Source: Klebsormidium nitens (Eukaryota; Plantae; Klebsormidiophyceae). From it: DNA of 56,452 bases. The notes beneath the pieces were generated by a model. That model ran no database searches. It worked only from the letters and a program-made list of their open reading frames with translations, and had not been told where the DNA came from. The position numbers and the translations under genes were made by a program. The DNA is taken from positions 1 to 56,452 of the forward strand of contig DF237531.1 of the NCBI GenBank assembly GCA_000708835.1. Direction: 5' to 3'. Shown in pieces: positions 1 through 56,452 of the stretch (positions are counted from its first letter, which is position 1; every line of letters starts with the position of its first letter).

Positions 1-426
1 ACCCAGATAGTACCTTCTCTGACATCATGATTGAAACCCTAGTGTACGGTAACGGTAGTTCCACCTGGTACCCAGTGCAGAGGGTACATCCAGGATTCAA
101 GTCAGGAGGTACCGTACCGTTTATCGTGCTGCATTACACTTTAACCGTACTGTGTAGCAACTACCGGTACCCACCTACCGCCGTTAAATTGTAAATTGTA
201 CGTACCTAATACGGTCGGAAAAGTGGGATAATCTGAGGGTACGCACCGGGGCTGCAGTCCAGTCACGTAACGCCGGACGAAACCGTAAAACTTAAAAGTG
301 AAATCTGGGGCGCTTTCAAGTTTCTCCTTCCAGCTCAGATCTAAAACTTAGTAAGGTATTAGAAGTTAAAAGTACCGTAGAACTGTGGCAGCAGATGCTC
401 CCACACACTGCACGCTGAAGGGGTTC

Positions 427-2220
427 CTAAAGTTGCAAAGGTACATCTGAGAGCAACAGCTTGGCACTCCCTGAGTAAACAAAATGGCGGGTCCAGATCA
501 AGGCGTTGCCGATCCCTTCCGTGCCTTCATCAAGAGTACCCGAAGGGTGGTGATAAAGGTAAGCGGCTGCGATAAGAGCTTGGTTTAACTTGGTTTGGTT
601 GGGTAGCTTCGGAGTATTTGATGTTCTCCTCCGCACAGATCACCATTCTTGTACCTCAGCGTTTTGATTTGGCACCAGCTTTCTTCTGGATTCTCGCGGC
701 GAGGCAGACGTCAAACCAACCGTCCGTTGGATGTTAATCTTGAGTGGGGCGCTGAAATCTGATTCAGGGCGCTTCTTCTCCACCTGATAGGCTGCAAATC
801 AAGTCTGGACTTCCGGTCCCTATCGTGGATATTATTTTTGTCAAGACGTTTTGGTTCTACCTTTTTGATGTTGGGGCCCATCTAATTAAGGGGAAATCTT
901 GGGAGCTGGACGACATTAGCAATCTACCGTATCTCTGATGACCTCAACTTCTTTGAGGCTATTTACTTTTGTGGGACATTGTTTTGCAGCCGATGCAATG
1001 CCACTGAGCGTCAATTTGGCCGGGTTGCAATCATAATTGGTCACTGAGTATTAGACCCAAACTCTTTCCAGTTGGGGAACTCCTTACCTAAACTCTTACC
1101 AGTTGTGGACACGAGACACAAATACGCTACGCTCCTATTAACCATCGTGGCATTGACCATTTTGAAAGGTCTCCGAACAAATCAAGAAGAAGGACCTTTG
1201 TTTTTCTTTCATTGCTCAGATATGATGTTATGCTACCCAGAAGACCGCCATTCCTTTAATCATTGCTTAGAGATCATGCAACAGCCCCCATCCTCATCAC
1301 TAATTGTGTGAGCTGCCGCGAGCGTAAACTTTTGGTTGCCCTCAGGGCTTGTACGCTGCATCTTCACCCTGACGGGTTGCTTGAGGCATGCTTTCATTCC
1401 CTTTGCCGAGTGAGTGCGCTTTCAAAGCTCCATGACTTCCAGCAAAAACGCTGTTGATGCTTTTAGGACTTTGATGAGCCATGGTGCCGCTCCTAAAGCC
1501 CAATCGCCCGCCACTTATTTCTCACCTTATCCTTGCACTGTCCAGCCACAGAGGCCACGCAATGCTTGCTATCATCGGCACTTCACTTTCATCAAAGGCA
1601 ATTCGTCTCTGCAGTGGTTCAAATGTTTTCTTCAACAAGTGAATGGGCGTGGTTGCCTTGACTCTTTTGGCTTGATGCTTGTATAATTCCTTAACCTCTG
1701 ATTACGCACTATCCCGTTTTGACATGGCGTTGTATAATACTCGAGGAACTCAGTCTAATGGCCGATGATGCTCATTGCAATAAGCTGAGGTGCTATGCTC
1801 GCACCAAGTGAGGAGAGCTGATTGCTGATGCCGAGACCGTGCCAATATGCTGTCACTTGCCAATTTTATCAGAGCTCAATCTCCTTGTTTTGAGTACCTC
1901 TGCATGGTATTCGGATTGGAGACCGTGGACTTCTATCATTACTGACAAGCATGCTCCAATGTTCTCCTTATGTCGATGTCGAAGTTCTCCAACGTCTAGA
2001 GCCATGGTAGTTTTTGTTGCAGATTCTTTGTTTCTACAGCCGTTTGAACCTCAACCGTTTTGCACCTTGATAGCGCCGTTTGCTTGTCCCACTTCTGGGC
2101 CATCTTGTCCGTCACCCTGCCCCACAGTGCAAGCTCAGAGCACCTCAGTTTCTAATCCATCAGCCTCGTTTCTTGACTCCCTCTTCAGCCTGGAACACTG
2201 CTGACGCATTTGGCGATACC
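427..2220 (-). pseudogene. Decayed long ORF (~600 codons, many in-frame stops, at least one frameshift), probable TE/viral relic; product unknown
   Basis: Manual minus-strand translation gives long protein-like runs (e.g. MALDVGELRHRHKENIGACLSVMIEVHGLQSEYHAEVLK; KSRLDLQPIRWRRSALNQ; ...NQALIAAAYLYHHPSG...DVPLQL*) broken almost only by TGA/TAG. No domain recognised. Confidence 0.45.
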
Positions 2221-2472
2221 CCTCAGCCCCGAAACTAGAGTCCTGAACCCTCTCAATCCTGGTCTATAGGGCGAGTGAACTTCCTCATCGTTTCTGCTGT
2301 CGGCATCGCTCGTATAACCTGTCCCGTCGTCGTCTTTCCCGCGGTCCACTTTGATCGTCCATTTGCAAAGTCTGAGGGAGGCTCAGGGACGTCTTAATGT
2401 CGGGACAGCGGCTCCTTTGACCGTCAATGTCCCTAGCCTCAGTTACCAAATGAACCCCAACTTTTTTTGCAG

Positions 2473-5400
2473 GTCGGGACCGCCGTCGTGACCCGCCCTG
2501 ACGGCCGCCTCTCCCTCGGCCGCCTCGGCTCCCTCTGCGAGCAAGTCGAGGACCTCCTCTCGGACGGAATCGAGGTCATTCTAGTTAGCTCCGGTGCGGT
2601 CGGAGTGGGCCGCCAAAAGCTGCGTTACCAGAAGATGATTCACAGCACGCTTAAAGAGCTGCACCAGATGAAGAAGCACGAGCCGGACACGAAAGCGTGC
2701 GCGGCGATCGGGCAGAGCGGGCTGATGGCGCTGTACGATGCGCTTTTCGGGCAGGTGTGTTCCTTGCTTCAAGCTATTGTTTTCTCGCCTTTTTGTGCAT
2801 TTGCTCAGTGTTGTTGGGGATGCAATGGACTCTTCTGGCAGAAATTCGATCGTGGAGATTGTGCAGACTGATGACGCCACATGTTGCGCTGTAAGGCGAA
2901 TGCATATGTGAATCCGGTAGTGGCATCAATATCTGATCGACTTGCCAAACTAGAGTCGTTCAGCGAAGGTGGTTCAGACAGACACGCGTTGTTTCAACAG
3001 TTTCTCTTCGAGAACCCGGGGTGTCTTTTCGTTTCCGATCAGCGTTGCTTGGCAGAATCTTTGACATGGGTAAGATGGACTGGTTGAGCGAGTCTGTGCT
3101 TCATGACTTATACTTCTCAGGCCTCTGGTAGATATCTTTATCCGTTGGTGATCTAGTAGAGCTGGCTCATGATGGGGTGCGACGTTGGGCTGAACAATAG
3201 TCGCAAGACTGTGAAGTTTCCGAGCTCGTTCGTTGAGCCAGCACGGCAGCTTCTCGTCACTACCTCCAACTTCGGCCACGAGCACTTCACCAAAGACGGC
3301 GCCCTCTTGAACTCCGAGCGCACCATTGCTTGACCCAGTCTTTTTTCGCACCAAAATCCTCCTGTCCCTTACTGCACTTGGGCGTGGCGTGCAGTCAGCT
3401 CTTCGATTTTAACTCCGACTTCAGCAACCAGCAGCTCGGAAAAGACGGGGGTTTCGTCGGGTTCGAGCATACCGTCACTTGAACTGGCTACTAACCAACT
3501 TTGACCCGCATACCCCACCCGTACTGCAGTTGGACGTGGCGTGCAGTCAGCTCCTCGTCACCGACTCCGACTTCGGCCACGAGGACTTCCGGGACCGGCT
3601 GCGCGAAACCGTCACCGCTCTAGTTTCCAACAAGATCGTGCCCGTCTTCAACGAGAACGACGCCATCTCGACGCGGAAGGCGCCCTACAACGACGAGAGC
3701 GGCATCTTCTGGGACAACGACAGTTTGGCGGCGCTGTTGGCGCGGGAACTCGGGGCCGATCTTCTGGTGCTTCTGAGCGACGTGAGTCCGAACTGGCATG
3801 GTTTTGCCGCCCTTTCTAGTTGACAGCCTGGCGGCGCTGTTGGCACGGGAACTCGGGGCCGATGTTCTGGTTGTTCTGAGCGACGTGAGTTTGGGCTGGC
3901 ATGGTTTTGTCCCGCTCTAGCTGACCGTCTGACGGCGCTGTTGGCGGGGTGACTTAAAGGCCGGTTTTCCTGGTTCTTTCTGAGCGCTGTGAGTCCGAGC
4001 TGGCGAAACTTTCCTCCCTTTCTCGTTGTCGAGCGACTGTGTATTATCATCGAATGTCTTCATCCGATGGTTTTTATGAAGCTTTCGACCCCTCTTTCGA
4101 CCCGTTGCTCCTTGTCTTACCCAGTCAGTCTCTGCTTCTTTTCTTTTTTCGATCCTCAGTCATTTTGGATCTGCTCAGTTAGTCTCCTATGGTTGCCATC
4201 CGCTTTCCGGAGTCTCCCCGCAGGGGTACGTTATGAACCCAGCGTGGCCTTTTGCGAGCTTCTCCTGTGCTGAAAATGTTGCTCTACAATGGACCTTCTG
4301 AAGGCGCTGTCGAAAACTTTGAAAAGCTGGCGAGCTGCTTTTGGACGACGAAAGGGCGAGGAAAATACTGTTTCCCGCTTGGCAAGCTTTAAGCAAAGCC
4401 AGGAGTGGGTCCTTTCGAGATGCCGCTTTCCAGACCGCCTGTCAAAGAAAGAAGGTGCGCCCTTGCTCCCCTTTGCTGGGTAAGAAGAGAGCAAGGATGC
4501 GGCTATTCCTACAAGTTCTGCGTCGAGGTTGATTGGTTTGGTGAAGAACTTGAGACGAGTTCAGAAGCACGTGTTCGCGGATGCCGTGAGCGGATAATGG
4601 GCAAGGACCGCAAAAACATACCTCGTGAGGGTGCCTTTTTGACGACTTCAATCAGTATAAAACGCATGTTTGCGAACTTTTGACGCATTTTTAAGTACGA
4701 CTTTCATGTTGATAACAGCTCTGAGGGGCGAAGATGCGCCATTTCCTGGAGAGTATATTTTAAAGGCTCCAACAAACACACCATGCCTCCTCCGTTCTGT
4801 CTGGAATTCCGATGCGGAACATTCTTCCAGTCGATGTGTATTTCCAACAGTCTAAGTTGTTTCGATGTGTCTTGCCTCGTCCTGCAACAGTTTCCGTCCC
4901 TATAAGCACGTGGGAAGCCATTGAGTAAATCTACTTCGAACATAGTCAGATGCAGATAGCATTTTCCAGGCGGTCTGAATACTACAACATAACTTTGTCT
5001 ACTTGTCCAGCACGGCATTGAGAAAAGGCGATGAGGAACGCCCCTTCTGGCTTGCTTGTCTTGGCCAGGTCTCTGTCGGGCATACGAGGCCATTCTATTT
5101 GGTACAACATTCCCACCAGATTTCCAGACGCATCCTATGGAACAGAATAACATATTACTATGTTGATAAAGTCAGTTAAAAGTACGAGAGATTTGTGCCT
5201 AGGCAAGCTGTGCTCACACGGGCGCTTATGCTTACGCACTTCATTCATTTCGCATTGAGTCCTGAAGGGAGGGAACGGAAGGGAGGGAACGGAAGCTGGG
5301 TGCTACTAAACGGTGTGTTCGTCGACTTTTCCCACTTCCTTTTCAAACAAGCAGCAGATTATTTGGTGTGCTTATGCCCGTGTCTGAGCTTCAGCACTTG

Positions 5401-8400
5401 CTGGGAATTTCGCCGACAGTCCGTGAGTATTGAGTGCGGCGTGCAAGGGCGAGGACGTCATCTCCTGGGAAGCTGCTTCTCACCGCTGTAGAGGCAGGTC
5501 TGATGCCCTCATGGACAGATCAGAGAGATCGATCCGAGAAGATCAGGTGCCTCCGGCTCGAAGCCTGCTGTGAAAGAAAACGCTACATAAGATTGAAGGA
5601 AGAGGGATCCTGAAAGTCCTTCCTCGTAGTTTCCAAAGATGTTTGACGTTGCTTCTGTTCCGGCGCAAAGAATCGACTGATCCGGCGAGCGGAAGGCACG
5701 CCTTTGTAAATGAAGGTCCTTGAATGAAACGCTGAGTATACGCGCATCAAGCTTAAGGATCAACGAGGTCAATAAGCAGAAATCAGTGTTGTGCTTGTAT
5801 GGAGCGTCGGCAATAAAACAACCCTATTGCGAGGTAAGGATGACCTGTGTTCTGAGCATCTCTTTTCTCAAGCGTTCCTTGCGGGTCCAGATGCCCCTGT
5901 GAAACCGGCTTTTCGTTTAAGAAAGGTCTTATGTGTCCCCTGTGTCCATTACCTTTCCCTGCCCTTGATATTGTTTTGCTCCGCCAAAAAGGTCGAGTCT
6001 TGGGGCGGCTCGGTATGGTTCACTTGACCCGTAGCACGTAACCATCGAACGACCAGCTGAAAGGTTCATCTGTTTTCGAGTCCCCGTTGCTAAGTGTTTG
6101 CTTGTCGACATCTCCATCTTTTGCGGAACATGGTTGGCTTGATTGCTCTGTCTCCCTCGCTTCTTCAAAAGGCCTCGGTCAATGGAGGCGCTCTCAGCAC
6201 TCACTGGCAATATGCTTGACGCTATGTCACAAGCTCAGTACGAGTCATTTGTTCAAGCACCTTGCCCCTCCGAACCTGTTGATAGAATCGTCGCTTATTC
6301 TGATTGCACTTCTCTGGTTCTTGAGATTTAAGGGGCAGCGGACGAGGCATTTCGCTGATGACCAAGCTGGTGGCAGTGGCAGCACATGCCGACCATCTGA
6401 TAACCTAGACGGAGTTTCAGGCGGAGCCGTAATCATAGGGACAGTATCCGGCTTCTACGGCAGCGTCTGAAGTGCTGTTGCCCCGGTCTTCGCTTCTAGC
6501 ACGTTTGGAAATGTCGAGCGGTTGCAGTTTTTGTAGCGTTAAAGTCGACTGAGGAATATGATTCTCAAGAGGACTAAGATGTAGCTGATGCGTCCCTGTT
6601 TTCGCCGGTTGCCAAAGTGGTTAAGCGACTTGAAATTGTGCTGATGTGAAACTGTGAAGCTAAACGGGCGGTGATGCAAGCCGTCTGAGAAAAACTCTCA
6701 ATGGGCTATTTGCAGGGAAGCTGACGCCTTTTCTCAATAATGGAGGCCCGTCGGTGTTGCTATTTGATCTGAATAGATTTTTGTCATCTTCGCATGTCTT
6801 TTGTCATCTTAGAACTGGCGCGGATGCATGCCTCCTGAGATACCACTCGTTCGATGCAAAAGGGGAGGTCCGTGTTCTGTCTAGAAAACCTTTTTGGCCT
6901 GACCTTGTTTAAATGAGGAACATTCGTGCCAGTCTGCTTTTGGTGAGGACGAGTTTCATGAGACACAGGACTGAAAAACCCTAGCCCACAGTGGACCGTT
7001 CTCGATCCCGTATCAGGCGCTCAATCCCCCATCAAATTCAAAAATAAGATGCTGGGTTCTACTGCAATCTGGCGTTTCCTACGTTTGTGCCAAGATTATT
7101 GGGCGAGGATACGAGGTTTCGTGAGTCATAGACTCCGCAAGCTCACTCACCTTTGACGCCTTGGTCGCTCTGGCCTTATGTCAATTTATTCAATCTTATC
7201 TGGCTGTCCCGTGTCCGCCGTTGATTGTCCATGTGGCAAATTCGCGAGTCTGCAGATCACGTTGTTTTCCGGCACTCAATGACGAAGGTGTGAATGACAA
7301 AGATGTGAATCTCTCTCGCAGGTTGACGGCCTGTACACCGGCCCTCCCAGCGACAAGTCGAGCGAGCTCATTCACACCTACATCCGGGAGCTGCACCACG
7401 AGCAAGTGACGTTTGGTGAGAAGTCCCGCGTCGGGCGTGGAGGGATGACCGCGAAGATCGACGCGGCGTGGCTGTCAGCGAAATCAGGGGTTCCAGTCGT
7501 CATCGCAAACGGGGGGGTGGCTGACGTGGTGTCCAAGGTGAGAAAGCAGGGGGAGGAAATGATTTACTTCAGAACGTCACTTTTAGGTTGACTAGTGAGA
7601 CTGCTTCAGAGAAACAGCAAGTTTTCTGTAACTGATGATGGCCTGTGGAATCATTTGTGGACCATAAAGAAGAATGCGGCTAGAGGTGCACGCAACATGG
7701 TATCCCAATGCTGTTCGGGAGTGCCGACTCTGCTCCTGTGTTTGCCCGGAGCAGACTTTCTGCCATTTTGGAGAATGTCGTTCGACCTTACCTAGTAGCC
7801 TTGACTGGCTCATTCCTGACTTCTAGGCTTCTGTTCGATTTTCGAAGAGATTCAGACTGAGCTCAGTACCCAACGGACAGCAAAGCAATTGCTCTCACTT
7901 GACGGATTTGATCGCTTGCAGTCGACTAAGTTACTGAAAGAGAGAGGTTCTTATAATCTTTTCGTCGCCCAGATAGACAACTGTTTTTGCGTATCCTGCA
8001 GGTCATGAACGGCGACCACATTGGTACGTTAATACACCGCGACGCCGCCAAGTGGGACCACTCACACACAAAGGGGTCCGACATCGGGAAGTCACGCGAC
8101 GCAGCGGTGGCGGCCCGGACTGCCTCTCGAAAACTTCAGGTGAGGAAGAAACAATCTATTTCGTTCGGCTCCCTTCGTTTGATTCAAAAGGTGGGAACGA
8201 GGAGCTGTCCGCGAAGGTAAGGGACTGAATGGTCTAGGCACCATAAACTCAAGCTGACCCCAGACAGACCAGAAACGTAGCTGGCATACCTTCTGTGCTT
8301 CTGTTCTGCAGACGCTGACGTCATTGAAACGTAGCCAGATTCAGCTGGGCTTTGTCGATGCTTCGAGGGTCAGCTTCTGGGGGAGACGGTTTGGGCGCTC

Positions 8401-11400
8401 GCAAATCTCAAAACTCAACTTTCTCGTTGGGAAAACCTGCGCTGATAAGCTATGTGAGCTTCTCTTGCAGGCCCTGACGTCAGCAGACCGCAGCCAGATA
8501 ATGGACGTTAGGGACGCTTTGGTGGAGAACGACAAGTTGAATCTCAAGGAGAACGGTTTGGTCTCCCGCAAATATCTGAAGCTAACGCCGTTTCACTCCA
8601 CGTTCATAAACTTTCCTGACTATGTAGCTTGGTTCCCACGCAGGCCCTGACGTCAGCGGAGCGCAGCCAAATCTTGTTGGACGTTGCGGACGCTTTGGTG
8701 AAGAACGAGGAGCTGATTCTCAAGGAGAACGGTTTGGACGTCCAGCAGGCGCAGGCGTCCGACACGCCCAACGCGCTCCTGCAACGGCTCAAGCTCAAGC
8801 CCGGCAAGGTGAAGATCAATCTTTCAGCCCGTTTCCGAAAAACTTCGCATAAACCCGAAGGCTCCAAGCCTGTTCTCTGAAGATTATGATCGACTGGCGC
8901 CGGAACGTGTTGGATTAGAAGACATTGTCACGATAGAGGTCCGTTTGAATCTCTGTGGATTGGCCAACTAGCAGCGGGGTTCGCTCCATCGCCCCAATGG
9001 ACGGACCCATGCCCTTGCGCTGACAGAAGATGGAGCTCGCCGAAGATCTGAGCCGAGAAACAAAAGATGCCGGATGGCGTTGTCCTCTGTGATGGAAACC
9101 CGTAAATCTTTCTCTGTAGATCGCCCAACTAGCGGCGGGGATCCGCTCCATCGCCGCAATGGACGAGCCCGTTTCTCAGCTCCAAAAGAAGATGGAGCTA
9201 GCCGAAGGTCTGGTCCTCGAAAAGCGAACGGCATCGCTAGGCGTGCTTTTGGTCATCTTCGAGTCGCGCCCCGACGCCCTTCCTCAGATCGCGTCGCTCG
9301 CGATCCGGAGCGGGAACGGGCTGCTGCTGAAGGGAGGCAAGGAGGCTGCACGATCAAACGCGATTCTTCATAAAGTGGGTTTGCCTTGTCCTTAAAGCCT
9401 TTCGGCTCCATAATCTCCAGGTTTAAGGGTTGTAGCATCAGGTGTTTTCTGAGCCAAGTCCAGATGCTCTGCTGCAGAACGCTTTGCTCGCAATCTGCAT
9501 TGGAAACCGGGCTGTTGCAGACGGGAGGCAAAAGGCAGCCTGCTCGAATGCAGTCCCTGGAGGCTTGTTTGCGGTGTACATGGTCCTATCTTTCATCGTG
9601 TAGTCTCTTCTCCGGTCTCTCGCATACAGTCAAGGTCTACTTTGCCCCACCCACACGTGCTGCCCAGTTGGTTGAAAGCCGTCAGAAGTAGAGATGGGGA
9701 GCTACTTAGATTTTGATCATCCAGAACGCCATGACGGGATGCCTGCACTTGCGCTGGGGGTTAATTGGACCCTCAGCATCTGTCGCTCGGCCAAGGACAT
9801 CAGTCACTGAAAAGAGCCGGTCTTTAGGCTGTACGTCCTGCTGATGTCGCAAGCTGACGTCAGCCGAATTTCACGTGCAGATCATCACAGAGGCACTCCC
9901 ACCTTCAGTTGGCCCGCACCTGATCGGCCTGGTGACGTCACGGGAGGGCATTGCAGACCTGCTTAAGGTGAGGCAGCGAGACGGCGTCCGGGGCGATCCC
10001 TTCCGGTTCGGTTGCTTGTCTGTTTGGAAGGCTGCTGGCGCCCCTGCCACTGGAAGATTTGTGCGGATTCACCGTGAAATCAGCACAAAAAAGCTCTCTC
10101 CAATTTTGTGTAACTGGATGACGTCACCGATTTCGTCATTCTCCACCGCGGCAATGGCCTGCTGATGCACACCCGCTTTCGAGAAACCAAGGAGAGAGAA
10201 GAGATACCAAGAAGAGATAGAACTGAGTCACGAATGTTTTGCATCGCTGCAATTGGATAACGTTATCAACCTCGTGATCCACCCCGGCAGCAATGCCCTG
10301 GTGACGCACATTAAGGAGATCATAAAAGACTACTTTGAGCGTCCGCTTTCAAACAACACGACGAAAGAGCTAAAACACATACTCTTTCGGATCGCTGCAG
10401 TTGGATGACCTCATTGACTTCGTGTACCCCTGCGGCGGCAATGCCTTGGTGACGCACATCAAGAAAAACACTAAAGACCACTATGAGCGTCCGCTTTCAA
10501 ACACCAGAAGAGAAGATATCATGGAGAGAGCTAAACTGCGTATTTACTACATAATTGCAGTTGGATAACGTCATCGACCTCGTTTCCCCCGCGGCGGCAA
10601 CGCCCTGGTGACGCACATCAAGGAGAACACCAAGGTCACATCAGGCCATCGCTTCAACCCTCTTTTACGAAGGAAAACTGAACCAGTTTTAAGCCGCATC
10701 TTTGACAGTTGGATGACGTCATCGACCTCGTCATCCCCCGCGGCGGCAACGCCCTGGTGACGCACATCAAGGAGAACACCAAGATCGCGGTGCTGGGACA
10801 CGCGGACGGGGTGTGCCACGTGTACGTCGACAAGGCTGCTGACGTGGACATGGCGAAGAAGGTGGTGGTCGACGCGAAGATCGATTACCCGGCCGCGTGC
10901 AACGCGATGGAGACGCTGCTTGTGCACGAGGATCTGGCGAAGGGAAAGGAATTCAATCAAATTTTGGATGCGCTTAAGATCGCAGGTGCGTTCTCTGTCC
11001 GCAGTGCACATTCGTTTCTTACTTTTTTGGGTTCTGTTAAGACGTAATTTTTTTTGGCTTTCTTTCTATCATAGAGCCTTTTGCAATGAGACACCGCTTG
11101 TGCATGAGGACTTGGCGGAGGGCATGGAAGTGAACAAGATCCTGGATGCGCTCGAGATCGCAGGTGCGTCCTTTGTCCGCGAGTGAATCTATTTTCTTAT
11201 TCTTTTAGTGCTCTTTTTGTGCTCTTTAGAAGGTGATGAAGCTTTTTTGTACTGACGCGCGTGTGCATGAGGCTCTGGCCATGGGCAAGGAAGTGATGGA
11301 ATAAGATCCTAGATGCGCTTAGATCGGAGGTGCGTGGGTATAGGATCCGTTGTTTCAGATTGGTCTTATGTCCCTTTTCTTTCGTTTATCTCTAGGAGAG

Positions 11401-13572
11401 ATGCCGAGTTGCTGTTCCCCTCATTTTGGGCATCGCGAAACTGAGACAGCGCGTGTACACGAGTGTAGTGAAGGGCAAAGGAAGGGGACAAGGTTTTGGG
11501 TGCACTTGAACTAACGGTCCAGGAATATGTGGTCGGATCTGTACACTTTCTCGTTCTGTTCTATTTCATAAAGGGAGTTTTTCGAATTAATGTTTCCTCT
11601 TTGTGAAGCATTTACGATCCGAGATAGCGCAGGTGCACGAATGTATTGAGGAGCAGAGATAGTGGACAACGCGTTAAGATTGCCTAAGCGTGGGCTTTTG
11701 CTTTGGAGGCCGTTGGGAGCGTTGGTTCAAAAGAAAGTGTATCCAAGGCGAGATACTGACACACATAAGAATGCGAGGTAAGACCTGGAAAACTCAACTT
11801 CAAAAGTGCTCTCTTATTGCTGACCTCAACGATCTGCTGACATGTGCCAGGCGTCACCCTCAAGGGCGGCAAGCGCGCTGCGGCGTTGCTGAACCTCGAC
11901 GAGTCTAAGGACTTCCACGTGGAGTACGGGGATGACACATGTACGGTGGAGATTGTGCGGGACATCCAGGAGGCAATTGACCACATACACGCCCACGGGA
12001 GCTCGCATACGGAAGCAATCATTACGGAAGACCAAAAGGTGAGTTACTGATGGTCGGACTAGCCGCTTGGCGACGATTTGGCTGAAGCTGCAGCTCTAGT
12101 GTCGCTGGTTTGTAGCGTTCGCTGGCTACAAATGTAGAATGAGTTTTCAGAATGGCTTTTACCCCATGCATGCGTGTAAGAGTTGAGTACGTAACCGAGT
12201 GGATCATGGATAACGTTTTCGAGTGGATATGTTCTGGAGATCTGCAAAGAGTCTGGCCAAATTGTGCCAGAGTGCCAAGCATTCAGTCTGCGGAACGAAA
12301 TTAGACTGCTCGTTTTGCTCTGGGCAGCTGGAGATTGTTCTGTCTTCTCGGTGTCAATCGATGGCTATGGAAAAGTGGCCCAATTGCCTGCATACTCTTG
12401 CACATTGACTGCGCGCCCGTGCGGCTTAACAATTTCCTATCAGCACGGGCTATAAGAGGAGTAACCATTAGCAGAAAGGCATTACTTTTTTTTCGCAAGT
12501 GACTGAAACTGGTGTCAGCTTTTGAAGGAACCAAACTAGCGGGGCTCTGTCCCCTTCCCTAGCAGCTTTGCACCCTTGGTCCTGCCGTCGTTTGAGACCT
12601 GACTTTCCCCTTCTTCGAAGATTTCTTTCTCGTCAACTCCGGAAGCTCTAAGATGCAAGAGAAGCCGCGAACCCTCAAACGAGCGAGCTTATTGCGCTTA
12701 CTCTTTTCCGTCCAGGCTGCGGACCTGTTTTTGCGGAGCGTGGACAGCGCGTGCGTGCATCTCAACGCGAGCACACGTTTCTCGGACGGGTTTAGATATG
12801 GGTTAGGGGCGGAGGTGAGCTTCTAAACCATGCGGTTCGGATGTGGCGGTTTGGCAGTTAATGGCAGTTACGCTTTTGCTTCTTGTCTGGTCGTGCGAAT
12901 GAGTCCGGACTAAGCTACAGGCAGCGATATGTCAAGTGCTGCGAAAGAATTGCTGGATTATATTCTGAAGTTGGTTATCATCATCCTCTGTGCTTCTTTG
13001 GACCACTGTTCCGTTGCTTCCAATGTGATGGGTTGCCCATCTCAAGTCAACAACCAACTGGCAGCAAATTGTTACCGTGAAGATGGTATGCTTGCGATGA
13101 ATTTGAAGGATACCCTGCTCCAAGCTTCAGAACAAAGCGATTAAAAGATTGGCGGTACCACTTGACTTCAATTGGAAGCATCCTCACATTTCTTGGCTTT
13201 GATTTAGCCAAGCCTCGGCATCGGAGACGTGGCAGTATAGCAGCAATTTTCCGCTTACAGGCTTGCCTATCCAGCTCTCGTATCTGTCGAAATTGTCTTT
13301 GTTGAAGCCTGAATCAATGAACAGGATTCAACGGACACAAGCTCATTTTGCACTTCTATCTGCAGGTCGGCATCAGCACAAGCCGGATACACGCGCGCGG
13401 GCCCGTCGGCGTCGAGGGGCTGCTCACGAGCCGGTGGCTTCTCCGGGGGAAGGGCCACGTGGTCGCTAAAGACAAGGACATTAAGTACACGCATAAGAGC
13501 CTGCCACTAGTGGGCGACGCATCGGGCGAGCGGTCCGCCAACGGGATGACGACAGCGAATGGGGTCGCGTGA
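2473..13572 (+). CDS. P5CS: Delta-1-pyrroline-5-carboxylate synthase (glutamate 5-kinase + gamma-glutamyl phosphate reductase), 5'-partial
   Basis: GT-AG exons in consistent phase: 2473-2754, 3530-3781, 7322-7537, 8002-8139, 8644-8808, 9120-9374, 9881-9967, 10709-10985, 11851-12038, 12716-12814, 13366-13572 (722 codons incl. stop). Motifs [102 protein letters not shown]. The proline-feedback D/F pair is retained (TDSDF). The N-terminal exon was not found in the window. Confidence 0.97.
10165..11640 (+). repeat. Tandem degenerate copies of the acceptor and donor junctions of P5CS exon 10709-10985
   Basis: Exon-start copies at 10253, 10401 and 10561 (period ~150 nt). Exon-end plus GTGCG donor copies end at 11163 and 11329, with more decayed ones near 11440-11500 and 11620-11640. 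Confidence 0.9.
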
Positions 13573-15322
13573 GCTGATGTTAAGGTCATTTGATACACGT
13601 AAAACACCTTGGCTTTAGTGCGAGAGGGGTTGGGAAAGTGTTCCCCAAACGGGATAGCGATCGACAGCGAACAGGGTAGGTTGACCGTCTTCTGATGGGT
13701 AGCTAGGGGCAGTGCTAGCCGAGACAAGGGCACTTTGGGCGTATAGATTGAAGGCCACTGGAAGTCGAGCCCAGGTAGAGTTCCCGCTATATAGGAAACA
13801 GACGGACGGGGGGGGTAAATTGGCAGGTTGAGTCTAGGAACAGGGAACCTGAGCGAACCTTTGGGCGGCTGTTGGTGCTTCTGACGTACGGCCGGTCACT
13901 CAGAAAGCAGTATTGGCTGGGATAATTCGATCCAATCATTGGTATGGCATTATGGGATGCGGATTGAGTGTTTCACTGGACTCCTTCGGAAGAACAAGTG
14001 ACGGCTGCATGCTTGACAGAAAGGGCACGTAGTCGGGCCGCTTCAGGCCGGGCATCAGGTTATCACCATTAGGCGCGGCCGCCGGGCCGGAGCATATGTT
14101 CGTTCATTGCAAATAGCTCATTCCATGGCCAATTATAAAGCTTTGTTGCCGATTGCCAATTGCTGATTGCCAAAAGGTTATAGCCACCGCACTTACAAAC
14201 TTGAACCGATGTGACTGAGGGAGCATGCATGTGAATCAAGACGGCTGTCAGTATGGATCGATCTGCAATGCCGAGTGCTTTTTGAGCGCATGACAAAAAG
14301 CCTGCATGTGGCATTGGCGTCATGGTTTTCTCAAGTTGCAAGATCCTACTAGCCGGGTATAGCTAGTTAGCTTCGAACTTAGTCATGGACGTACGTCGGG
14401 TATTAAAGACTCATGCAATACATTGCAGACTCATATATCGATCTGCACGCGTGCTTGGCTGCACGCGGCAGCCGCCCGCCGCTTCTTCCGCTTGTACGTT
14501 TCTTCTTAGCAAGGCCGGGACGGCCGCCGGCCGCGCCTGTGCGTCAAGCAATTTGTTCTACTAGGCTAGGCAACTAGGCTAGGCTAGCTGCCGGTGTGGA
14601 CATCACACAATGATCATTGATACGCATACTGTTGATCAACCGTTGACAGTTGAACGATTGAAGGGTAAAATATGCACGCCATGAGAAGTGGTGCATTGGA
14701 AGGGATCGTCATGCAGACCTAGGGATTTGGAAGTCTTAAAAAGGAGACAAAACATGGTAGCGGTCGCAGTTCGTTACCTAACTTTGAATAAGCTCACAGA
14801 CCCCACACTTTACCGTCGAACTCTCCATGTAAGCCGACGCAAACCAGCAACCTGACGATCAAGTCGGAGCGTGGCCATGCACAATAAGTCCGCGATTTCG
14901 ACGCAGGCTTACCGTACTGAGTTCATTTATGGCGAAGTGGGACTCTTGACGCAATATACAAAGTCGAATATCTCAACGAGACTGGTGCAGGTGATTGGTG
15001 TAAGGTGGTCGCAAAATCTATCATGGATGATTTCTGGTAAACCCACCAAGAGAATGGTAACGGGGAATCAAACGAAAGAAGCACTTGTTCTCCGAGGCGA
15101 TTCGATCTTCTCTCTTGGCAGGCGTCTTGAACCCCATGCAAAATCAAATGTGCAGAAAACTCAGCTTAAGCCGTGGGTCAGAGATGTCGCAAGGAGAGCT
15201 CTAAGCGTTTCAACTCCGGCGAAGCGGTCAGAGATAGCGCTCCTCCACACATTTCTGGCTGCTTATCAGGGAGTTGAAAGGAGAAGCTTTTAGAGGTCCG
15301 CGCGCGCCTTGCCAGGCTTCCG

Positions 15323-18300
15323 ATGGTTTCTGCATGCCTCCACCAACCGCTCAGCTTTCAAAGCTTAGGCACTCCACAAGGAAAATCCCGCTGTAGTACT
15401 CTTAGTTCCTCCATCCTTGCGTCAAGTCCTCTCAAAACACAACTTGACTTCGCAGCTGCTGGGTGCTCTTCCAGTTCTTCATCCTCTCCTCTCCCTTCCA
15501 GTGGTATGCAAATCCAATACACAGGGGCCTTGGCTGGAAAGGTAACCAGAATCAGCGCAGGGAAACGCCCACTTGCTTTCTCTGAGCAAGCCCAACCGGG
15601 CGGTGCGAAGGAACCGGTAAAAACCGCGAAGAAAGAAGCCGCCGCGCAGCCCGCGCCCGGAACAGAGCACCGGGCAAAAATGGCGGAGCCCATGCAGGAA
15701 GAAACTCAGTACCAGACGACCTACCCGGTCTCTGAGGAGGGATCCCCCAGGAGTTCCACCGAGGAAGGGGAGCGCTTCAAAGGCCCCAGCCCGGCGATCG
15801 GGATCGACCTCGGGACGAGCTTCAGCCGCGTGGCGGTCTGGCACGAGGGCGAGATCAAGCTCATTCCGCTGGACGAGAAAGGCAACAAGGAGATTCCATC
15901 GTGCGTCGCGGTCGGGGGATCCCCCGACGACTCCCCGGGGGATAGGGTCCTCATCGGGTGGCCCGCGTTCGAGCGGGTCTCGGAGGGCGGGGCGACTCAC
16001 CGGGCGCGCCGCATAGTCGGGCGCGTGGACACCGACGAGAGCCTCCAGTCGGGGAGCCGCTTCTGGCCGTTTCTGGTGCAACTCCCGGGCATCGGAATCC
16101 GCCCGGTGATCGCGCTCAAAAAGGGCGACCGGTGGGAGTCGGTGACCCCCGAAGAAGTGCTGACGCTCCAGCTGCACTACCTGAAGCGCGCCGCCGAGCG
16201 CTTCCTGGGGCGTGACGTCAGCGACGCGGTGCTGACGTCGCCGGCTGCGTTCACGCGCTTCCAGTGCTCGCGGCTCGCGGCCGCGGCCGCGGCCGCGGGG
16301 CTGCGCGTGCAGCGCATCGTGGCGGAGCCGAACGCGGTCGGGCTACTCCACGCGGCGGAGAATAAGCAGCGGCAGAGCGCCCGGGGGAAAGCAACCGGGG
16401 AGAGAGAAGCGCAGGGAGAGCAGGAGGAGAGCGGCACGGAAGGCGAGCGGAAGGAGAGCGGAATGAGCGCGGAAGGAGAGCGGAAGGAGAGCGGCCCGGG
16501 GGAGGAAACCGGGGGAGGAAAAGGGAAGCAAAAGGAGCCGGAAGACGAGGAGCTGAACGTGCTGGTGTTCCATCTGGGGTCGGGGTACTGTAGCGTCGGG
16601 ATCGTCAGGTGAGGACGTCAACTGACGTCAGCGCTTTTCTCGTGTTTTGTGGGTATGCCGTTTCAACACGAAGCGCGTCTGTGTTTTCCGTTCCGTTTTC
16701 AAACGTTGCGAAGTCGGAAATTAGCACTTCGACGTTTCGCGGACTTCATGTCTCACAATTCAATTTGCTGAGGATACGTTGGCATTTGGATTTCCTCAAC
16801 ACCAATTTCCAAAGCACGATTGAAAGCTTCAGGTTCAAAAAGTGGCTCACTTGAAAGATTAACCCCGGATTAAGGAAGCATTTTAGCGCGTGCAGGTCCA
16901 GATGCGGTCGGGTAGACCTCTTGAACTTCTGCGCGCATCCACTGAGAGTGGGCCTGTCACTGCATAGCTTTGTTCTTTTCCTAGGGTGAAGTGACCTCCG
17001 TATAAATATGGAATGTAAGGGGTTTGCGCGTCATTAGATCCTTACCAGGCCAGGTACGGAGCTCCATCTCTGAACACATTATCGAACGCGTTCCCTTAGG
17101 AAATCGAGCTTCGAATTTGGTGCAACATCGGGAGTTTTCTTTCGACTGGCAATAGAGAGAAGCCAATTCAGGATAATTATTGACACAAAGTGAGAGCAGA
17201 AGACGACGCGCGTGAATCCTCAAGGCAAGTCATCCTTGTCCGCTACAAAAACGTATCGCAAAAGCGAGATTTGGATCCTTAGCGACGCTCTTGGTTCTCT
17301 AAAACCGCGCTTCTGATCAATCCCCACCTTTCCACGTTCCCGCAGCATCGACGAGGGCGTCTCCGAGAGCCGCGCGATCGCCGGCGCGCCGTTCGGCACC
17401 GACGACTTCGTCAACAACCTGGTCGCGCGCGCGCTCGCAGACCACCGCGCGCGCGACCCCGCGGCCGCGCCGCCCTCGGACCGCAAAATCCTCTTCCAGA
17501 TCTGGCAGACGTACCGGGAGGCGATGCAGGCCCTGTCGGAGCAGGAGACCGTCAATTTGCCGCAGGGATTCGCGGTCGGAACGACTCTCAACAGGGCCTA
17601 CTTCGAGGACGCGAACGCGAGCCTGTTCCGCGCGTGCGTCGAGATGGTCGCGCGGTGTCTGGCCGACGCGCGGCTTAAACCCTCGGGCGTGGCCGAGGTT
17701 TTGCTGCTGGGGGGGGGGACGAAAATCGCGAAGATGGATGCACTGCTGAGGGAGATGTTTAGCGGCGAGGGGGGGGGAGAACGGCGGGTGAAGAAGGGGG
17801 AGGAAGTGGACGATCGGCTGGTGAAGGGAGCGGCGCTAGAGGCGGCGATCGCGGGGGGGATGGAGGGGGTCGATAAAGACCTGCTTCTTCTGCAGATAAG
17901 CTTTCTTCTTGTCATTGTTTGTGGGCGCATCAGATTCGCCCGTTAGTTTGCGGCTTTTCCTCAAACCAATAAAGAGGTTTCTCTTCGTCCGAGCTTATGC
18001 TTTCGAATACTCTTCTCTGTGAGTGCGTCCCGGACACCAAGACACCCAATTTTCTCAGAGGCTTTAGCGTGGAAACGAAGCATCTATCCCGCTTTTCTGC
18101 AATGGTCAGGTTCGATTTCAGACGTTCCAAATTCTCTGCATCCAAATTTGCGAAGTCAATGAAATGTTTGAGCCACTTGACCTGTTCGAAGGCTGCCTTG
18201 AGGTCCGAGAAGTTTCTTGCTGCTTTGGGTTCGCATATATTTCTTGCTGAATCATCGTCCAGACAGACGAACCGCAGTGTCTAGAAAGTATCTCAACCGG

Positions 18301-21066
18301 CAGCATGCAAGCTTATATTCTCGAGGGATTGGCTCAAAGACGTGGGTTTAACATTCGCTCCTGCTGCAATTGTAGATTTAATGCAGCGGAAAAAGAGCGT
18401 CGACTGGTTATTAATGGCGTATCTTTCAGAAAGCCACAATAAGACTTCTTCCAAGCTTCAGTCTTTATCGGTAACGTGTAATGCTGGGATCAATGGGGTG
18501 TCGCTTAAGGACGTTCTGCGGGCTGGCAAGGAAGAAGAAAATTAGTGGGAGCTCACGAGCCCTCATCCTCATTAGCAAGTTCTGATGCCAGCTTCTGGCC
18601 TTTATTCGAGCTAGCAGCTGTGATTAGGAGGGACCAATTCAGAAATTGCTTGACGTCTTGCTGGCTCGGACCGACTGCTTTGATCCAGTAGTGTGCTTCA
18701 CGAAATAGAGCATACGCGCGCCAAATGGCCAAACACCCTTGCAATCTGTGGTTTATCAAACGTACTAACGTGGACTCGACAAAAAAAAATCCTTCAAAGA
18801 CAGTCAATCCAAACAACTTGAGACGAGATCGTTTCCTGGGTTATCCTTGCAGGGTATCAACCACCCGCTGGGCATCAAAGTACAGGGCGACATTTTCATG
18901 CCGATACTGCACCGGTAGGTCGCCAAAATCTTGGGTTTTACTCAGAAACTTGGACAATTGAGGCCAGCACCCTTGTGAAAGACCCTGCTTTTGTTGTTGT
19001 TACTTTGGAAAACCGTTCATTCAACTCTTGATTACCTTATCTTTAACGGTTCTGGAGATAGCTTTCGCATGCGAGGGTTCCTTTGAAGCTGTCGCGCTAT
19101 CGTAATTCGGTTGCAAAAACTCATCAGTTTTGTACTTGTCTTTTGTTTGACCCACGCGCTTTTATCTTTCCTGAGAACATACGATTCGAAGTGCGAGAGA
19201 TTTGTGGTGAATCTGGCTGTGCCTGTAATTGAATTGTGTACTTTTGACAACCCAACTTACTCACCGTTCAACTGGACCGGATTCGCTTGAACGTAGCCAA
19301 GGAAGAAGTGTTGTGCAATCCAAAAAACCACGACCCTGAAAAAGTTCTGCCCGACGAGACTGCAAGTAGTAATCAATCTAGTCCCCGGTGCATCGATCCT
19401 TACAAACATCGCGTATCCGCTTCAGGAACTCGCTGATCCCAACCTCCCGCGAGCTTATATTCACGACGGTGAACGACAACCAAGAAAGCGCAATCATCCA
19501 GGTAAGGCAAACGATTCAAGCTCAAGACAGATTCCTAAATCAGAACCAAGGCTACTGGTAATGAGGTTTCCCCCTCTCGAAGGGGAAAGGAATGAAACTG
19601 CGTCTGATAGGGAAGCATTTGTCTCACCCACTCGGCATTGCTCATTTAGGCTTCCGCCCATTGTCCAAGATTTCTCACTGTTGGGCAAGAAAGTGTAACC
19701 CGGCAGACTTGCATAGGTCCGGGTGTATTCAAGAAGAAAGAAGCAAAATATGAGTCTTCCTTCTCAAAGCATGCCCGTCAGAAAGGTAGCGCTTTGGCGA
19801 GTTCAAGTTGAAGACGCACTCCCAAATTCTGCGGTACAGCATCCGCAAAAATGCACATTTATTGTAATAATTGCCTGTGTTGAGCGTTAGTCGGCGTTTC
19901 TGATCTGCGGAACCTTTCACAAGACACATTTTTATGGGATGGGATGGTGAACCTGGTCGGAATTGGATCCAGCTCAGGTGCGGACTGAATTCTCGTCGAT
20001 GGTTTGAAGTGTACTGCTGTAATCACTAAACAGACGTCACGACGGTCCTTTCGCTGTCCTTAAGGCTCGCTAGGGCTGACGTCACGCTCGCTTGCGCCGG
20101 CTCATGTGTTCGAGCAGCGGTCCTTTCAGCAGAGGGTTTTCTTCAGCTGCTTCATTTGACTTCCCTATACGTAAGGCTGACGTCATTCTCGCGCACGCAG
20201 ACCAACGAGCGGGATCAGCCGGGCAAGGAGCACGACGTGGGCTGCTTGACCGGACGTCGTACTCCTATTCAACTCTGTCGTCGAGTTCGCTAAGGCTGAC
20301 GTCATGCTCGCGCGCGCAGATCTACGAGGGCGACCAGCCGGCCGCGGAGCAGGACGTCTTCCTGGGCTGCTTCCAGGTCGGGCCGCTCCCCCCTGCGCGC
20401 GCGGGCCACCCGATGATCACCGTAAGTTTCCGCCTGCCTTCTGTCGCCTGGTTTCTGGAACATTACGAGGGGAGGGCAGGCTGGTGTTGCGCGCGCGCGC
20501 GCACCGTGCGCGTAAGTGCGCGATGAAATCCGGTTGTCAACCTTGAAAAAGGAGCTAGGGCCGTTCTTACAGAAGCTCAACAAACGGACACTGATCATTG
20601 ACGTCTAGCGCAGAAACGGACATTGCGAACGCAGATTGGCGAACAGACATACATCTCGAAAGCACGCCACTCCTGTGCTAATCCAGAGCTTCCAGCGTCA
20701 ATCAGCAAACATCTCGTACCTTGAACCTTCGATTTAGAGCACAGCACAAGCAGATACATCCTCAATCGCACATCTCCCCACCGTCGGTCAGCGCGCAAAG
20801 TAATCTCAAAGCGGCCGCAAAAACAGCTTCCTCTCTTTTCCCATCCGCAGGTTTGCCTCGACGTCGACGCGGGCGACTCGCTGCGCGCGTGCGCGCGCGT
20901 GAACATCCCCGAAAAGGGATCCCCGGGGTCCGCTCCCGCGCCGCTGGTGGTGAAGATGCCGTCGGTGGACGTGGGCCACGGCTGGTGCACCGAGGCGCTG
21001 CGCATCAAGTACGGCACGAGCGCGGACGTCCGGCTGTACGAAACGGTTCCCGCGGGCGGCGTCTGA
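15323..21066 (+). CDS. HSP70-8: Atypical Hsp70, plant HSP70-8 (Hsp70T-2)-type
   Basis: Exons 15323 (or ATG 15680)-16608, 17346-17895, 18853-18914, 19426-19501, 20320-20421, 20851-21066. Motifs GIDLGTS, AVLTSPAAF, IVAEPNA, VLLLGGGTK, FTTVNDNQES, IYEGD. The C-terminus MPSVDVGHGWCTEALRIKYG matches my recollection of the HSP70-8 tail (MPTVDDGHGWC). No EEVD. One junction (17895/18853) needs a non-canonical AT donor. Confidence 0.85.
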
Positions 21067-23014
21067 AAGAGAGACGAATGAAGCGGCGCGGGGGATTTGG
21101 GCGGCGGGGGATTGGGGGGGATGTGGCGAGCAAAGGAGAATGACGGGCGCGATTTGGGGGCTTAGGAGAGCCGGGGAGGAAGGGAGGGGGAACGGAGAAG
21201 GTGTCTCGCGAATCCGATAGGCGAAGAGTGACAAAAGGCTGAGGGGGGGAGTTCGTGGAGGCTGGGAAATGGGAGTCAGGGGAATCGGAGAGGGTGCAGG
21301 ATTGAACGTCCAAGCTGTACGGAACGGAGCCTCGGTGTGTCCTCCGGAATGATCGAGGGAGAATATGAAATAGTGGGGGTTTGCTGGCGCGGTAGAGGAA
21401 AAGGATGTAGCTAGAAGGCTGAGCTTAACGGGATGGCCCCAGTGCCTGATAGGGTATCCCCCGAACCGATCTCCTCGCCTTGTAGATTGGGTTACTAAGG
21501 TAGTCATTTGGGCTGTCAAAAGCTTCGCGATGTGAACGCCAGTGAGCCCGCAGATTTGTTTGGAAAGTACGTGTGGTAAAATGACTTGAAGTAGGAAGGA
21601 AGGTGGGCGCAGTATTGAGTTACTTATAGCACACGCATCAGGACGTCGATCGGCGAATGTTCCAGATCACCATTGGGTAGAGCCAATTGCAAGCTGCCAA
21701 ACGACTGTGACATTTTGTACATATCAGTAGCCCGTACTCACGCTTCCAGTCATCAATCTAAATAAAGTCGTAGCGAGAGGCAACCATATGCAAGGCTAGC
21801 CCCTAAGTAAAAGTTTGACATGCAAGATCCAGAGCTTGGTCAGCTATAGACTTCTAGATTCATTCACTTTCCGGTGCTGCAGATGCTTACGGTATGCGCA
21901 TTAGTAGTAACGTACTTCAGAACCATGTGGGGATAGAGTTGCATGTTAGCTAGGTACCTTCGACGTCGAAGGTTGCATGGTTGCATGGCAGGTTCCGAGC
22001 CCTCCGAGTCATGGGAAGCCTCATGTTTTACATTACTACCAGGCGGTGATTAAAGCGACGAAACTGACGGTTGCAACGGCGCACGCGTTTCTCAGTGATT
22101 AAAGCTAGTCGTCAATGATTCTTTCAGTACTGTTGGCCAGCTCATCCTCCAACTGCAATATCTAGCGCAGTGTCCTAAATCAAACTTTGGTTCATTGATT
22201 GATTCGTTGAACATGCATGCGTAAAACTTAGCCTTCTTCTCGCCGGTCCATCGGAGCAATGCACATGAACTTTTTACAAAGAGGCCTCCTCTTTTCAGAT
22301 GTTGAGAAACATATTCGTGCATTGCAACGAACTTCATCTGGAAGAGGGTGTCAAGAGCTACTGGCGATATTTGGTAATATAATAAATGTCTCACCAGCGC
22401 TATCAATGAGAATGGTCATACAGAATCATGGCACATGATAGTGAACAGTACAACTTCCGCAGAATCTCATGAGCCGCATAAATGACAGCAGATCTACTAG
22501 CTCACGGAGTTGATGCAATCATGAGAACGACTAGTTGATCCTGCAATGACACTCTTGGGTACCATACAATACCAAGAGTGGGCAAAACATCTACGAGCAT
22601 CTACCTAGGAAGAAAAATCATATCAGATCACCCAACAGACAGTCCGACTTCTTCAATTTGACGTCATTGCATTCACTTACTGTCGTCATCTCAAAGCAAG
22701 ACGGTTGCCTAAATTTGAAGTAAGCTGCAGCAGTTTTGCCAGAGGAGCTAGGGGCACTCTGCTTTTACCCGTTTGATTGCTGTTTCCACTTCGCTGTGGA
22801 GCTGTGTTAGCTGTTTGAGCTTTGCACTTGATTCTCTTACCATCTCCCTTGCCGCTTCCCTCTGCAGATCACGCTTAGCAATGTTACTCAAAACACCCTC
22901 TCAATCTGGAATTATCCATGTATCCATCATCACTTGAGCTTGCTGTAATTGTAGGCACATAGGAACAACAAATACAGAGAAATGCTGTTTGATTGTGACA
23001 CTGTCCGCTTCTGC

Positions 23015-24650
23015 TTACCTTTGTTTGAATCTAGCGAACAAGATTGACATTGAATGCAAAGCTACTATAGAAGCAATGGCCCTGTTCTGTATCACAGCAG
23101 GAATACATCGCCCAAGATTGGATTCCGCCATGCTAATCATCGATGAGACTGCTGCACAAGGTTCCTTTTTCTGGAAAGCGATTGGGCTCCAGTTTCTCAC
23201 CTCCCTTGCGTGATTGTCCAGAATTGTGGGTATCTTGATCCCCTCAACGCGGTTCAATCTGGACCTGCTTTTCATCAGACGTAGACGCAATGCTGTCTTC
23301 TCTTCTAGGCCCCGCATGTAGATCGCATCCTTCTCTAGCTGCAGCCTGTGGCACTCTCACGTCAACTGCTCTACTTTCAGTTCAAGCACTTGGTTTGCAT
23401 CTCCAAGCCTGGAGAGCTCCTTTGCTGACTCTCTTGAAGCCCTTACTGACTGCTGTTCCTGCGACCTCAACTGTTCGAGCTCTAGTTTCATCCGCTCAAG
23501 CACAGCTTGTTGATCCTCAATAGCTGCAGACTTGGTTTCAAGCAGGTGCTTGACTTCTGCAAGTTCCTTAGACCTCTGAGTAAGGTCGCCCTTCAATGCT
23601 TCATACTCAGATTGCACCGCTCGCTGGTCAACTGTGGTCTCTAGTCTCTTAAGCCTGATTTGTCTGAGCTCGTCCTTCGCAGCAGCAGCCTCCAGAGCTT
23701 TGACCGCAGCCTCACGCTCCTGGTCGCTCAACCTCTCTTTCAGGGTCTCTATCTCATTCTTGTACTTTTCTTCCTCCTTGCTCGGTGTCGCTTCAAGTCC
23801 TTCTAAGTCATCATCGGATTCATCATCACTCAAAATTGGGTTTGCATCACCCCAGCGGTGCTGAGTAGCTCTGCAGGAGGCGGTTGGCGGTTGCCTTGCA
23901 GGGCCAACAAAAACCTTGGTCCATTCCACTCGCGCAAACTTTCCTGATCTTGTTCGATCTGAGGACCTTGTTCGTTTGCTTCTCTGCTTCTTAATTGGAG
24001 GATGCAACCAAGCTTCACTGTCCGTGTCCGGAGTTGCCAGCTCGATCCCCGCGATGATACCTGCATTGGCGCCTCCTCTTGTCAGCACCTCCCCTGATTC
24101 CTCAAATGTTAGCCTTGTCCTCTTTGCGACAGGTGCAGTGCTCAACATGAGATTCTCCTCCTGAAGAATCAACCCAATGTCAGAATGCCTGGCGTCTGGC
24201 AAGGAGCAATCTGGTCCAAAGGATGTTCCCTTGGCTGCACTGATTGCCTCAATTGCCTCAAGCTGGCTCCTCAGATCGACAACTTGCTCAATCTGGGTGT
24301 CCCTTGCCTCTTCTGTTAAGCGGAGCTTCTCTTCCAACACCTTAATTCTGACATCCTTCTTCCTGCAGAGGTCTTTGAGCTCGCCATCAGTATGTGCCGC
24401 AAGGGCGGCGGAATGCAAGGGGGCTCCGGAGAGTAGTGATTTCATCTTGTCTGTTGGTGTCAATGCACTAAGCGACGCTGGTGAGTTGGAACGGCCACAC
24501 CGAGCGCAGCCTGCCTAGCACGCCTCCTTCCCAATCACTTGGGAACCCAGATGGAGGACAATCTTCCCAGCAGAAAAGCTGCAACTCGCAAGCGACCCTT
24601 GCCTAGGCAGAAGCCGCAGCAACCTCCAAGGTGGCCGAGTCCATCATGCT
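23015..24650 (-). pseudogene. Coiled-coil-rich ORF (368-aa open core 23357-24463) with stop-interrupted extensions; probable decayed repeat-borne gene
   Basis: Heptad-rich helices and an acidic/basic low-complexity centre. Coil-like sequence continues past the TGA at 23357 (EQLT*ECHRLQLEKDAIYMRA*). The upstream MMDSATLEVAAASA*ARVACEL frame is broken by TAG. No introns or domains recognised. Confidence 0.45.
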
Positions 24651-25091
24651 GCTACTAGGTACTAGGTACCGTACTGGTCAGCCAGCCAGACTCTGCGGAT
24701 TCAAATCTAATATGGCGGGAAAGATGGCCAATGGCATGGGAACCTTCAACCAGGTTAAAGAACTTGAACCAAGGAATTGAGTCATCCCGGTACTTTTACG
24801 TAACCAAACCCTCAAACCAAATGGACAACCTGAATCACGCGCTCCAAACGGAAGCTTTACGCTAACCGCCCACTAGCGCCAGCCTAAACCGGCTTGTTTT
24901 CCGGGCGCTTAGGTATCTTGGTTAGAGCGTCTGTTAGTTCTCCCGAAAGTTGCCAGACCGTACTATGATCTCTCTGGCCCGACAGCGCAAGCTAAACCCT
25001 GCGGTGCCAGTGCGGGCGCGCGGCGATTCAACCCGCCGCGCGCCGCGGGCCCGCGAGTGACCGCATGGTATCATTCATCGAGGCAAGAGGC

Positions 25092-25408
25092 ACAAAGCAG
25101 CCGAACTTTTCTCGGAAAAACGGACGCGGACACCGTCCAATCTGGCCAACCGGGCACTGATTCAAGACTACACCGGGATCACCAACACTAAAAACCTAAG
25201 AATATGCCTAAGCCGTTAGTATAACCCTAATCGTAGTGCAGTCATGCAGTCAGTACAGTAAGGTGGCACGACCCTAACAAACCGTCACAGGCTTGCAACA
25301 TAACCCTAATGTCACAGGGGGCCCCGGTTGCTTGTCGGCGGTTCCAGGTCCGATCAGTAGCGCACCGGTGTTCGCAACTTTTTTCCGAGAAAAGTTCGGC
25401 TGCTTTGT
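25092..25408. mobile_element. MITE-like foldback with perfect 29-bp inverted repeats
   Basis: ACAAAGCAGCCGAACTTTTCTCGGAAAAA (25092-25120) is the exact reverse complement of 25380-25408. A 13-bp direct repeat GAGTGACCGCATG lies at 25055 and 25435. Confidence 0.55.
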
Positions 25409-25545
25409 CCGTTTTGCACCCGTTTTGCATCATTGAGTGACCGCATGCATACGTATATGATTTACGTCCCAAGGGGGTCCCAAGTTGAAGTACGTACGTC
25501 GTCTGCGTCGTAGTCGTCACCACCGATCCTCAATCCACTGCATGG

Positions 25546-25925
25546 GTCTATAATATATATACACAGTGCACACAGAGGGGGTGTTCTTTTTTCCGAGCGA
25601 CGGTACACTGGCAGGGATTGCGCTGCTGGCGTCGCCTTGAAAACACCGCGCCAATCGCGGGGTGAAGTTGTTTCCATTTCGCCGACTTGTACGGTCATAC
25701 GTCATGGCAACAACACCGAGGTATTCCAATCGGCCACCCCGAAAAAGGCCTGGTGACGGTCCGAACACCAGGTGTTGTTGCGATCAGACCGTGTGCGGGG
25801 CAACTTTTTGCGTGCGGAAGCTACCCCCTGGCACAACGTTGAGAAGCAGAGGGAAATTGGGCAAAACAGCACCTTGAGTTTTCGGCGATTTGCCAAAAAG
25901 AACACCCGCTCTGTGTGTATAGACC
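25546..25925. mobile_element. Second MITE-like foldback with imperfect ~30-bp inverted ends
   Basis: Left GGTCTATA...CACACAGAGGGGGTGTTCTTTTT versus right AAAAAGAACACCCGCTCTGTGTGTATAGACC. Confidence 0.4.
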
Positions 25926-27690
25926 CTGAGCGGGTGATCGATCGACGGACAAAATAGCAACGATCTACGTCCTACGGGATCAGGGAAAGTCGGGATTGGG
26001 TGGCCCGTGCAAACGTCCGAAGGCAGCCGCAATGATCACATTACTGCAAAATTGGCGCCCGCCTGCTATGTCAATTCGTCGAAGATCCTTTTTGGTTCCG
26101 ACAGCATGCATGTCGCCTCACTCTAGCTCTCATCCAAACATCTCGACAACCTAAACACAGCTTATTACAAGTCATTGCACTATGTGAATTACTTGCGCCG
26201 CATCCTCGCATCACAGAAGGACCATGAACATGGCTGAATGTGCACAACGCTACCCATACATTCCCTTGTACTTCACATGAGACTTTCCTCAGGCCATCGT
26301 GCAGCTGTCCAGAGTTCCTTACACCATTACCTCTGCTACAGCCTTGGATTGAACAGAAGAAAGAATGAAGCTTAGGCTTCATTCTTTCCCTAGGTCCCTA
26401 GTGTCCGAATACAGTCATAAGGTATGGGTCACTGCATAAGTTATCAAATTTCGGAATTGCAACTAGATCGGAGACAACCCGGCTGCGACTCAACCTAGCA
26501 TGACATGCAAACGAGCTAGGGATTGAACGTCTCTGGTAAGGATCGTGCCCTATTTGCAAGTAGCGCGTGCGTCATAATCAGCGTGTGACCGGACAATCGT
26601 GCAACCCGTGTACTGTAGACGGGGGCATCAGCATATTGAACCTCATCATGATTGGGTGTTCAAGGCCATTCAGCAACCGGGCTGAGTTAGGGGCGGGGTT
26701 GCATCATTGCACTGATGAAGCTATATTTTAAGAACGCTATGTGAGTACACGAGTGTCAGCATTCGCATCGCCAGGCATATTCGTCCGGCCGATTGACTGT
26801 TCGTTTACGTTGTTTGAGCATACTTCAGCGCAGTACCGTCATGACGGTCCTGGTCTTGCGGATAGGTTCGCACTGGCCTTGAGCAATTCCGACCTGGCGC
26901 TGGATTCATTTAGGCATGGTCATTCATGCAAGTTATCACAATGACTTGGAAGTTCTTCATATCAAGCTAAATTGCCAGAGCTCAGTACGGCACGTAATTC
27001 AATTTCACACAAGCGATTGTGATGATCTTGCGACGATCCCGTTGTGGAACTACGTATCCGTTAGCGCATCAGAATCAAAGCCAGAACCGGAACTGGTACC
27101 AAATTTCTACCGCGCCGTCGCGGAACTTGCTCGGAGGTGGTAATCTTCTTGAAGAGCGACTCACGAGGCCAGATAAGCATTAGATAAACAGTCGATGAGA
27201 TGGAAGGGAAACGGCGCATTTTGGTTGCACTTTCGAAGCTAGTTCTGGACACCATGTCGTACTTAGCTTAGTGTTCATACAGGGTTTTCAAAATGGCGAC
27301 ATGCAAAAGAGCCTAGCAAAGACGACTTGCACGTGTCTTCAAAGGATAAGTCATAAACTGCGTCTCGCCAAAGCTTTTGCGGTAAAATCCAGACACGTAA
27401 ACCAACTCGACCGCTACCTAAGACTAGACGTTTTGACAGACGCGACAAATATGTACCGACAAAGGCCATAGGTGGATATCAGCGTTTTTTCCCGGCTTTG
27501 CCGAAGCTCACACGTGCACTGCCTACTAATGCTAATCCTCATGCTTCTAAGTTCGCTACATGTAACGGCCTTTTCTTCTTCCTTCCGACAACTCGCACGG
27601 CCCATTTTGCACTTGCCCTTCCCAAACCACAGGACGCGCCCCCGCGGCTTTCTTGCGCGCGGCTCCGCGCTCCAGCGCGCGTGTGCGCGC

Positions 27691-30600
27691 CTACAGCTCG
27701 CGCGCGTCGGCGGCGCGCTGGGCGAGCGCCTCCTCCATCATCTGGATCATGTCGGGGTACGCCTCCTCGCCCGCGGCCGCGGCCGCGGACTCGAGCAGCT
27801 TGCGCTTGCTGGACATGAGGGGGATCCCCCCGGCGGGGCTGGTCTTCTTGGAGAAGACCGACTTGTAGATGATGCCGTGGGCGCCCCAGTTGGAGTCGAC
27901 GACCTGCCCGGGGAAAGGGAACCGGGGATAAATTAAGTAAGGCCGTATTCAAATCTGAGCGTACAAGGGAAGGCAAACTTGGTAATCAGCGGTATTTCTG
28001 CGCTCCTGAAGAAAACTTCAAGCCGTAACTTAGGCAGCAGCCCGTCATGCTGACGTCCTGACTCCTACCTGACGTTTCGAACGGCTGAGATCATCGTAAA
28101 TCAGCACAGACCACCTCAGATTCCTCCAAGCGACCGTTCGCACGCTCGTTGAGGGCATGCTCTGCCCCTCAACGTGCTGACCTTTCCTTGCACCAGGAGC
28201 TCTTTCGACACGGTCCACTTTCGATCTGCTCTGTAATGCTCCCTTACGGACTTCCAAAAGACTCCAGCGTGCTCATCTTTCGAAACACCCCGTTGATTGA
28301 AGCAAGCATTTCAAATCCTTGCGAAATCCAATTCGTGCAAGTTGGTAAGGGAAAGAGACCGCACCTGGGTCACACCAAAGTCGACGCTGGTGCTCATGAC
28401 GCTGATGGACTCCCTTTCGGTGAGACCGAAGCCGTCGATGAGGAACTGCCTGGTGTTGAAGTAAGTGTTGGCGAAGGCCTTGTTCAGATCGGCACCGAAC
28501 TGGGGCTTGCCGATGTCACTGCACAAGTCCAGGACAGACGGTTTCAGAAGGTTTCAGAAGGTTTCAGAAGGACTTCTGTACGAAGCAGGGAAACCGTTCT
28601 CCAAACAGATTCTGCGGCTGAAGCCGCGCGCCTGTTGATTGGAGGTTGACCGCCTTCTCGGTCTCACAAGTCCCTACCGCTGGTGGACGGCTGACGAATT
28701 ACTGTCTCCAGAGTCGCTTGAAAATCAACCGTACTAATCAGATCTGCCAGCAATGTGTCAGTGCTCTGACAGAAATATCTCAATCGGGCAACGATCTCGT
28801 CCTCAAAGAAGCTCTGAGCTTCTCATCTAGAGCTAGTCAGCTCACCGCTGTAGTCGGATTACGCGAAGCCGTCGAAAGACTGTTCTTTTGACTGCACGGA
28901 ATGAGCGCCTTCAAACCGCATCATATCGCAAACCTGCTTGATAAAGCGATTCTCAAGGGCACATTACCTGGGGTTGGACAGCTCTGAGATGAATTCATTG
29001 TACGCGAATCCGTGCACCAGAATGTAGAACTAGGTCTCGAGAACGGGCGCCCCCAAAAACCCGTCACGATAACCAAGAAGCTCAACATACTGATCCAAAT
29101 CCAAAAGAGTTACCCGGTTGAACCCAAAAATGGTAACGGATGGATTGCTTGGGCTTGGTCTGCTCTAAGATGTGGTCGTTGTACGCAAACTCGTGATTGA
29201 GATTGTTTTCCTTGATCTCCATGACGGGCGCCTTCAATTCTCGTTAACAGAAAACAAATTCTGTTTGAGAACCGATTCTAAAGCATACGGAACACGTTGT
29301 ACCTGGGCTTGGTCAGCTCCGAGATGTAGTCGTTGTAGGCGAATCCGTGCACCAGAATGTAGTCCCTGGTCTCCGTCAAGGGCGCCCTCATTCCCGGTCA
29401 GAGTGAAGCAGAATCGGTCAACGAACTAATTTAAACCCAAAGGGTTAGAAAGTGGTTTACCTGGGCTTGGTCAGCTCCGAGATGTAGTCGTTGTAGGCGA
29501 ACCCGTGCACCAGAATGTAGTCCTTGGTTTCCATAACGGGCGCCTTCATGTTTTTGAGGGCGGCAGGCAGAGTCGCCTCCGGAAGGGTGGTGATGCGGAA
29601 AGTTCCGGTCAGGGACGCCTCGATGGCGTTGCCGGAAAGCTCGGAGTCGCCCTCGGCTGCGCAGGGTTCAGTTTTGGGTTAGGAACTATCAAGCTCCTCT
29701 AACTGAGTTCAGTGGGTTCTCAATAATTCTGTTTTCTGTAAGTTCTTGACTTGATTTGCGAAAGGGAATGGTCAGGGTTCGCCTCGATGGCGTTGCCGGA
29801 AAGCTCGGAGTCGCCCTCAGCTGAAAGGGGTATATTTTTGGGTTACGATTTTGAGACGAAAAAGATTGACGTTTTTTAACGCTTGCCGGAAGCTCGATTC
29901 GCCCTCAGCTGGGTAGAATTTGAATTTGGGTTACGCACTTCAGACTCACGTCGAGAGCTTAATAGAGTGGGGTACGTTGAGAATATAACCTAGGACGCGG
30001 AACGCCTTCCTGAGAAATGCCTTTAGGGGGCTGAGTCGCTTCTGCTGTGCAAACGTTTTCGTCGAAGCAAAGATAAGAATAATTGTTGATCCAGGAAGGT
30101 GCCTGAACATACGAAGAGGTGCAAGACGCAAAGAGCTCGAAAAACGCTTCGTTGGTCAAAGGATTATTGACAACCTCAAGGAAGACGGAGAGAACGATGT
30201 GAAGTTTGAGATCAGCACTTCGCTGCGTGCCGACAAGGCGGATGTCTTCGAACCGAGAAAGTTTCTTCATGGTCAGACCGCACGATTTTGAAAAACGTAC
30301 CTGACAAGCAGAGACAGATCTCGAGCGATACAAACAATGACGAGTTACAACTAATCACCTACCTGCATGGTAATCGCCGAAGGAGCAACAGCGCTGTGTT
30401 CATCCGCCCCTCACAAAGGTTCGTAACCTCGGCGCCAACTCAAAATACAACCTCACTACAGGAACACCGCGAAATCTCAAACCTAGAATCAGCATCCCCA
30501 CCTGCGTGGCCCCACCGAAGGTCAGCGTCTATCTGAACCTGAACGTATAAACAAGCATCAGTGCACCAACTTGAAAACGCCCAGTTTAATCAACTCTCAG

Positions 30601-33600
30601 AGAAGAACCGGTTGAACTTTGTCACCTACCGGCGTGGCAATCGCCGAATGACAGCAGCCCTCCGTCGACTTGCACCTTGTAGTAGATGGTGACACCGGCG
30701 CCGATCCTCCAGTTGTCGATGTTGCCGCCGAAGTTGCTGGGGGGGCCGCTCGACGCGCCGATGATGGGGGACGTGGAGTTCTTGCCGTAGTCGAGCGCGT
30801 TCGCGGGCGCGAGACCTGTGCAAAGATTGCGAGGGTTTGAGGGTTTGGTGGCAAGGGTTAGAGGGTTAGGTCAAACACATATTAAAAATCTCGAGCTCAG
30901 AAGTTTTAAAGCTCAACGCGCCGATGACGGGCGACGTGGAGTTCTTGCCGTAGTCGAGCGCGTTCGCGGGCGCGAGACCTGTGCAAAGATTGCGAGGGTT
31001 TTAGGGCTCAGAAGCTCGGATTTCTAGGGTTTTAGGCACCTGAAGTGGTTGAAAAAATGGCTCAACGTACCGATGGTGGGGGACGTGGAGTTTCTGTCGC
31101 AGTCGAGCACGTTCGCGGGCGCGAGACATGCGTGATAACAAGGGGAAGAATGTATGGCCCTGCGTCAAATGCATGTTTCGCAGGATTTCGATTTGCAACG
31201 TTCATCGTCGATCACAGTTGGCGGGCGAAACCTGCGGCAAAGACTCAAAACCAAGAACTCGGCTCTAACACGGATTGTTGACACAACACTTCTGGCTTTC
31301 CGTGCGTGACTTCGCTTCCAAGTTTCAGTTGTTCCGGACCCATGAGCTTCGAGAATCGAATGTGAGCAGGTGTCCACTATTATCGGCGCCCGTCTATCAT
31401 ATCTTTCTGTACAATCGTCTAGATAAGTTCACGTTTCAGGAAGCCCAGATGCGACTGCAGCGGGATGCGAAACCTTTACTGGCGTGTTGAGACATCCCAT
31501 GGCGGAGCCGTTGAGGAGGCTTCGCCTAAACAAACTAAATCCAAATCAGAATACAAATTCAAGCTCGAGCCCAAACCAGATTCAAACCCAAACCCACCCA
31601 TGGTGCCGAGATGCGGAAGTTCCTGGGCGTGCTGATTACTGCATTGCGGCGCCGTTTAGAAGGCTTGAACCGAACCCAACCAACTCCAAAGCAAACACAA
31701 ACTCAAAATCGAGCCCAATTTCAAAATGAAACCGAAACCGAAACCGAAACCAAACCCACCCATGGTGCCCAGATGCGGCCGCAGCGGGATGCGGAAGTTC
31801 ATGGGTGTGTTGAGATACTGCATCGCCGTGCCGTTGGGGAGGCTCGACTTGTAGCCCTCGGGGTATTCACCGGGTCAAAGGCGCCGTTCGCGCCGGGCAC
31901 TCCGTAGTTAACCGGGTGCGGGTAAACCTGGCCGCCGGTCTTGCCATCGGGGCCAATTACCTGGTTAGAAGTAACGAAGAACGTCATTAAGAGAGTGGTT
32001 ACCAAGGGTTTGTCACCGGGTCAAAGGCGCCGGTTCCGGGCACTCCGTGATCAACCGGGTGGGAATATATCTGGCCGCCGGTCTTGCCATCCGGGCCGAT
32101 CACCTGGTTAGAAGCAGAGGAGAACGTTGTTAGAGGGTGGGTAGCGAGGATTTATTACCGGGTCGAAGGCCCCGTTCGCTCTGGGCGCGCCGCAGTTCAC
32201 GGGGAGTATTGAAGGTCAAAGGCACGTCCTTAGCTGTTACGTATCCTTTCGAGTGGTTGGTGTCTTTTTCTTGACGTCAAGATCTGATTTTGAATAAGGT
32301 CCTTGCCTTGAGTCTTGACACATGAGAAAGGCGGCGAACACTCTTCAGAACCCTTCAAAGTTAGATGGTAAAACCTGTCCGGCGCTCAACATCCGAGACT
32401 TAAGATCTGAATGGATTCTCGATTTGGAAAAAGTTTTTCACAGGTCCTCTGCGTTTCAAGGAACACCGGGCAAGAACACAGAGACTATTTTATTAGTTGT
32501 GGCGCACTCGAATCCCAAGAGCTCCCGGTTTTCAGGAAACGCACCGTGCTGGGCACCATGAACTGGTACACTGGATAGCCCCACTGGCCGGTCTCATCGG
32601 CGATGACGTCATAGATGATGATGGCGGAGTCGGTGAAATTGACGCCGGACGTGTTGGTCACCTGCGTAATGCAAAAGGGAAGTTTTAGTCTTGTAGTCTT
32701 ATGGGCGTTTGCCTTTGTGTTTTTGGGCGAGTGCGTATGTTCTTCTGGGCGATTGCATATGTTCATTTAGGCGATTGCGTATGCTTTTGGGCGATCTCGT
32801 ATTCGTTTGGGCGATCGCGTATTCTTGCGGGCGATTGCGGAAAAGAGCCTTCCGAGAAGCCCATACAGCCAGGCACTCTTAAGTGTACAACGAGAGGAAA
32901 GTGAACCTAAAGTGCGGGCCCTGCTTAGTGGATCACTCATCAACGTTTGCTTCAACCTTGCGGCGACTACGTGCCTTATTGTTTCGAAAAAACGGCACCT
33001 TTGAACGAAGGTGACGTAAAACGAAATGAAGAAAGCAAGTCAAGCGTATCTGGCTATTCGGCGTTCGAAACCAGTCTTCGTCCGGTTCGCTGAAAAGGGG
33101 TTCCACCCATCCTTTCAGAACAGAATTCTAGATACCCCGCAGCAATAGCCAAAATACAGACGTACCGGCCGCTGCACTCCTTTTTGAGTTCAAACATGGA
33201 TATAGAAATTTAAAGTCCTTGCAACCAGCTTCCTTGGTGTTTACAAAGATTCGCTTTTTTAACTAGCATAGAGATTGGCACAGTAGACCGACTCGCTGTT
33301 TCACCATGTAGACGACGGCCTCCCTTCCAGGAGAAGTCTATCAGTTCTTAGATGCAAGGCGTGGATTTCGGTAGATTGTGAGGTCTCTTTTCTAAAACTT
33401 CCGGCTTGGACTTACAAAACGTCCGCTTTTCAGGCAGGTCTAGGCTAGAACGGGTTCCATAAACAGGGGTTTCAGTGAGCTTTTAGTTTCTTTCAGGGTT
33501 AGGGAATGTGGTTACCTGAGCGGGATAACCCGAGGTTCCCTGCGTGTTGGCGCCGTAGCACTTGCCCGTGGAGGGGTTCTTGCGGGGATCGAGCGCCAGG

Positions 33601-36560
33601 ATCTCCACCTGGAATGTCAACATCGAACATGTGCGTCAGTATGCAGATGGTATACTTGGGAAAGTGAGTTTTGTGCTTGGGAAGACTACATTTTCGACTC
33701 CTTGCTTTGCTTTATTGCGACGCCAAATCGACGCAAAAGTAGCTCTATGGTGTGCAGTTTGACGTTTTCAAATCTAACGGGTCGTTTTTCTGGTGACTTT
33801 GTGTCTCAGAAAAAAACGTCTATGATATTGTGTCTCAGAAAAAGACGTCTATGATACAGTTGATCCGGCTCACTTCAAAGCGTATATTGCCGTTCGTCAT
33901 TAAATCATTCGCACAGAGATGACGGCACCACATTGAAAGCGCTGGGATTTGCTTGACAGCTATAGGTGGGCTCAATTTTTCAGCATCTCAAAGGGAAGTC
34001 GAGCGTCAGCATAGAGAGGAGGGTCTCACCTTAAGGACGTCTCCCGCCTTGGCACCGCAAACCTGCACACGTGACGCATATGAACTGGTTGACTTTTTGC
34101 AGGTCCTTTGGCACCAAATGTGCGCTGGGCGAAGCTGTCCGAGTGCTACCAAGCTACGAGCCCAACCTGATTTGATCTTTCCAGCTTTTCGAAGGTTTTC
34201 TCATTGAACAGGCAGGAAAGGGCCGGGTTTCTCAGGACCTGAAAATGGTAAGAGTGAAAATGGAAGATGTGCACGTGGCGATGACAGCTGAGGTGTCAAG
34301 CTTTTACAGTCGAAACCCACAGCTTCAGTTGGCAGGTCAGAGCTTTGACCGTTCATGCGAAGTCGCCTCTAACATCTTGCACCATAACTAGTTTGGCTCC
34401 CACGCACCGACACTGACACTGGAAAGAGACCCATCAAGACAAAAGATGCAAACAAAAGCGCATTGCACACAACACCGCTGAGCAGCCCTTGATAAATCAT
34501 TTAGATTGGCTCACTTGTGAGCCATTACCTAGACCGAAGTTGCTGGTACATGAGAATTTGACATTTGGGGGGGTCCTCTCACCTGGATGGGCCCAGTCAG
34601 GATGTGCCCCCCGTTCCCGGCCTGGACATTGTAGCTGTTGGACCGGTTGGAGCCGGTAGCCTGGAAGAAAATGTCCTCAACGCCGGGATCGCCCCTGCAA
34701 AATTGAGCAAAGGAACAAGAGTCAGTCAGCTCCTAAAGATAAACGATGGTGATGACGTGCTGATGTCTTTCACTTACTAAATGCTCTTTTTTGTTCTTGT
34801 CCCTGAAAGCCCGAGATGCTGACAGAGTCGTGTTAAATCGCCCATCCTATATCTTCCAATTGAAAAGATCGCACTTAAAAGTTTTTTACTTGGTTGTCTG
34901 GTTGTAAATTAGGATAGAGATGGCTACATCATGCTGACAGGACGACAAAGGAAGCACAAAGAAAGGATGACAAGGTCCTAGATACAACTCAGTTTCTGAA
35001 ATCTTTTCTTTTTCCTTTTTCTTTTCTTTTTCAGGATAATAGTCCAAGCTTTGGCACAACGAATTCAAAGGTGCTTCCAACCAATTCTGTTCCTAAATAG
35101 CTTCAGCAAGAGTCCAAGCAAAATGGCAGGATGCTATCAGGACTGTATCTATCTCAAATTCTTGGGTCACTTTTGCACAAGAAGGTGTCAGCTCACTTGA
35201 TCAGCTTGGCATAGTCGTTGCTCCCACGCTGGGTGACGCACTCGCCGATGATGATCTCGCCACTCTGCACACGTGTCAAGAGCAGATCGGCTCAGCCCAG
35301 ATATCTGAACAACAGTCACGTATGGGGACACGTTTACAGGCATTGGAAATTTCTCCGACTTTCTGCAAACCGATAGCAAAATGTGTGGCTACCTTAAAAC
35401 AAGTTTGGACCCTTCTATGGCACATACACAGATTGGATGCAGTATGAATGATTGCCTCGGTGCTTGGCCTCAGCTGAGAGCTTTTTCGAACACTTTAAGA
35501 ACTTGACTCTGCGCATGAGATGAAGGATTCATTGAAGGACAGAGCTCTAGAGACAATGTGTAGCTAAGAAGTTTGCTAAGCTCTGGTATTGCCGAAGCCT
35601 TTTAGAAGCTGTCAAACCATTCTACCTTTGTGGTCAGCAGAATCAGAATAACAGTAACCAATGCGCAGTTGAGCAGAGTCCAAACATGTAAGCTAGAAGG
35701 GGCATTGCACCACAGGTAGTTGATTGCCTCTGTGAAGTTGTTCCCATGGGGGAAAGGCCCACAACCGGAAATAGCATTGAAGAAGGACCACATTGTTGAG
35801 CCGTCACAAAGCTCGTATCACGGCAAGGTAAAACACAAGCGGCCCCTGATTTAAGATCTCTGAGCTCCCCAAACCGGGTGATAGATTCAACTGGTGAAAG
35901 TGCGAGCAACTTCAAAACTTCAGAATTGGAACTTCAGAACTTCTCCTCGTTGGAATGCCTGTGTTTGAAACGTTTACTCGCTGACGCAATAGTAATGCCA
36001 TAAGCCGAAGCTTGACAGGCCCCATCAGAAGAGAGGCTGGGCTGTGCTTCTCAAGCAACTCGTTAGTCATAGAAGATCTTTTCCCCCTGCTCTTACCTAT
36101 CTTATCAAAGAGGCTCCTAACCTCATTCAAACATGTAAGGATCTGAAGGATTCAAGCACAAATCTGTTTGGTCGAGGAGCTGAAAACCATGAAATGTGGA
36201 ATGCAGAATCTCAGCGGGGTGAGCACGACAGGCCTCATGGCGGGCTTTATGGTCCCACAGGTTGAGCTGAAGATTCCATCACACATTGAAGAATAAAAGC
36301 CAACAACATGTCAGGAATAAAACAACATTCAGTATGCTGGAATCTGACAAAGGGTCACTTACCTGGATGTGGGCAACAGGCGCGATGGTGGGACTGAACA
36401 CCCCGCGGGTGACAGTCGACGCGTTGGCCTTGAGAACTGTCGTGGAGGGAGTGGCGCACACGTCACTCACAATGGCCTGGGCTGACGTCGTCTGCCAGCT
36501 GGCGGCCGCCAGCAACAAGGTGATTGCTAGCGCCGCTGAAAGGCGGGTCTTGCACGCCAT
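27691..36560 (-). CDS. Acetamidase/formamidase-family (FmdA/AmdA) protein with N-terminal signal peptide; one 1-nt frameshift at 31860-31863
   Basis: Exons (-) 36560-36363, 35264-35197, 34694-34583, 34062-34030, 33608-33516, 32661-32545, 31960-31760, 30815-30630, 29656-29461, 28518-28365, 27903-27691; ~523 aa after adding one G at 31860-63. Family motifs GHILTGPIQVCGAKAGDVLKVEIL, PLRPHLGTMG, PPSNFGGNIDNWRIGAG, LLSFGDCHAAEGDSELSGNAIE, VDFGVTQVVDSNWGAH. Confidence 0.88.
28541..28570. repeat. 10-bp tandem repeat (GTTTCAGAAG)x3, intronic
   Basis: Seen directly in the sequence. Confidence 0.9.
28960..29915 (-). repeat. Tandem degenerate copies of the donor and acceptor junctions of amidase exon 29656-29461
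   Basis: Exon-end copies at ~29303-29395, 29148-29235 and 28968-29055; exon-start copies at ~29770-29823 and 29880-29912. Confidence 0.9.
31728..31751. repeat. (GAAACC)x4 microsatellite, intronic
   Basis: Seen directly in the sequence. Confidence 0.9.
33800..33856. repeat. 29-bp tandem duplication, intronic
   Basis: TGTGTCTCAGAAAAAAACGTCTATGATA followed by TGTGTCTCAGAAAAAGACGTCTATGATA. Confidence 0.85.
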
Positions 36561-37999
36561 TTTGGGAAAGCCAATGCAACCGCTTTGAGAGCAGCGAAAG
36601 GAGCTGGGAGTTTTGTGCTCTGAGCTGTGAATGCGTCTAATTCGTGGCCAATCTCCTTCACAAACTTTCAGCTTCAAGTATGTTTCGGGGCCGCCAAGAA
36701 GCAGCCAAGGACATCAAGCTTAAAGAGACCTGCAGGATTTTGCAATGACTCCGAGCCAGAAAAAACGTTGTGGCCAAGTTCCAACCTAGGTAGCAAATTG
36801 CTTGTGAGCTAGGTACCGTAAGTTTCTACCAGCTCACAACTTTGGAAGCGACGCCAAGAAGGTTCACTCATACGGTACATAGGTAGAGTGGTGTGAGCGA
36901 GTCACTGCTGTGCAGGGAGCAGCGTCACGCTGTGTTGTAATTGGTGCACCCAACGATCAATCATTGGGACTGCACGGGGTTCATGTGCACAGGCTATACC
37001 CGTATCCTGCAGTGACACGTGGAAAATATCTTCTAGGGGCCACTTTTCTGACGAATCATCGAAGAGGTACATTTACTGCCGCGGTTCGCCACTGTGAAAT
37101 CTTGGAACGCGGCGCTCCGCTTACCGTGTTAACATCATGTCGGATGCAGTCCGAGACAACATTTGACGTCACCTTGATAAACCCTCGCACGCTCCACAAT
37201 CTGCCCGGCCGCCGGGCCGGCCCGAATCAAGGCCGAAGCCTAGCTCGAATGACTCCAAGCTCATTGAGTCCGACACATTGTGACCAGGGTCGGATCATCT
37301 CGCAGGGCCGCCCGAGCATGCACCAGTGGCAGTTCCAAGCAGGGGACCACCGTCAGGCAGGCTGAGCTAGCAAGGACTGCATATTGTCACCCCAAAGCAA
37401 GGTTACAATGCGTGGCTACCATTGGGGACCTGATATCGGATGCAGCCTGCCTATGTGGCCACCATTTGAGCGGGCCCGGCCTTGAAACTTCCGACCTACG
37501 GTGCAAGTGCATGTCCGCTTAAATTTTGGGATACATGCCAGGTTTGTTTTGACAGCAACGTCAAAATCTGATCGCAAGCGCTAATTAATGTACGGCCATG
37601 CGATCAAATTGTAGGAAGTTCGCTTAGTAAAAAGGAGATTCGAGCCCCTGTGCTCGTCATATTTTCGGTCAGCTTATCCGTTTGTCACCGTTGTCAATAA
37701 CCACGAGGAATGAGATCTCAATTGACTTCCAATCTTGCGACAGTCCTGATCACTCATCGCCTATACTCCGGAATAGAGTACACGAATTTGCAGAGCCGAT
37801 TGAAACCTGAGCTTTCCACATTTTGGCTGCAATCTGTGCGGGTAACGAAGACTCTTCTCAAGGAGGTCGACGCTTGAACTGCCATGCCGATTGACGCATG
37901 CGCAAAATTGGTACAGTCCTGCAAAGAAAGGCATGGCCGATTAGAAGAAGAAGGTTGGACCGGTCCACCCATCAAAAGTAAGAGGAAGCTTAACGGCTG

Positions 38000-40900
38000 A
38001 ATTTATCAAGGCTGACCGTAGGGCCTGACATCATGTTTTTACCACATCTAGGTGCGCATCACAAGGCAGTTTTATCAGCTCGCGTACACCCTGTCTCGAG
38101 CAACAAAAGCACCCATACGAGGTCTCTGAAAAAAGACGTATTACACAGGGAATCCAGGTTGGTCTGGACCTCGTTATGTATGGACCCTGTTGCGGAGCCG
38201 TATCTTACAGCGCTCGACATCCAGGGACACAAGAGCCCCAAAGGGCGGTCGCAAGGTCAGGTCGGGCCAAACTCGGCACTTTTTCGCTCGAAAAACGGCG
38301 CCGTAAATTGAATTCTATCGCGGTTTTCGGTCATAATTCATCGATAAAATTCAAATTAAAAGTTCGCGAAACTGCGCGGACTCGCGGTCCGCGCGAAGTC
38401 GCGCAGTCGCGCGCTACTTTACCAGCTGGTTAGCTGCCATGTTAAGTGGTAGTTAGGCTAAGTTAGAGGCTATGCGAGCCCGGTTATGCATTTTTGAAGG
38501 TCGGTTTAAGCTGTTCTGATGCTACTTAAGTGGTTTGGTGGCTAGGTTAACATTTGCGGGGCTACTATTGACTAAAGTACCGCCTTCGGACCTCGATAAC
38601 CCTCTTCTTGAACATATTAGGGGGAAGAGAAGCTACCAATCGACCATGAATATAAGTGCTACCATTCAATCGACCAATGTTCGTTTCCGTGCACCGGCCT
38701 ACTAGCTTTTGCTATCATGTTGCTATGAAGTCGGTGGACTACCTACAAATTCGCATTAACAACCAGTTTAGCCCCGACTATGTGACATACTAAAGACATG
38801 TGCTTTCGATGCATAGAATTGAATATGAGAGACCCCATACGATACATACGGTAGTCATGTATGTTGCACTTGAAAATCTCCAATTCTGCCAGCGACTGAG
38901 CATGTTCTTCAAAACACTCATCAATCTCAAGTTGCAAATTGTTGTTTCTAGTATCGATTAGTCCTCCAACATTTCCAATATCTTCTCGTGATCCTCTAGT
39001 GACAAGTTATAAAAGATTTGACCTCCTTTCCTCTGCCGCCTAGTGCGCTCTGTTTGATCTTCCGGATTTACATCGAGCTTAATCGCTTTGACTATGTGCG
39101 AATAAATAATTGCCTCATCGGGCCGCGCCCATTCGTACTTCCTCACTCCCCGGACTTTCGTCCTAGGGGGTATCTGTAAGTATTTACACCTAACTACCAT
39201 ATCGCCTGCCGCATACACGTGATCAGACCAAGTATCCTGCTCGGGTGCGGTTAACCTATGCATACCTCGCGTGCACTGTCCTAGAAAGTAGGGCTCGTTT
39301 TCCGACTCCGCCGCCATTGCGAAGAAGTCGCCGGGCTCAAGGAGGTTTGGCAGCTCGTTGTGATCGTCCCCCCCAAATCGGGGAGCGTCGTCGTCGTCGT
39401 CGTCGAGGTCGTCGGGAAGCGGGAGTTGGGACGGCTGCAATTCGACTTGCACCCAATCCCCGGCATAAGCGGTCGATTCGCAATCTTCGAACTTTCCCTC
39501 GAAGCAAGGCCCGCAAAAGCAAGCAAGCTGGCGGTGGAAGAGAGTCGTCGCGTTCCGGCCTCCAGCTCCCCGCACCGCATGGAAAGACCGAGTGCCCGGA
39601 ATCTGTTTGCATTCGTAGGGAACTGATCGGTCGACCTCGTCCTCACCAATGAAAACGAACTTCCGACTAACCCCCTCTCGCAGGGCCGCCCGACTAGCGA
39701 AGCTTGTTGGCGCCGCGCTGGAGAGCCGCTCAGTCAGCAGCCGCACTGCTTCAGCCGCTGACGTCATTTGGGACTCCCCGTCCCTAACAAGCTGCCACTT
39801 CCGCAACGCGGACTTGACGACAGCCCCGGCCCCGTCATGCTCGCCCTTCCCATGACCGGATTCAAAGAAGTACCACTGCAGGAGACAGCAATCAGTCGAT
39901 CAGTCGGGTTACGTCTAACTTTTCAGTGACAACACGTCAGCCCATGACAGGACTGCATACCGTGGTCAACAGGCCGTCATTGAAAGGGCCAAAGCCGTTC
40001 GGTCGAATTTGCTGCAAAATACGGAGCGAAACGGAACGGTCCTGGCAGGAAAGGTCCTTTGAAAAGCAAACTTCCTTGAGCGATCACATACTCTGCCGGA
40101 CTGTTGTCTCGGATGTGCAGAATACTGTCAATCGTTTGTTAGTTTCACAGTCTAATCGCTTGAAGTGCTAATTGTTTGAGCTCTATACGGTCAGAACAAT
40201 ACTCCAGAGCAGTGCCTTCAAAACGACCTCTAGCTTTGAAAGGAGGAGCAACCTCGGAAGGGCTGAACTCACCTCCATCTTAACAGCGGTGAGCCCGGGG
40301 TACCGCGCCACGAAGTAGAACGCCCTCCTAGATTTGAACTGCGAGGCAGCCCCGTCGGAGAAGACCCGGTGCTCCTCGACTTTGATCCCCCTCTCCTTCA
40401 TTTCTGCTGCGTGCTTCTTTACAAGGCAGTGCTGCACAAAGTGCGTGTCGTGCTGCTTGTCGTCGCTGATGTAGAAAACGGTTTCGCGAGCGATTTGACG
40501 GTTTTCTGCGGTGCTTTCTACGCCGTCTATTTCTAATTGCTTGTGCCTGTATGTAATATGTACAAGGATGGTAATCTGATCGCTGTGCCAGTGCATCGAT
40601 TGGATCTCGTCTTGCTGTTCGAATGAGTAATTCTCGGCGAAGTCGATGACCGAGACTACTGTGCCAACAGGAAAAGTGTCTAGGAGCTCGCGAAATTGCT
40701 TGTCCTGCCACTTGACGCGGAAGGTGTGCTGGAGGAAAGGGGGGACCTTGGCACCTAAAGCGGAAAAGAGCTCACTAGGAGAGCTCTCAACCATAACCTC
40801 CTTGATTCGCTTCTTGTCTCTACCATCCCTATCCTTGATCGGCTGCCCATTTTTGTCAAGGACAACGACGTACTGAAAACTTTTGTACTTCACAAGTGGG

Positions 40901-43900
40901 GCTGACGCGTCCAGCTCCACCGGGCACGTCGCAAACTTGCGCTCGAAGCCGCAAAGGCCGCATTTGCCGGAGATGCACTCCGGCTTGTGCTTGTCGGAGC
41001 CCTCCGGCTTGGGGCACATCAGCTCCTCGCAGAAGGCGCTTACAGAGTTGTAGTCCTGTACAACAAGTAACTAAATTTAGGAATCACTCAACATGTGCAG
41101 ACATTCTGCCCCCTACCCCCACAGAAAAAGGAGAACCGCATGACTGGACGCTGATTCCTAACAGCACACCAAGACACAAAAAAAGAGGGGAGCGCTGGTC
41201 GCGCTCTGCGCCCCCCCAGAAAATTAAAAAGAACGTCGGCTGCCGCTGGTTTGAAGTGAAAGGACTTCTCAGAAATGGGCGGAGCGTCAGACGCGCACTG
41301 CAGCCCCCCCCACCAGACAGAAATAAAAGTTGTCGACCGCGCCGTGATTTTGATGGGGGCCCCAAAACGCAGAAAGAGCGGAGCATCAGATCCGCACATG
41401 TCAATCTGCCCCCCCCCCCCCCCGGCGGAAAATGATTAAGCTCGATTGCACACTCATATCTGGAAGCCTCCCCAAACACAAAAGGAGGGCCACAATTTGC
41501 AAACATTTTGCCCCCCTTCTTGAAACAGGGTCGACCGCGAGCAAGGTTCTCTACCCCACCCCCCTCCCACTAGGGAACAACACAAGGAAATCAAATGCCA
41601 CTTTACGTCCTTGCGCCCCCACAGAATAGAAAACCAGAGCTTTGAACAAAGTTGAATTCAAAGCCCTGCCCAATAGATGATAGAGTTGCGTCAGGGTTAT
41701 GCTCATCTTTCAAAAGCCCCCTAGAGGAAAGATCAATCCAGTGCCAAATACCTGCCCCCTTTTCATTGCCCTATGATGTTTGCATTCATTAAAGATGAAT
41801 AATTTGGAGATTTACCTTCTTGTGGATCTGGCAGGACATGTCCGCTGGAGAAGGGCGGCAGAGATTGCACCCGCACTTGCATTGTTCGTGCCTGGTCATG
41901 CGCACGCGCCGCAGCGCGTCGAGCAGGTAGCGCATCTCAACGTCGTACTTGCAGCAGCACACGTTGCGGTCTTTGAGCTTCCGCACGAACCTGGAAGGTT
42001 ACAAACGAGAGGTCAGTACAAGAGCAAGAACAGAATGAGAGCTCCAGCAGAATTCAGGAAAACCATAGAGTTGAATCTTCTGCGCAAGAAACACCTCTGC
42101 CAAGCTTTTGAAAACTCCTGATTGACTCAAAGAACCTTGCTAGGCACTGCGATACACAGACTCTAAAAGGTCATCACTAAACCCTTCAGAGAAATGTCCT
42201 CATACCTGCTTTGCTGTGTTGCTCTCAAGACCTCATAGAGAGGAGTCTGGCTTAACCCCAGGAAAGACATTGAACAAAACGAGGAGAACCGAAGAAATGG
42301 CAAATGTAGAAGACAAAATACTTACCAGGGTTTGAGGACTTCAAAGCTCCTCTCACCAATCTTCACCTCCGGGTGATCCTCCTGGAACTTCTGGTACAGC
42401 TCCGCCTGCAAAGAGCACACAAGTTGCGGAACTGTACTTAACATCGCGTGTGACGCAAAGTAGGCCCCAGCACCAGATGCAACAAGCAAAAGAATCCTTA
42501 GACATGCAGTTTGCAACAAACACATGAACCGCAGTCATAAGCACCCACCATGAGCAGCCAACCAAATTCCTGATTGCCAAGGCTGTCCACAATGGAGATA
42601 CAAACGCCAATTCGCAGAAGAACCAGACCTGAACCTCCTCCTTGGGGCAGCAGTCTTTCAACAGAATCACCATCAACTGAGCATAACAATCAGAACTTAC
42701 CTGGGATATCTCCAGCAGATGCGCTGGATGCGTATCATATCGATTTGGAGCGGTACGGTGCCGCACCACGTCCTTCCGGTTGGGGGACACCCGAGTTTTT
42801 CTTGCCCAGTACGCTATGACGAGCTCCTTAATTGCCTCACTGATTCCATCCTTCCTGCGCGCTCTCTTCGTCAGCGCCCAGAAGCCCCCCCCTCGATCCA
42901 GCTGCCCACGCCGACTGATGGCCGTGGCAACCTTAGTACGTGGCTGTCGCAGCACCTTGCTATAGGCCCGCTGCAGCCTTTGCCTCGTCACAGGGCTGCC
43001 AGTGCTGGCAGCTAGGATTGCATGCCTGGCAGCTGTCTCGTCTGCGCTATGCGTGCCTCGACTTGTAAGGCTCTGCAGCGCGCGCGCAGTCTGCTCAAAC
43101 ACCAGCGTCCTGACCGCCATCTTCTTCTTTGATGGCATCCCTGCCATCCCCCTTGCGGACTCTAGCACGGCATGGCCAAATGTGCCATTCAAGATCTCTG
43201 CCTGGTCTTCGTTTGTTCTGCCCCTCAGACTCTGCGCCACCGCCAATGCATTCTTGCGCACGATTGCACGCTTGCGCCGCTCGCACAGGGGTTCCGCTGA
43301 CTCGTCTGGTTGTCCAATCTCGAGCTCTTCAGCTTTCCGCTTCCTGCTCTCTTGCTGATACACCCTGTTCATTGATCTTCTGTGGTCAGCTCTCGCAGCC
43401 GCCTGGGTCTCTGCCTGCGCCTCCGCTGCCACCGCTGCAGGCATATTTACACGAGTGCCTTGGCCAGGAACATGCTGTTTCCTGTGTCTCTTATTCAGCC
43501 GGGTTTTTTGATTGGCCATTGCTGCAGGCTGCCAGCTCAAAAAGCTCTAACACAGGCCAGTAAGAGAACCGAAGAATGGCTGCCCTGCCACGGCGCCAAA
43601 CCTCCCCCCAGGGCAGCCCACATAAAAAATAGCAGACCTAAGCAAAAAAAACCCCGTTTTTTGCATCTGAAAGGTAACAAAAAGGCCTAGGGCACTGCAG
43701 CCCTTTGAACATGGACCAAAATTGTGGGGGCAGGATACTTGGGCCCTGCAGAACAAGCTCATTTGCCAGCCTATTTTCACCTTCCTGAGGGCAGCGCCTA
43801 AGGCCAGCTAAGGCCATGGAATGATGTGTTTCTTTGCTCAGTGCCCGAGCCTAGCACCTGGACCAGAGACCCAGTGCTTGAGTTGGGTTATTTTACAAGG

Positions 43901-44150
43901 TTTTCCCAATGTTTCAGCGGTCGCCCTTCTGGGGGGTCAAAAGTGAGCAGAATTGCACAAAGCCAGCAGCATGGGTGCCCCCCAACATAAGATTTTGGGG
44001 TCCAGATTTGGTCCACATCTTGGGTTACGTTCCTCATGACCACCTACCAATTTGCAGCCCTGAAAGATCTTGTCTTCCAAGGTTTGAAGTGTGAATCCCG
44101 CCCAAATCAGGATTCTGACCAAAATGCTGACATGGCACATTCTGACTGGT
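38000..44150 (-). mobile_element. Probable DNA transposon carrying the transposase; ends approximate
   Basis: Inferred from the transposase and its non-coding flanks. Only weak, patchy inverted similarity (e.g. CCCCAAAGGGCGGTCGC at ~38236 vs GCGGTCGCCCTTCTGGGGGG at ~43917). No TIR or TSD confirmed. Confidence 0.4.
38958..43519 (-). CDS. Spliced DDD/E-type (RNase H fold) transposase-like protein, 924 aa, superfamily unassigned
   Basis: Exons (-) 43519-42701, 42405-42326, 41990-41816, 41055-40273, 39875-38958, all GT-AG and in phase with no stops. Motifs VIDFAENY..QQDEIQSMHW, VFSDGAASQFKS and WYFFESGHGKGEHDGAGAVVK. Cys clusters CCCKYD, CKCGCNLC, CISGKCGLC and CFCGPC. Confidence 0.82.
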
Positions 44151-44737
44151 AGAGGTTCGAGGCGGCGTCACATGAGGGCATGCCCGCCCCAAACCTTGAA
44201 GCCCTTGACGAGTAGATGTCGACAAAGTGCGGCCGCGCGCGATTCCGTTACCATACAAGAAAGTTATGAGGACTTGAAGGTGCTCAGCAGCTCATTTCTG
44301 GATATTGCTGACACAGTTTTGGCCTTACCTGATCCTGCGAACGCCCCAAACCGAAGGGAGGCCAGCACATCGTAAGCAAGCCTGGCAGAGCCGAGGATCT
44401 TCGACGGACAAAGTGACGTGAAGCGCGGAGCAACACCGAGTACAAGAAGAAGTTGCCGACATCAAGATTACTTTCAGAGATCCGGACTTTTGAGTTCTCA
44501 AGTGCAGGGGGCAGTCTTTGCACAGCCATTCACAATCGCTTAAGTTGGTGAACAACAGGCCCGGCGTGCACAATGCCCTCGCTCTCTCCGGAAATACCCA
44601 CACGGAGAATTAATGCGCACCGCACGTCCACCTGCTCTTTAACAAAACCCGTCCCATCCTAGCACCTTCTCCTTGTTGCCCATTGTCCTCAGCGTTTCAC
44701 TGCATCGATCAAACCAATGGGAACTACTCACTCGCAC

Positions 44738-47340
44738 ATCCAGCAGTGCTAGCCGTTTGCAGCCCTGCGCTAGCGCCATCAGCCCTTCTCCGTCCAGGTG
44801 CTCATTTCCGCTGACGTCAACGTTCTCGAGGTTCGGACAACGCACGGCTAGCGTCCGGAAGTCCTCGGCCCGCAGGGGGCAGTCGCTGATGTCAAGCTGA
44901 CGCAAGGTCGGGCATGGCAACCCGGAGTCGAGTCTGATGAGGAAGTCATTGCGAAACAGCATCAGCTTCTCTAGCTTTTCGCATCCGTCGAGGACCTGCA
45001 GATAGAGATCCGTTTCAGAGAGGGCGTCCGCGGATGCATTCGTTATTGGCGACCATGAGTTTGGACCCTGTAGTAGTGGATTCAAGGGTAGTCTTTTGCC
45101 ATATCGAGGACGCAATGAAAGCTAGGCGGGTTCCTTGACAAACTAACGCCCACGCAACCACGTCACAGCCACCTGTACGGAAGGGCAAAGAGGGTGAGCG
45201 GTTTGATTACCCTCTGGCGGAGGCATGGCTGGTCTTACAGCTGGTGACTCGTCGAAGGTTTCCAGTTCGACAAGTGGGACTCTTTTGACTTCACGGGCGA
45301 ACATTACTAGAACAAATTTTCGGTGCCGTTGGGGAGCTTCGGTTTTGACCAGACATATGCTTGAAAACCTCAAGTCAAAGTATCTCCGATGTGTTGTTTC
45401 CTTCCTTGATGCTTCTTCCAGAATTGCATCCTGTTGCTGGCTCGCAAAGATTTCACAGAAATGCAAGCGAAATGCGAGCAGATCAAATGAACGCTGCGTT
45501 TCCACCTGGCCAGCTTGACATGCTCATAACCGTAAGAGGCATGCCTTCGCTATTTTCGGCACGTTTCAGAGCAAACAGGCTTGGTTGTAACAAAAGCACG
45601 GAGAATGAACACACGATTGGAAGGAGACGAGCATCAAGCCAGTAGATCTCGTTGACGAAAATCTTGAGGCAAATGATTCATAATGGAACTGCGATCAAGT
45701 ACTCATAGAAGGTAGACGCCCGGATTCATGAGCGACGAATAGAGGATGGAGACGCAAAGTTCGTGGAGCCAAAAAGTGTCCACATACGCTTTTAGGAAAC
45801 CAGGTACCGAGGGAAGGACAAGAGGGAAAACGGGGCTCAGGGACATTCTATAATTGGACGGTGCGAGGTGTGACTCACATCGGATAAGGCGACTCCGCTC
45901 ATGCAGAAGCCGGCGCCCGCCTCGAGTGATGTCAGAGCGGAGCAATGCAGCGCAATCGAATTCATGGTGCCATTGCCCACGTAGTCGCACTCACTGATGG
46001 CGAGCGTGTGCAGTTTTGGCCAGGGAGCGCCTGGGAAGTGAAGAAGAGTGAGTTCTGTTGAAAGGGACTGTTGTGATTCCCAAGAGGGACTTCAAGTTGC
46101 TTCGTGCGAGGCATAAGGGCTCATCAAATATTCGTTTGCAGCCAAGCTGGGGCAAACATTGAGGGATCTTGGAAAAGGCTATAAGCTCCTGGCGGCAATT
46201 CGGAAAGTTCGATTGCGTCATTGGAAACGGTCGTGTTTCTGGGTTGCGTGATTGTGGGTTGATCACGGCTTGTGTTGTCAACCTGGGGCCTTGTGATTAC
46301 TGAAGATTAGCCATGTGGGCTGGATGGAAGGTGCGGTTGGGCAGCTTTTATTCCCCCCGCCGGTTTTGTTGAGAGGAATACGTACTTGTCAAAACAGAAG
46401 CTCTCTTCGAACAGGCAAGGCGTTAAACAATACCAAGCCGATAAACGGAGCGAGCAAGCAACAAGCCCACCTTTTAGGAATGCCTTTTTGCGCAGGTTTC
46501 CCAACCCAGCTCTCTGGATCACGAGCTCCTCCAACTGCCCGCCTCTCAACTTTCCGAGCGACCGCAGTCCCTTGTCCGTCACGCGATCACACCCGCTGAT
46601 TCTGAGAACTTTGAGAGCGACGCCGGCCCTTGCTATTGCCTTGAGACTGCGATTGTTCAGTTCTGCGCACTCCAGCAGGTCAAGTCGGGTTAACGCTGAC
46701 CACGATCCCTCGCTAAGGCACACGTTCCACGGCACGTCTGGCTCCATCTTGCATTGGGTCAGGTCAAGCTGAACCAACGACTTTGAAAACCTTCCCGCAT
46801 TTTCCGGAACCACTCCCGGCTCAGCGTGTTCCCAGAGAGGTTTACCGAAGTCAGCTTCGTGCACTGCGCCAGCACGTGCGCAATGCCTGCTGACGTCAGA
46901 CCCCCCGCGGTGCTGACGTCATGCGCTGAGGTCACTTTTAGGCATGCAAGGGTCAGCTCCGTCAACCCCGGGCAGCGCCGCGCGACATTTAGCAAACCCG
47001 CGTCTGACACACCCTCGCAGAACGACAAATCGAGCGTAGTCAGGGTCCGGGCGCAGGGGGCTGACGTCAGCCCGTCCAAGCCGTGATCCGAAAGTTCGGT
47101 GGGCGCCCCGCAGTCGTGCAGCAAAAGCGCCCGCAGCTTTGTGCACGAATGCGCAATCCCCGTGACGGCCGAATCGAGATTCCAGGCGTCACTTTGACTG
47201 CCACTTTCCCCGCTTCCAAACGCACACTCGCGTGACTTCTTCCCGGACTCTCTTTTCCCCACTTCATCCAGCATCTCCGCAGACGCGGCGAGGAAAAACA
47301 TCAGCGCGTTGGTTCCAGTTGGTTGGCTTTGATTGGTCAA
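44738..47340 (-). CDS. RNI-like/F-box-LRR-type leucine-rich repeat protein, partial model, with a 1-nt frameshift at 46786-46789
   Basis: Exons (-) ~47274-46471, 46030-45879, 44995-44738. Cys-containing LRRs LTTLDLSFCEGVSDAGL, LKVLRISGCDRVTDKGL, LHTLAISECDYV, LRQLDISDC, LENVDVSGN. First and last exons unresolved; no F-box seen. Confidence 0.72.
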
Positions 47341-48647
47341 TCATGATTGAGGATTGGAATTGTAAAAGCAGGATAGACTAGTAGCAACCTGCACAATTGG
47401 GACTGCTTTGCTTTTCCAGTGCAAGAACCACTCATTGTTCAACTTTCACTGTTGAGCTGACTGTATATGGTCACGATCTCAGTAGATGCTTTGTTCTGTT
47501 CTGGACTTGTGCAGCTATAAAGTCCAGCAGTTGAAAATGAAGTTACTATAAATTGCGGCTTTTCTGGCATAGCTCATGCACAGTCCAGATGTAAAGTGGC
47601 AGCTAGTGTCCTTCTTCACTTCCCCGACGTTAGAGTCTCAGTCATACTTTCTCTTCAGAAAAGGGGCTTGTATAAGATCTGACCGAAGAACAATTCATGG
47701 CAGTGCATTCTAAGATGTCCAATCACAAGCACTCTGATTTACTACAAAGCCATACCACCACCAATCAACATGTCTAAACATTGTAACAATGAACAGATTG
47801 ACTTGCCATTTAAAAATGATCGAATATCTGTTTCATCGGTGTATCAATTCGGTCTTTTGAAAGCAAGGGGCCTGACCGCATTCCCCAATTGAATGCACTC
47901 CTTGGCAATCATATAAAAGCTCACCTTCAGATAAAGCTTCCACCTGGCGCATGCGCTTCCCACTCCTGAGCTCCATTGCAAACCAGGGGCGGCAGACGCA
48001 GCTTCAATGGCAACATTCGGCTATCTGAACAAAGAAGGAAGGAAGCCCGCATTTTCTGCAAGCTGCTTTTGTCAGGTGTGTCAAATAAATGTAGGCAGCA
48101 AAATGCTGCAATTGCTCGGTTTACAATTAAAGGCGGAATATTCAAGAATATCTGGCTTGAATTCGCAAGCCTAGCCCCTAGTTCGAGGTCGCATTTTCTG
48201 ACTGTTAAAACACAGTATTTCATATAGAAATGCGTGGAAAAGGTCTTATACCGATATTTAGTGCACAACATTTATCGGTATTAAAATATTGGTAGTATCA
48301 CTGTACCGGGGCCGAGCATGTACCCGCTTGACTCGATATCTAGTTGCCAAGTATACGGTACTGGCATTGAACTTGTCGGCCGCCCTGCCGACCGCGAGGC
48401 ACAAGGCCGCAACCTCGGTCGGGCAGGCCCCGGCCGGCACGTGCAGGGTTCAGGGTTTATGCCCCCAAAAAAAGGTTTTCGGGGCATCGAACCTCAAAAC
48501 CCGTCGAAAACAGGAGTCTGCAATTTCAGGTTTTGAGTCTCTGAAATCAGCTTTCGACGGGCCGAAGCAGGCTTAATAGAGTGAACCAGTCTGCATCGCC
48601 ACTTCCCCCTTTTTCAAAGCCCCGGGGTCGATTGCGACAGCTCGGTA

Positions 48648-48968
48648 CCGTACGACCAAGGTATGATTCCGAATAAATAAACAATTATCTGCATTCGGAA
48701 AGTTGGAAACTCCGGATAAGCAGTCGGATTCTGCTTTTTCGGAAATCGAAAATAATTGCTAAATCCCGTTCGGAAAATGATTTGTAGGCCGTATGAGTAT
48801 ACGGTACGTACCGTATGCGGCGACAAACCTCGAAAACGTAGGTACCGAGGTACCTCCTGGCCATTCGGATTTAGGGTAAGAAAGTGGAAAATAATACATG
48901 ATTTGGGCTCGCATTCGCTAAAATAATTGCTTTTTTCGAGCATTCGGAATCATACCTTGGTCGTACGG
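48648..48968. mobile_element. 321-bp MITE with CCGTA termini and TA flanks (Tc1/mariner-pogo, Tc2-like ends)
   Basis: GTACCGTACGACCAAGGTATGATTCCGAAT (48645-48674) is the exact reverse complement of 48942-48971. TA at 48646-47 and 48969-70. Confidence 0.8.
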
Positions 48969-49294
48969 TACTGACTTTGTTCTGACTTTTGAGCTAAAAA
49001 GTGCCTGAGCAAATATCCAAGCTAGCTAAGCATTTCCGTCGATTTAGGGTTTTGACATCATCAGCTTGGAGGTTTCAGCGCTGCATGCAATGCAGCGATC
49101 TACCCTAGTAAAAGGGTTCGGCCGAAACCGGCGACGCCTGCAAATTCAACGGTCCAGATGGTTTCTTTCGCTATATAGCCCAGAGGGCAACTTGAAAGAA
49201 ATAGTGTACATGTGGTGAATGTGGTGGACGGATTTATCTACGGATCCTCACCTAACGATCAAGCGTTCAATTCCTAGCAAGAGCAACAGCGTCA

Positions 49295-49328
49295 ATACAT
49301 ACATACATACATACATACATACATACAT
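49295..49328. repeat. (ATAC)n microsatellite, ~8.5 units
   Basis: Seen directly in the sequence. Confidence 0.95.
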
Positions 49329-50264
49329 CAGTTAAAGAGAATGGCCACCTTACTAGGGTTACGTTTGCGGGTATGTCAGTTAGTCATTGTGCACGAGCGG
49401 GTAACAATCATTTCTATTCAAAATGGTGTCAAGAGGTCTGGATGAAAGTGGGGGCACGGAAGGAGTTGCTTGCTTTTGGCACCGGATGAAGACACTTTGT
49501 TGCCAGATCATTGGGTTTGATCGGCAACCGAGTGCTTATAAAATTGACGGGGTTACGGTTTCAAATCGAACGGATCACTTCGGCTGTTTCCACAGTGGAC
49601 ATGATCGGACGGTAAAAAGCTCTATAGGCAAGCAATCTAGGTTGGGATGCGCGTACCTATGTCAAGTCAGAAACGCGGTCAAACAAGTCAGCGTTAATGA
49701 TTTTGGCCAATCACGGGACGAATAAACGGTGTCATTACCGGGGCGTACTCGAAACTATAATAAGGTGTCAAACAAGCCCGTACCGAAGCATGGAGCTTTT
49801 GAGTTCGGAAACATGAAATTATCTATCTATTAGTTTTGCATAGTAGGTCCTAGATGTCTAATTTCAATGTATATATGAAGCCCGGGTAGGCAACTGATGT
49901 TTTTAATAAACGTACAGGTGATCCATACTATGTCAGTGGGGGCCTGAACACCCATTTTTGGGCATTCATTTGGACTCCTTCAGGCCAGGCTAGTGCGCGC
50001 CTGAAAACCGTCGCGCAATGCCTGAACAGTATAGCTAAGGCTCGACTACAAGCCTTGCGCGTTTTCGCGCAACGTCGAAAGCAAAGTTCCGCCGAATTCA
50101 GGTTCCGTGACCGTTCCGTTCTTCCCCGTAAGGCTTGAACGCTACCTGAGACGTCAAGAAGAGGTACCGTACCGTGGGTCTTGAACAAGTACCGTAGGTA
50201 CGCGCCGCAATAAAATTACCCTTATACTAGGTGCGTACCGGCTTGTACACCAAAAATACGTACT

Positions 50265-50680
50265 TTTCTGAAATTCATTCAGACTTCATTCAGGATCCTT
50301 CTGAATCCTGAATGTCTGGACCGGGGGACTGGGCCTTGGATCCGTGGGTTTGGTTAAGTTAAAGTATGGTCGGTCCGAGGTAACCGGGGGGGGCAGCCAC
50401 CGGAGGGGTTTCAGAAATTCAGGGTTCAGGAGAACCCTGAATGAACCCCGAATGAATATTCAAGGGGCATTCATTCGGGGTTCATTCAGGGTTCTTCTGA
50501 ACCCTGAACTTCTGAACCGAGGCCCCGCGGGGCCCGGACCGTCCCCCTGCGGCCACCGTGGGTTTCCAGAAATTCAGGGTTCAGGAGAACCCTGAATGAA
50601 CCCTGAATGAATATTCAAAGAGCGTTCACATTCGGGGTTCATTCAGGGTACGTTCTCCTGAACCCTGAACATCTGAACTG
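50265..50680. repeat. Tandem array of long hairpins (155-bp period, 48-bp arms) built from TTCAGGG/CCCTGAA motifs
   Basis: Unit 1 arms 50410-50457 and 50469-50516 pair at 46/48. Unit 2 spans 50565-50678. A degenerate right arm lies at 50268-50318. Confidence 0.9.
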
Positions 50681-50746
50681 AGGCCCCGGGGCCGGACCGT
50701 CGCCTGGGGCCATGGTTTGCATTTTGGTACCCGGGCCTGTTGTGAC

Positions 50747-51214
50747 NNNNNNNNNNNNNNNNNNNNNNNNNNNNNNNNNNNNNNNNNNNNNNNNNNNNNN
50801 NNNNNNNNNNNNNNNNNNNNNNNNNNNNNNNNNNNNNNNNNNNNNNNNNNNNNNNNNNNNNNNNNNNNNNNNNNNNNNNNNNNNNNNNNNNNNNNNNNNN
50901 NNNNNNNNNNNNNNNNNNNNNNNNNNNNNNNNNNNNNNNNNNNNNNNNNNNNNNNNNNNNNNNNNNNNNNNNNNNNNNNNNNNNNNNNNNNNNNNNNNNN
51001 NNNNNNNNNNNNNNNNNNNNNNNNNNNNNNNNNNNNNNNNNNNNNNNNNNNNNNNNNNNNNNNNNNNNNNNNNNNNNNNNNNNNNNNNNNNNNNNNNNNN
51101 NNNNNNNNNNNNNNNNNNNNNNNNNNNNNNNNNNNNNNNNNNNNNNNNNNNNNNNNNNNNNNNNNNNNNNNNNNNNNNNNNNNNNNNNNNNNNNNNNNNN
51201 NNNNNNNNNNNNNN
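50747..51214. other. Assembly gap (468 N)
   Basis: Run of N. Confidence 1.
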
Positions 51215-51272
51215 GCCCGCCTCCACCCGTCTTGTGTCTGCGATGCAGTCCAAGACCCATCAGAAAAGATCA

Positions 51273-54036
51273 CTACGTGCCGTAACCTTTTGTGAGCGCC
51301 CCTAGGAGCTCGGTGGTGATAAGGTTGTTTCGTTCGCAAGAGTGAAGAAGCCGGATTACGTCTTTGGTGGTTTTAAAGTGAGATCCTTTCGTGTTTCCTG
51401 TTGAGGGCTTGTTTGCCATGTTGTCTGGCTTGCTGAGCCAGCGAACGTTGTCAATTGTGTAGTGTCTAAGCGGATCTTTGCGGTCGAGTTGATATTCTGA
51501 TGAAGATTCGAGGGGCCAAAGTGGTAGCGCTCCGAGAAGAAGGTCGATGACGTAAGCGAATGCGAAGAAGGCATATTTATCCCGTTGACTTGAGATTTTG
51601 CCTTTTGGCATGTAGAAACCCTTCCACGCGAACGTAAGTCTTGTGGTCGCGTACGCACTGTCAAAGTGAACCCGGTTAATCAAAGACTCCCATTTCTCGT
51701 AAATGGGGTGATCCGTGTTCTTGACAACCATTTTTTTACCGTTCTTGTACTCTCTCAGTTTCAGAGGGCACATGTTGTAGACCGATGATTTGTATTTCAG
51801 GAGGCAAGTATCCAGGTTGGTAAGTGCGTTCTGTGTAAATGTGATGAATTGTGAAATGAGTGGAACGGAGGGATTTTTATACACGTCGGTGGCGTATAGG
51901 AATTTCGTGACGAGATAGTGTACCTGACTCGGGAGTTGGTCGTTTTGTACCAGTCCTCCGTCGGGTGCAGTGGTCAGGTCAGAATTGGAAACCGATGTCA
52001 CAGCGCGTGTCTGTGACTGTGTGAAGAAGAGTTTGCGAAAGCGCTTAGGTGCTTTTTTCAGTACGGAATTGCGTGGTGAACACGAGCCCCCGTGTGGTAG
52101 GCTGACCACAGAAGAGACGTTCGAGACTGCTCCGTCCTTGACAAAGGATGGATCGACTGGAAAAGTCATGTAACAAGTCAAGAAGAACGCGTGGATGTCG
52201 TTCGACTTAGAAAGACCTAAGGATTGCAGCGTTGCGACATCCGAAGAAAATCTTGTGATGGGCCGATTGCTGTATAGGTCCAAGCAAATCTGACTGCCTG
52301 CGAATTCGACTGGACGAGAGTACATTGCTGTCAGAATGACCAGCAAACCTTCAGTTGCTTTTTCCGAGGGAGTTTCAGAATTGAGATCAATTAGTAGACG
52401 TGTGTTTGAAGAGATTTCAAACATACTACGATAAAGAGATTCAAGGGGAGAGAGTTTACTTTCGTTCTCGTCGCGCAGGGAGCGGTTCTCTTCCTGCATG
52501 CTGCCCATGGCCGACTGGAGCGACCGCATCTGGTCCTCTTTTTCATGCTGCGCCTGCATCAGCTTGGCCACGTCCTCTTGCAGCGACTGAGTGAGTAGGG
52601 AAAGTCTGTGCGTCTCATCATTCTGTCCCTTCTGTGCGTTCTCTTGCACAAGAGCCTGAAAGTTCACGGCAGGGATATTGCCGGGAGTCTGTTGAGTTTG
52701 GCTGTTGGGGCGGGCTGCGTCCGTTTTGGCACCCGCGGCTTCGGGGTTAGGATTCGGTGCGGTCAGCTGCGTGGGCTTGGCCGTGTTCTCGAGAGGGGGA
52801 GGATTCGCGATCGGGGGGGGGGGTTGGCTTGTTTCTGACCCCGGATTCAGCTGGGTTTGTTTCTCCGTAGGCTCCAGGGGTTTCATTGACCTGGGCCTGC
52901 CACTCCTTGTGTCTCGCGAACGCCTTCGATTGACGAACTGCTTCTCTGGCTTCCGTGTGGCCCAGGAGGCACTTGGTGTCAAAAACGCACTTCTCTTTGG
53001 GGGTGTGGAAAGCTGGGCACGGCCTTTCCGCCTTGGGTGCATGCGAGAATTTGCACGCCGGGTCGGGGCATGGTTTGTCCTGAGCCGTGTTCACACAGAG
53101 TTGTGTGAACTCGCCCTTCACGGTGGTGAAGTAGGGCATCACCTGCTGCCTGAGGACGGGGGGTTTCGGCTGCGGTTTGTCGTACGGTGTGCCCGGTTGG
53201 GCGCGGTTGCTGCCGTTCTTCGGGGTCTGCACACGAGGGTGGTTACGGATTGGACCGACCGGGTTACTGTTCATCCCGGGTGGGTTTCGAGGGTTCTGCC
53301 ATGCGCCTGGTCCGTTTCTCTGCGCTGGTGTGAACTGGTTTGAGTAAGAGGGCCTCCCGGGTGGATTCTGCGGTGGCGGGGTATAGGACGGGTTAGGACC
53401 TGGGTTGACTGGTTGGACCGGGTACAGTTCAGTTCTCTGGGCTTGCGGAATTGCGTTACGACCCCAGGTTGGTGGTCCGCTCAGGTTCCCGGTGGATCCG
53501 TGTCCAGGGTTTTGCCATGTCGATTCCGTTCCCCATCCCTGGGGTTGGTTTCCCCAGGAGTGGTTGGGTTTGTGGTAACCGTTGTCCGGAGGGTTAAGGG
53601 GTGGGTTGGTGTAGGTAACCGGGGGAGGGGCCGGATGCTGTGCTCCGTGGGGGGGGGTAGGATTGGCTCGGGGGGGGCGGCCGGGGGTTGGTAAGGAGGG
53701 GGAGCGGAGAAGTTATACGTTGGTTGGGGGGGCGCGTTAGCCGGTGGGGGAGGTCCAATGACGTTGGGGTAACCCTGTGCCTGTGGCGCAGGATATTGCG
53801 CCACAGTGAAGGGTCCCTGCTGGGGAGGGGCTGGGGCTGGGGGGGGTGGGAGAATGGGTTGTGGTGCTGGCTGAGCCGCGACCGTCGGAGCCGCGAATGT
53901 TTGAGCGTAGACGAAGGTTGTTGTCGGCTGTGGAGGACGGTGCGGCGGGGATCGGCGCGGATGGCGGGGGCTGTTGTTGCTGAAACGGTGACGTCATCAT
54001 TGCGTAGGCTGGAGTCGCGTACGTGTAGGGCAGCAT
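51273..54036 (-). CDS. ORF2 of the retroelement (~920 aa if three homopolymer frameshifts are corrected): Pro/Gln-rich N-terminus, 2x CCCH zinc finger, coiled coil, C-terminal HNH-like nuclease
   Basis: Joins ORF pieces 54036-~53945, ~53945-~53670, ~53670-~52820 and 52820-51273. Fingers C-x8-C-x4-C-x3-H and C-x9-C-x5-C-x3-H at 53096-52957. HPIYEKW...LDRKDPLRHYTIDNVRWLSKPDNMANK at ~51710-51410. Confidence 0.7.
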
Positions 54037-54067
54037 GTTTCCTGTGACAGAAAATTGGGTTAGGTAA

Positions 54068-56176
54068 TCACAGGTTAAGTTTTTGCTTAAGAGTATATTG
54101 GAAAATGAGTTCAAGGTCTTTCTTGTTACCCATGAGTCTCGGATTGTAAACCTGGGTGTTGAGAAAGCGGGAAAAGGTGAATATCAGTTCGTTTGTAGGA
54201 TAGTGTTTATACTTGATTAGATAAGCTGCAACTTCAGCAACGTTTTCGAAGAAGCCTTCCGAGTGTGTATTCAATCGGAAGAGCCGTACAATTTCTCCGT
54301 AGAAGGAAGAGATTGATTGAGCCCTGCAGACATTAGAGGCGACGTCAGGGAACCGGTTAACAAAGAAGTTGTAGTTTTCTCGTTTGTCATGAAGTGTGAC
54401 ATGTACGTTGCCCTGGAGGTCGACGTAGATCAAAGTGTCCAGCAACTTGCACTGCAAGATACGATCTGGATGTGGTTTTACTTTGTTAGGGATCAGTCGA
54501 ATGCCTGATTCTGGGGGATAGATGTCCTGGTACATGGTTTGGAAGTATTCAGCGTTTGCTGAGCCGAAGTCATCCATGTACCTGAAAATAGAGTATTGCA
54601 GAGAATGCCATGGGTACTTTTCGACCCATTTCCGTTCGTGCGCATGGCATGTGAGATTAGCGAGAAAACCGCTTGAGTGCCCTCCTTGGGGAATCCCGTT
54701 GACCTGATGGAAGAGAGCATTTCCTAAGCTGACGTAGGAATTCTTCACCAGGAATTCAAGTAGGTTTAGGATGTTCTGGATAGGATAAACCACACCTTTA
54801 CTGCAATATTCCTTTTCGCTAGGAAGAGATTTGGTGGTCGGGTCAAGGCCTGACTCAGAATCAAACCAGGTTCCGTTGTCTATGTTGTTGCCTAGACTGG
54901 TGTCGCCTATGGCTATGAAGAAAGAGTCTGCACCCACGATGTTGGCTGCCCGTATTATTTCTTCCTGAACTTGAGCTATTACGTTCTGCTGGTCCATTTT
55001 CTGGTACATTGAATCGATGTCCGATGAGAACATGTTGACCAGGCATTCAGGAAGTGAGAGAATAATATCAAGACTGTTTTCGACTATCCAATATTTTCGA
55101 ATCCTGGTTGCTTTGAATTCGGCTTCATGAAAAGTTCGAAGACTTTGCATGACGAGTGAAAGAGCTTCGGTGAGGATTCGTTGAGGGAGATTAAAAATGG
55201 AGCGATGGGTGGCGGCGACTGGCCGCCAGCCCATTGGAGTTTTATGTGGTTTAGGCAGCGTATAAAAGTACGGGACTTCATCTGTTTCGTTTCGGAGAAG
55301 CGCTTCCAGGTGAGTGTGATGAATTAAGCCTGAGATTTGGTTCGCGAGAGAGGCGACCAGATCGTCTTTTGAGGTGTTGAGTCGTGTATACTCTGGAGCG
55401 TTATGTAACGTGATGATACATTGCTTAATATAGAGATTTTTACAGATGACGTAGTAGTTTCCCCTGCATTTATCTGCTGGGAGGATTACATACTTCTGTA
55501 GGAACGAGTCTAGTTCTTGTTGATGTTCTGCAATTCTGCCGGGAGCTGGGAATAAGAGAGAGTTAAGGTTCATTTCCTTGTTCGTATTCTTCTGTAGCAA
55601 GTCTTTCACGTTGTCGTCAAAACGTGAGAGAAACTTTCTGATCCATCTGTGGGCATCAGGGTTTCGTTTACGGTTCACGAGCTCAGTGAAGGCATCTTTC
55701 AAGGCTTCCCGTGCCAGTTTGGAGTCTCCGTTTGTAGTCTCTCTAAACATTGGACCTCGTTTGAGCCTGTCTAGGATGGTTGGGTTCGAGATAATAGCTT
55801 CCAGGTTGCCACTTGCCAAGTGACCTTCAAAGCGAGATTCGTGAATATGTTCTTTCTGACAGTGACATGCTTCGGTGTAAGCATGAAACTGTGGGATTAT
55901 GTGATCTGTCCATAGGTTGAAGTCAACTCCGTCCAGAGTTGCTTTGTACTGTGATTGGTTAAGTTTTTGCGGTGGCTCAGGATAGAGCCATCTAATCTGA
56001 AGATTTTCATAAGGACATAGGTAATCTAACTCTGATTTGATCTTTCTGATGTCTATGAGATTGAACCATTGGTTTACAAACGGGACAAGTAACCATGGTG
56101 AGTTTGGATCGGTAGCTTTCCGATCCGACTGATAGTATAAGAGTTTATCTCTTTGAGTGCATTGAAACTTTTCCAT
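54068..56176 (-). CDS. Penelope-like reverse transcriptase, 702 aa, no endonuclease domain in this ORF
   Basis: RT motifs YTLPKPHK..MGWRPVAA, FSSDIDSMYQ, QVNGIPQGGHSSGFLANL and FRYMDD (54580-54569). PLE-like thumb LLDTLI..HDKR..RFP..S..GEIVRLFR..YP. N-terminal linker PFVNQ..LIDI..I, CHC (55867-55859) and GH.ASGNL.II.N..L.RGP.FRE, as in N-terminal-EN (Naiad/Chlamys) PLEs. Confidence 0.9.
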   Translation of the reverse strand: MEKFQCTQRDKLLYYQSDRKATDPNSPWLLVPFVNQWFNLIDIRKIKSELDYLCPYENLQIRWLYPEPPQKLNQSQYKATLDGVDFNLWTDHIIPQFHAYTEACHCQKEHIHESRFEGHLASGNLEAIISNPTILDRLKRGPMFRETTNGDSKLAREALKDAFTELVNRKRNPDAHRWIRKFLSRFDDNVKDLLQKNTNKEMNLNSLLFPAPGRIAEHQQELDSFLQKYVILPADKCRGNYYVICKNLYIKQCIITLHNAPEYTRLNTSKDDLVASLANQISGLIHHTHLEALLRNETDEVPYFYTLPKPHKTPMGWRPVAATHRSIFNLPQRILTEALSLVMQSLRTFHEAEFKATRIRKYWIVENSLDIILSLPECLVNMFSSDIDSMYQKMDQQNVIAQVQEEIIRAANIVGADSFFIAIGDTSLGNNIDNGTWFDSESGLDPTTKSLPSEKEYCSKGVVYPIQNILNLLEFLVKNSYVSLGNALFHQVNGIPQGGHSSGFLANLTCHAHERKWVEKYPWHSLQYSIFRYMDDFGSANAEYFQTMYQDIYPPESGIRLIPNKVKPHPDRILQCKLLDTLIYVDLQGNVHVTLHDKRENYNFFVNRFPDVASNVCRAQSISSFYGEIVRLFRLNTHSEGFFENVAEVAAYLIKYKHYPTNELIFTFSRFLNTQVYNPRLMGNKKDLELIFQYTLKQKLNL

Positions 56177-56452
56177 TGGATCAGCATGCTTTGAGAGAAG
56201 CAGAATTAATGTTCAAACCTTAGTGAGTAGGTTAGGACTAACCTCTTACTGAAGGCTGAGATCAGAGGAGAGTGACTGAGGTCTTCTTGTGATGAAGAAC
56301 TCTCCAGAAGATTCCCAGCAGTTTGGAGTCTTCGGCTGAGGTGGTAGACAGAGTCCAGGACAGTGAAGACTGTTGAGAGGAAGAGGGACTGCCGTCTATC
56401 TGAGGAGAGGTAGAAGCAACAAACAGTTAGGTTTCTGTTGTTGAGTGAAGAG

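Follow-up and report, generated by a model that had tools for sequence, protein, structure and literature searches.

The classification of eukaryotic retrotransposons rests largely on the enzyme that partners the reverse transcriptase (RT), be it an AP or restriction-like endonuclease, a DDE integrase, a tyrosine recombinase or a GIY-YIG nuclease. An HNH or His-Me finger partner of RT is known for group II introns. Their encoded proteins, which join RT to a His-Me/HNH ('En') nuclease whose nick in the DNA primes reverse transcription, offer a mechanistic precedent for the element described here, although they are bacterial or organellar single polypeptides of another RT lineage, with a canonical His-type HNH domain and ribozyme-mediated reverse splicing. 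KolobokP DNA transposons are likewise eukaryotic transposable elements with an acquired His-Me finger homing-endonuclease-like gene, but they use a DDD/E transposase and have no RT (PMC9587614). For Penelope-like elements (PLEs), EN-less forms exist, and the 'PLE-X' families of Chara and Selaginella belong to the Chlamys/Naiad group (Craig et al. 2021, PMC8557442). The same study lists pseudo-LTRs formed by partial tandems as a PLE hallmark and states that the integration of CxC-bearing PLEs without GIY-YIG 'remains to be seen'. In our literature search we found no HNH or His-Me finger partner described for any nuclear retrotransposon and no PLE described with an HNH nuclease; an earlier note on this DNA could not place the pairing among described PLE clades.

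We analysed a stretch of 56,452 nucleotides from the alga Klebsormidium nitens (contig DF237531.1, assembly GCA_000708835.1), referred to below as the window. It is best explained as holding one copy of a two-gene Penelope-like retrotransposon, cut on its 5' side by the end of the window and on its 3' side by an assembly gap. No second copy was found in the window. From its 5' side, the features are as follows.

56177..56452, minus strand: partial 5' untranslated region, within which the window terminates (75% identical in DNA to the stretch that precedes the RT ORF in copy L003)
54068..56176, minus strand: ORF1, an intact Penelope-like RT of 702 aa without a GIY-YIG domain (motifs, Foldseek, ESM Atlas)
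52813..53688, minus strand: N-terminal part of ORF2, with a segment rich in Pro and Gln and two zinc fingers of the CCCH type (traced by tblastn from the intact homologues P0001, P0002 and P0013)
52803..52843, minus strand: zone of a single +1 frameshift that splits ORF2 (frame switch between RC 3640 and 3699)
51273..53042, minus strand: main ORF2 reading frame, 589 aa, with a coiled coil, a middle domain whose fold is unknown and the C-terminal HNH-like domain (ORF listing)
51276..51800, minus strand: C-terminal PacI/phage-type His-Me finger (HNH-like) domain, 175 aa (PHROG, hhalign, AlphaFold, PacI Z score, BFVD, invariant residues, dN)
51408-51710, minus strand: HNH peptide or conserved core at the C-terminal end of ORF 51273-53042, within the interval 51400-51715 singled out by the earlier note
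51215..51263, minus strand: conserved 3' motif just past the ORF2 stop, truncated by the assembly gap: CTGATGNG, a covarying stem-loop, and last an invariant GGGTGGNGGNGGG tract
50747..51214, no strand: assembly gap of 468 N, exactly where related copies start a terminal direct repeat of 1.2-1.5 kb

The reverse transcriptase and the copies of the element

Although ORF1 matched RVT_1 only weakly, it carries the motifs CxC (CHC), GxxFR, DKC, PKPHK and YMDDF, and its RT motifs A and B are separated by a long spacer. Conservation of GPMFRE, ADKC and PKPHK meets the N-terminal motif criterion for PLEs (GxKF/Y, DKG), and the CxC motif, a Naiad/Chlamys feature, is kept as CHC, CPC or CIC in close and distant copies. 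About 100 aa separate SSDIDSMY from NGIPQGG, resembling the A-B insertion of Naiad and Chlamys; that this spacer is the IFD is an inference. When the RT model was compared with the PDB by Foldseek, the top 12 matches were all telomerase TERT (best E 3.4e-5), above group II and LINE-1 RTs, and the ESM Atlas look-alikes of ORF1 were PLE-type clusters. ORF1 is best explained as an RT that resembles telomerase and is of Naiad/Chlamys type, without placement in a reference PLE phylogeny.

No GIY-YIG domain was detected at E<=1 in the RT of the window, in its close homologues or in the N-termini of the distant RTs. The absence of the N-terminal GIY-YIG of the Naiad/Chlamys clade fits only the EN-less PLE-X exception, and the conserved 100-aa RT N-terminus (LYY...WLLV) could be a vestige of that nuclease. 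Like Chlamys/Naiad and PLE-X (PMC8557442), the element has a green-lineage host, a CxC motif, a DK motif without a conserved G, a long motif A-B spacer at the IFD position and a pseudo-LTR/tandem organisation with 5' truncation. PLE-X also lacks GIY-YIG, though it inserts genome-wide or into rDNA; by contrast with the algal element, no HNH ORF is reported for it, and it has hammerhead ribozymes of the canonical form as well as an N-terminal CxCX1-8C extension, neither of which we found here (PMC8557442). In terms of general PLE criteria, the family satisfies that of 5'-truncated and partial-tandem pseudo-LTR copies, whereas the GIY-YIG endonuclease (EN+ clades) and the terminal hammerhead ribozyme (most clades) are missing.

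The earlier note would have been refuted had ORF2 not been consistently linked to the RT, but the linkage was present in every full-length copy examined. The order RT then ORF2 recurs in four close copies (L001, L003, L004 and L009/L010) and in three distant contigs (L005, L006 and L007) whose RTs are only about 36% identical; ORF2 of the distant lineage adjoins the RT stop or overlaps it. Some copies are 5'-truncated (L002, L011, L013 and L014) and others form tandem units (L005, L007 and L013); both kinds were counted as signs of target-primed reverse transcription. Direct repeats of 1.2-1.5 kb, 96-98% identical within pairs, flank three full-length copies (L001, L004 and L009), and in all three the 3' repeat starts 66 nt past the ORF2 stop, right after an invariant G-rich tract. 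Beyond the gap in the window, the repeat sequences of the related loci were not recognisable. Neither a target-site duplication nor a target consensus was seen at these three copies, and the copies examined are interstitial, adjoining ordinary genes and other transposons.

The 3' motif recurs in six related copies (L001, L002, L004, L009, L011 and L013). In its stem-loop 89.7% of cells are paired and 5 of 13 pairs show compensatory changes, a result equalled by none of 500 shuffles. The distant L005-L007 did not show the hairpin with its G-tract in this form. A search for Rfam hammerheads, even when relaxed to E<=1, returned none in the window and none in the seven related loci L001-L007. We also considered the CUGAUGAG-stem-C motif after ORF2 as half of a hammerhead core, and rejected it as a canonical ribozyme because GGG stands where the core should have GAA, and two copies have G at A9.

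ORF2 and its C-terminal HNH-like domain

Intact ORF2 proteins (733-914 aa) consist of a Pro/Gln-rich region followed by CCCH fingers, a coiled coil, a middle domain and the HNH domain. In the assembly as given, the N-terminal part of the window's ORF2 lies in a different frame from the remainder, and weak zf-CCCH Pfam matches fall on ORF 52747-53274. The main frame has homologues at 50-70% identity, with 102 relatives in an exhaustive search. The frameshift is possibly an assembly error: an independent DNA run (X5) gave a contig one base shorter at 52809, and the contigs of run X1 break at 52803-52843. No usable match came from an ESM Atlas feature search with ORF2 residues 195-589. No RNA contigs covered the copy in the window, which does not prove that it is silent.

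The peptide in which the earlier note had recognised a phage HNH pattern is present as quoted; it extends from HPIYEKWESLINRV to NMANK and covers residues 445-545 of the 589 that the minus-strand ORF 51273..53042 encodes. With the last 175 aa as query, four phage HNH or restriction-endonuclease PHROG families were matched at E 1.5e-6 to 4.2e-5. Among 28 aligned relatives of the domain, the lowest E-values per PHROG family ranged from 5e-11 to 1.9e-14, and 23 of the 28 matched phrog_3377. In hhalign, the profile of the domain family aligned with an annotated HNH endonuclease of Staphylococcus phage MCE-2014 over 100 columns, from the HP motif to the N..N motif (96% probability, E 2.4e-9), and a Foldseek search of BFVD returned models of phage HNH and homing endonucleases at E 6e-5. 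The match to phage HNH proteins is well above chance. The domain gave no matches in sequence searches of Pfam, NCBIfam and the PDB, whether with a single sequence or a profile, Foldseek of the domain against the PDB gave nothing meaningful, and a metagenome scan with a narrower alignment yielded no confirmed locus.

Six residues of the domain (H31, D106, R107, H113, Y114 and N118 in domain numbering) are invariant in 28/28 sequences, at identities down to 23%; in terms of offsets, these are D, R(+1), H(+7), Y(+8) and N(+12), together with an upstream H. N127 (+21) and N130 (+24) are kept in at least 90% of the 28. At the position of the catalytic His of His-Me fingers, at the end of strand 1, all 28 have Arg (R107), as does PacI (PDB 3LDY/3M7K; His-Me finger group 20, Jablonska et al. 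2017). The spacing D, R(+1), Y(+8), N(+21), which had been put forward as that of the PacI active site, is occupied by D106, R107, Y114 and N127. For the Asp and Asn of PacI the earlier note gave, provisionally, D92 and N113. On that numbering the domain and PacI share an Asp-to-Asn spacing of 21; they also share a Tyr 7 residues past the Arg and a conserved upstream His (His42 in PacI). Arg93, Tyr100 and His42 are named as catalytic residues of PacI (PMC13139853), and one Asp and one Asn coordinate its metal while Tyr acts as general base (PMC4081073); what the earlier note says of Arg93, Tyr100 and the role of the Tyr agrees with these two sources. Purifying selection acts on the domain (dN 0.08-0.43, dS saturated); the single unsaturated pair gave an omega of 0.047, and dN/dS is far below 1.

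A missing beta-beta-alpha-metal fold would also have counted as refutation. AlphaFold predicted a beta-beta-alpha core, with strands at 103-107 and 119-123 and a helix at 124-130 (pLDDT 79). This beta-hairpin and helix, with D106 and N127 conserved as candidate Asp/Asn metal ligands, meet the criterion for a His-Me finger core. Among solved structures, PacI was the best-matching nuclease, albeit weakly (Z 4.1-4.2, 88-92 of 142 residues aligned); it ranked second among 48,161 chains, ahead of two other His-Me-like domains (Tcd) at ranks 3-4, and a repeat search agreed.

Judged from the sequence, the domain has residues and spacing equivalent to Arg93, Tyr100, His42 and the Asp/Asn pair of PacI, but only a weak structural match. 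No conserved Cys occurs in its alignment (A1), so it lacks the Cys4 zinc sites of which PacI has two per subunit; and PacI is a 142-aa restriction enzyme, whereas the domain is the C-terminal part of a retrotransposon protein of about 900 aa. Because these zinc sites are absent and no sequence similarity is detectable, it falls outside the strict PacI family. With the phage HNH family (HPxYxxW...DR...Y...N...N; MCE-2014 YP_009097994; phrog_3377, 374, 2081 and 8790), homology is statistically supported over the whole core and the D, R, Y, N, N spacing is identical. However, the phage proteins are free-standing, about 200 aa long, and contain RC/Cys motifs, whereas the eukaryotic domain has lost those Cys, and in it an insertion separates the HP helix from the DR strand. 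The best explanation is that the domain belongs to this phage family with a PacI-like active-site layout, Arg replacing His and Tyr as general base; that it is an active nuclease is inferred.

Priming of reverse transcription and competing readings

RT motifs and TERT matches, phage HNH homology and conserved gene order together support the proposal of the earlier note that the element pairs a PLE RT with a His-Me-finger-like domain on a separate ORF. None of the three refuting conditions that the note had set was fulfilled; the third, a prior description of HNH-bearing PLEs, was checked as far as our literature search reached. We think it probable, without being certain, that this is a two-gene PLE whose HNH domain stands in for the GIY-YIG nuclease. 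The ORF2 protein would bind the element RNA through its CCCH fingers and multimerise through its coiled coil, and its HNH domain would nick chromosomal DNA, exposing a 3'-OH from which ORF1 could prime reverse transcription; the domain would thereby take the place of the GIY-YIG nuclease of other PLEs. RNA binding, nuclease activity and a priming role in target-primed reverse transcription are inferred, without biochemical evidence. On the other side of the ledger we placed the absent general-base His, the lack of Cys4 sites, the weak PacI match, the blank Pfam, NCBIfam and PDB searches, the want of a target-site duplication, target consensus or hammerhead, the absence of RNA contigs on the copy and the ORF2 frameshift in the window.

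One alternative is that the domain is a catalytically dead nucleic-acid-binding module, like SMAD MH1 or the Tcd C-terminal domain, with the 3'-OH supplied by pre-existing breaks, chromosome ends or a host nuclease. The Arg in place of the general-base His and the missing zinc sites favour it, inactive His-Me folds are documented (PMC13139853 among the sources), and EN-less PLEs exist. We nevertheless find it unlikely: the invariant residues correspond to the catalytic and metal-binding set of PacI (D, R, Y, N and the upstream H), conserved down to about 23% identity, whereas the cited dead domains have lost them, and the copies examined are interstitial rather than at chromosome ends. It is also possible, but in our view improbable, that an active nuclease serves another step, such as second-strand cleavage, the processing of tandem cDNA or structured junctions, or homing-type double-strand breaks repaired from element copies. 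PacI and many of the phage relatives are double-strand cutters or homing enzymes, the coiled coil could give dimers, and the conserved hairpin with its G-tract is located exactly at the repeat boundary; yet no second nuclease that could make the priming nick is detectable in the element, and 5'-truncated copies fit nick priming followed by incomplete reverse transcription.

The fixed start of the repeats after the G-rich tract and their high identity raise the question of whether the element is instead of LTR type, or otherwise a new retroelement, with true LTRs and a polypurine-like plus-strand primer site. This is very doubtful, given that domain searches found no integrase, RNase H, protease, gag or tyrosine recombinase, that TG..CA ends and target duplications are absent from the repeat ends and flanks, that copies are truncated or tandem, that the RT is telomerase-like with PLE motifs, and that pseudo-LTRs are already on record for PLEs. 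That ORF2 is merely a passenger, either a selfish gene for a homing endonuclease or one captured from the host or a virus, and irrelevant to retrotransposition, draws on its closest identifiable relatives being phage homing-type HNH proteins, but is scarcely tenable: in every case the domain is part of one protein with the same CCCH and coiled-coil regions, ORF2 follows the RT even across the 36% identity lineages and touches or overlaps its stop in the distant one, and the domain is under strong purifying selection.

Returning to the two-gene PLE with a substitute HNH nuclease, we hold a broader version of it to be evenly balanced between true and false: that an old, distinct PLE lineage lost, or never had, GIY-YIG and mobilises by means of a PacI-type His-Me nuclease of viral or phage origin, joined to a gag-like protein with CCCH fingers and a coiled coil that is encoded downstream of the RT. 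The element is a concrete, testable candidate for answering how PLEs of the CxC type that have no GIY-YIG come to insert genome-wide or specifically into rDNA, the question left by Craig et al. 2021. It would be an instance of a retroelement exchanging its nuclease, apparently for a domain nearest to phage relatives, and a compact RT with a separate nuclease could interest builders of retroelement-based insertion tools. If true, this reading would add a new RT-nuclease pairing to the classification of eukaryotic retrotransposons and would account for the intrachromosomal integration of 'EN-less' Chlamys-type PLEs of streptophytes.

Architecture of the element and its relatives

We found that the reverse transcriptase (RT) gene, ORF1, is followed by ORF2 on the reverse strand, with two small ORFs and a partial 3' motif alongside them. 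The element is incomplete at both ends, because an assembly gap lies just past the ORF2 stop and the window has only 276 nt left upstream of the 702-aa ORF.

Features of the element in the window
56176-54068, reverse strand: ORF1, RT, 702 aa (ORF listing)
53804-53481, reverse strand: Pro-rich small ORF between or overlapping the two large ORFs (ORF listing)
53274-52747, reverse strand: small ORF with weak CCCH zinc-finger matches (Pfam)
53042-51273, reverse strand: ORF2 main frame, 589 aa (ORF listing)
51215-51263, reverse strand: 3' hairpin motif, 5' half and G-tract, immediately before the gap
50747-51214, no strand: assembly gap of 468 N, starting 58 nt past the stop of the 589-aa ORF

Just past the gap, positions 50300-50746 hold a complex array in which units of about 150-320 bp containing TTCAGGG or CCCTGAA occur in both direct and inverted orientation. 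Farther downstream of the element, leucine-rich-repeat-like ORFs in F-box/LRR style (46307-47340, reverse strand) are probably an ordinary host gene.

The intact ORF2 homologues P0002 (733 aa) and P0001 (914 aa) are each encoded in a single frame and run from a Pro/Gln-rich region through two CCCH-type fingers, a coiled coil and a middle domain of no recognisable family to the HNH domain. The element also has a homologue in Klebsormidium nitens, P0013, a protein that is annotated as C3H1-type and matches the CCCH and coiled-coil part of ORF2. The only frameshift in the window ORF2 is one frame change near 52809 (zone 52803-52843). In an independent DNA run (X5), one contig is a base short exactly at 52809, and contigs from another run (X1) break there, so the frameshift may stem from an assembly error or represent a variant in the window copy. 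The same independent contigs are also one base short at 53647 and at 53670. Compared with window positions 51216-56452, run X5 differs across the element by approximately 119 C>T or G>A changes and by hardly anything else, a pattern that looks like bisulfite-converted data; if so, this run is a possible source for the methylation state of the window copy.

The pairing of RT and nuclease-like ORF put forward in the earlier note recurs in other copies. ORF2 follows the RT in L001, L003, L004 and L009/L010, loci whose RTs are 60-76% identical to that of the window, and also in three environmental contigs of a distant clade, L005, L006 and L007 (RT identity 36-38%, ORF2 C-termini 22-32%). In all three, the start of ORF2 abuts the RT stop or overlaps it (junctions at 1079 in L005 and 1002-1009 in L006; the overlap is UGAUG or 8 nt long), an arrangement that suggests coupled translation of the two ORFs. 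A second RT starts downstream of ORF2 in L005 and L007, and L007 repeats with a period of 5,656 bp; the units are therefore in tandem. Four further copies (L002, L011, L013 and L014) are truncated at the 5' end and without an RT. Near the copies we observed a PIF/Harbinger-type DDE transposase (L004 5623-6843) and a Ty3/gypsy RT fragment (L014 2032-2604), and the copies therefore sit in transposon-rich DNA. Gypsy elements with a cytosine methyltransferase have been published for charophytes, specifically Klebsormidium (PMC5890265). The inferred host of the element is a Klebsormidium-like streptophyte alga.

A Penelope-like RT and its N-terminus

Pfam returned only a weak RVT_1 match for the 702-aa ORF1. 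In alignments, close and distant relatives keep the motifs CxC, G..FR, PKPHK and YMDDF, together with a DK-type motif (ADKC in close copies, DKA in distant ones), and motif A (SSDIDSMY) is separated from motif B (NGIPQGG) by about 100 aa. Judged from sequence, these features appear to match the diagnostics of Naiad/Chlamys Penelope-like elements (PLEs), namely CxC, a DK that lacks the conserved G, and an IFD separating RT3(A) from RT4(B) (Craig et al. 2021, PMC8557442). A mediocre model of the RT (pLDDT 65.7) found telomerase catalytic subunits in all of its top 12 PDB matches (best E 3.4e-5), compared with E 0.08 for a group II intron RT and E 0.66 for LINE-1. Its look-alikes in the ESM Atlas are rotifer, arthropod and basidiomycete clusters that contain HTH_animal, DUF8422 and RVT_1, plus a cluster combining GIY-YIG with RVT_1. 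Motifs, telomerase-first structural matches and PLE-type look-alikes support the original assignment of a Penelope-like RT.

GIY-YIG was not detectable at E<=1 in the window RT, its close homologues or the N-termini of the distant RTs. RT residues 1-100 (55870-56176, reverse strand) are conserved (RD..LYY, WLLV, VN.WF..ID, CPY, RW.Y) and contain no recognisable GIY-YIG catalytic residues. The predicted order of strands and helices in this N-terminus would allow a degenerate or vestigial GIY-YIG.

The HNH-like domain of ORF2

The peptide on which an HNH endonuclease had been proposed is present at residues 445-545 of the 589-aa ORF (51408-51710), and the likeness holds up against phage proteins. 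In PHROG, the last 175 aa of ORF2 find four families with HNH or restriction endonuclease annotations (E 1.5e-6 to 4.2e-5). In A1, an alignment of 28 diverse relatives of the domain with identity down to 23%, 23 members match phrog_3377, 18 match phrog_8790 and 16 match phrog_374 (best E 5e-11, 3e-12 and 1.9e-14, respectively). A tblastn search of phage genomes recovered a protein of Staphylococcus Kayvirus phages that is annotated as an HNH endonuclease, and its hhalign comparison with the A1 profile gave 96% probability (E 2.4e-9), extending from the HP..Y..W helix through the DR...Y...N...RW...N..N core. The domain has no match in Pfam, NCBIfam or PDB sequences, and the Staphylococcus phage protein is likewise without a Pfam match. 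We consider the HNH-like domain to be real.

An AlphaFold model built on A1 (pLDDT 79) contains a beta-beta-alpha core, with strands predicted at 103-107 and 119-123 and a short helix after them. Among viral models in BFVD, the matches at E<=1e-3 comprise seven phage proteins, weaker phage matches follow, and several entries across the list bear the name HNH or homing endonuclease. In the ESM Atlas, the closest shapes belong to Uroviricota proteins that carry NUMOD, I-HmuI, AP2 or Endonuclease VII domains. Foldseek found nothing in the PDB. An exhaustive VIA structure search yielded only six chains at Z of at least 2. PacI ranked second (3m7k_A; Z 4.1, 88 residues, rmsd 4.7), and a further PacI chain, 3ldy_A, gave Z 4.2 over 92 residues. 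Such Z values are weak and merely consistent with a PacI-like fold. Ranks 3 and 4 were the Tcd C-terminal domain, a His-Me/HNH fold that its depositors found most like Cas9 HNH, McrA and PacI (PMC13139853).

H31, D74, G90, D106, R107, H113, Y114 and N118 are invariant in all 28 A1 sequences, and R43, G61, P93, N127 and N130 are kept in at least 90%. The earlier note had also claimed the active-site spacing of PacI, and this claim stands in part. D106 and N127 are separated by +21, the spacing that the earlier note gives for D92 and N113 in PacI under a putative numbering. The step from R107 to Y114 is +7, as from Arg93 to Tyr100, which are catalytically relevant in PacI together with His42 (PMC13139853). 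In PacI an omega-loop Tyr takes the place of the catalytic His, and the single metal is bound by one Asp and one Asn (PMC4081073). H31 may be the counterpart of His42, as inferred from the overall range of the structural alignment (model 8-134 to chain 9-124). In contrast to PacI, the domain lacks Cys4 zinc sites; it is PacI-like on paper and, by sequence or zinc sites, is not a member of the PacI family.

The domain ORF is intact across eight copies, 5'-truncated insertions included. Among these, dN is 0.08-0.43 with synonymous sites saturated, and the sole unsaturated pair gives an omega of 0.047.

Terminal repeats, the 3' hairpin and the question of insertion

Direct repeats of 1.2-1.5 kb, 96-98% identical, flank L001, L004 and L009, and the 3' repeat begins 66 nt past the ORF2 stop in each, inside the 3' strand of a hairpin. 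The repeats behave as PLE pseudo-LTRs from partial tandems, because L013 shows a truncated ORF2, the repeat and then the 5' UTR of the next unit. Neither TG..CA ends nor target-site duplications are visible at the repeats and flanks of L001, L004 and L009.

Direct repeat pairs and 3' hairpin motifs in related loci
L001: repeats 3442-4646 / 9905-11112; hairpin 9848-9912
L004: repeats 7075-8570 / 13813-15844; hairpin 13750-13819
L009: repeats 4722-6240 / 11191-12591; hairpin 11135-11197
L002: hairpin 7455-7511
L011: hairpin 11065-11128
L013: hairpin 10819-10883

Directly past the ORF2 stop, the close family has a motif in common: first CUGAUGNG, next a covarying stem-loop and the invariant tract CGGGUGGNGGNGGG, and finally AUCAG after a spacer of two nucleotides. 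The repeat boundary is spanned by an outer stem of 7 bp (CUGAUGA/UCAUCAG) with compensatory changes, its seventh pair covarying as A-U, G-C and U-A, and together with the covarying inner stem this outer stem encloses the invariant 13-nt G-tract (GGGUGGNGGNGGG). Across six sequences the paired share of cells is 89.7%, compared with <=61% in slid controls; compensatory changes occur in 5 of 13 pairs, and none of 500 shuffles reached the observed covariation score. The motif resembles a hammerhead half-core; we rejected a canonical hammerhead ribozyme, as there is no GAA core and Rfam finds nothing. In the distant clade, L006 (about 3505-3525) and L007 (about 3720-3740) share another motif after ORF2, CCTGAT(G/A)CGTGATGGCACAC. 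PLE RTs initiate internally on their own RNA (PMC11167929). We speculate that the G-tract and hairpin either act on the RT, as a programmed site for stopping or template switching, or form an RNA end; this would account for the pseudo-LTR boundary being constant.

The literature that we searched describes no HNH-bearing PLE, in line with the novelty first suggested. Chlamys-related 'PLE-X' families of Chara and Selaginella have CxC but no GIY-YIG, and their insertion route "remains to be seen" (Craig et al. 2021, PMC8557442). The element differs from published PLE-X in lacking a canonical hammerhead and the CxCX1-8C extension. The architecture and homologies of the element are well supported; for catalysis by the domain and for a part in target-primed reverse transcription, the case is plausible but not proven. 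Its phylogenetic position is not established, but because it has the same kind of RT as PLE-X, here paired with a conserved candidate nuclease, the element may answer how PLE-X families without GIY-YIG insert.

Follow-up and report, generated by a model that had tools for sequence, protein, structure and literature searches.

A predicted Penelope-like reverse transcriptase with a CxC linker and without a GIY-YIG domain is encoded beside a gene for an HNH-like protein in Klebsormidium nitens

The element and its reverse transcriptase gene

The window, i.e. the whole stretch of 56,452 nucleotides of contig DF237531.1 from Klebsormidium nitens that was analysed, ends in a reverse-strand element which comprises an intact reverse transcriptase (RT) gene, a second gene termed ORF2, a 5′ leader and a short 3′ segment (Table 1).

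Table 1. Features of the element in window coordinates
Feature	Position	Strand	Basis or remarks
RT ORF, intact, 702 aa plus stop	54068..56176	(-)	ORF list, weak RVT_1 match, relatives
Linker region, residues 26-146	55739..56101	(-)	WLLVPFVNQ..LIDI, IRWLYP, CxC, GH..SGNL, RGPMFRE
CxC (C104-H105-C106)	55859-55867	(-)
RT core, DKC to YMDD	54569..55474	(-)
DKC motif	55466-55474	(-)
Motif A, Asp386	55019-55021	(-)
Motif B, GIPQGG	54680-54697	(-)
Motif C, YMDD	54569-54580	(-)
ORF2 region	51273..54036	(-)	Pro/Gln-rich part, CCCH-like fingers, coiled coil, C-terminal HNH-like domain
ORF2 pieces, two alternating frames	54036-53737, 53804-53481, 53274-52747, 53042-51273	(-)
HNH-like C-terminal domain of ORF2	51276..51869	(-)	invariant columns, PHROG
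Invariant core D-R..H-Y...N.R-W........N	51411-51485	(-)
5′ leader, cut by the window end	56177..56452	(-)	aligns with related leaders
In-frame TGA	56213-56215	(-)	leader
Conserved splice-donor-like AG/GTTAGT	56237-56244	(-)	leader
Pyrimidine tract and AG	56189-56202	(-)	leader
Upstream ATG, out of frame	56185-56187	(-)	leader
3′ end of the internal region: CTGATGGG, hairpin GTCTTG...CAAGAC, G-rich motif GGGTGGAGGCGGG	51215..51272	(-)
G-rich motif GGGTGGAGGCGGG	51216-51228	(-)	window
Assembly gap (N run), starting where the 3′ direct repeat (pseudo-LTR) is expected	50747..51214	(.)	compared with L001, L003

A Pfam search with the window RT returned RVT_1 only, below threshold and over motifs B to C (E 1.2e-4), and a single-sequence search against PDB returned no match. 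A word-index search recovered 14 close relatives with 57-76% identity. The same start codon is found in three full-length close relatives (P0001, P0003 and P0004; lengths 702, 703 and 706 aa). Between RT subfamilies dN amounts to 0.17-0.27 and synonymous sites are saturated, a combination which indicates strong purifying selection on the RT. In the core, the columns D235, K236, G494, P496, G498, D535 and D536 are invariant (alignment A3). The window RT stops where its relatives stop, with an overhang of about zero in nearly all proteins examined, in agreement with the preliminary description, which had the C-terminus end after the thumb. Judged by its sequence, with DKC, D386, GIPQGG and YMDD present and with nearest distant relatives that are linked to GIY-YIG, the ORF is assigned to the RTs of Penelope-like elements (PLEs). 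No other class of retroelements is closer to telomerase. Matches in the ESM Atlas were confined to streptophyte and rotifer clusters.

Homologues of ORF2 adjoin the RT gene in the related loci L001, L002, L003, L006, L007 (GCA_003358065.1), L008 and L009. At L002 the gene is a single ORF of 864 aa and in the window it is distributed over four ORFs. The last 589 aa, which include both coiled coil and HNH-like domain, can be read without interruption from a separate ATG. The split may represent real frameshifts or assembly errors in a C-rich stretch. Since the RT gene is intact and ORF2 is frame-split, the window copy may be non-autonomous.

The anatomy of the unit was read at L001 and L003, where sharp direct repeats of 1.4-2 kb were found (6075-7570 and 12813-14844 in L001; 8390-9756 and 14962-16345 in L003) and the sequence past each repeat end is unrelated. 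In both loci the ORF2 stop codon is followed by a CTGATG(A/G)G box, a hairpin and the G-rich motif GGGTGG(A/T)GG(C/T)GGG, after which the 3′ repeat begins directly. Window, L001, L003 and L010 each contain a single copy of the G-rich motif, at a corresponding position; the hairpin stem varies in sequence between subfamilies and its pairing is kept. The pseudo-LTRs whose definition had been suggested beforehand are represented by these repeats; at the insertion sites of L001 and L003, no target-site duplication and no TG..CA repeat ends were seen. In the window copy neither junction is visible: the 5′ side ends within the leader, with the window end close to the expected end of the 5′ repeat, and the 3′ side enters the N gap. 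The interstitial position assigned to this copy in the preliminary description, and taken there to favour an endonuclease-competent element, therefore goes beyond what the window shows. Both flanking repeats of this copy appear to have failed to assemble. ORFs of the LRR type lie at 44639-47340, 4-7 kb from the element.

Neither telomeric nor (CA)n repeats were found in the window or in ten loci, and no hammerhead ribozyme was detected at the Rfam gathering score or at E<=1. A hammerhead considered at CTGATGAG and the stem after the ORF2 stop was rejected: the GAAA part is missing and Rfam reported nothing on the 301 bases. Classification as an LTR retrotransposon was likewise dismissed, as TG..CA ends, a target duplication and, by eye, a tRNA-type primer site are missing and the RT is of PLE type.

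An intact RT ORF under purifying selection would also be expected of an RT-derived host gene. Such an origin is scarcely credible, given the many diverged copies per sample, some of them truncated, the flanking direct repeats and head-to-tail units, and the frame-split partner gene of the window copy.

The CxC linker and the absence of GIY-YIG

An exhaustive HMMER search with the window RT yielded 1480 relatives. The 150 that matched best were listed, and the longer proteins among them were examined. Among these best 150 of 1480, 46 longer proteins carry an N-terminal extension of 140-445 residues and 49 relatives an N-terminal domain homologous to Pfam-confirmed GIY-YIG. GIY-YIG scores above the Pfam cutoff in the extensions of P0132, P0102, P0109, P0081, P0062, P0122 and P0089 and below it in that of P0130, and an iterative search seeded on P0132 found one domain common to all 46 extensions. 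No C-terminal nuclease was present in the examined longer relatives (again within the best 150 of 1480 HMMER matches); four longer C-terminal tails hold a UCH (ubiquitin hydrolase) domain in P0102, P0122 and P0140 and 54 unexplained residues in P0089. With their shared N-terminal GIY-YIG and their RTs ending at the thumb, the nearest distant relatives thus have the permuted architecture of Naiad and Chlamys elements.

Residues 26-146 of the window RT align with the stretch that links GIY-YIG to the RT in P0132, P0081, P0102, P0109, P0130, P0087 and P0055. In an alignment of 15 proteins, including these seven GIY-YIG-bearing relatives, C104, C106, H119, G141 and R145 are invariant, so the linker motifs are not a product of chance. 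Of 83 RTs, 79 possess CxC. The linker motif PFVNQ..LIDI had been described as preceded by about 28 aa; the motif is there, with LIDI at residues 40-43, and the correct count is 31, as PFVNQ starts at residue 32. The CHC triplet (C104-H105-C106) and the string GH..GNL..N..RGPMFRE (residues 118-146) were found as described. Furthermore, the alignment with the seven GIY-YIG-bearing relatives agrees with the earlier view that this linker joins an N-terminal GIY-YIG to the RT in Naiad/Chlamys-type proteins, and the homology of the linker, taken together with the architecture of the relatives, bears out the assignment of the window RT to the CxC, N-terminal-nuclease (Naiad/Chlamys) kind. Between motifs A and B, where Naiad/Chlamys RTs have an insertion (IFD), the spacing measures 108 aa in the window RT; the nuclease-bearing relatives, which form the sole comparison set, have a median of 84.

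Because the window stops 276 nt 5′ of the RT start codon, related loci were searched for GIY-YIG as well. A nuclease profile was made from the GIY-YIG domains of the 46 relatives and applied, with all filters off, to six-frame stop-to-stop pieces of >=20 residues (at least 20) from the window and L001-L009. In the window and these nine loci it produced noise only, the best E being 4.5-5.3 among 3381-3982 six-frame pieces, and tblastn with the 46 nuclease pieces gave nothing in the same sequences (best E 0.097). The related loci overall offered 1.5-10 kb of DNA upstream of the RT for this search, with 1.9 kb of element sequence 5′ of the ATG in L001 and 6.8-10 kb of upstream DNA in L003 and L004; 5′ repeats of 1.5-1.9 kb were among the sequences searched. 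In addition, the contigs of L008 (1-136 = 5372-5507; unit of 5371 bp) and L009 (1-80 = 5816-5895; unit of 5815 bp) close on themselves and therefore each hold a whole unit. The statement that none of the three frames of 56177-56452 shows GIY-YIG is sustained by profile and tblastn, both negative there and across the window. An upstream in-frame GIY-YIG exon, named in advance as the finding that would overturn this picture, was looked for in the upstream DNA of relatives, in the complete units and in the coding capacity of the leader, and was not found. The absence of GIY-YIG is a trait of the lineage and not of a single copy or of the window edge.

The leader bears on the idea that a GIY-YIG domain lies past the window end and is joined to the RT by splicing. 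So little of the window lies 5′ of the ATG that an exon could start beyond it; an N-terminal exon has been reported for PLE-X proteins (PMC8557442, section 9); and the window leader (about 280 nt) can be aligned with those of L001, L002, L003, L004 and L005, a donor-like AG/GTYAGT being invariant in all six. Against this stands that GIY-YIG gave a signal in no frame, neither in relatives with 1.5-10 kb upstream nor in the two complete units. Coding capacity is not conserved in the leader: every frame contains stops, and none stays open across all copies; the window leader contains no ATG 5′ of the donor-like site, and the in-frame TGA described 13 codons 5′ of the RT start codon is indeed present. 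RT start and length are, moreover, kept in the relatives. Taken together, these observations leave a spliced GIY-YIG exon very improbable.

The HNH-like domain of ORF2 and the proposed mode of insertion

The C-terminus of ORF2 has 16 invariant columns in six aligned sequences from six lineages, including N51, H54, P55, R66, D129, R130, H136, Y137, N141, R143, W144 and N153. PHROG families of HNH endonucleases were matched by six of the six ORF2 domains (best E 2.8e-10), and phrog_3377, phrog_374 and phrog_8790 were each matched by all six. Pfam gave no match for the C-terminal domain, nor did PDB, and a structure predicted from the six-sequence alignment reached a pLDDT of 47.8, too poor to judge whether the domain has a beta-beta-alpha metal fold. 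Of the invariant residues, D129-R130, H136, N141 and N153 are those considered for the catalytic His-Asn-His/Asn triad. At the level of sequence, a relationship of the ORF2 C-terminal domain to phage HNH nucleases is supported. The likeness to phage-type HNH endonucleases (PHROG 3377, 374, 2081 and 8790) extends over all six lineages tested; in contrast to these enzymes, the ORF2 domain belongs to a eukaryotic retroelement, where it is fused behind fingers and a coiled coil. A further difference concerns the motif itself. In a comparison by eye with the phage-type HNH consensus, R130 appears in all lineages to occupy the position of the first His, and a new invariant His (H136) follows six residues after this Arg. 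Given the Arg seen by eye at this position, the domain could serve to bind DNA without cutting it.

We consider it quite likely that the window ORF belongs to a two-gene Penelope-like lineage in which an RT of the CxC type without nuclease acts together with an HNH-like ORF2 protein, for which a role in nicking or holding the target during target-primed reverse transcription is proposed. The window ORF would be gene 1 of this lineage, which is present in Klebsormidium and other eukaryotes represented in metagenome and read-archive assemblies. Its RT protein begins some 25 residues ahead of the conserved linker and has no nuclease domain. RT and ORF2 may be translated from one RNA, to which the ORF2 protein could bind through its fingers and coiled coil. 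The HNH-like domain would then nick or hold chromosomal DNA and so provide a 3′-OH for target-primed reverse transcription by the RT, filling the role which the fused GIY-YIG has in the relatives.

A different course of events, which we rate as rather unlikely, is that the element supplies no nuclease and inserts at breaks or chromosome ends, with ORF2 serving only in nucleic-acid binding and its HNH-like fold catalytically dead. The Arg apparently placed at the first-His position (by eye), the absence of Pfam and PDB matches for the domain and the lack of target-site duplications at L001 and L003 would fit such a protein. Insertion at chromosome ends is, however, at odds with the lack of telomeric repeats in the window and ten loci and with L001, L003 and L010, which sit inside contigs with other genes adjoining. 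A dead fold has to be weighed against the 16 residues (H54, D129, H136, N141 and N153 among them) that are invariant over very deep divergence; conservation of this depth would be expected of an active site and of a binding surface alike. The two-gene mechanism with a nicking or holding HNH-like domain remains our preferred account.

Relationship to known Penelope-like elements and origin of the lineage

Naiad and Chlamys elements combine an N-terminal GIY-YIG with the RT in a permuted architecture (Craig, Yushenova, Rodriguez & Arkhipova 2021, PMC8557442), and they are the best-scoring distant relatives of the window RT. Shared features are CxC with the surrounding linker, a DK motif with variable third residue, the end at the thumb, the lack of a canonical hammerhead ribozyme and flanking direct repeats, which were read here in L001 and L003; a long spacing between motifs A and B may be a further one. 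In contrast to Naiad and Chlamys, the unit described here lacks GIY-YIG and has, in ORF2, an additional gene for an HNH-like domain. Its direct repeats are fixed-ended, microsatellite targets were not seen, and its RTs form a group separate from all sampled nuclease-bearing RTs in an unrooted tree.

PLE-X elements of Chara braunii and Selaginella have CxC, no GIY-YIG and canonical hammerheads, and their N-terminal exon, set apart by an intron, carries CxCX1-8C (PMC8557442, section 9). They share with the present lineage streptophyte hosts, the presence of CxC and the absence of GIY-YIG. Compared with their published description, neither a hammerhead nor an N-terminal CxCX1-8C exon was found here, and an ORF2 is present, whereas PMC8557442 mentions neither ORF2 nor HNH for PLE-X. 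CxC-bearing PLEs without nuclease have thus already been published in the form of PLE-X; it is ORF2, the missing ribozyme and the missing N-terminal exon that set the window lineage apart. Athena and Coprina elements are characterized by long N-termini, hammerheads, reverse-complement telomeric repeats and location at chromosome ends (PMC8557442, Introduction). A PLE-type RT without nuclease domain is common to them and to the window lineage, which differs in its CxC linker and in having no ribozyme match and no telomeric repeats. A limited literature search found no paper linking PLEs with HNH, and one may exist elsewhere. To our knowledge, GIY-YIG is the only known nuclease of Penelope-like elements.

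An unrooted tree was calculated from 83 RTs, and a 44-row subset was also run, with support given as SH-aLRT. In the tree of 83 RTs, the Klebsormidium family, P0015, P0020, P0021 and P0050 form a nuclease-less group with a support of 97; in the 44-row subset, the split received 98-99 and one state change was counted. Identity to the window RT, the first row of alignment A3, is 45% for P0015, 31% for P0020, 30% for P0021 and 24% for P0050. P0050 has a long branch and is placed with less certainty, and its ORF2 supports membership in the group. In all five nuclease-less lineages the RT has a neighbour gene that shares a homologous C-terminus with the window ORF2, and the earlier proposal that an HNH-like ORF2 accompanies the nuclease-less RT holds for each of the five sampled. 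All 35-49 nuclease-bearing RTs lie opposite the nuclease-less group across a single branch, and midpoint rooting separates the two sets. A search for an outgroup by profile word-search with 25 diverse RTs returned close kin only, and the RT profile against PDB weak matches to group II and retron-type RTs only, TERT being absent.

As there is one group on either side of an unrooted tree, loss and primary absence of GIY-YIG each take one change. The preliminary description had seen a loss of GIY-YIG with the HNH of ORF2 as its replacement. Of this, a natively nuclease-less RT accompanied by an HNH-like ORF2 stands, while the loss itself goes beyond what the unrooted tree conveys. PLE-X elements nest among Chlamys beside a nuclease-bearing Physarum family, from which a secondary loss has been suggested (PMC8557442, sections 9 and 17). 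On this published precedent only, we lean towards a loss of GIY-YIG in the nuclease-less lineage.

It is also possible, if in our estimation somewhat improbable, that the lineage never had GIY-YIG. It would then descend from a nuclease-less CxC ancestor, the fusion having taken place only in the Naiad/Chlamys sister and the HNH-like ORF2 having been recruited independently. The single branch which divides the nuclease-less from the 35-49 nuclease-bearing RTs, with the midpoint root on it, fits this history, as does the absence of any nuclease relic in the N-terminus or leader. The nesting of PLE-X among nuclease-bearing Chlamys in the published tree, read there as secondary loss (PMC8557442), speaks against it, as does the alignment of the first ~25 residues of the RT to an internal stretch of nuclease-bearing proteins; neither point is decisive.

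How nuclease-less CxC elements insert throughout the genome was left open by Craig et al. 2021 (PMC8557442). The HNH-like ORF2, present in all sampled lineages of the group described here, is a concrete candidate for such a mechanism. More speculatively, and in our view with a rather low probability, the CxC-type PLE RTs may have split early into one branch that fused GIY-YIG and another that carries a separate HNH-like protein. If this were true, the nuclease modules of Penelope-like elements would be interchangeable add-ons to a nuclease-less ancestor, and the puzzle of how PLE-X elements insert inside chromosomes would receive a testable answer.

Sequence motifs at the 5′ end and at the gene junction

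In the 5′ leaders of the reverse transcriptase (RT) gene, a splice-donor-like sequence, AG/GTYAGT, is invariant across six diverged copies, namely those of the window and of the related loci L001 to L005, and lies 44-110 nt upstream of the RT start codon (see the table for coordinates). It is followed in 3′ direction by a pyrimidine tract with an AG and then by a conserved upstream ATG. In L002 and L003, this ATG starts a mini-ORF of four codons, and the TGA that closes it shares bases with the RT start codon (ATGA). These motifs could represent a 5′-UTR intron and a translational control element.

At the junction between the RT gene and ORF2, the downstream gene with an HNH-like C-terminal domain, the two genes are separated by 31 nt in the window, whereas in the distant relative L008 the RT stop overlaps the ORF2 start (TGATG). 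Stop/start overlaps of this kind are typical of termination-reinitiation coupling.

Coordinates of sequence features in and around the element
Feature	Locus	Position	Strand
Leader motifs	Window	56185-56244	-
	L001	7900-8000
	L002	200-278
	L003, L004, L005	leaders
RT stop/ORF2 start overlap	L008	5440-5444
Hairpin/G-rich 3′ region	Window	51215-51272	-
	L001	12748-12812
	L003	14895-14961
	L010	7650-7722
Direct and inverted repeats (~160 bp) beyond the assembly gap	Window	50281-50746
Three ORFs that match leucine-rich repeats (LRR_6, LRR_4), at a distance of 4-7 kb from the element	Window	44639-47340	-

The 3′ end and the surroundings of the element

Downstream of the ORF2 stop codon, the window, L001, L003 and L010 share three features in this order: the box CTGATG(A/G)G, a hairpin whose stem changes are compensated, and the G-rich motif GGGTGG(A/T)GG(C/T)GGG. 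In L001, the G-rich motif terminates in GTC exactly where the 3′ direct repeat begins, and GGGG(G)TC is found at a comparable distance in L007 and L008. The initial CTGATG(A/G)G resembles half a hammerhead core; a hammerhead ribozyme was rejected for this region, since the GAAA part is absent and no Rfam match was obtained.

The repeat cluster just beyond the assembly gap is rich in TTCAGGG/CCCTGAA (9 of the 16 occurrences in the window). It belongs either to the 3′ repeat that failed to assemble or to a palindromic element unrelated to it. The leucine-rich-repeat ORFs are probably exons of a host LRR gene.

The contigs of L008 and L009, which carry complete units of 5371 and 5815 bp, respectively, each terminate in a repeat of their own beginning, which indicates assembly from head-to-tail arrays or circular DNA.

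Domains in related RT proteins

Three nuclease-bearing (GIY-YIG) relatives of the RT (P0102, P0122 and P0140) carry a ubiquitin hydrolase (UCH) domain C-terminal to the RT (E-values from 1.6e-29 to 4.3e-10), reminiscent of the Josephin-like protease tail reported in a Chara Chlamys family. Among the close relatives, precomputed Pfam matches place PF28514 (DUF8422) on P0005, P0006, P0007, P0010 and P0011. As this entry is absent from the Pfam version scanned here, part of the RT family appears to be covered in a recent release as a domain of unknown function.
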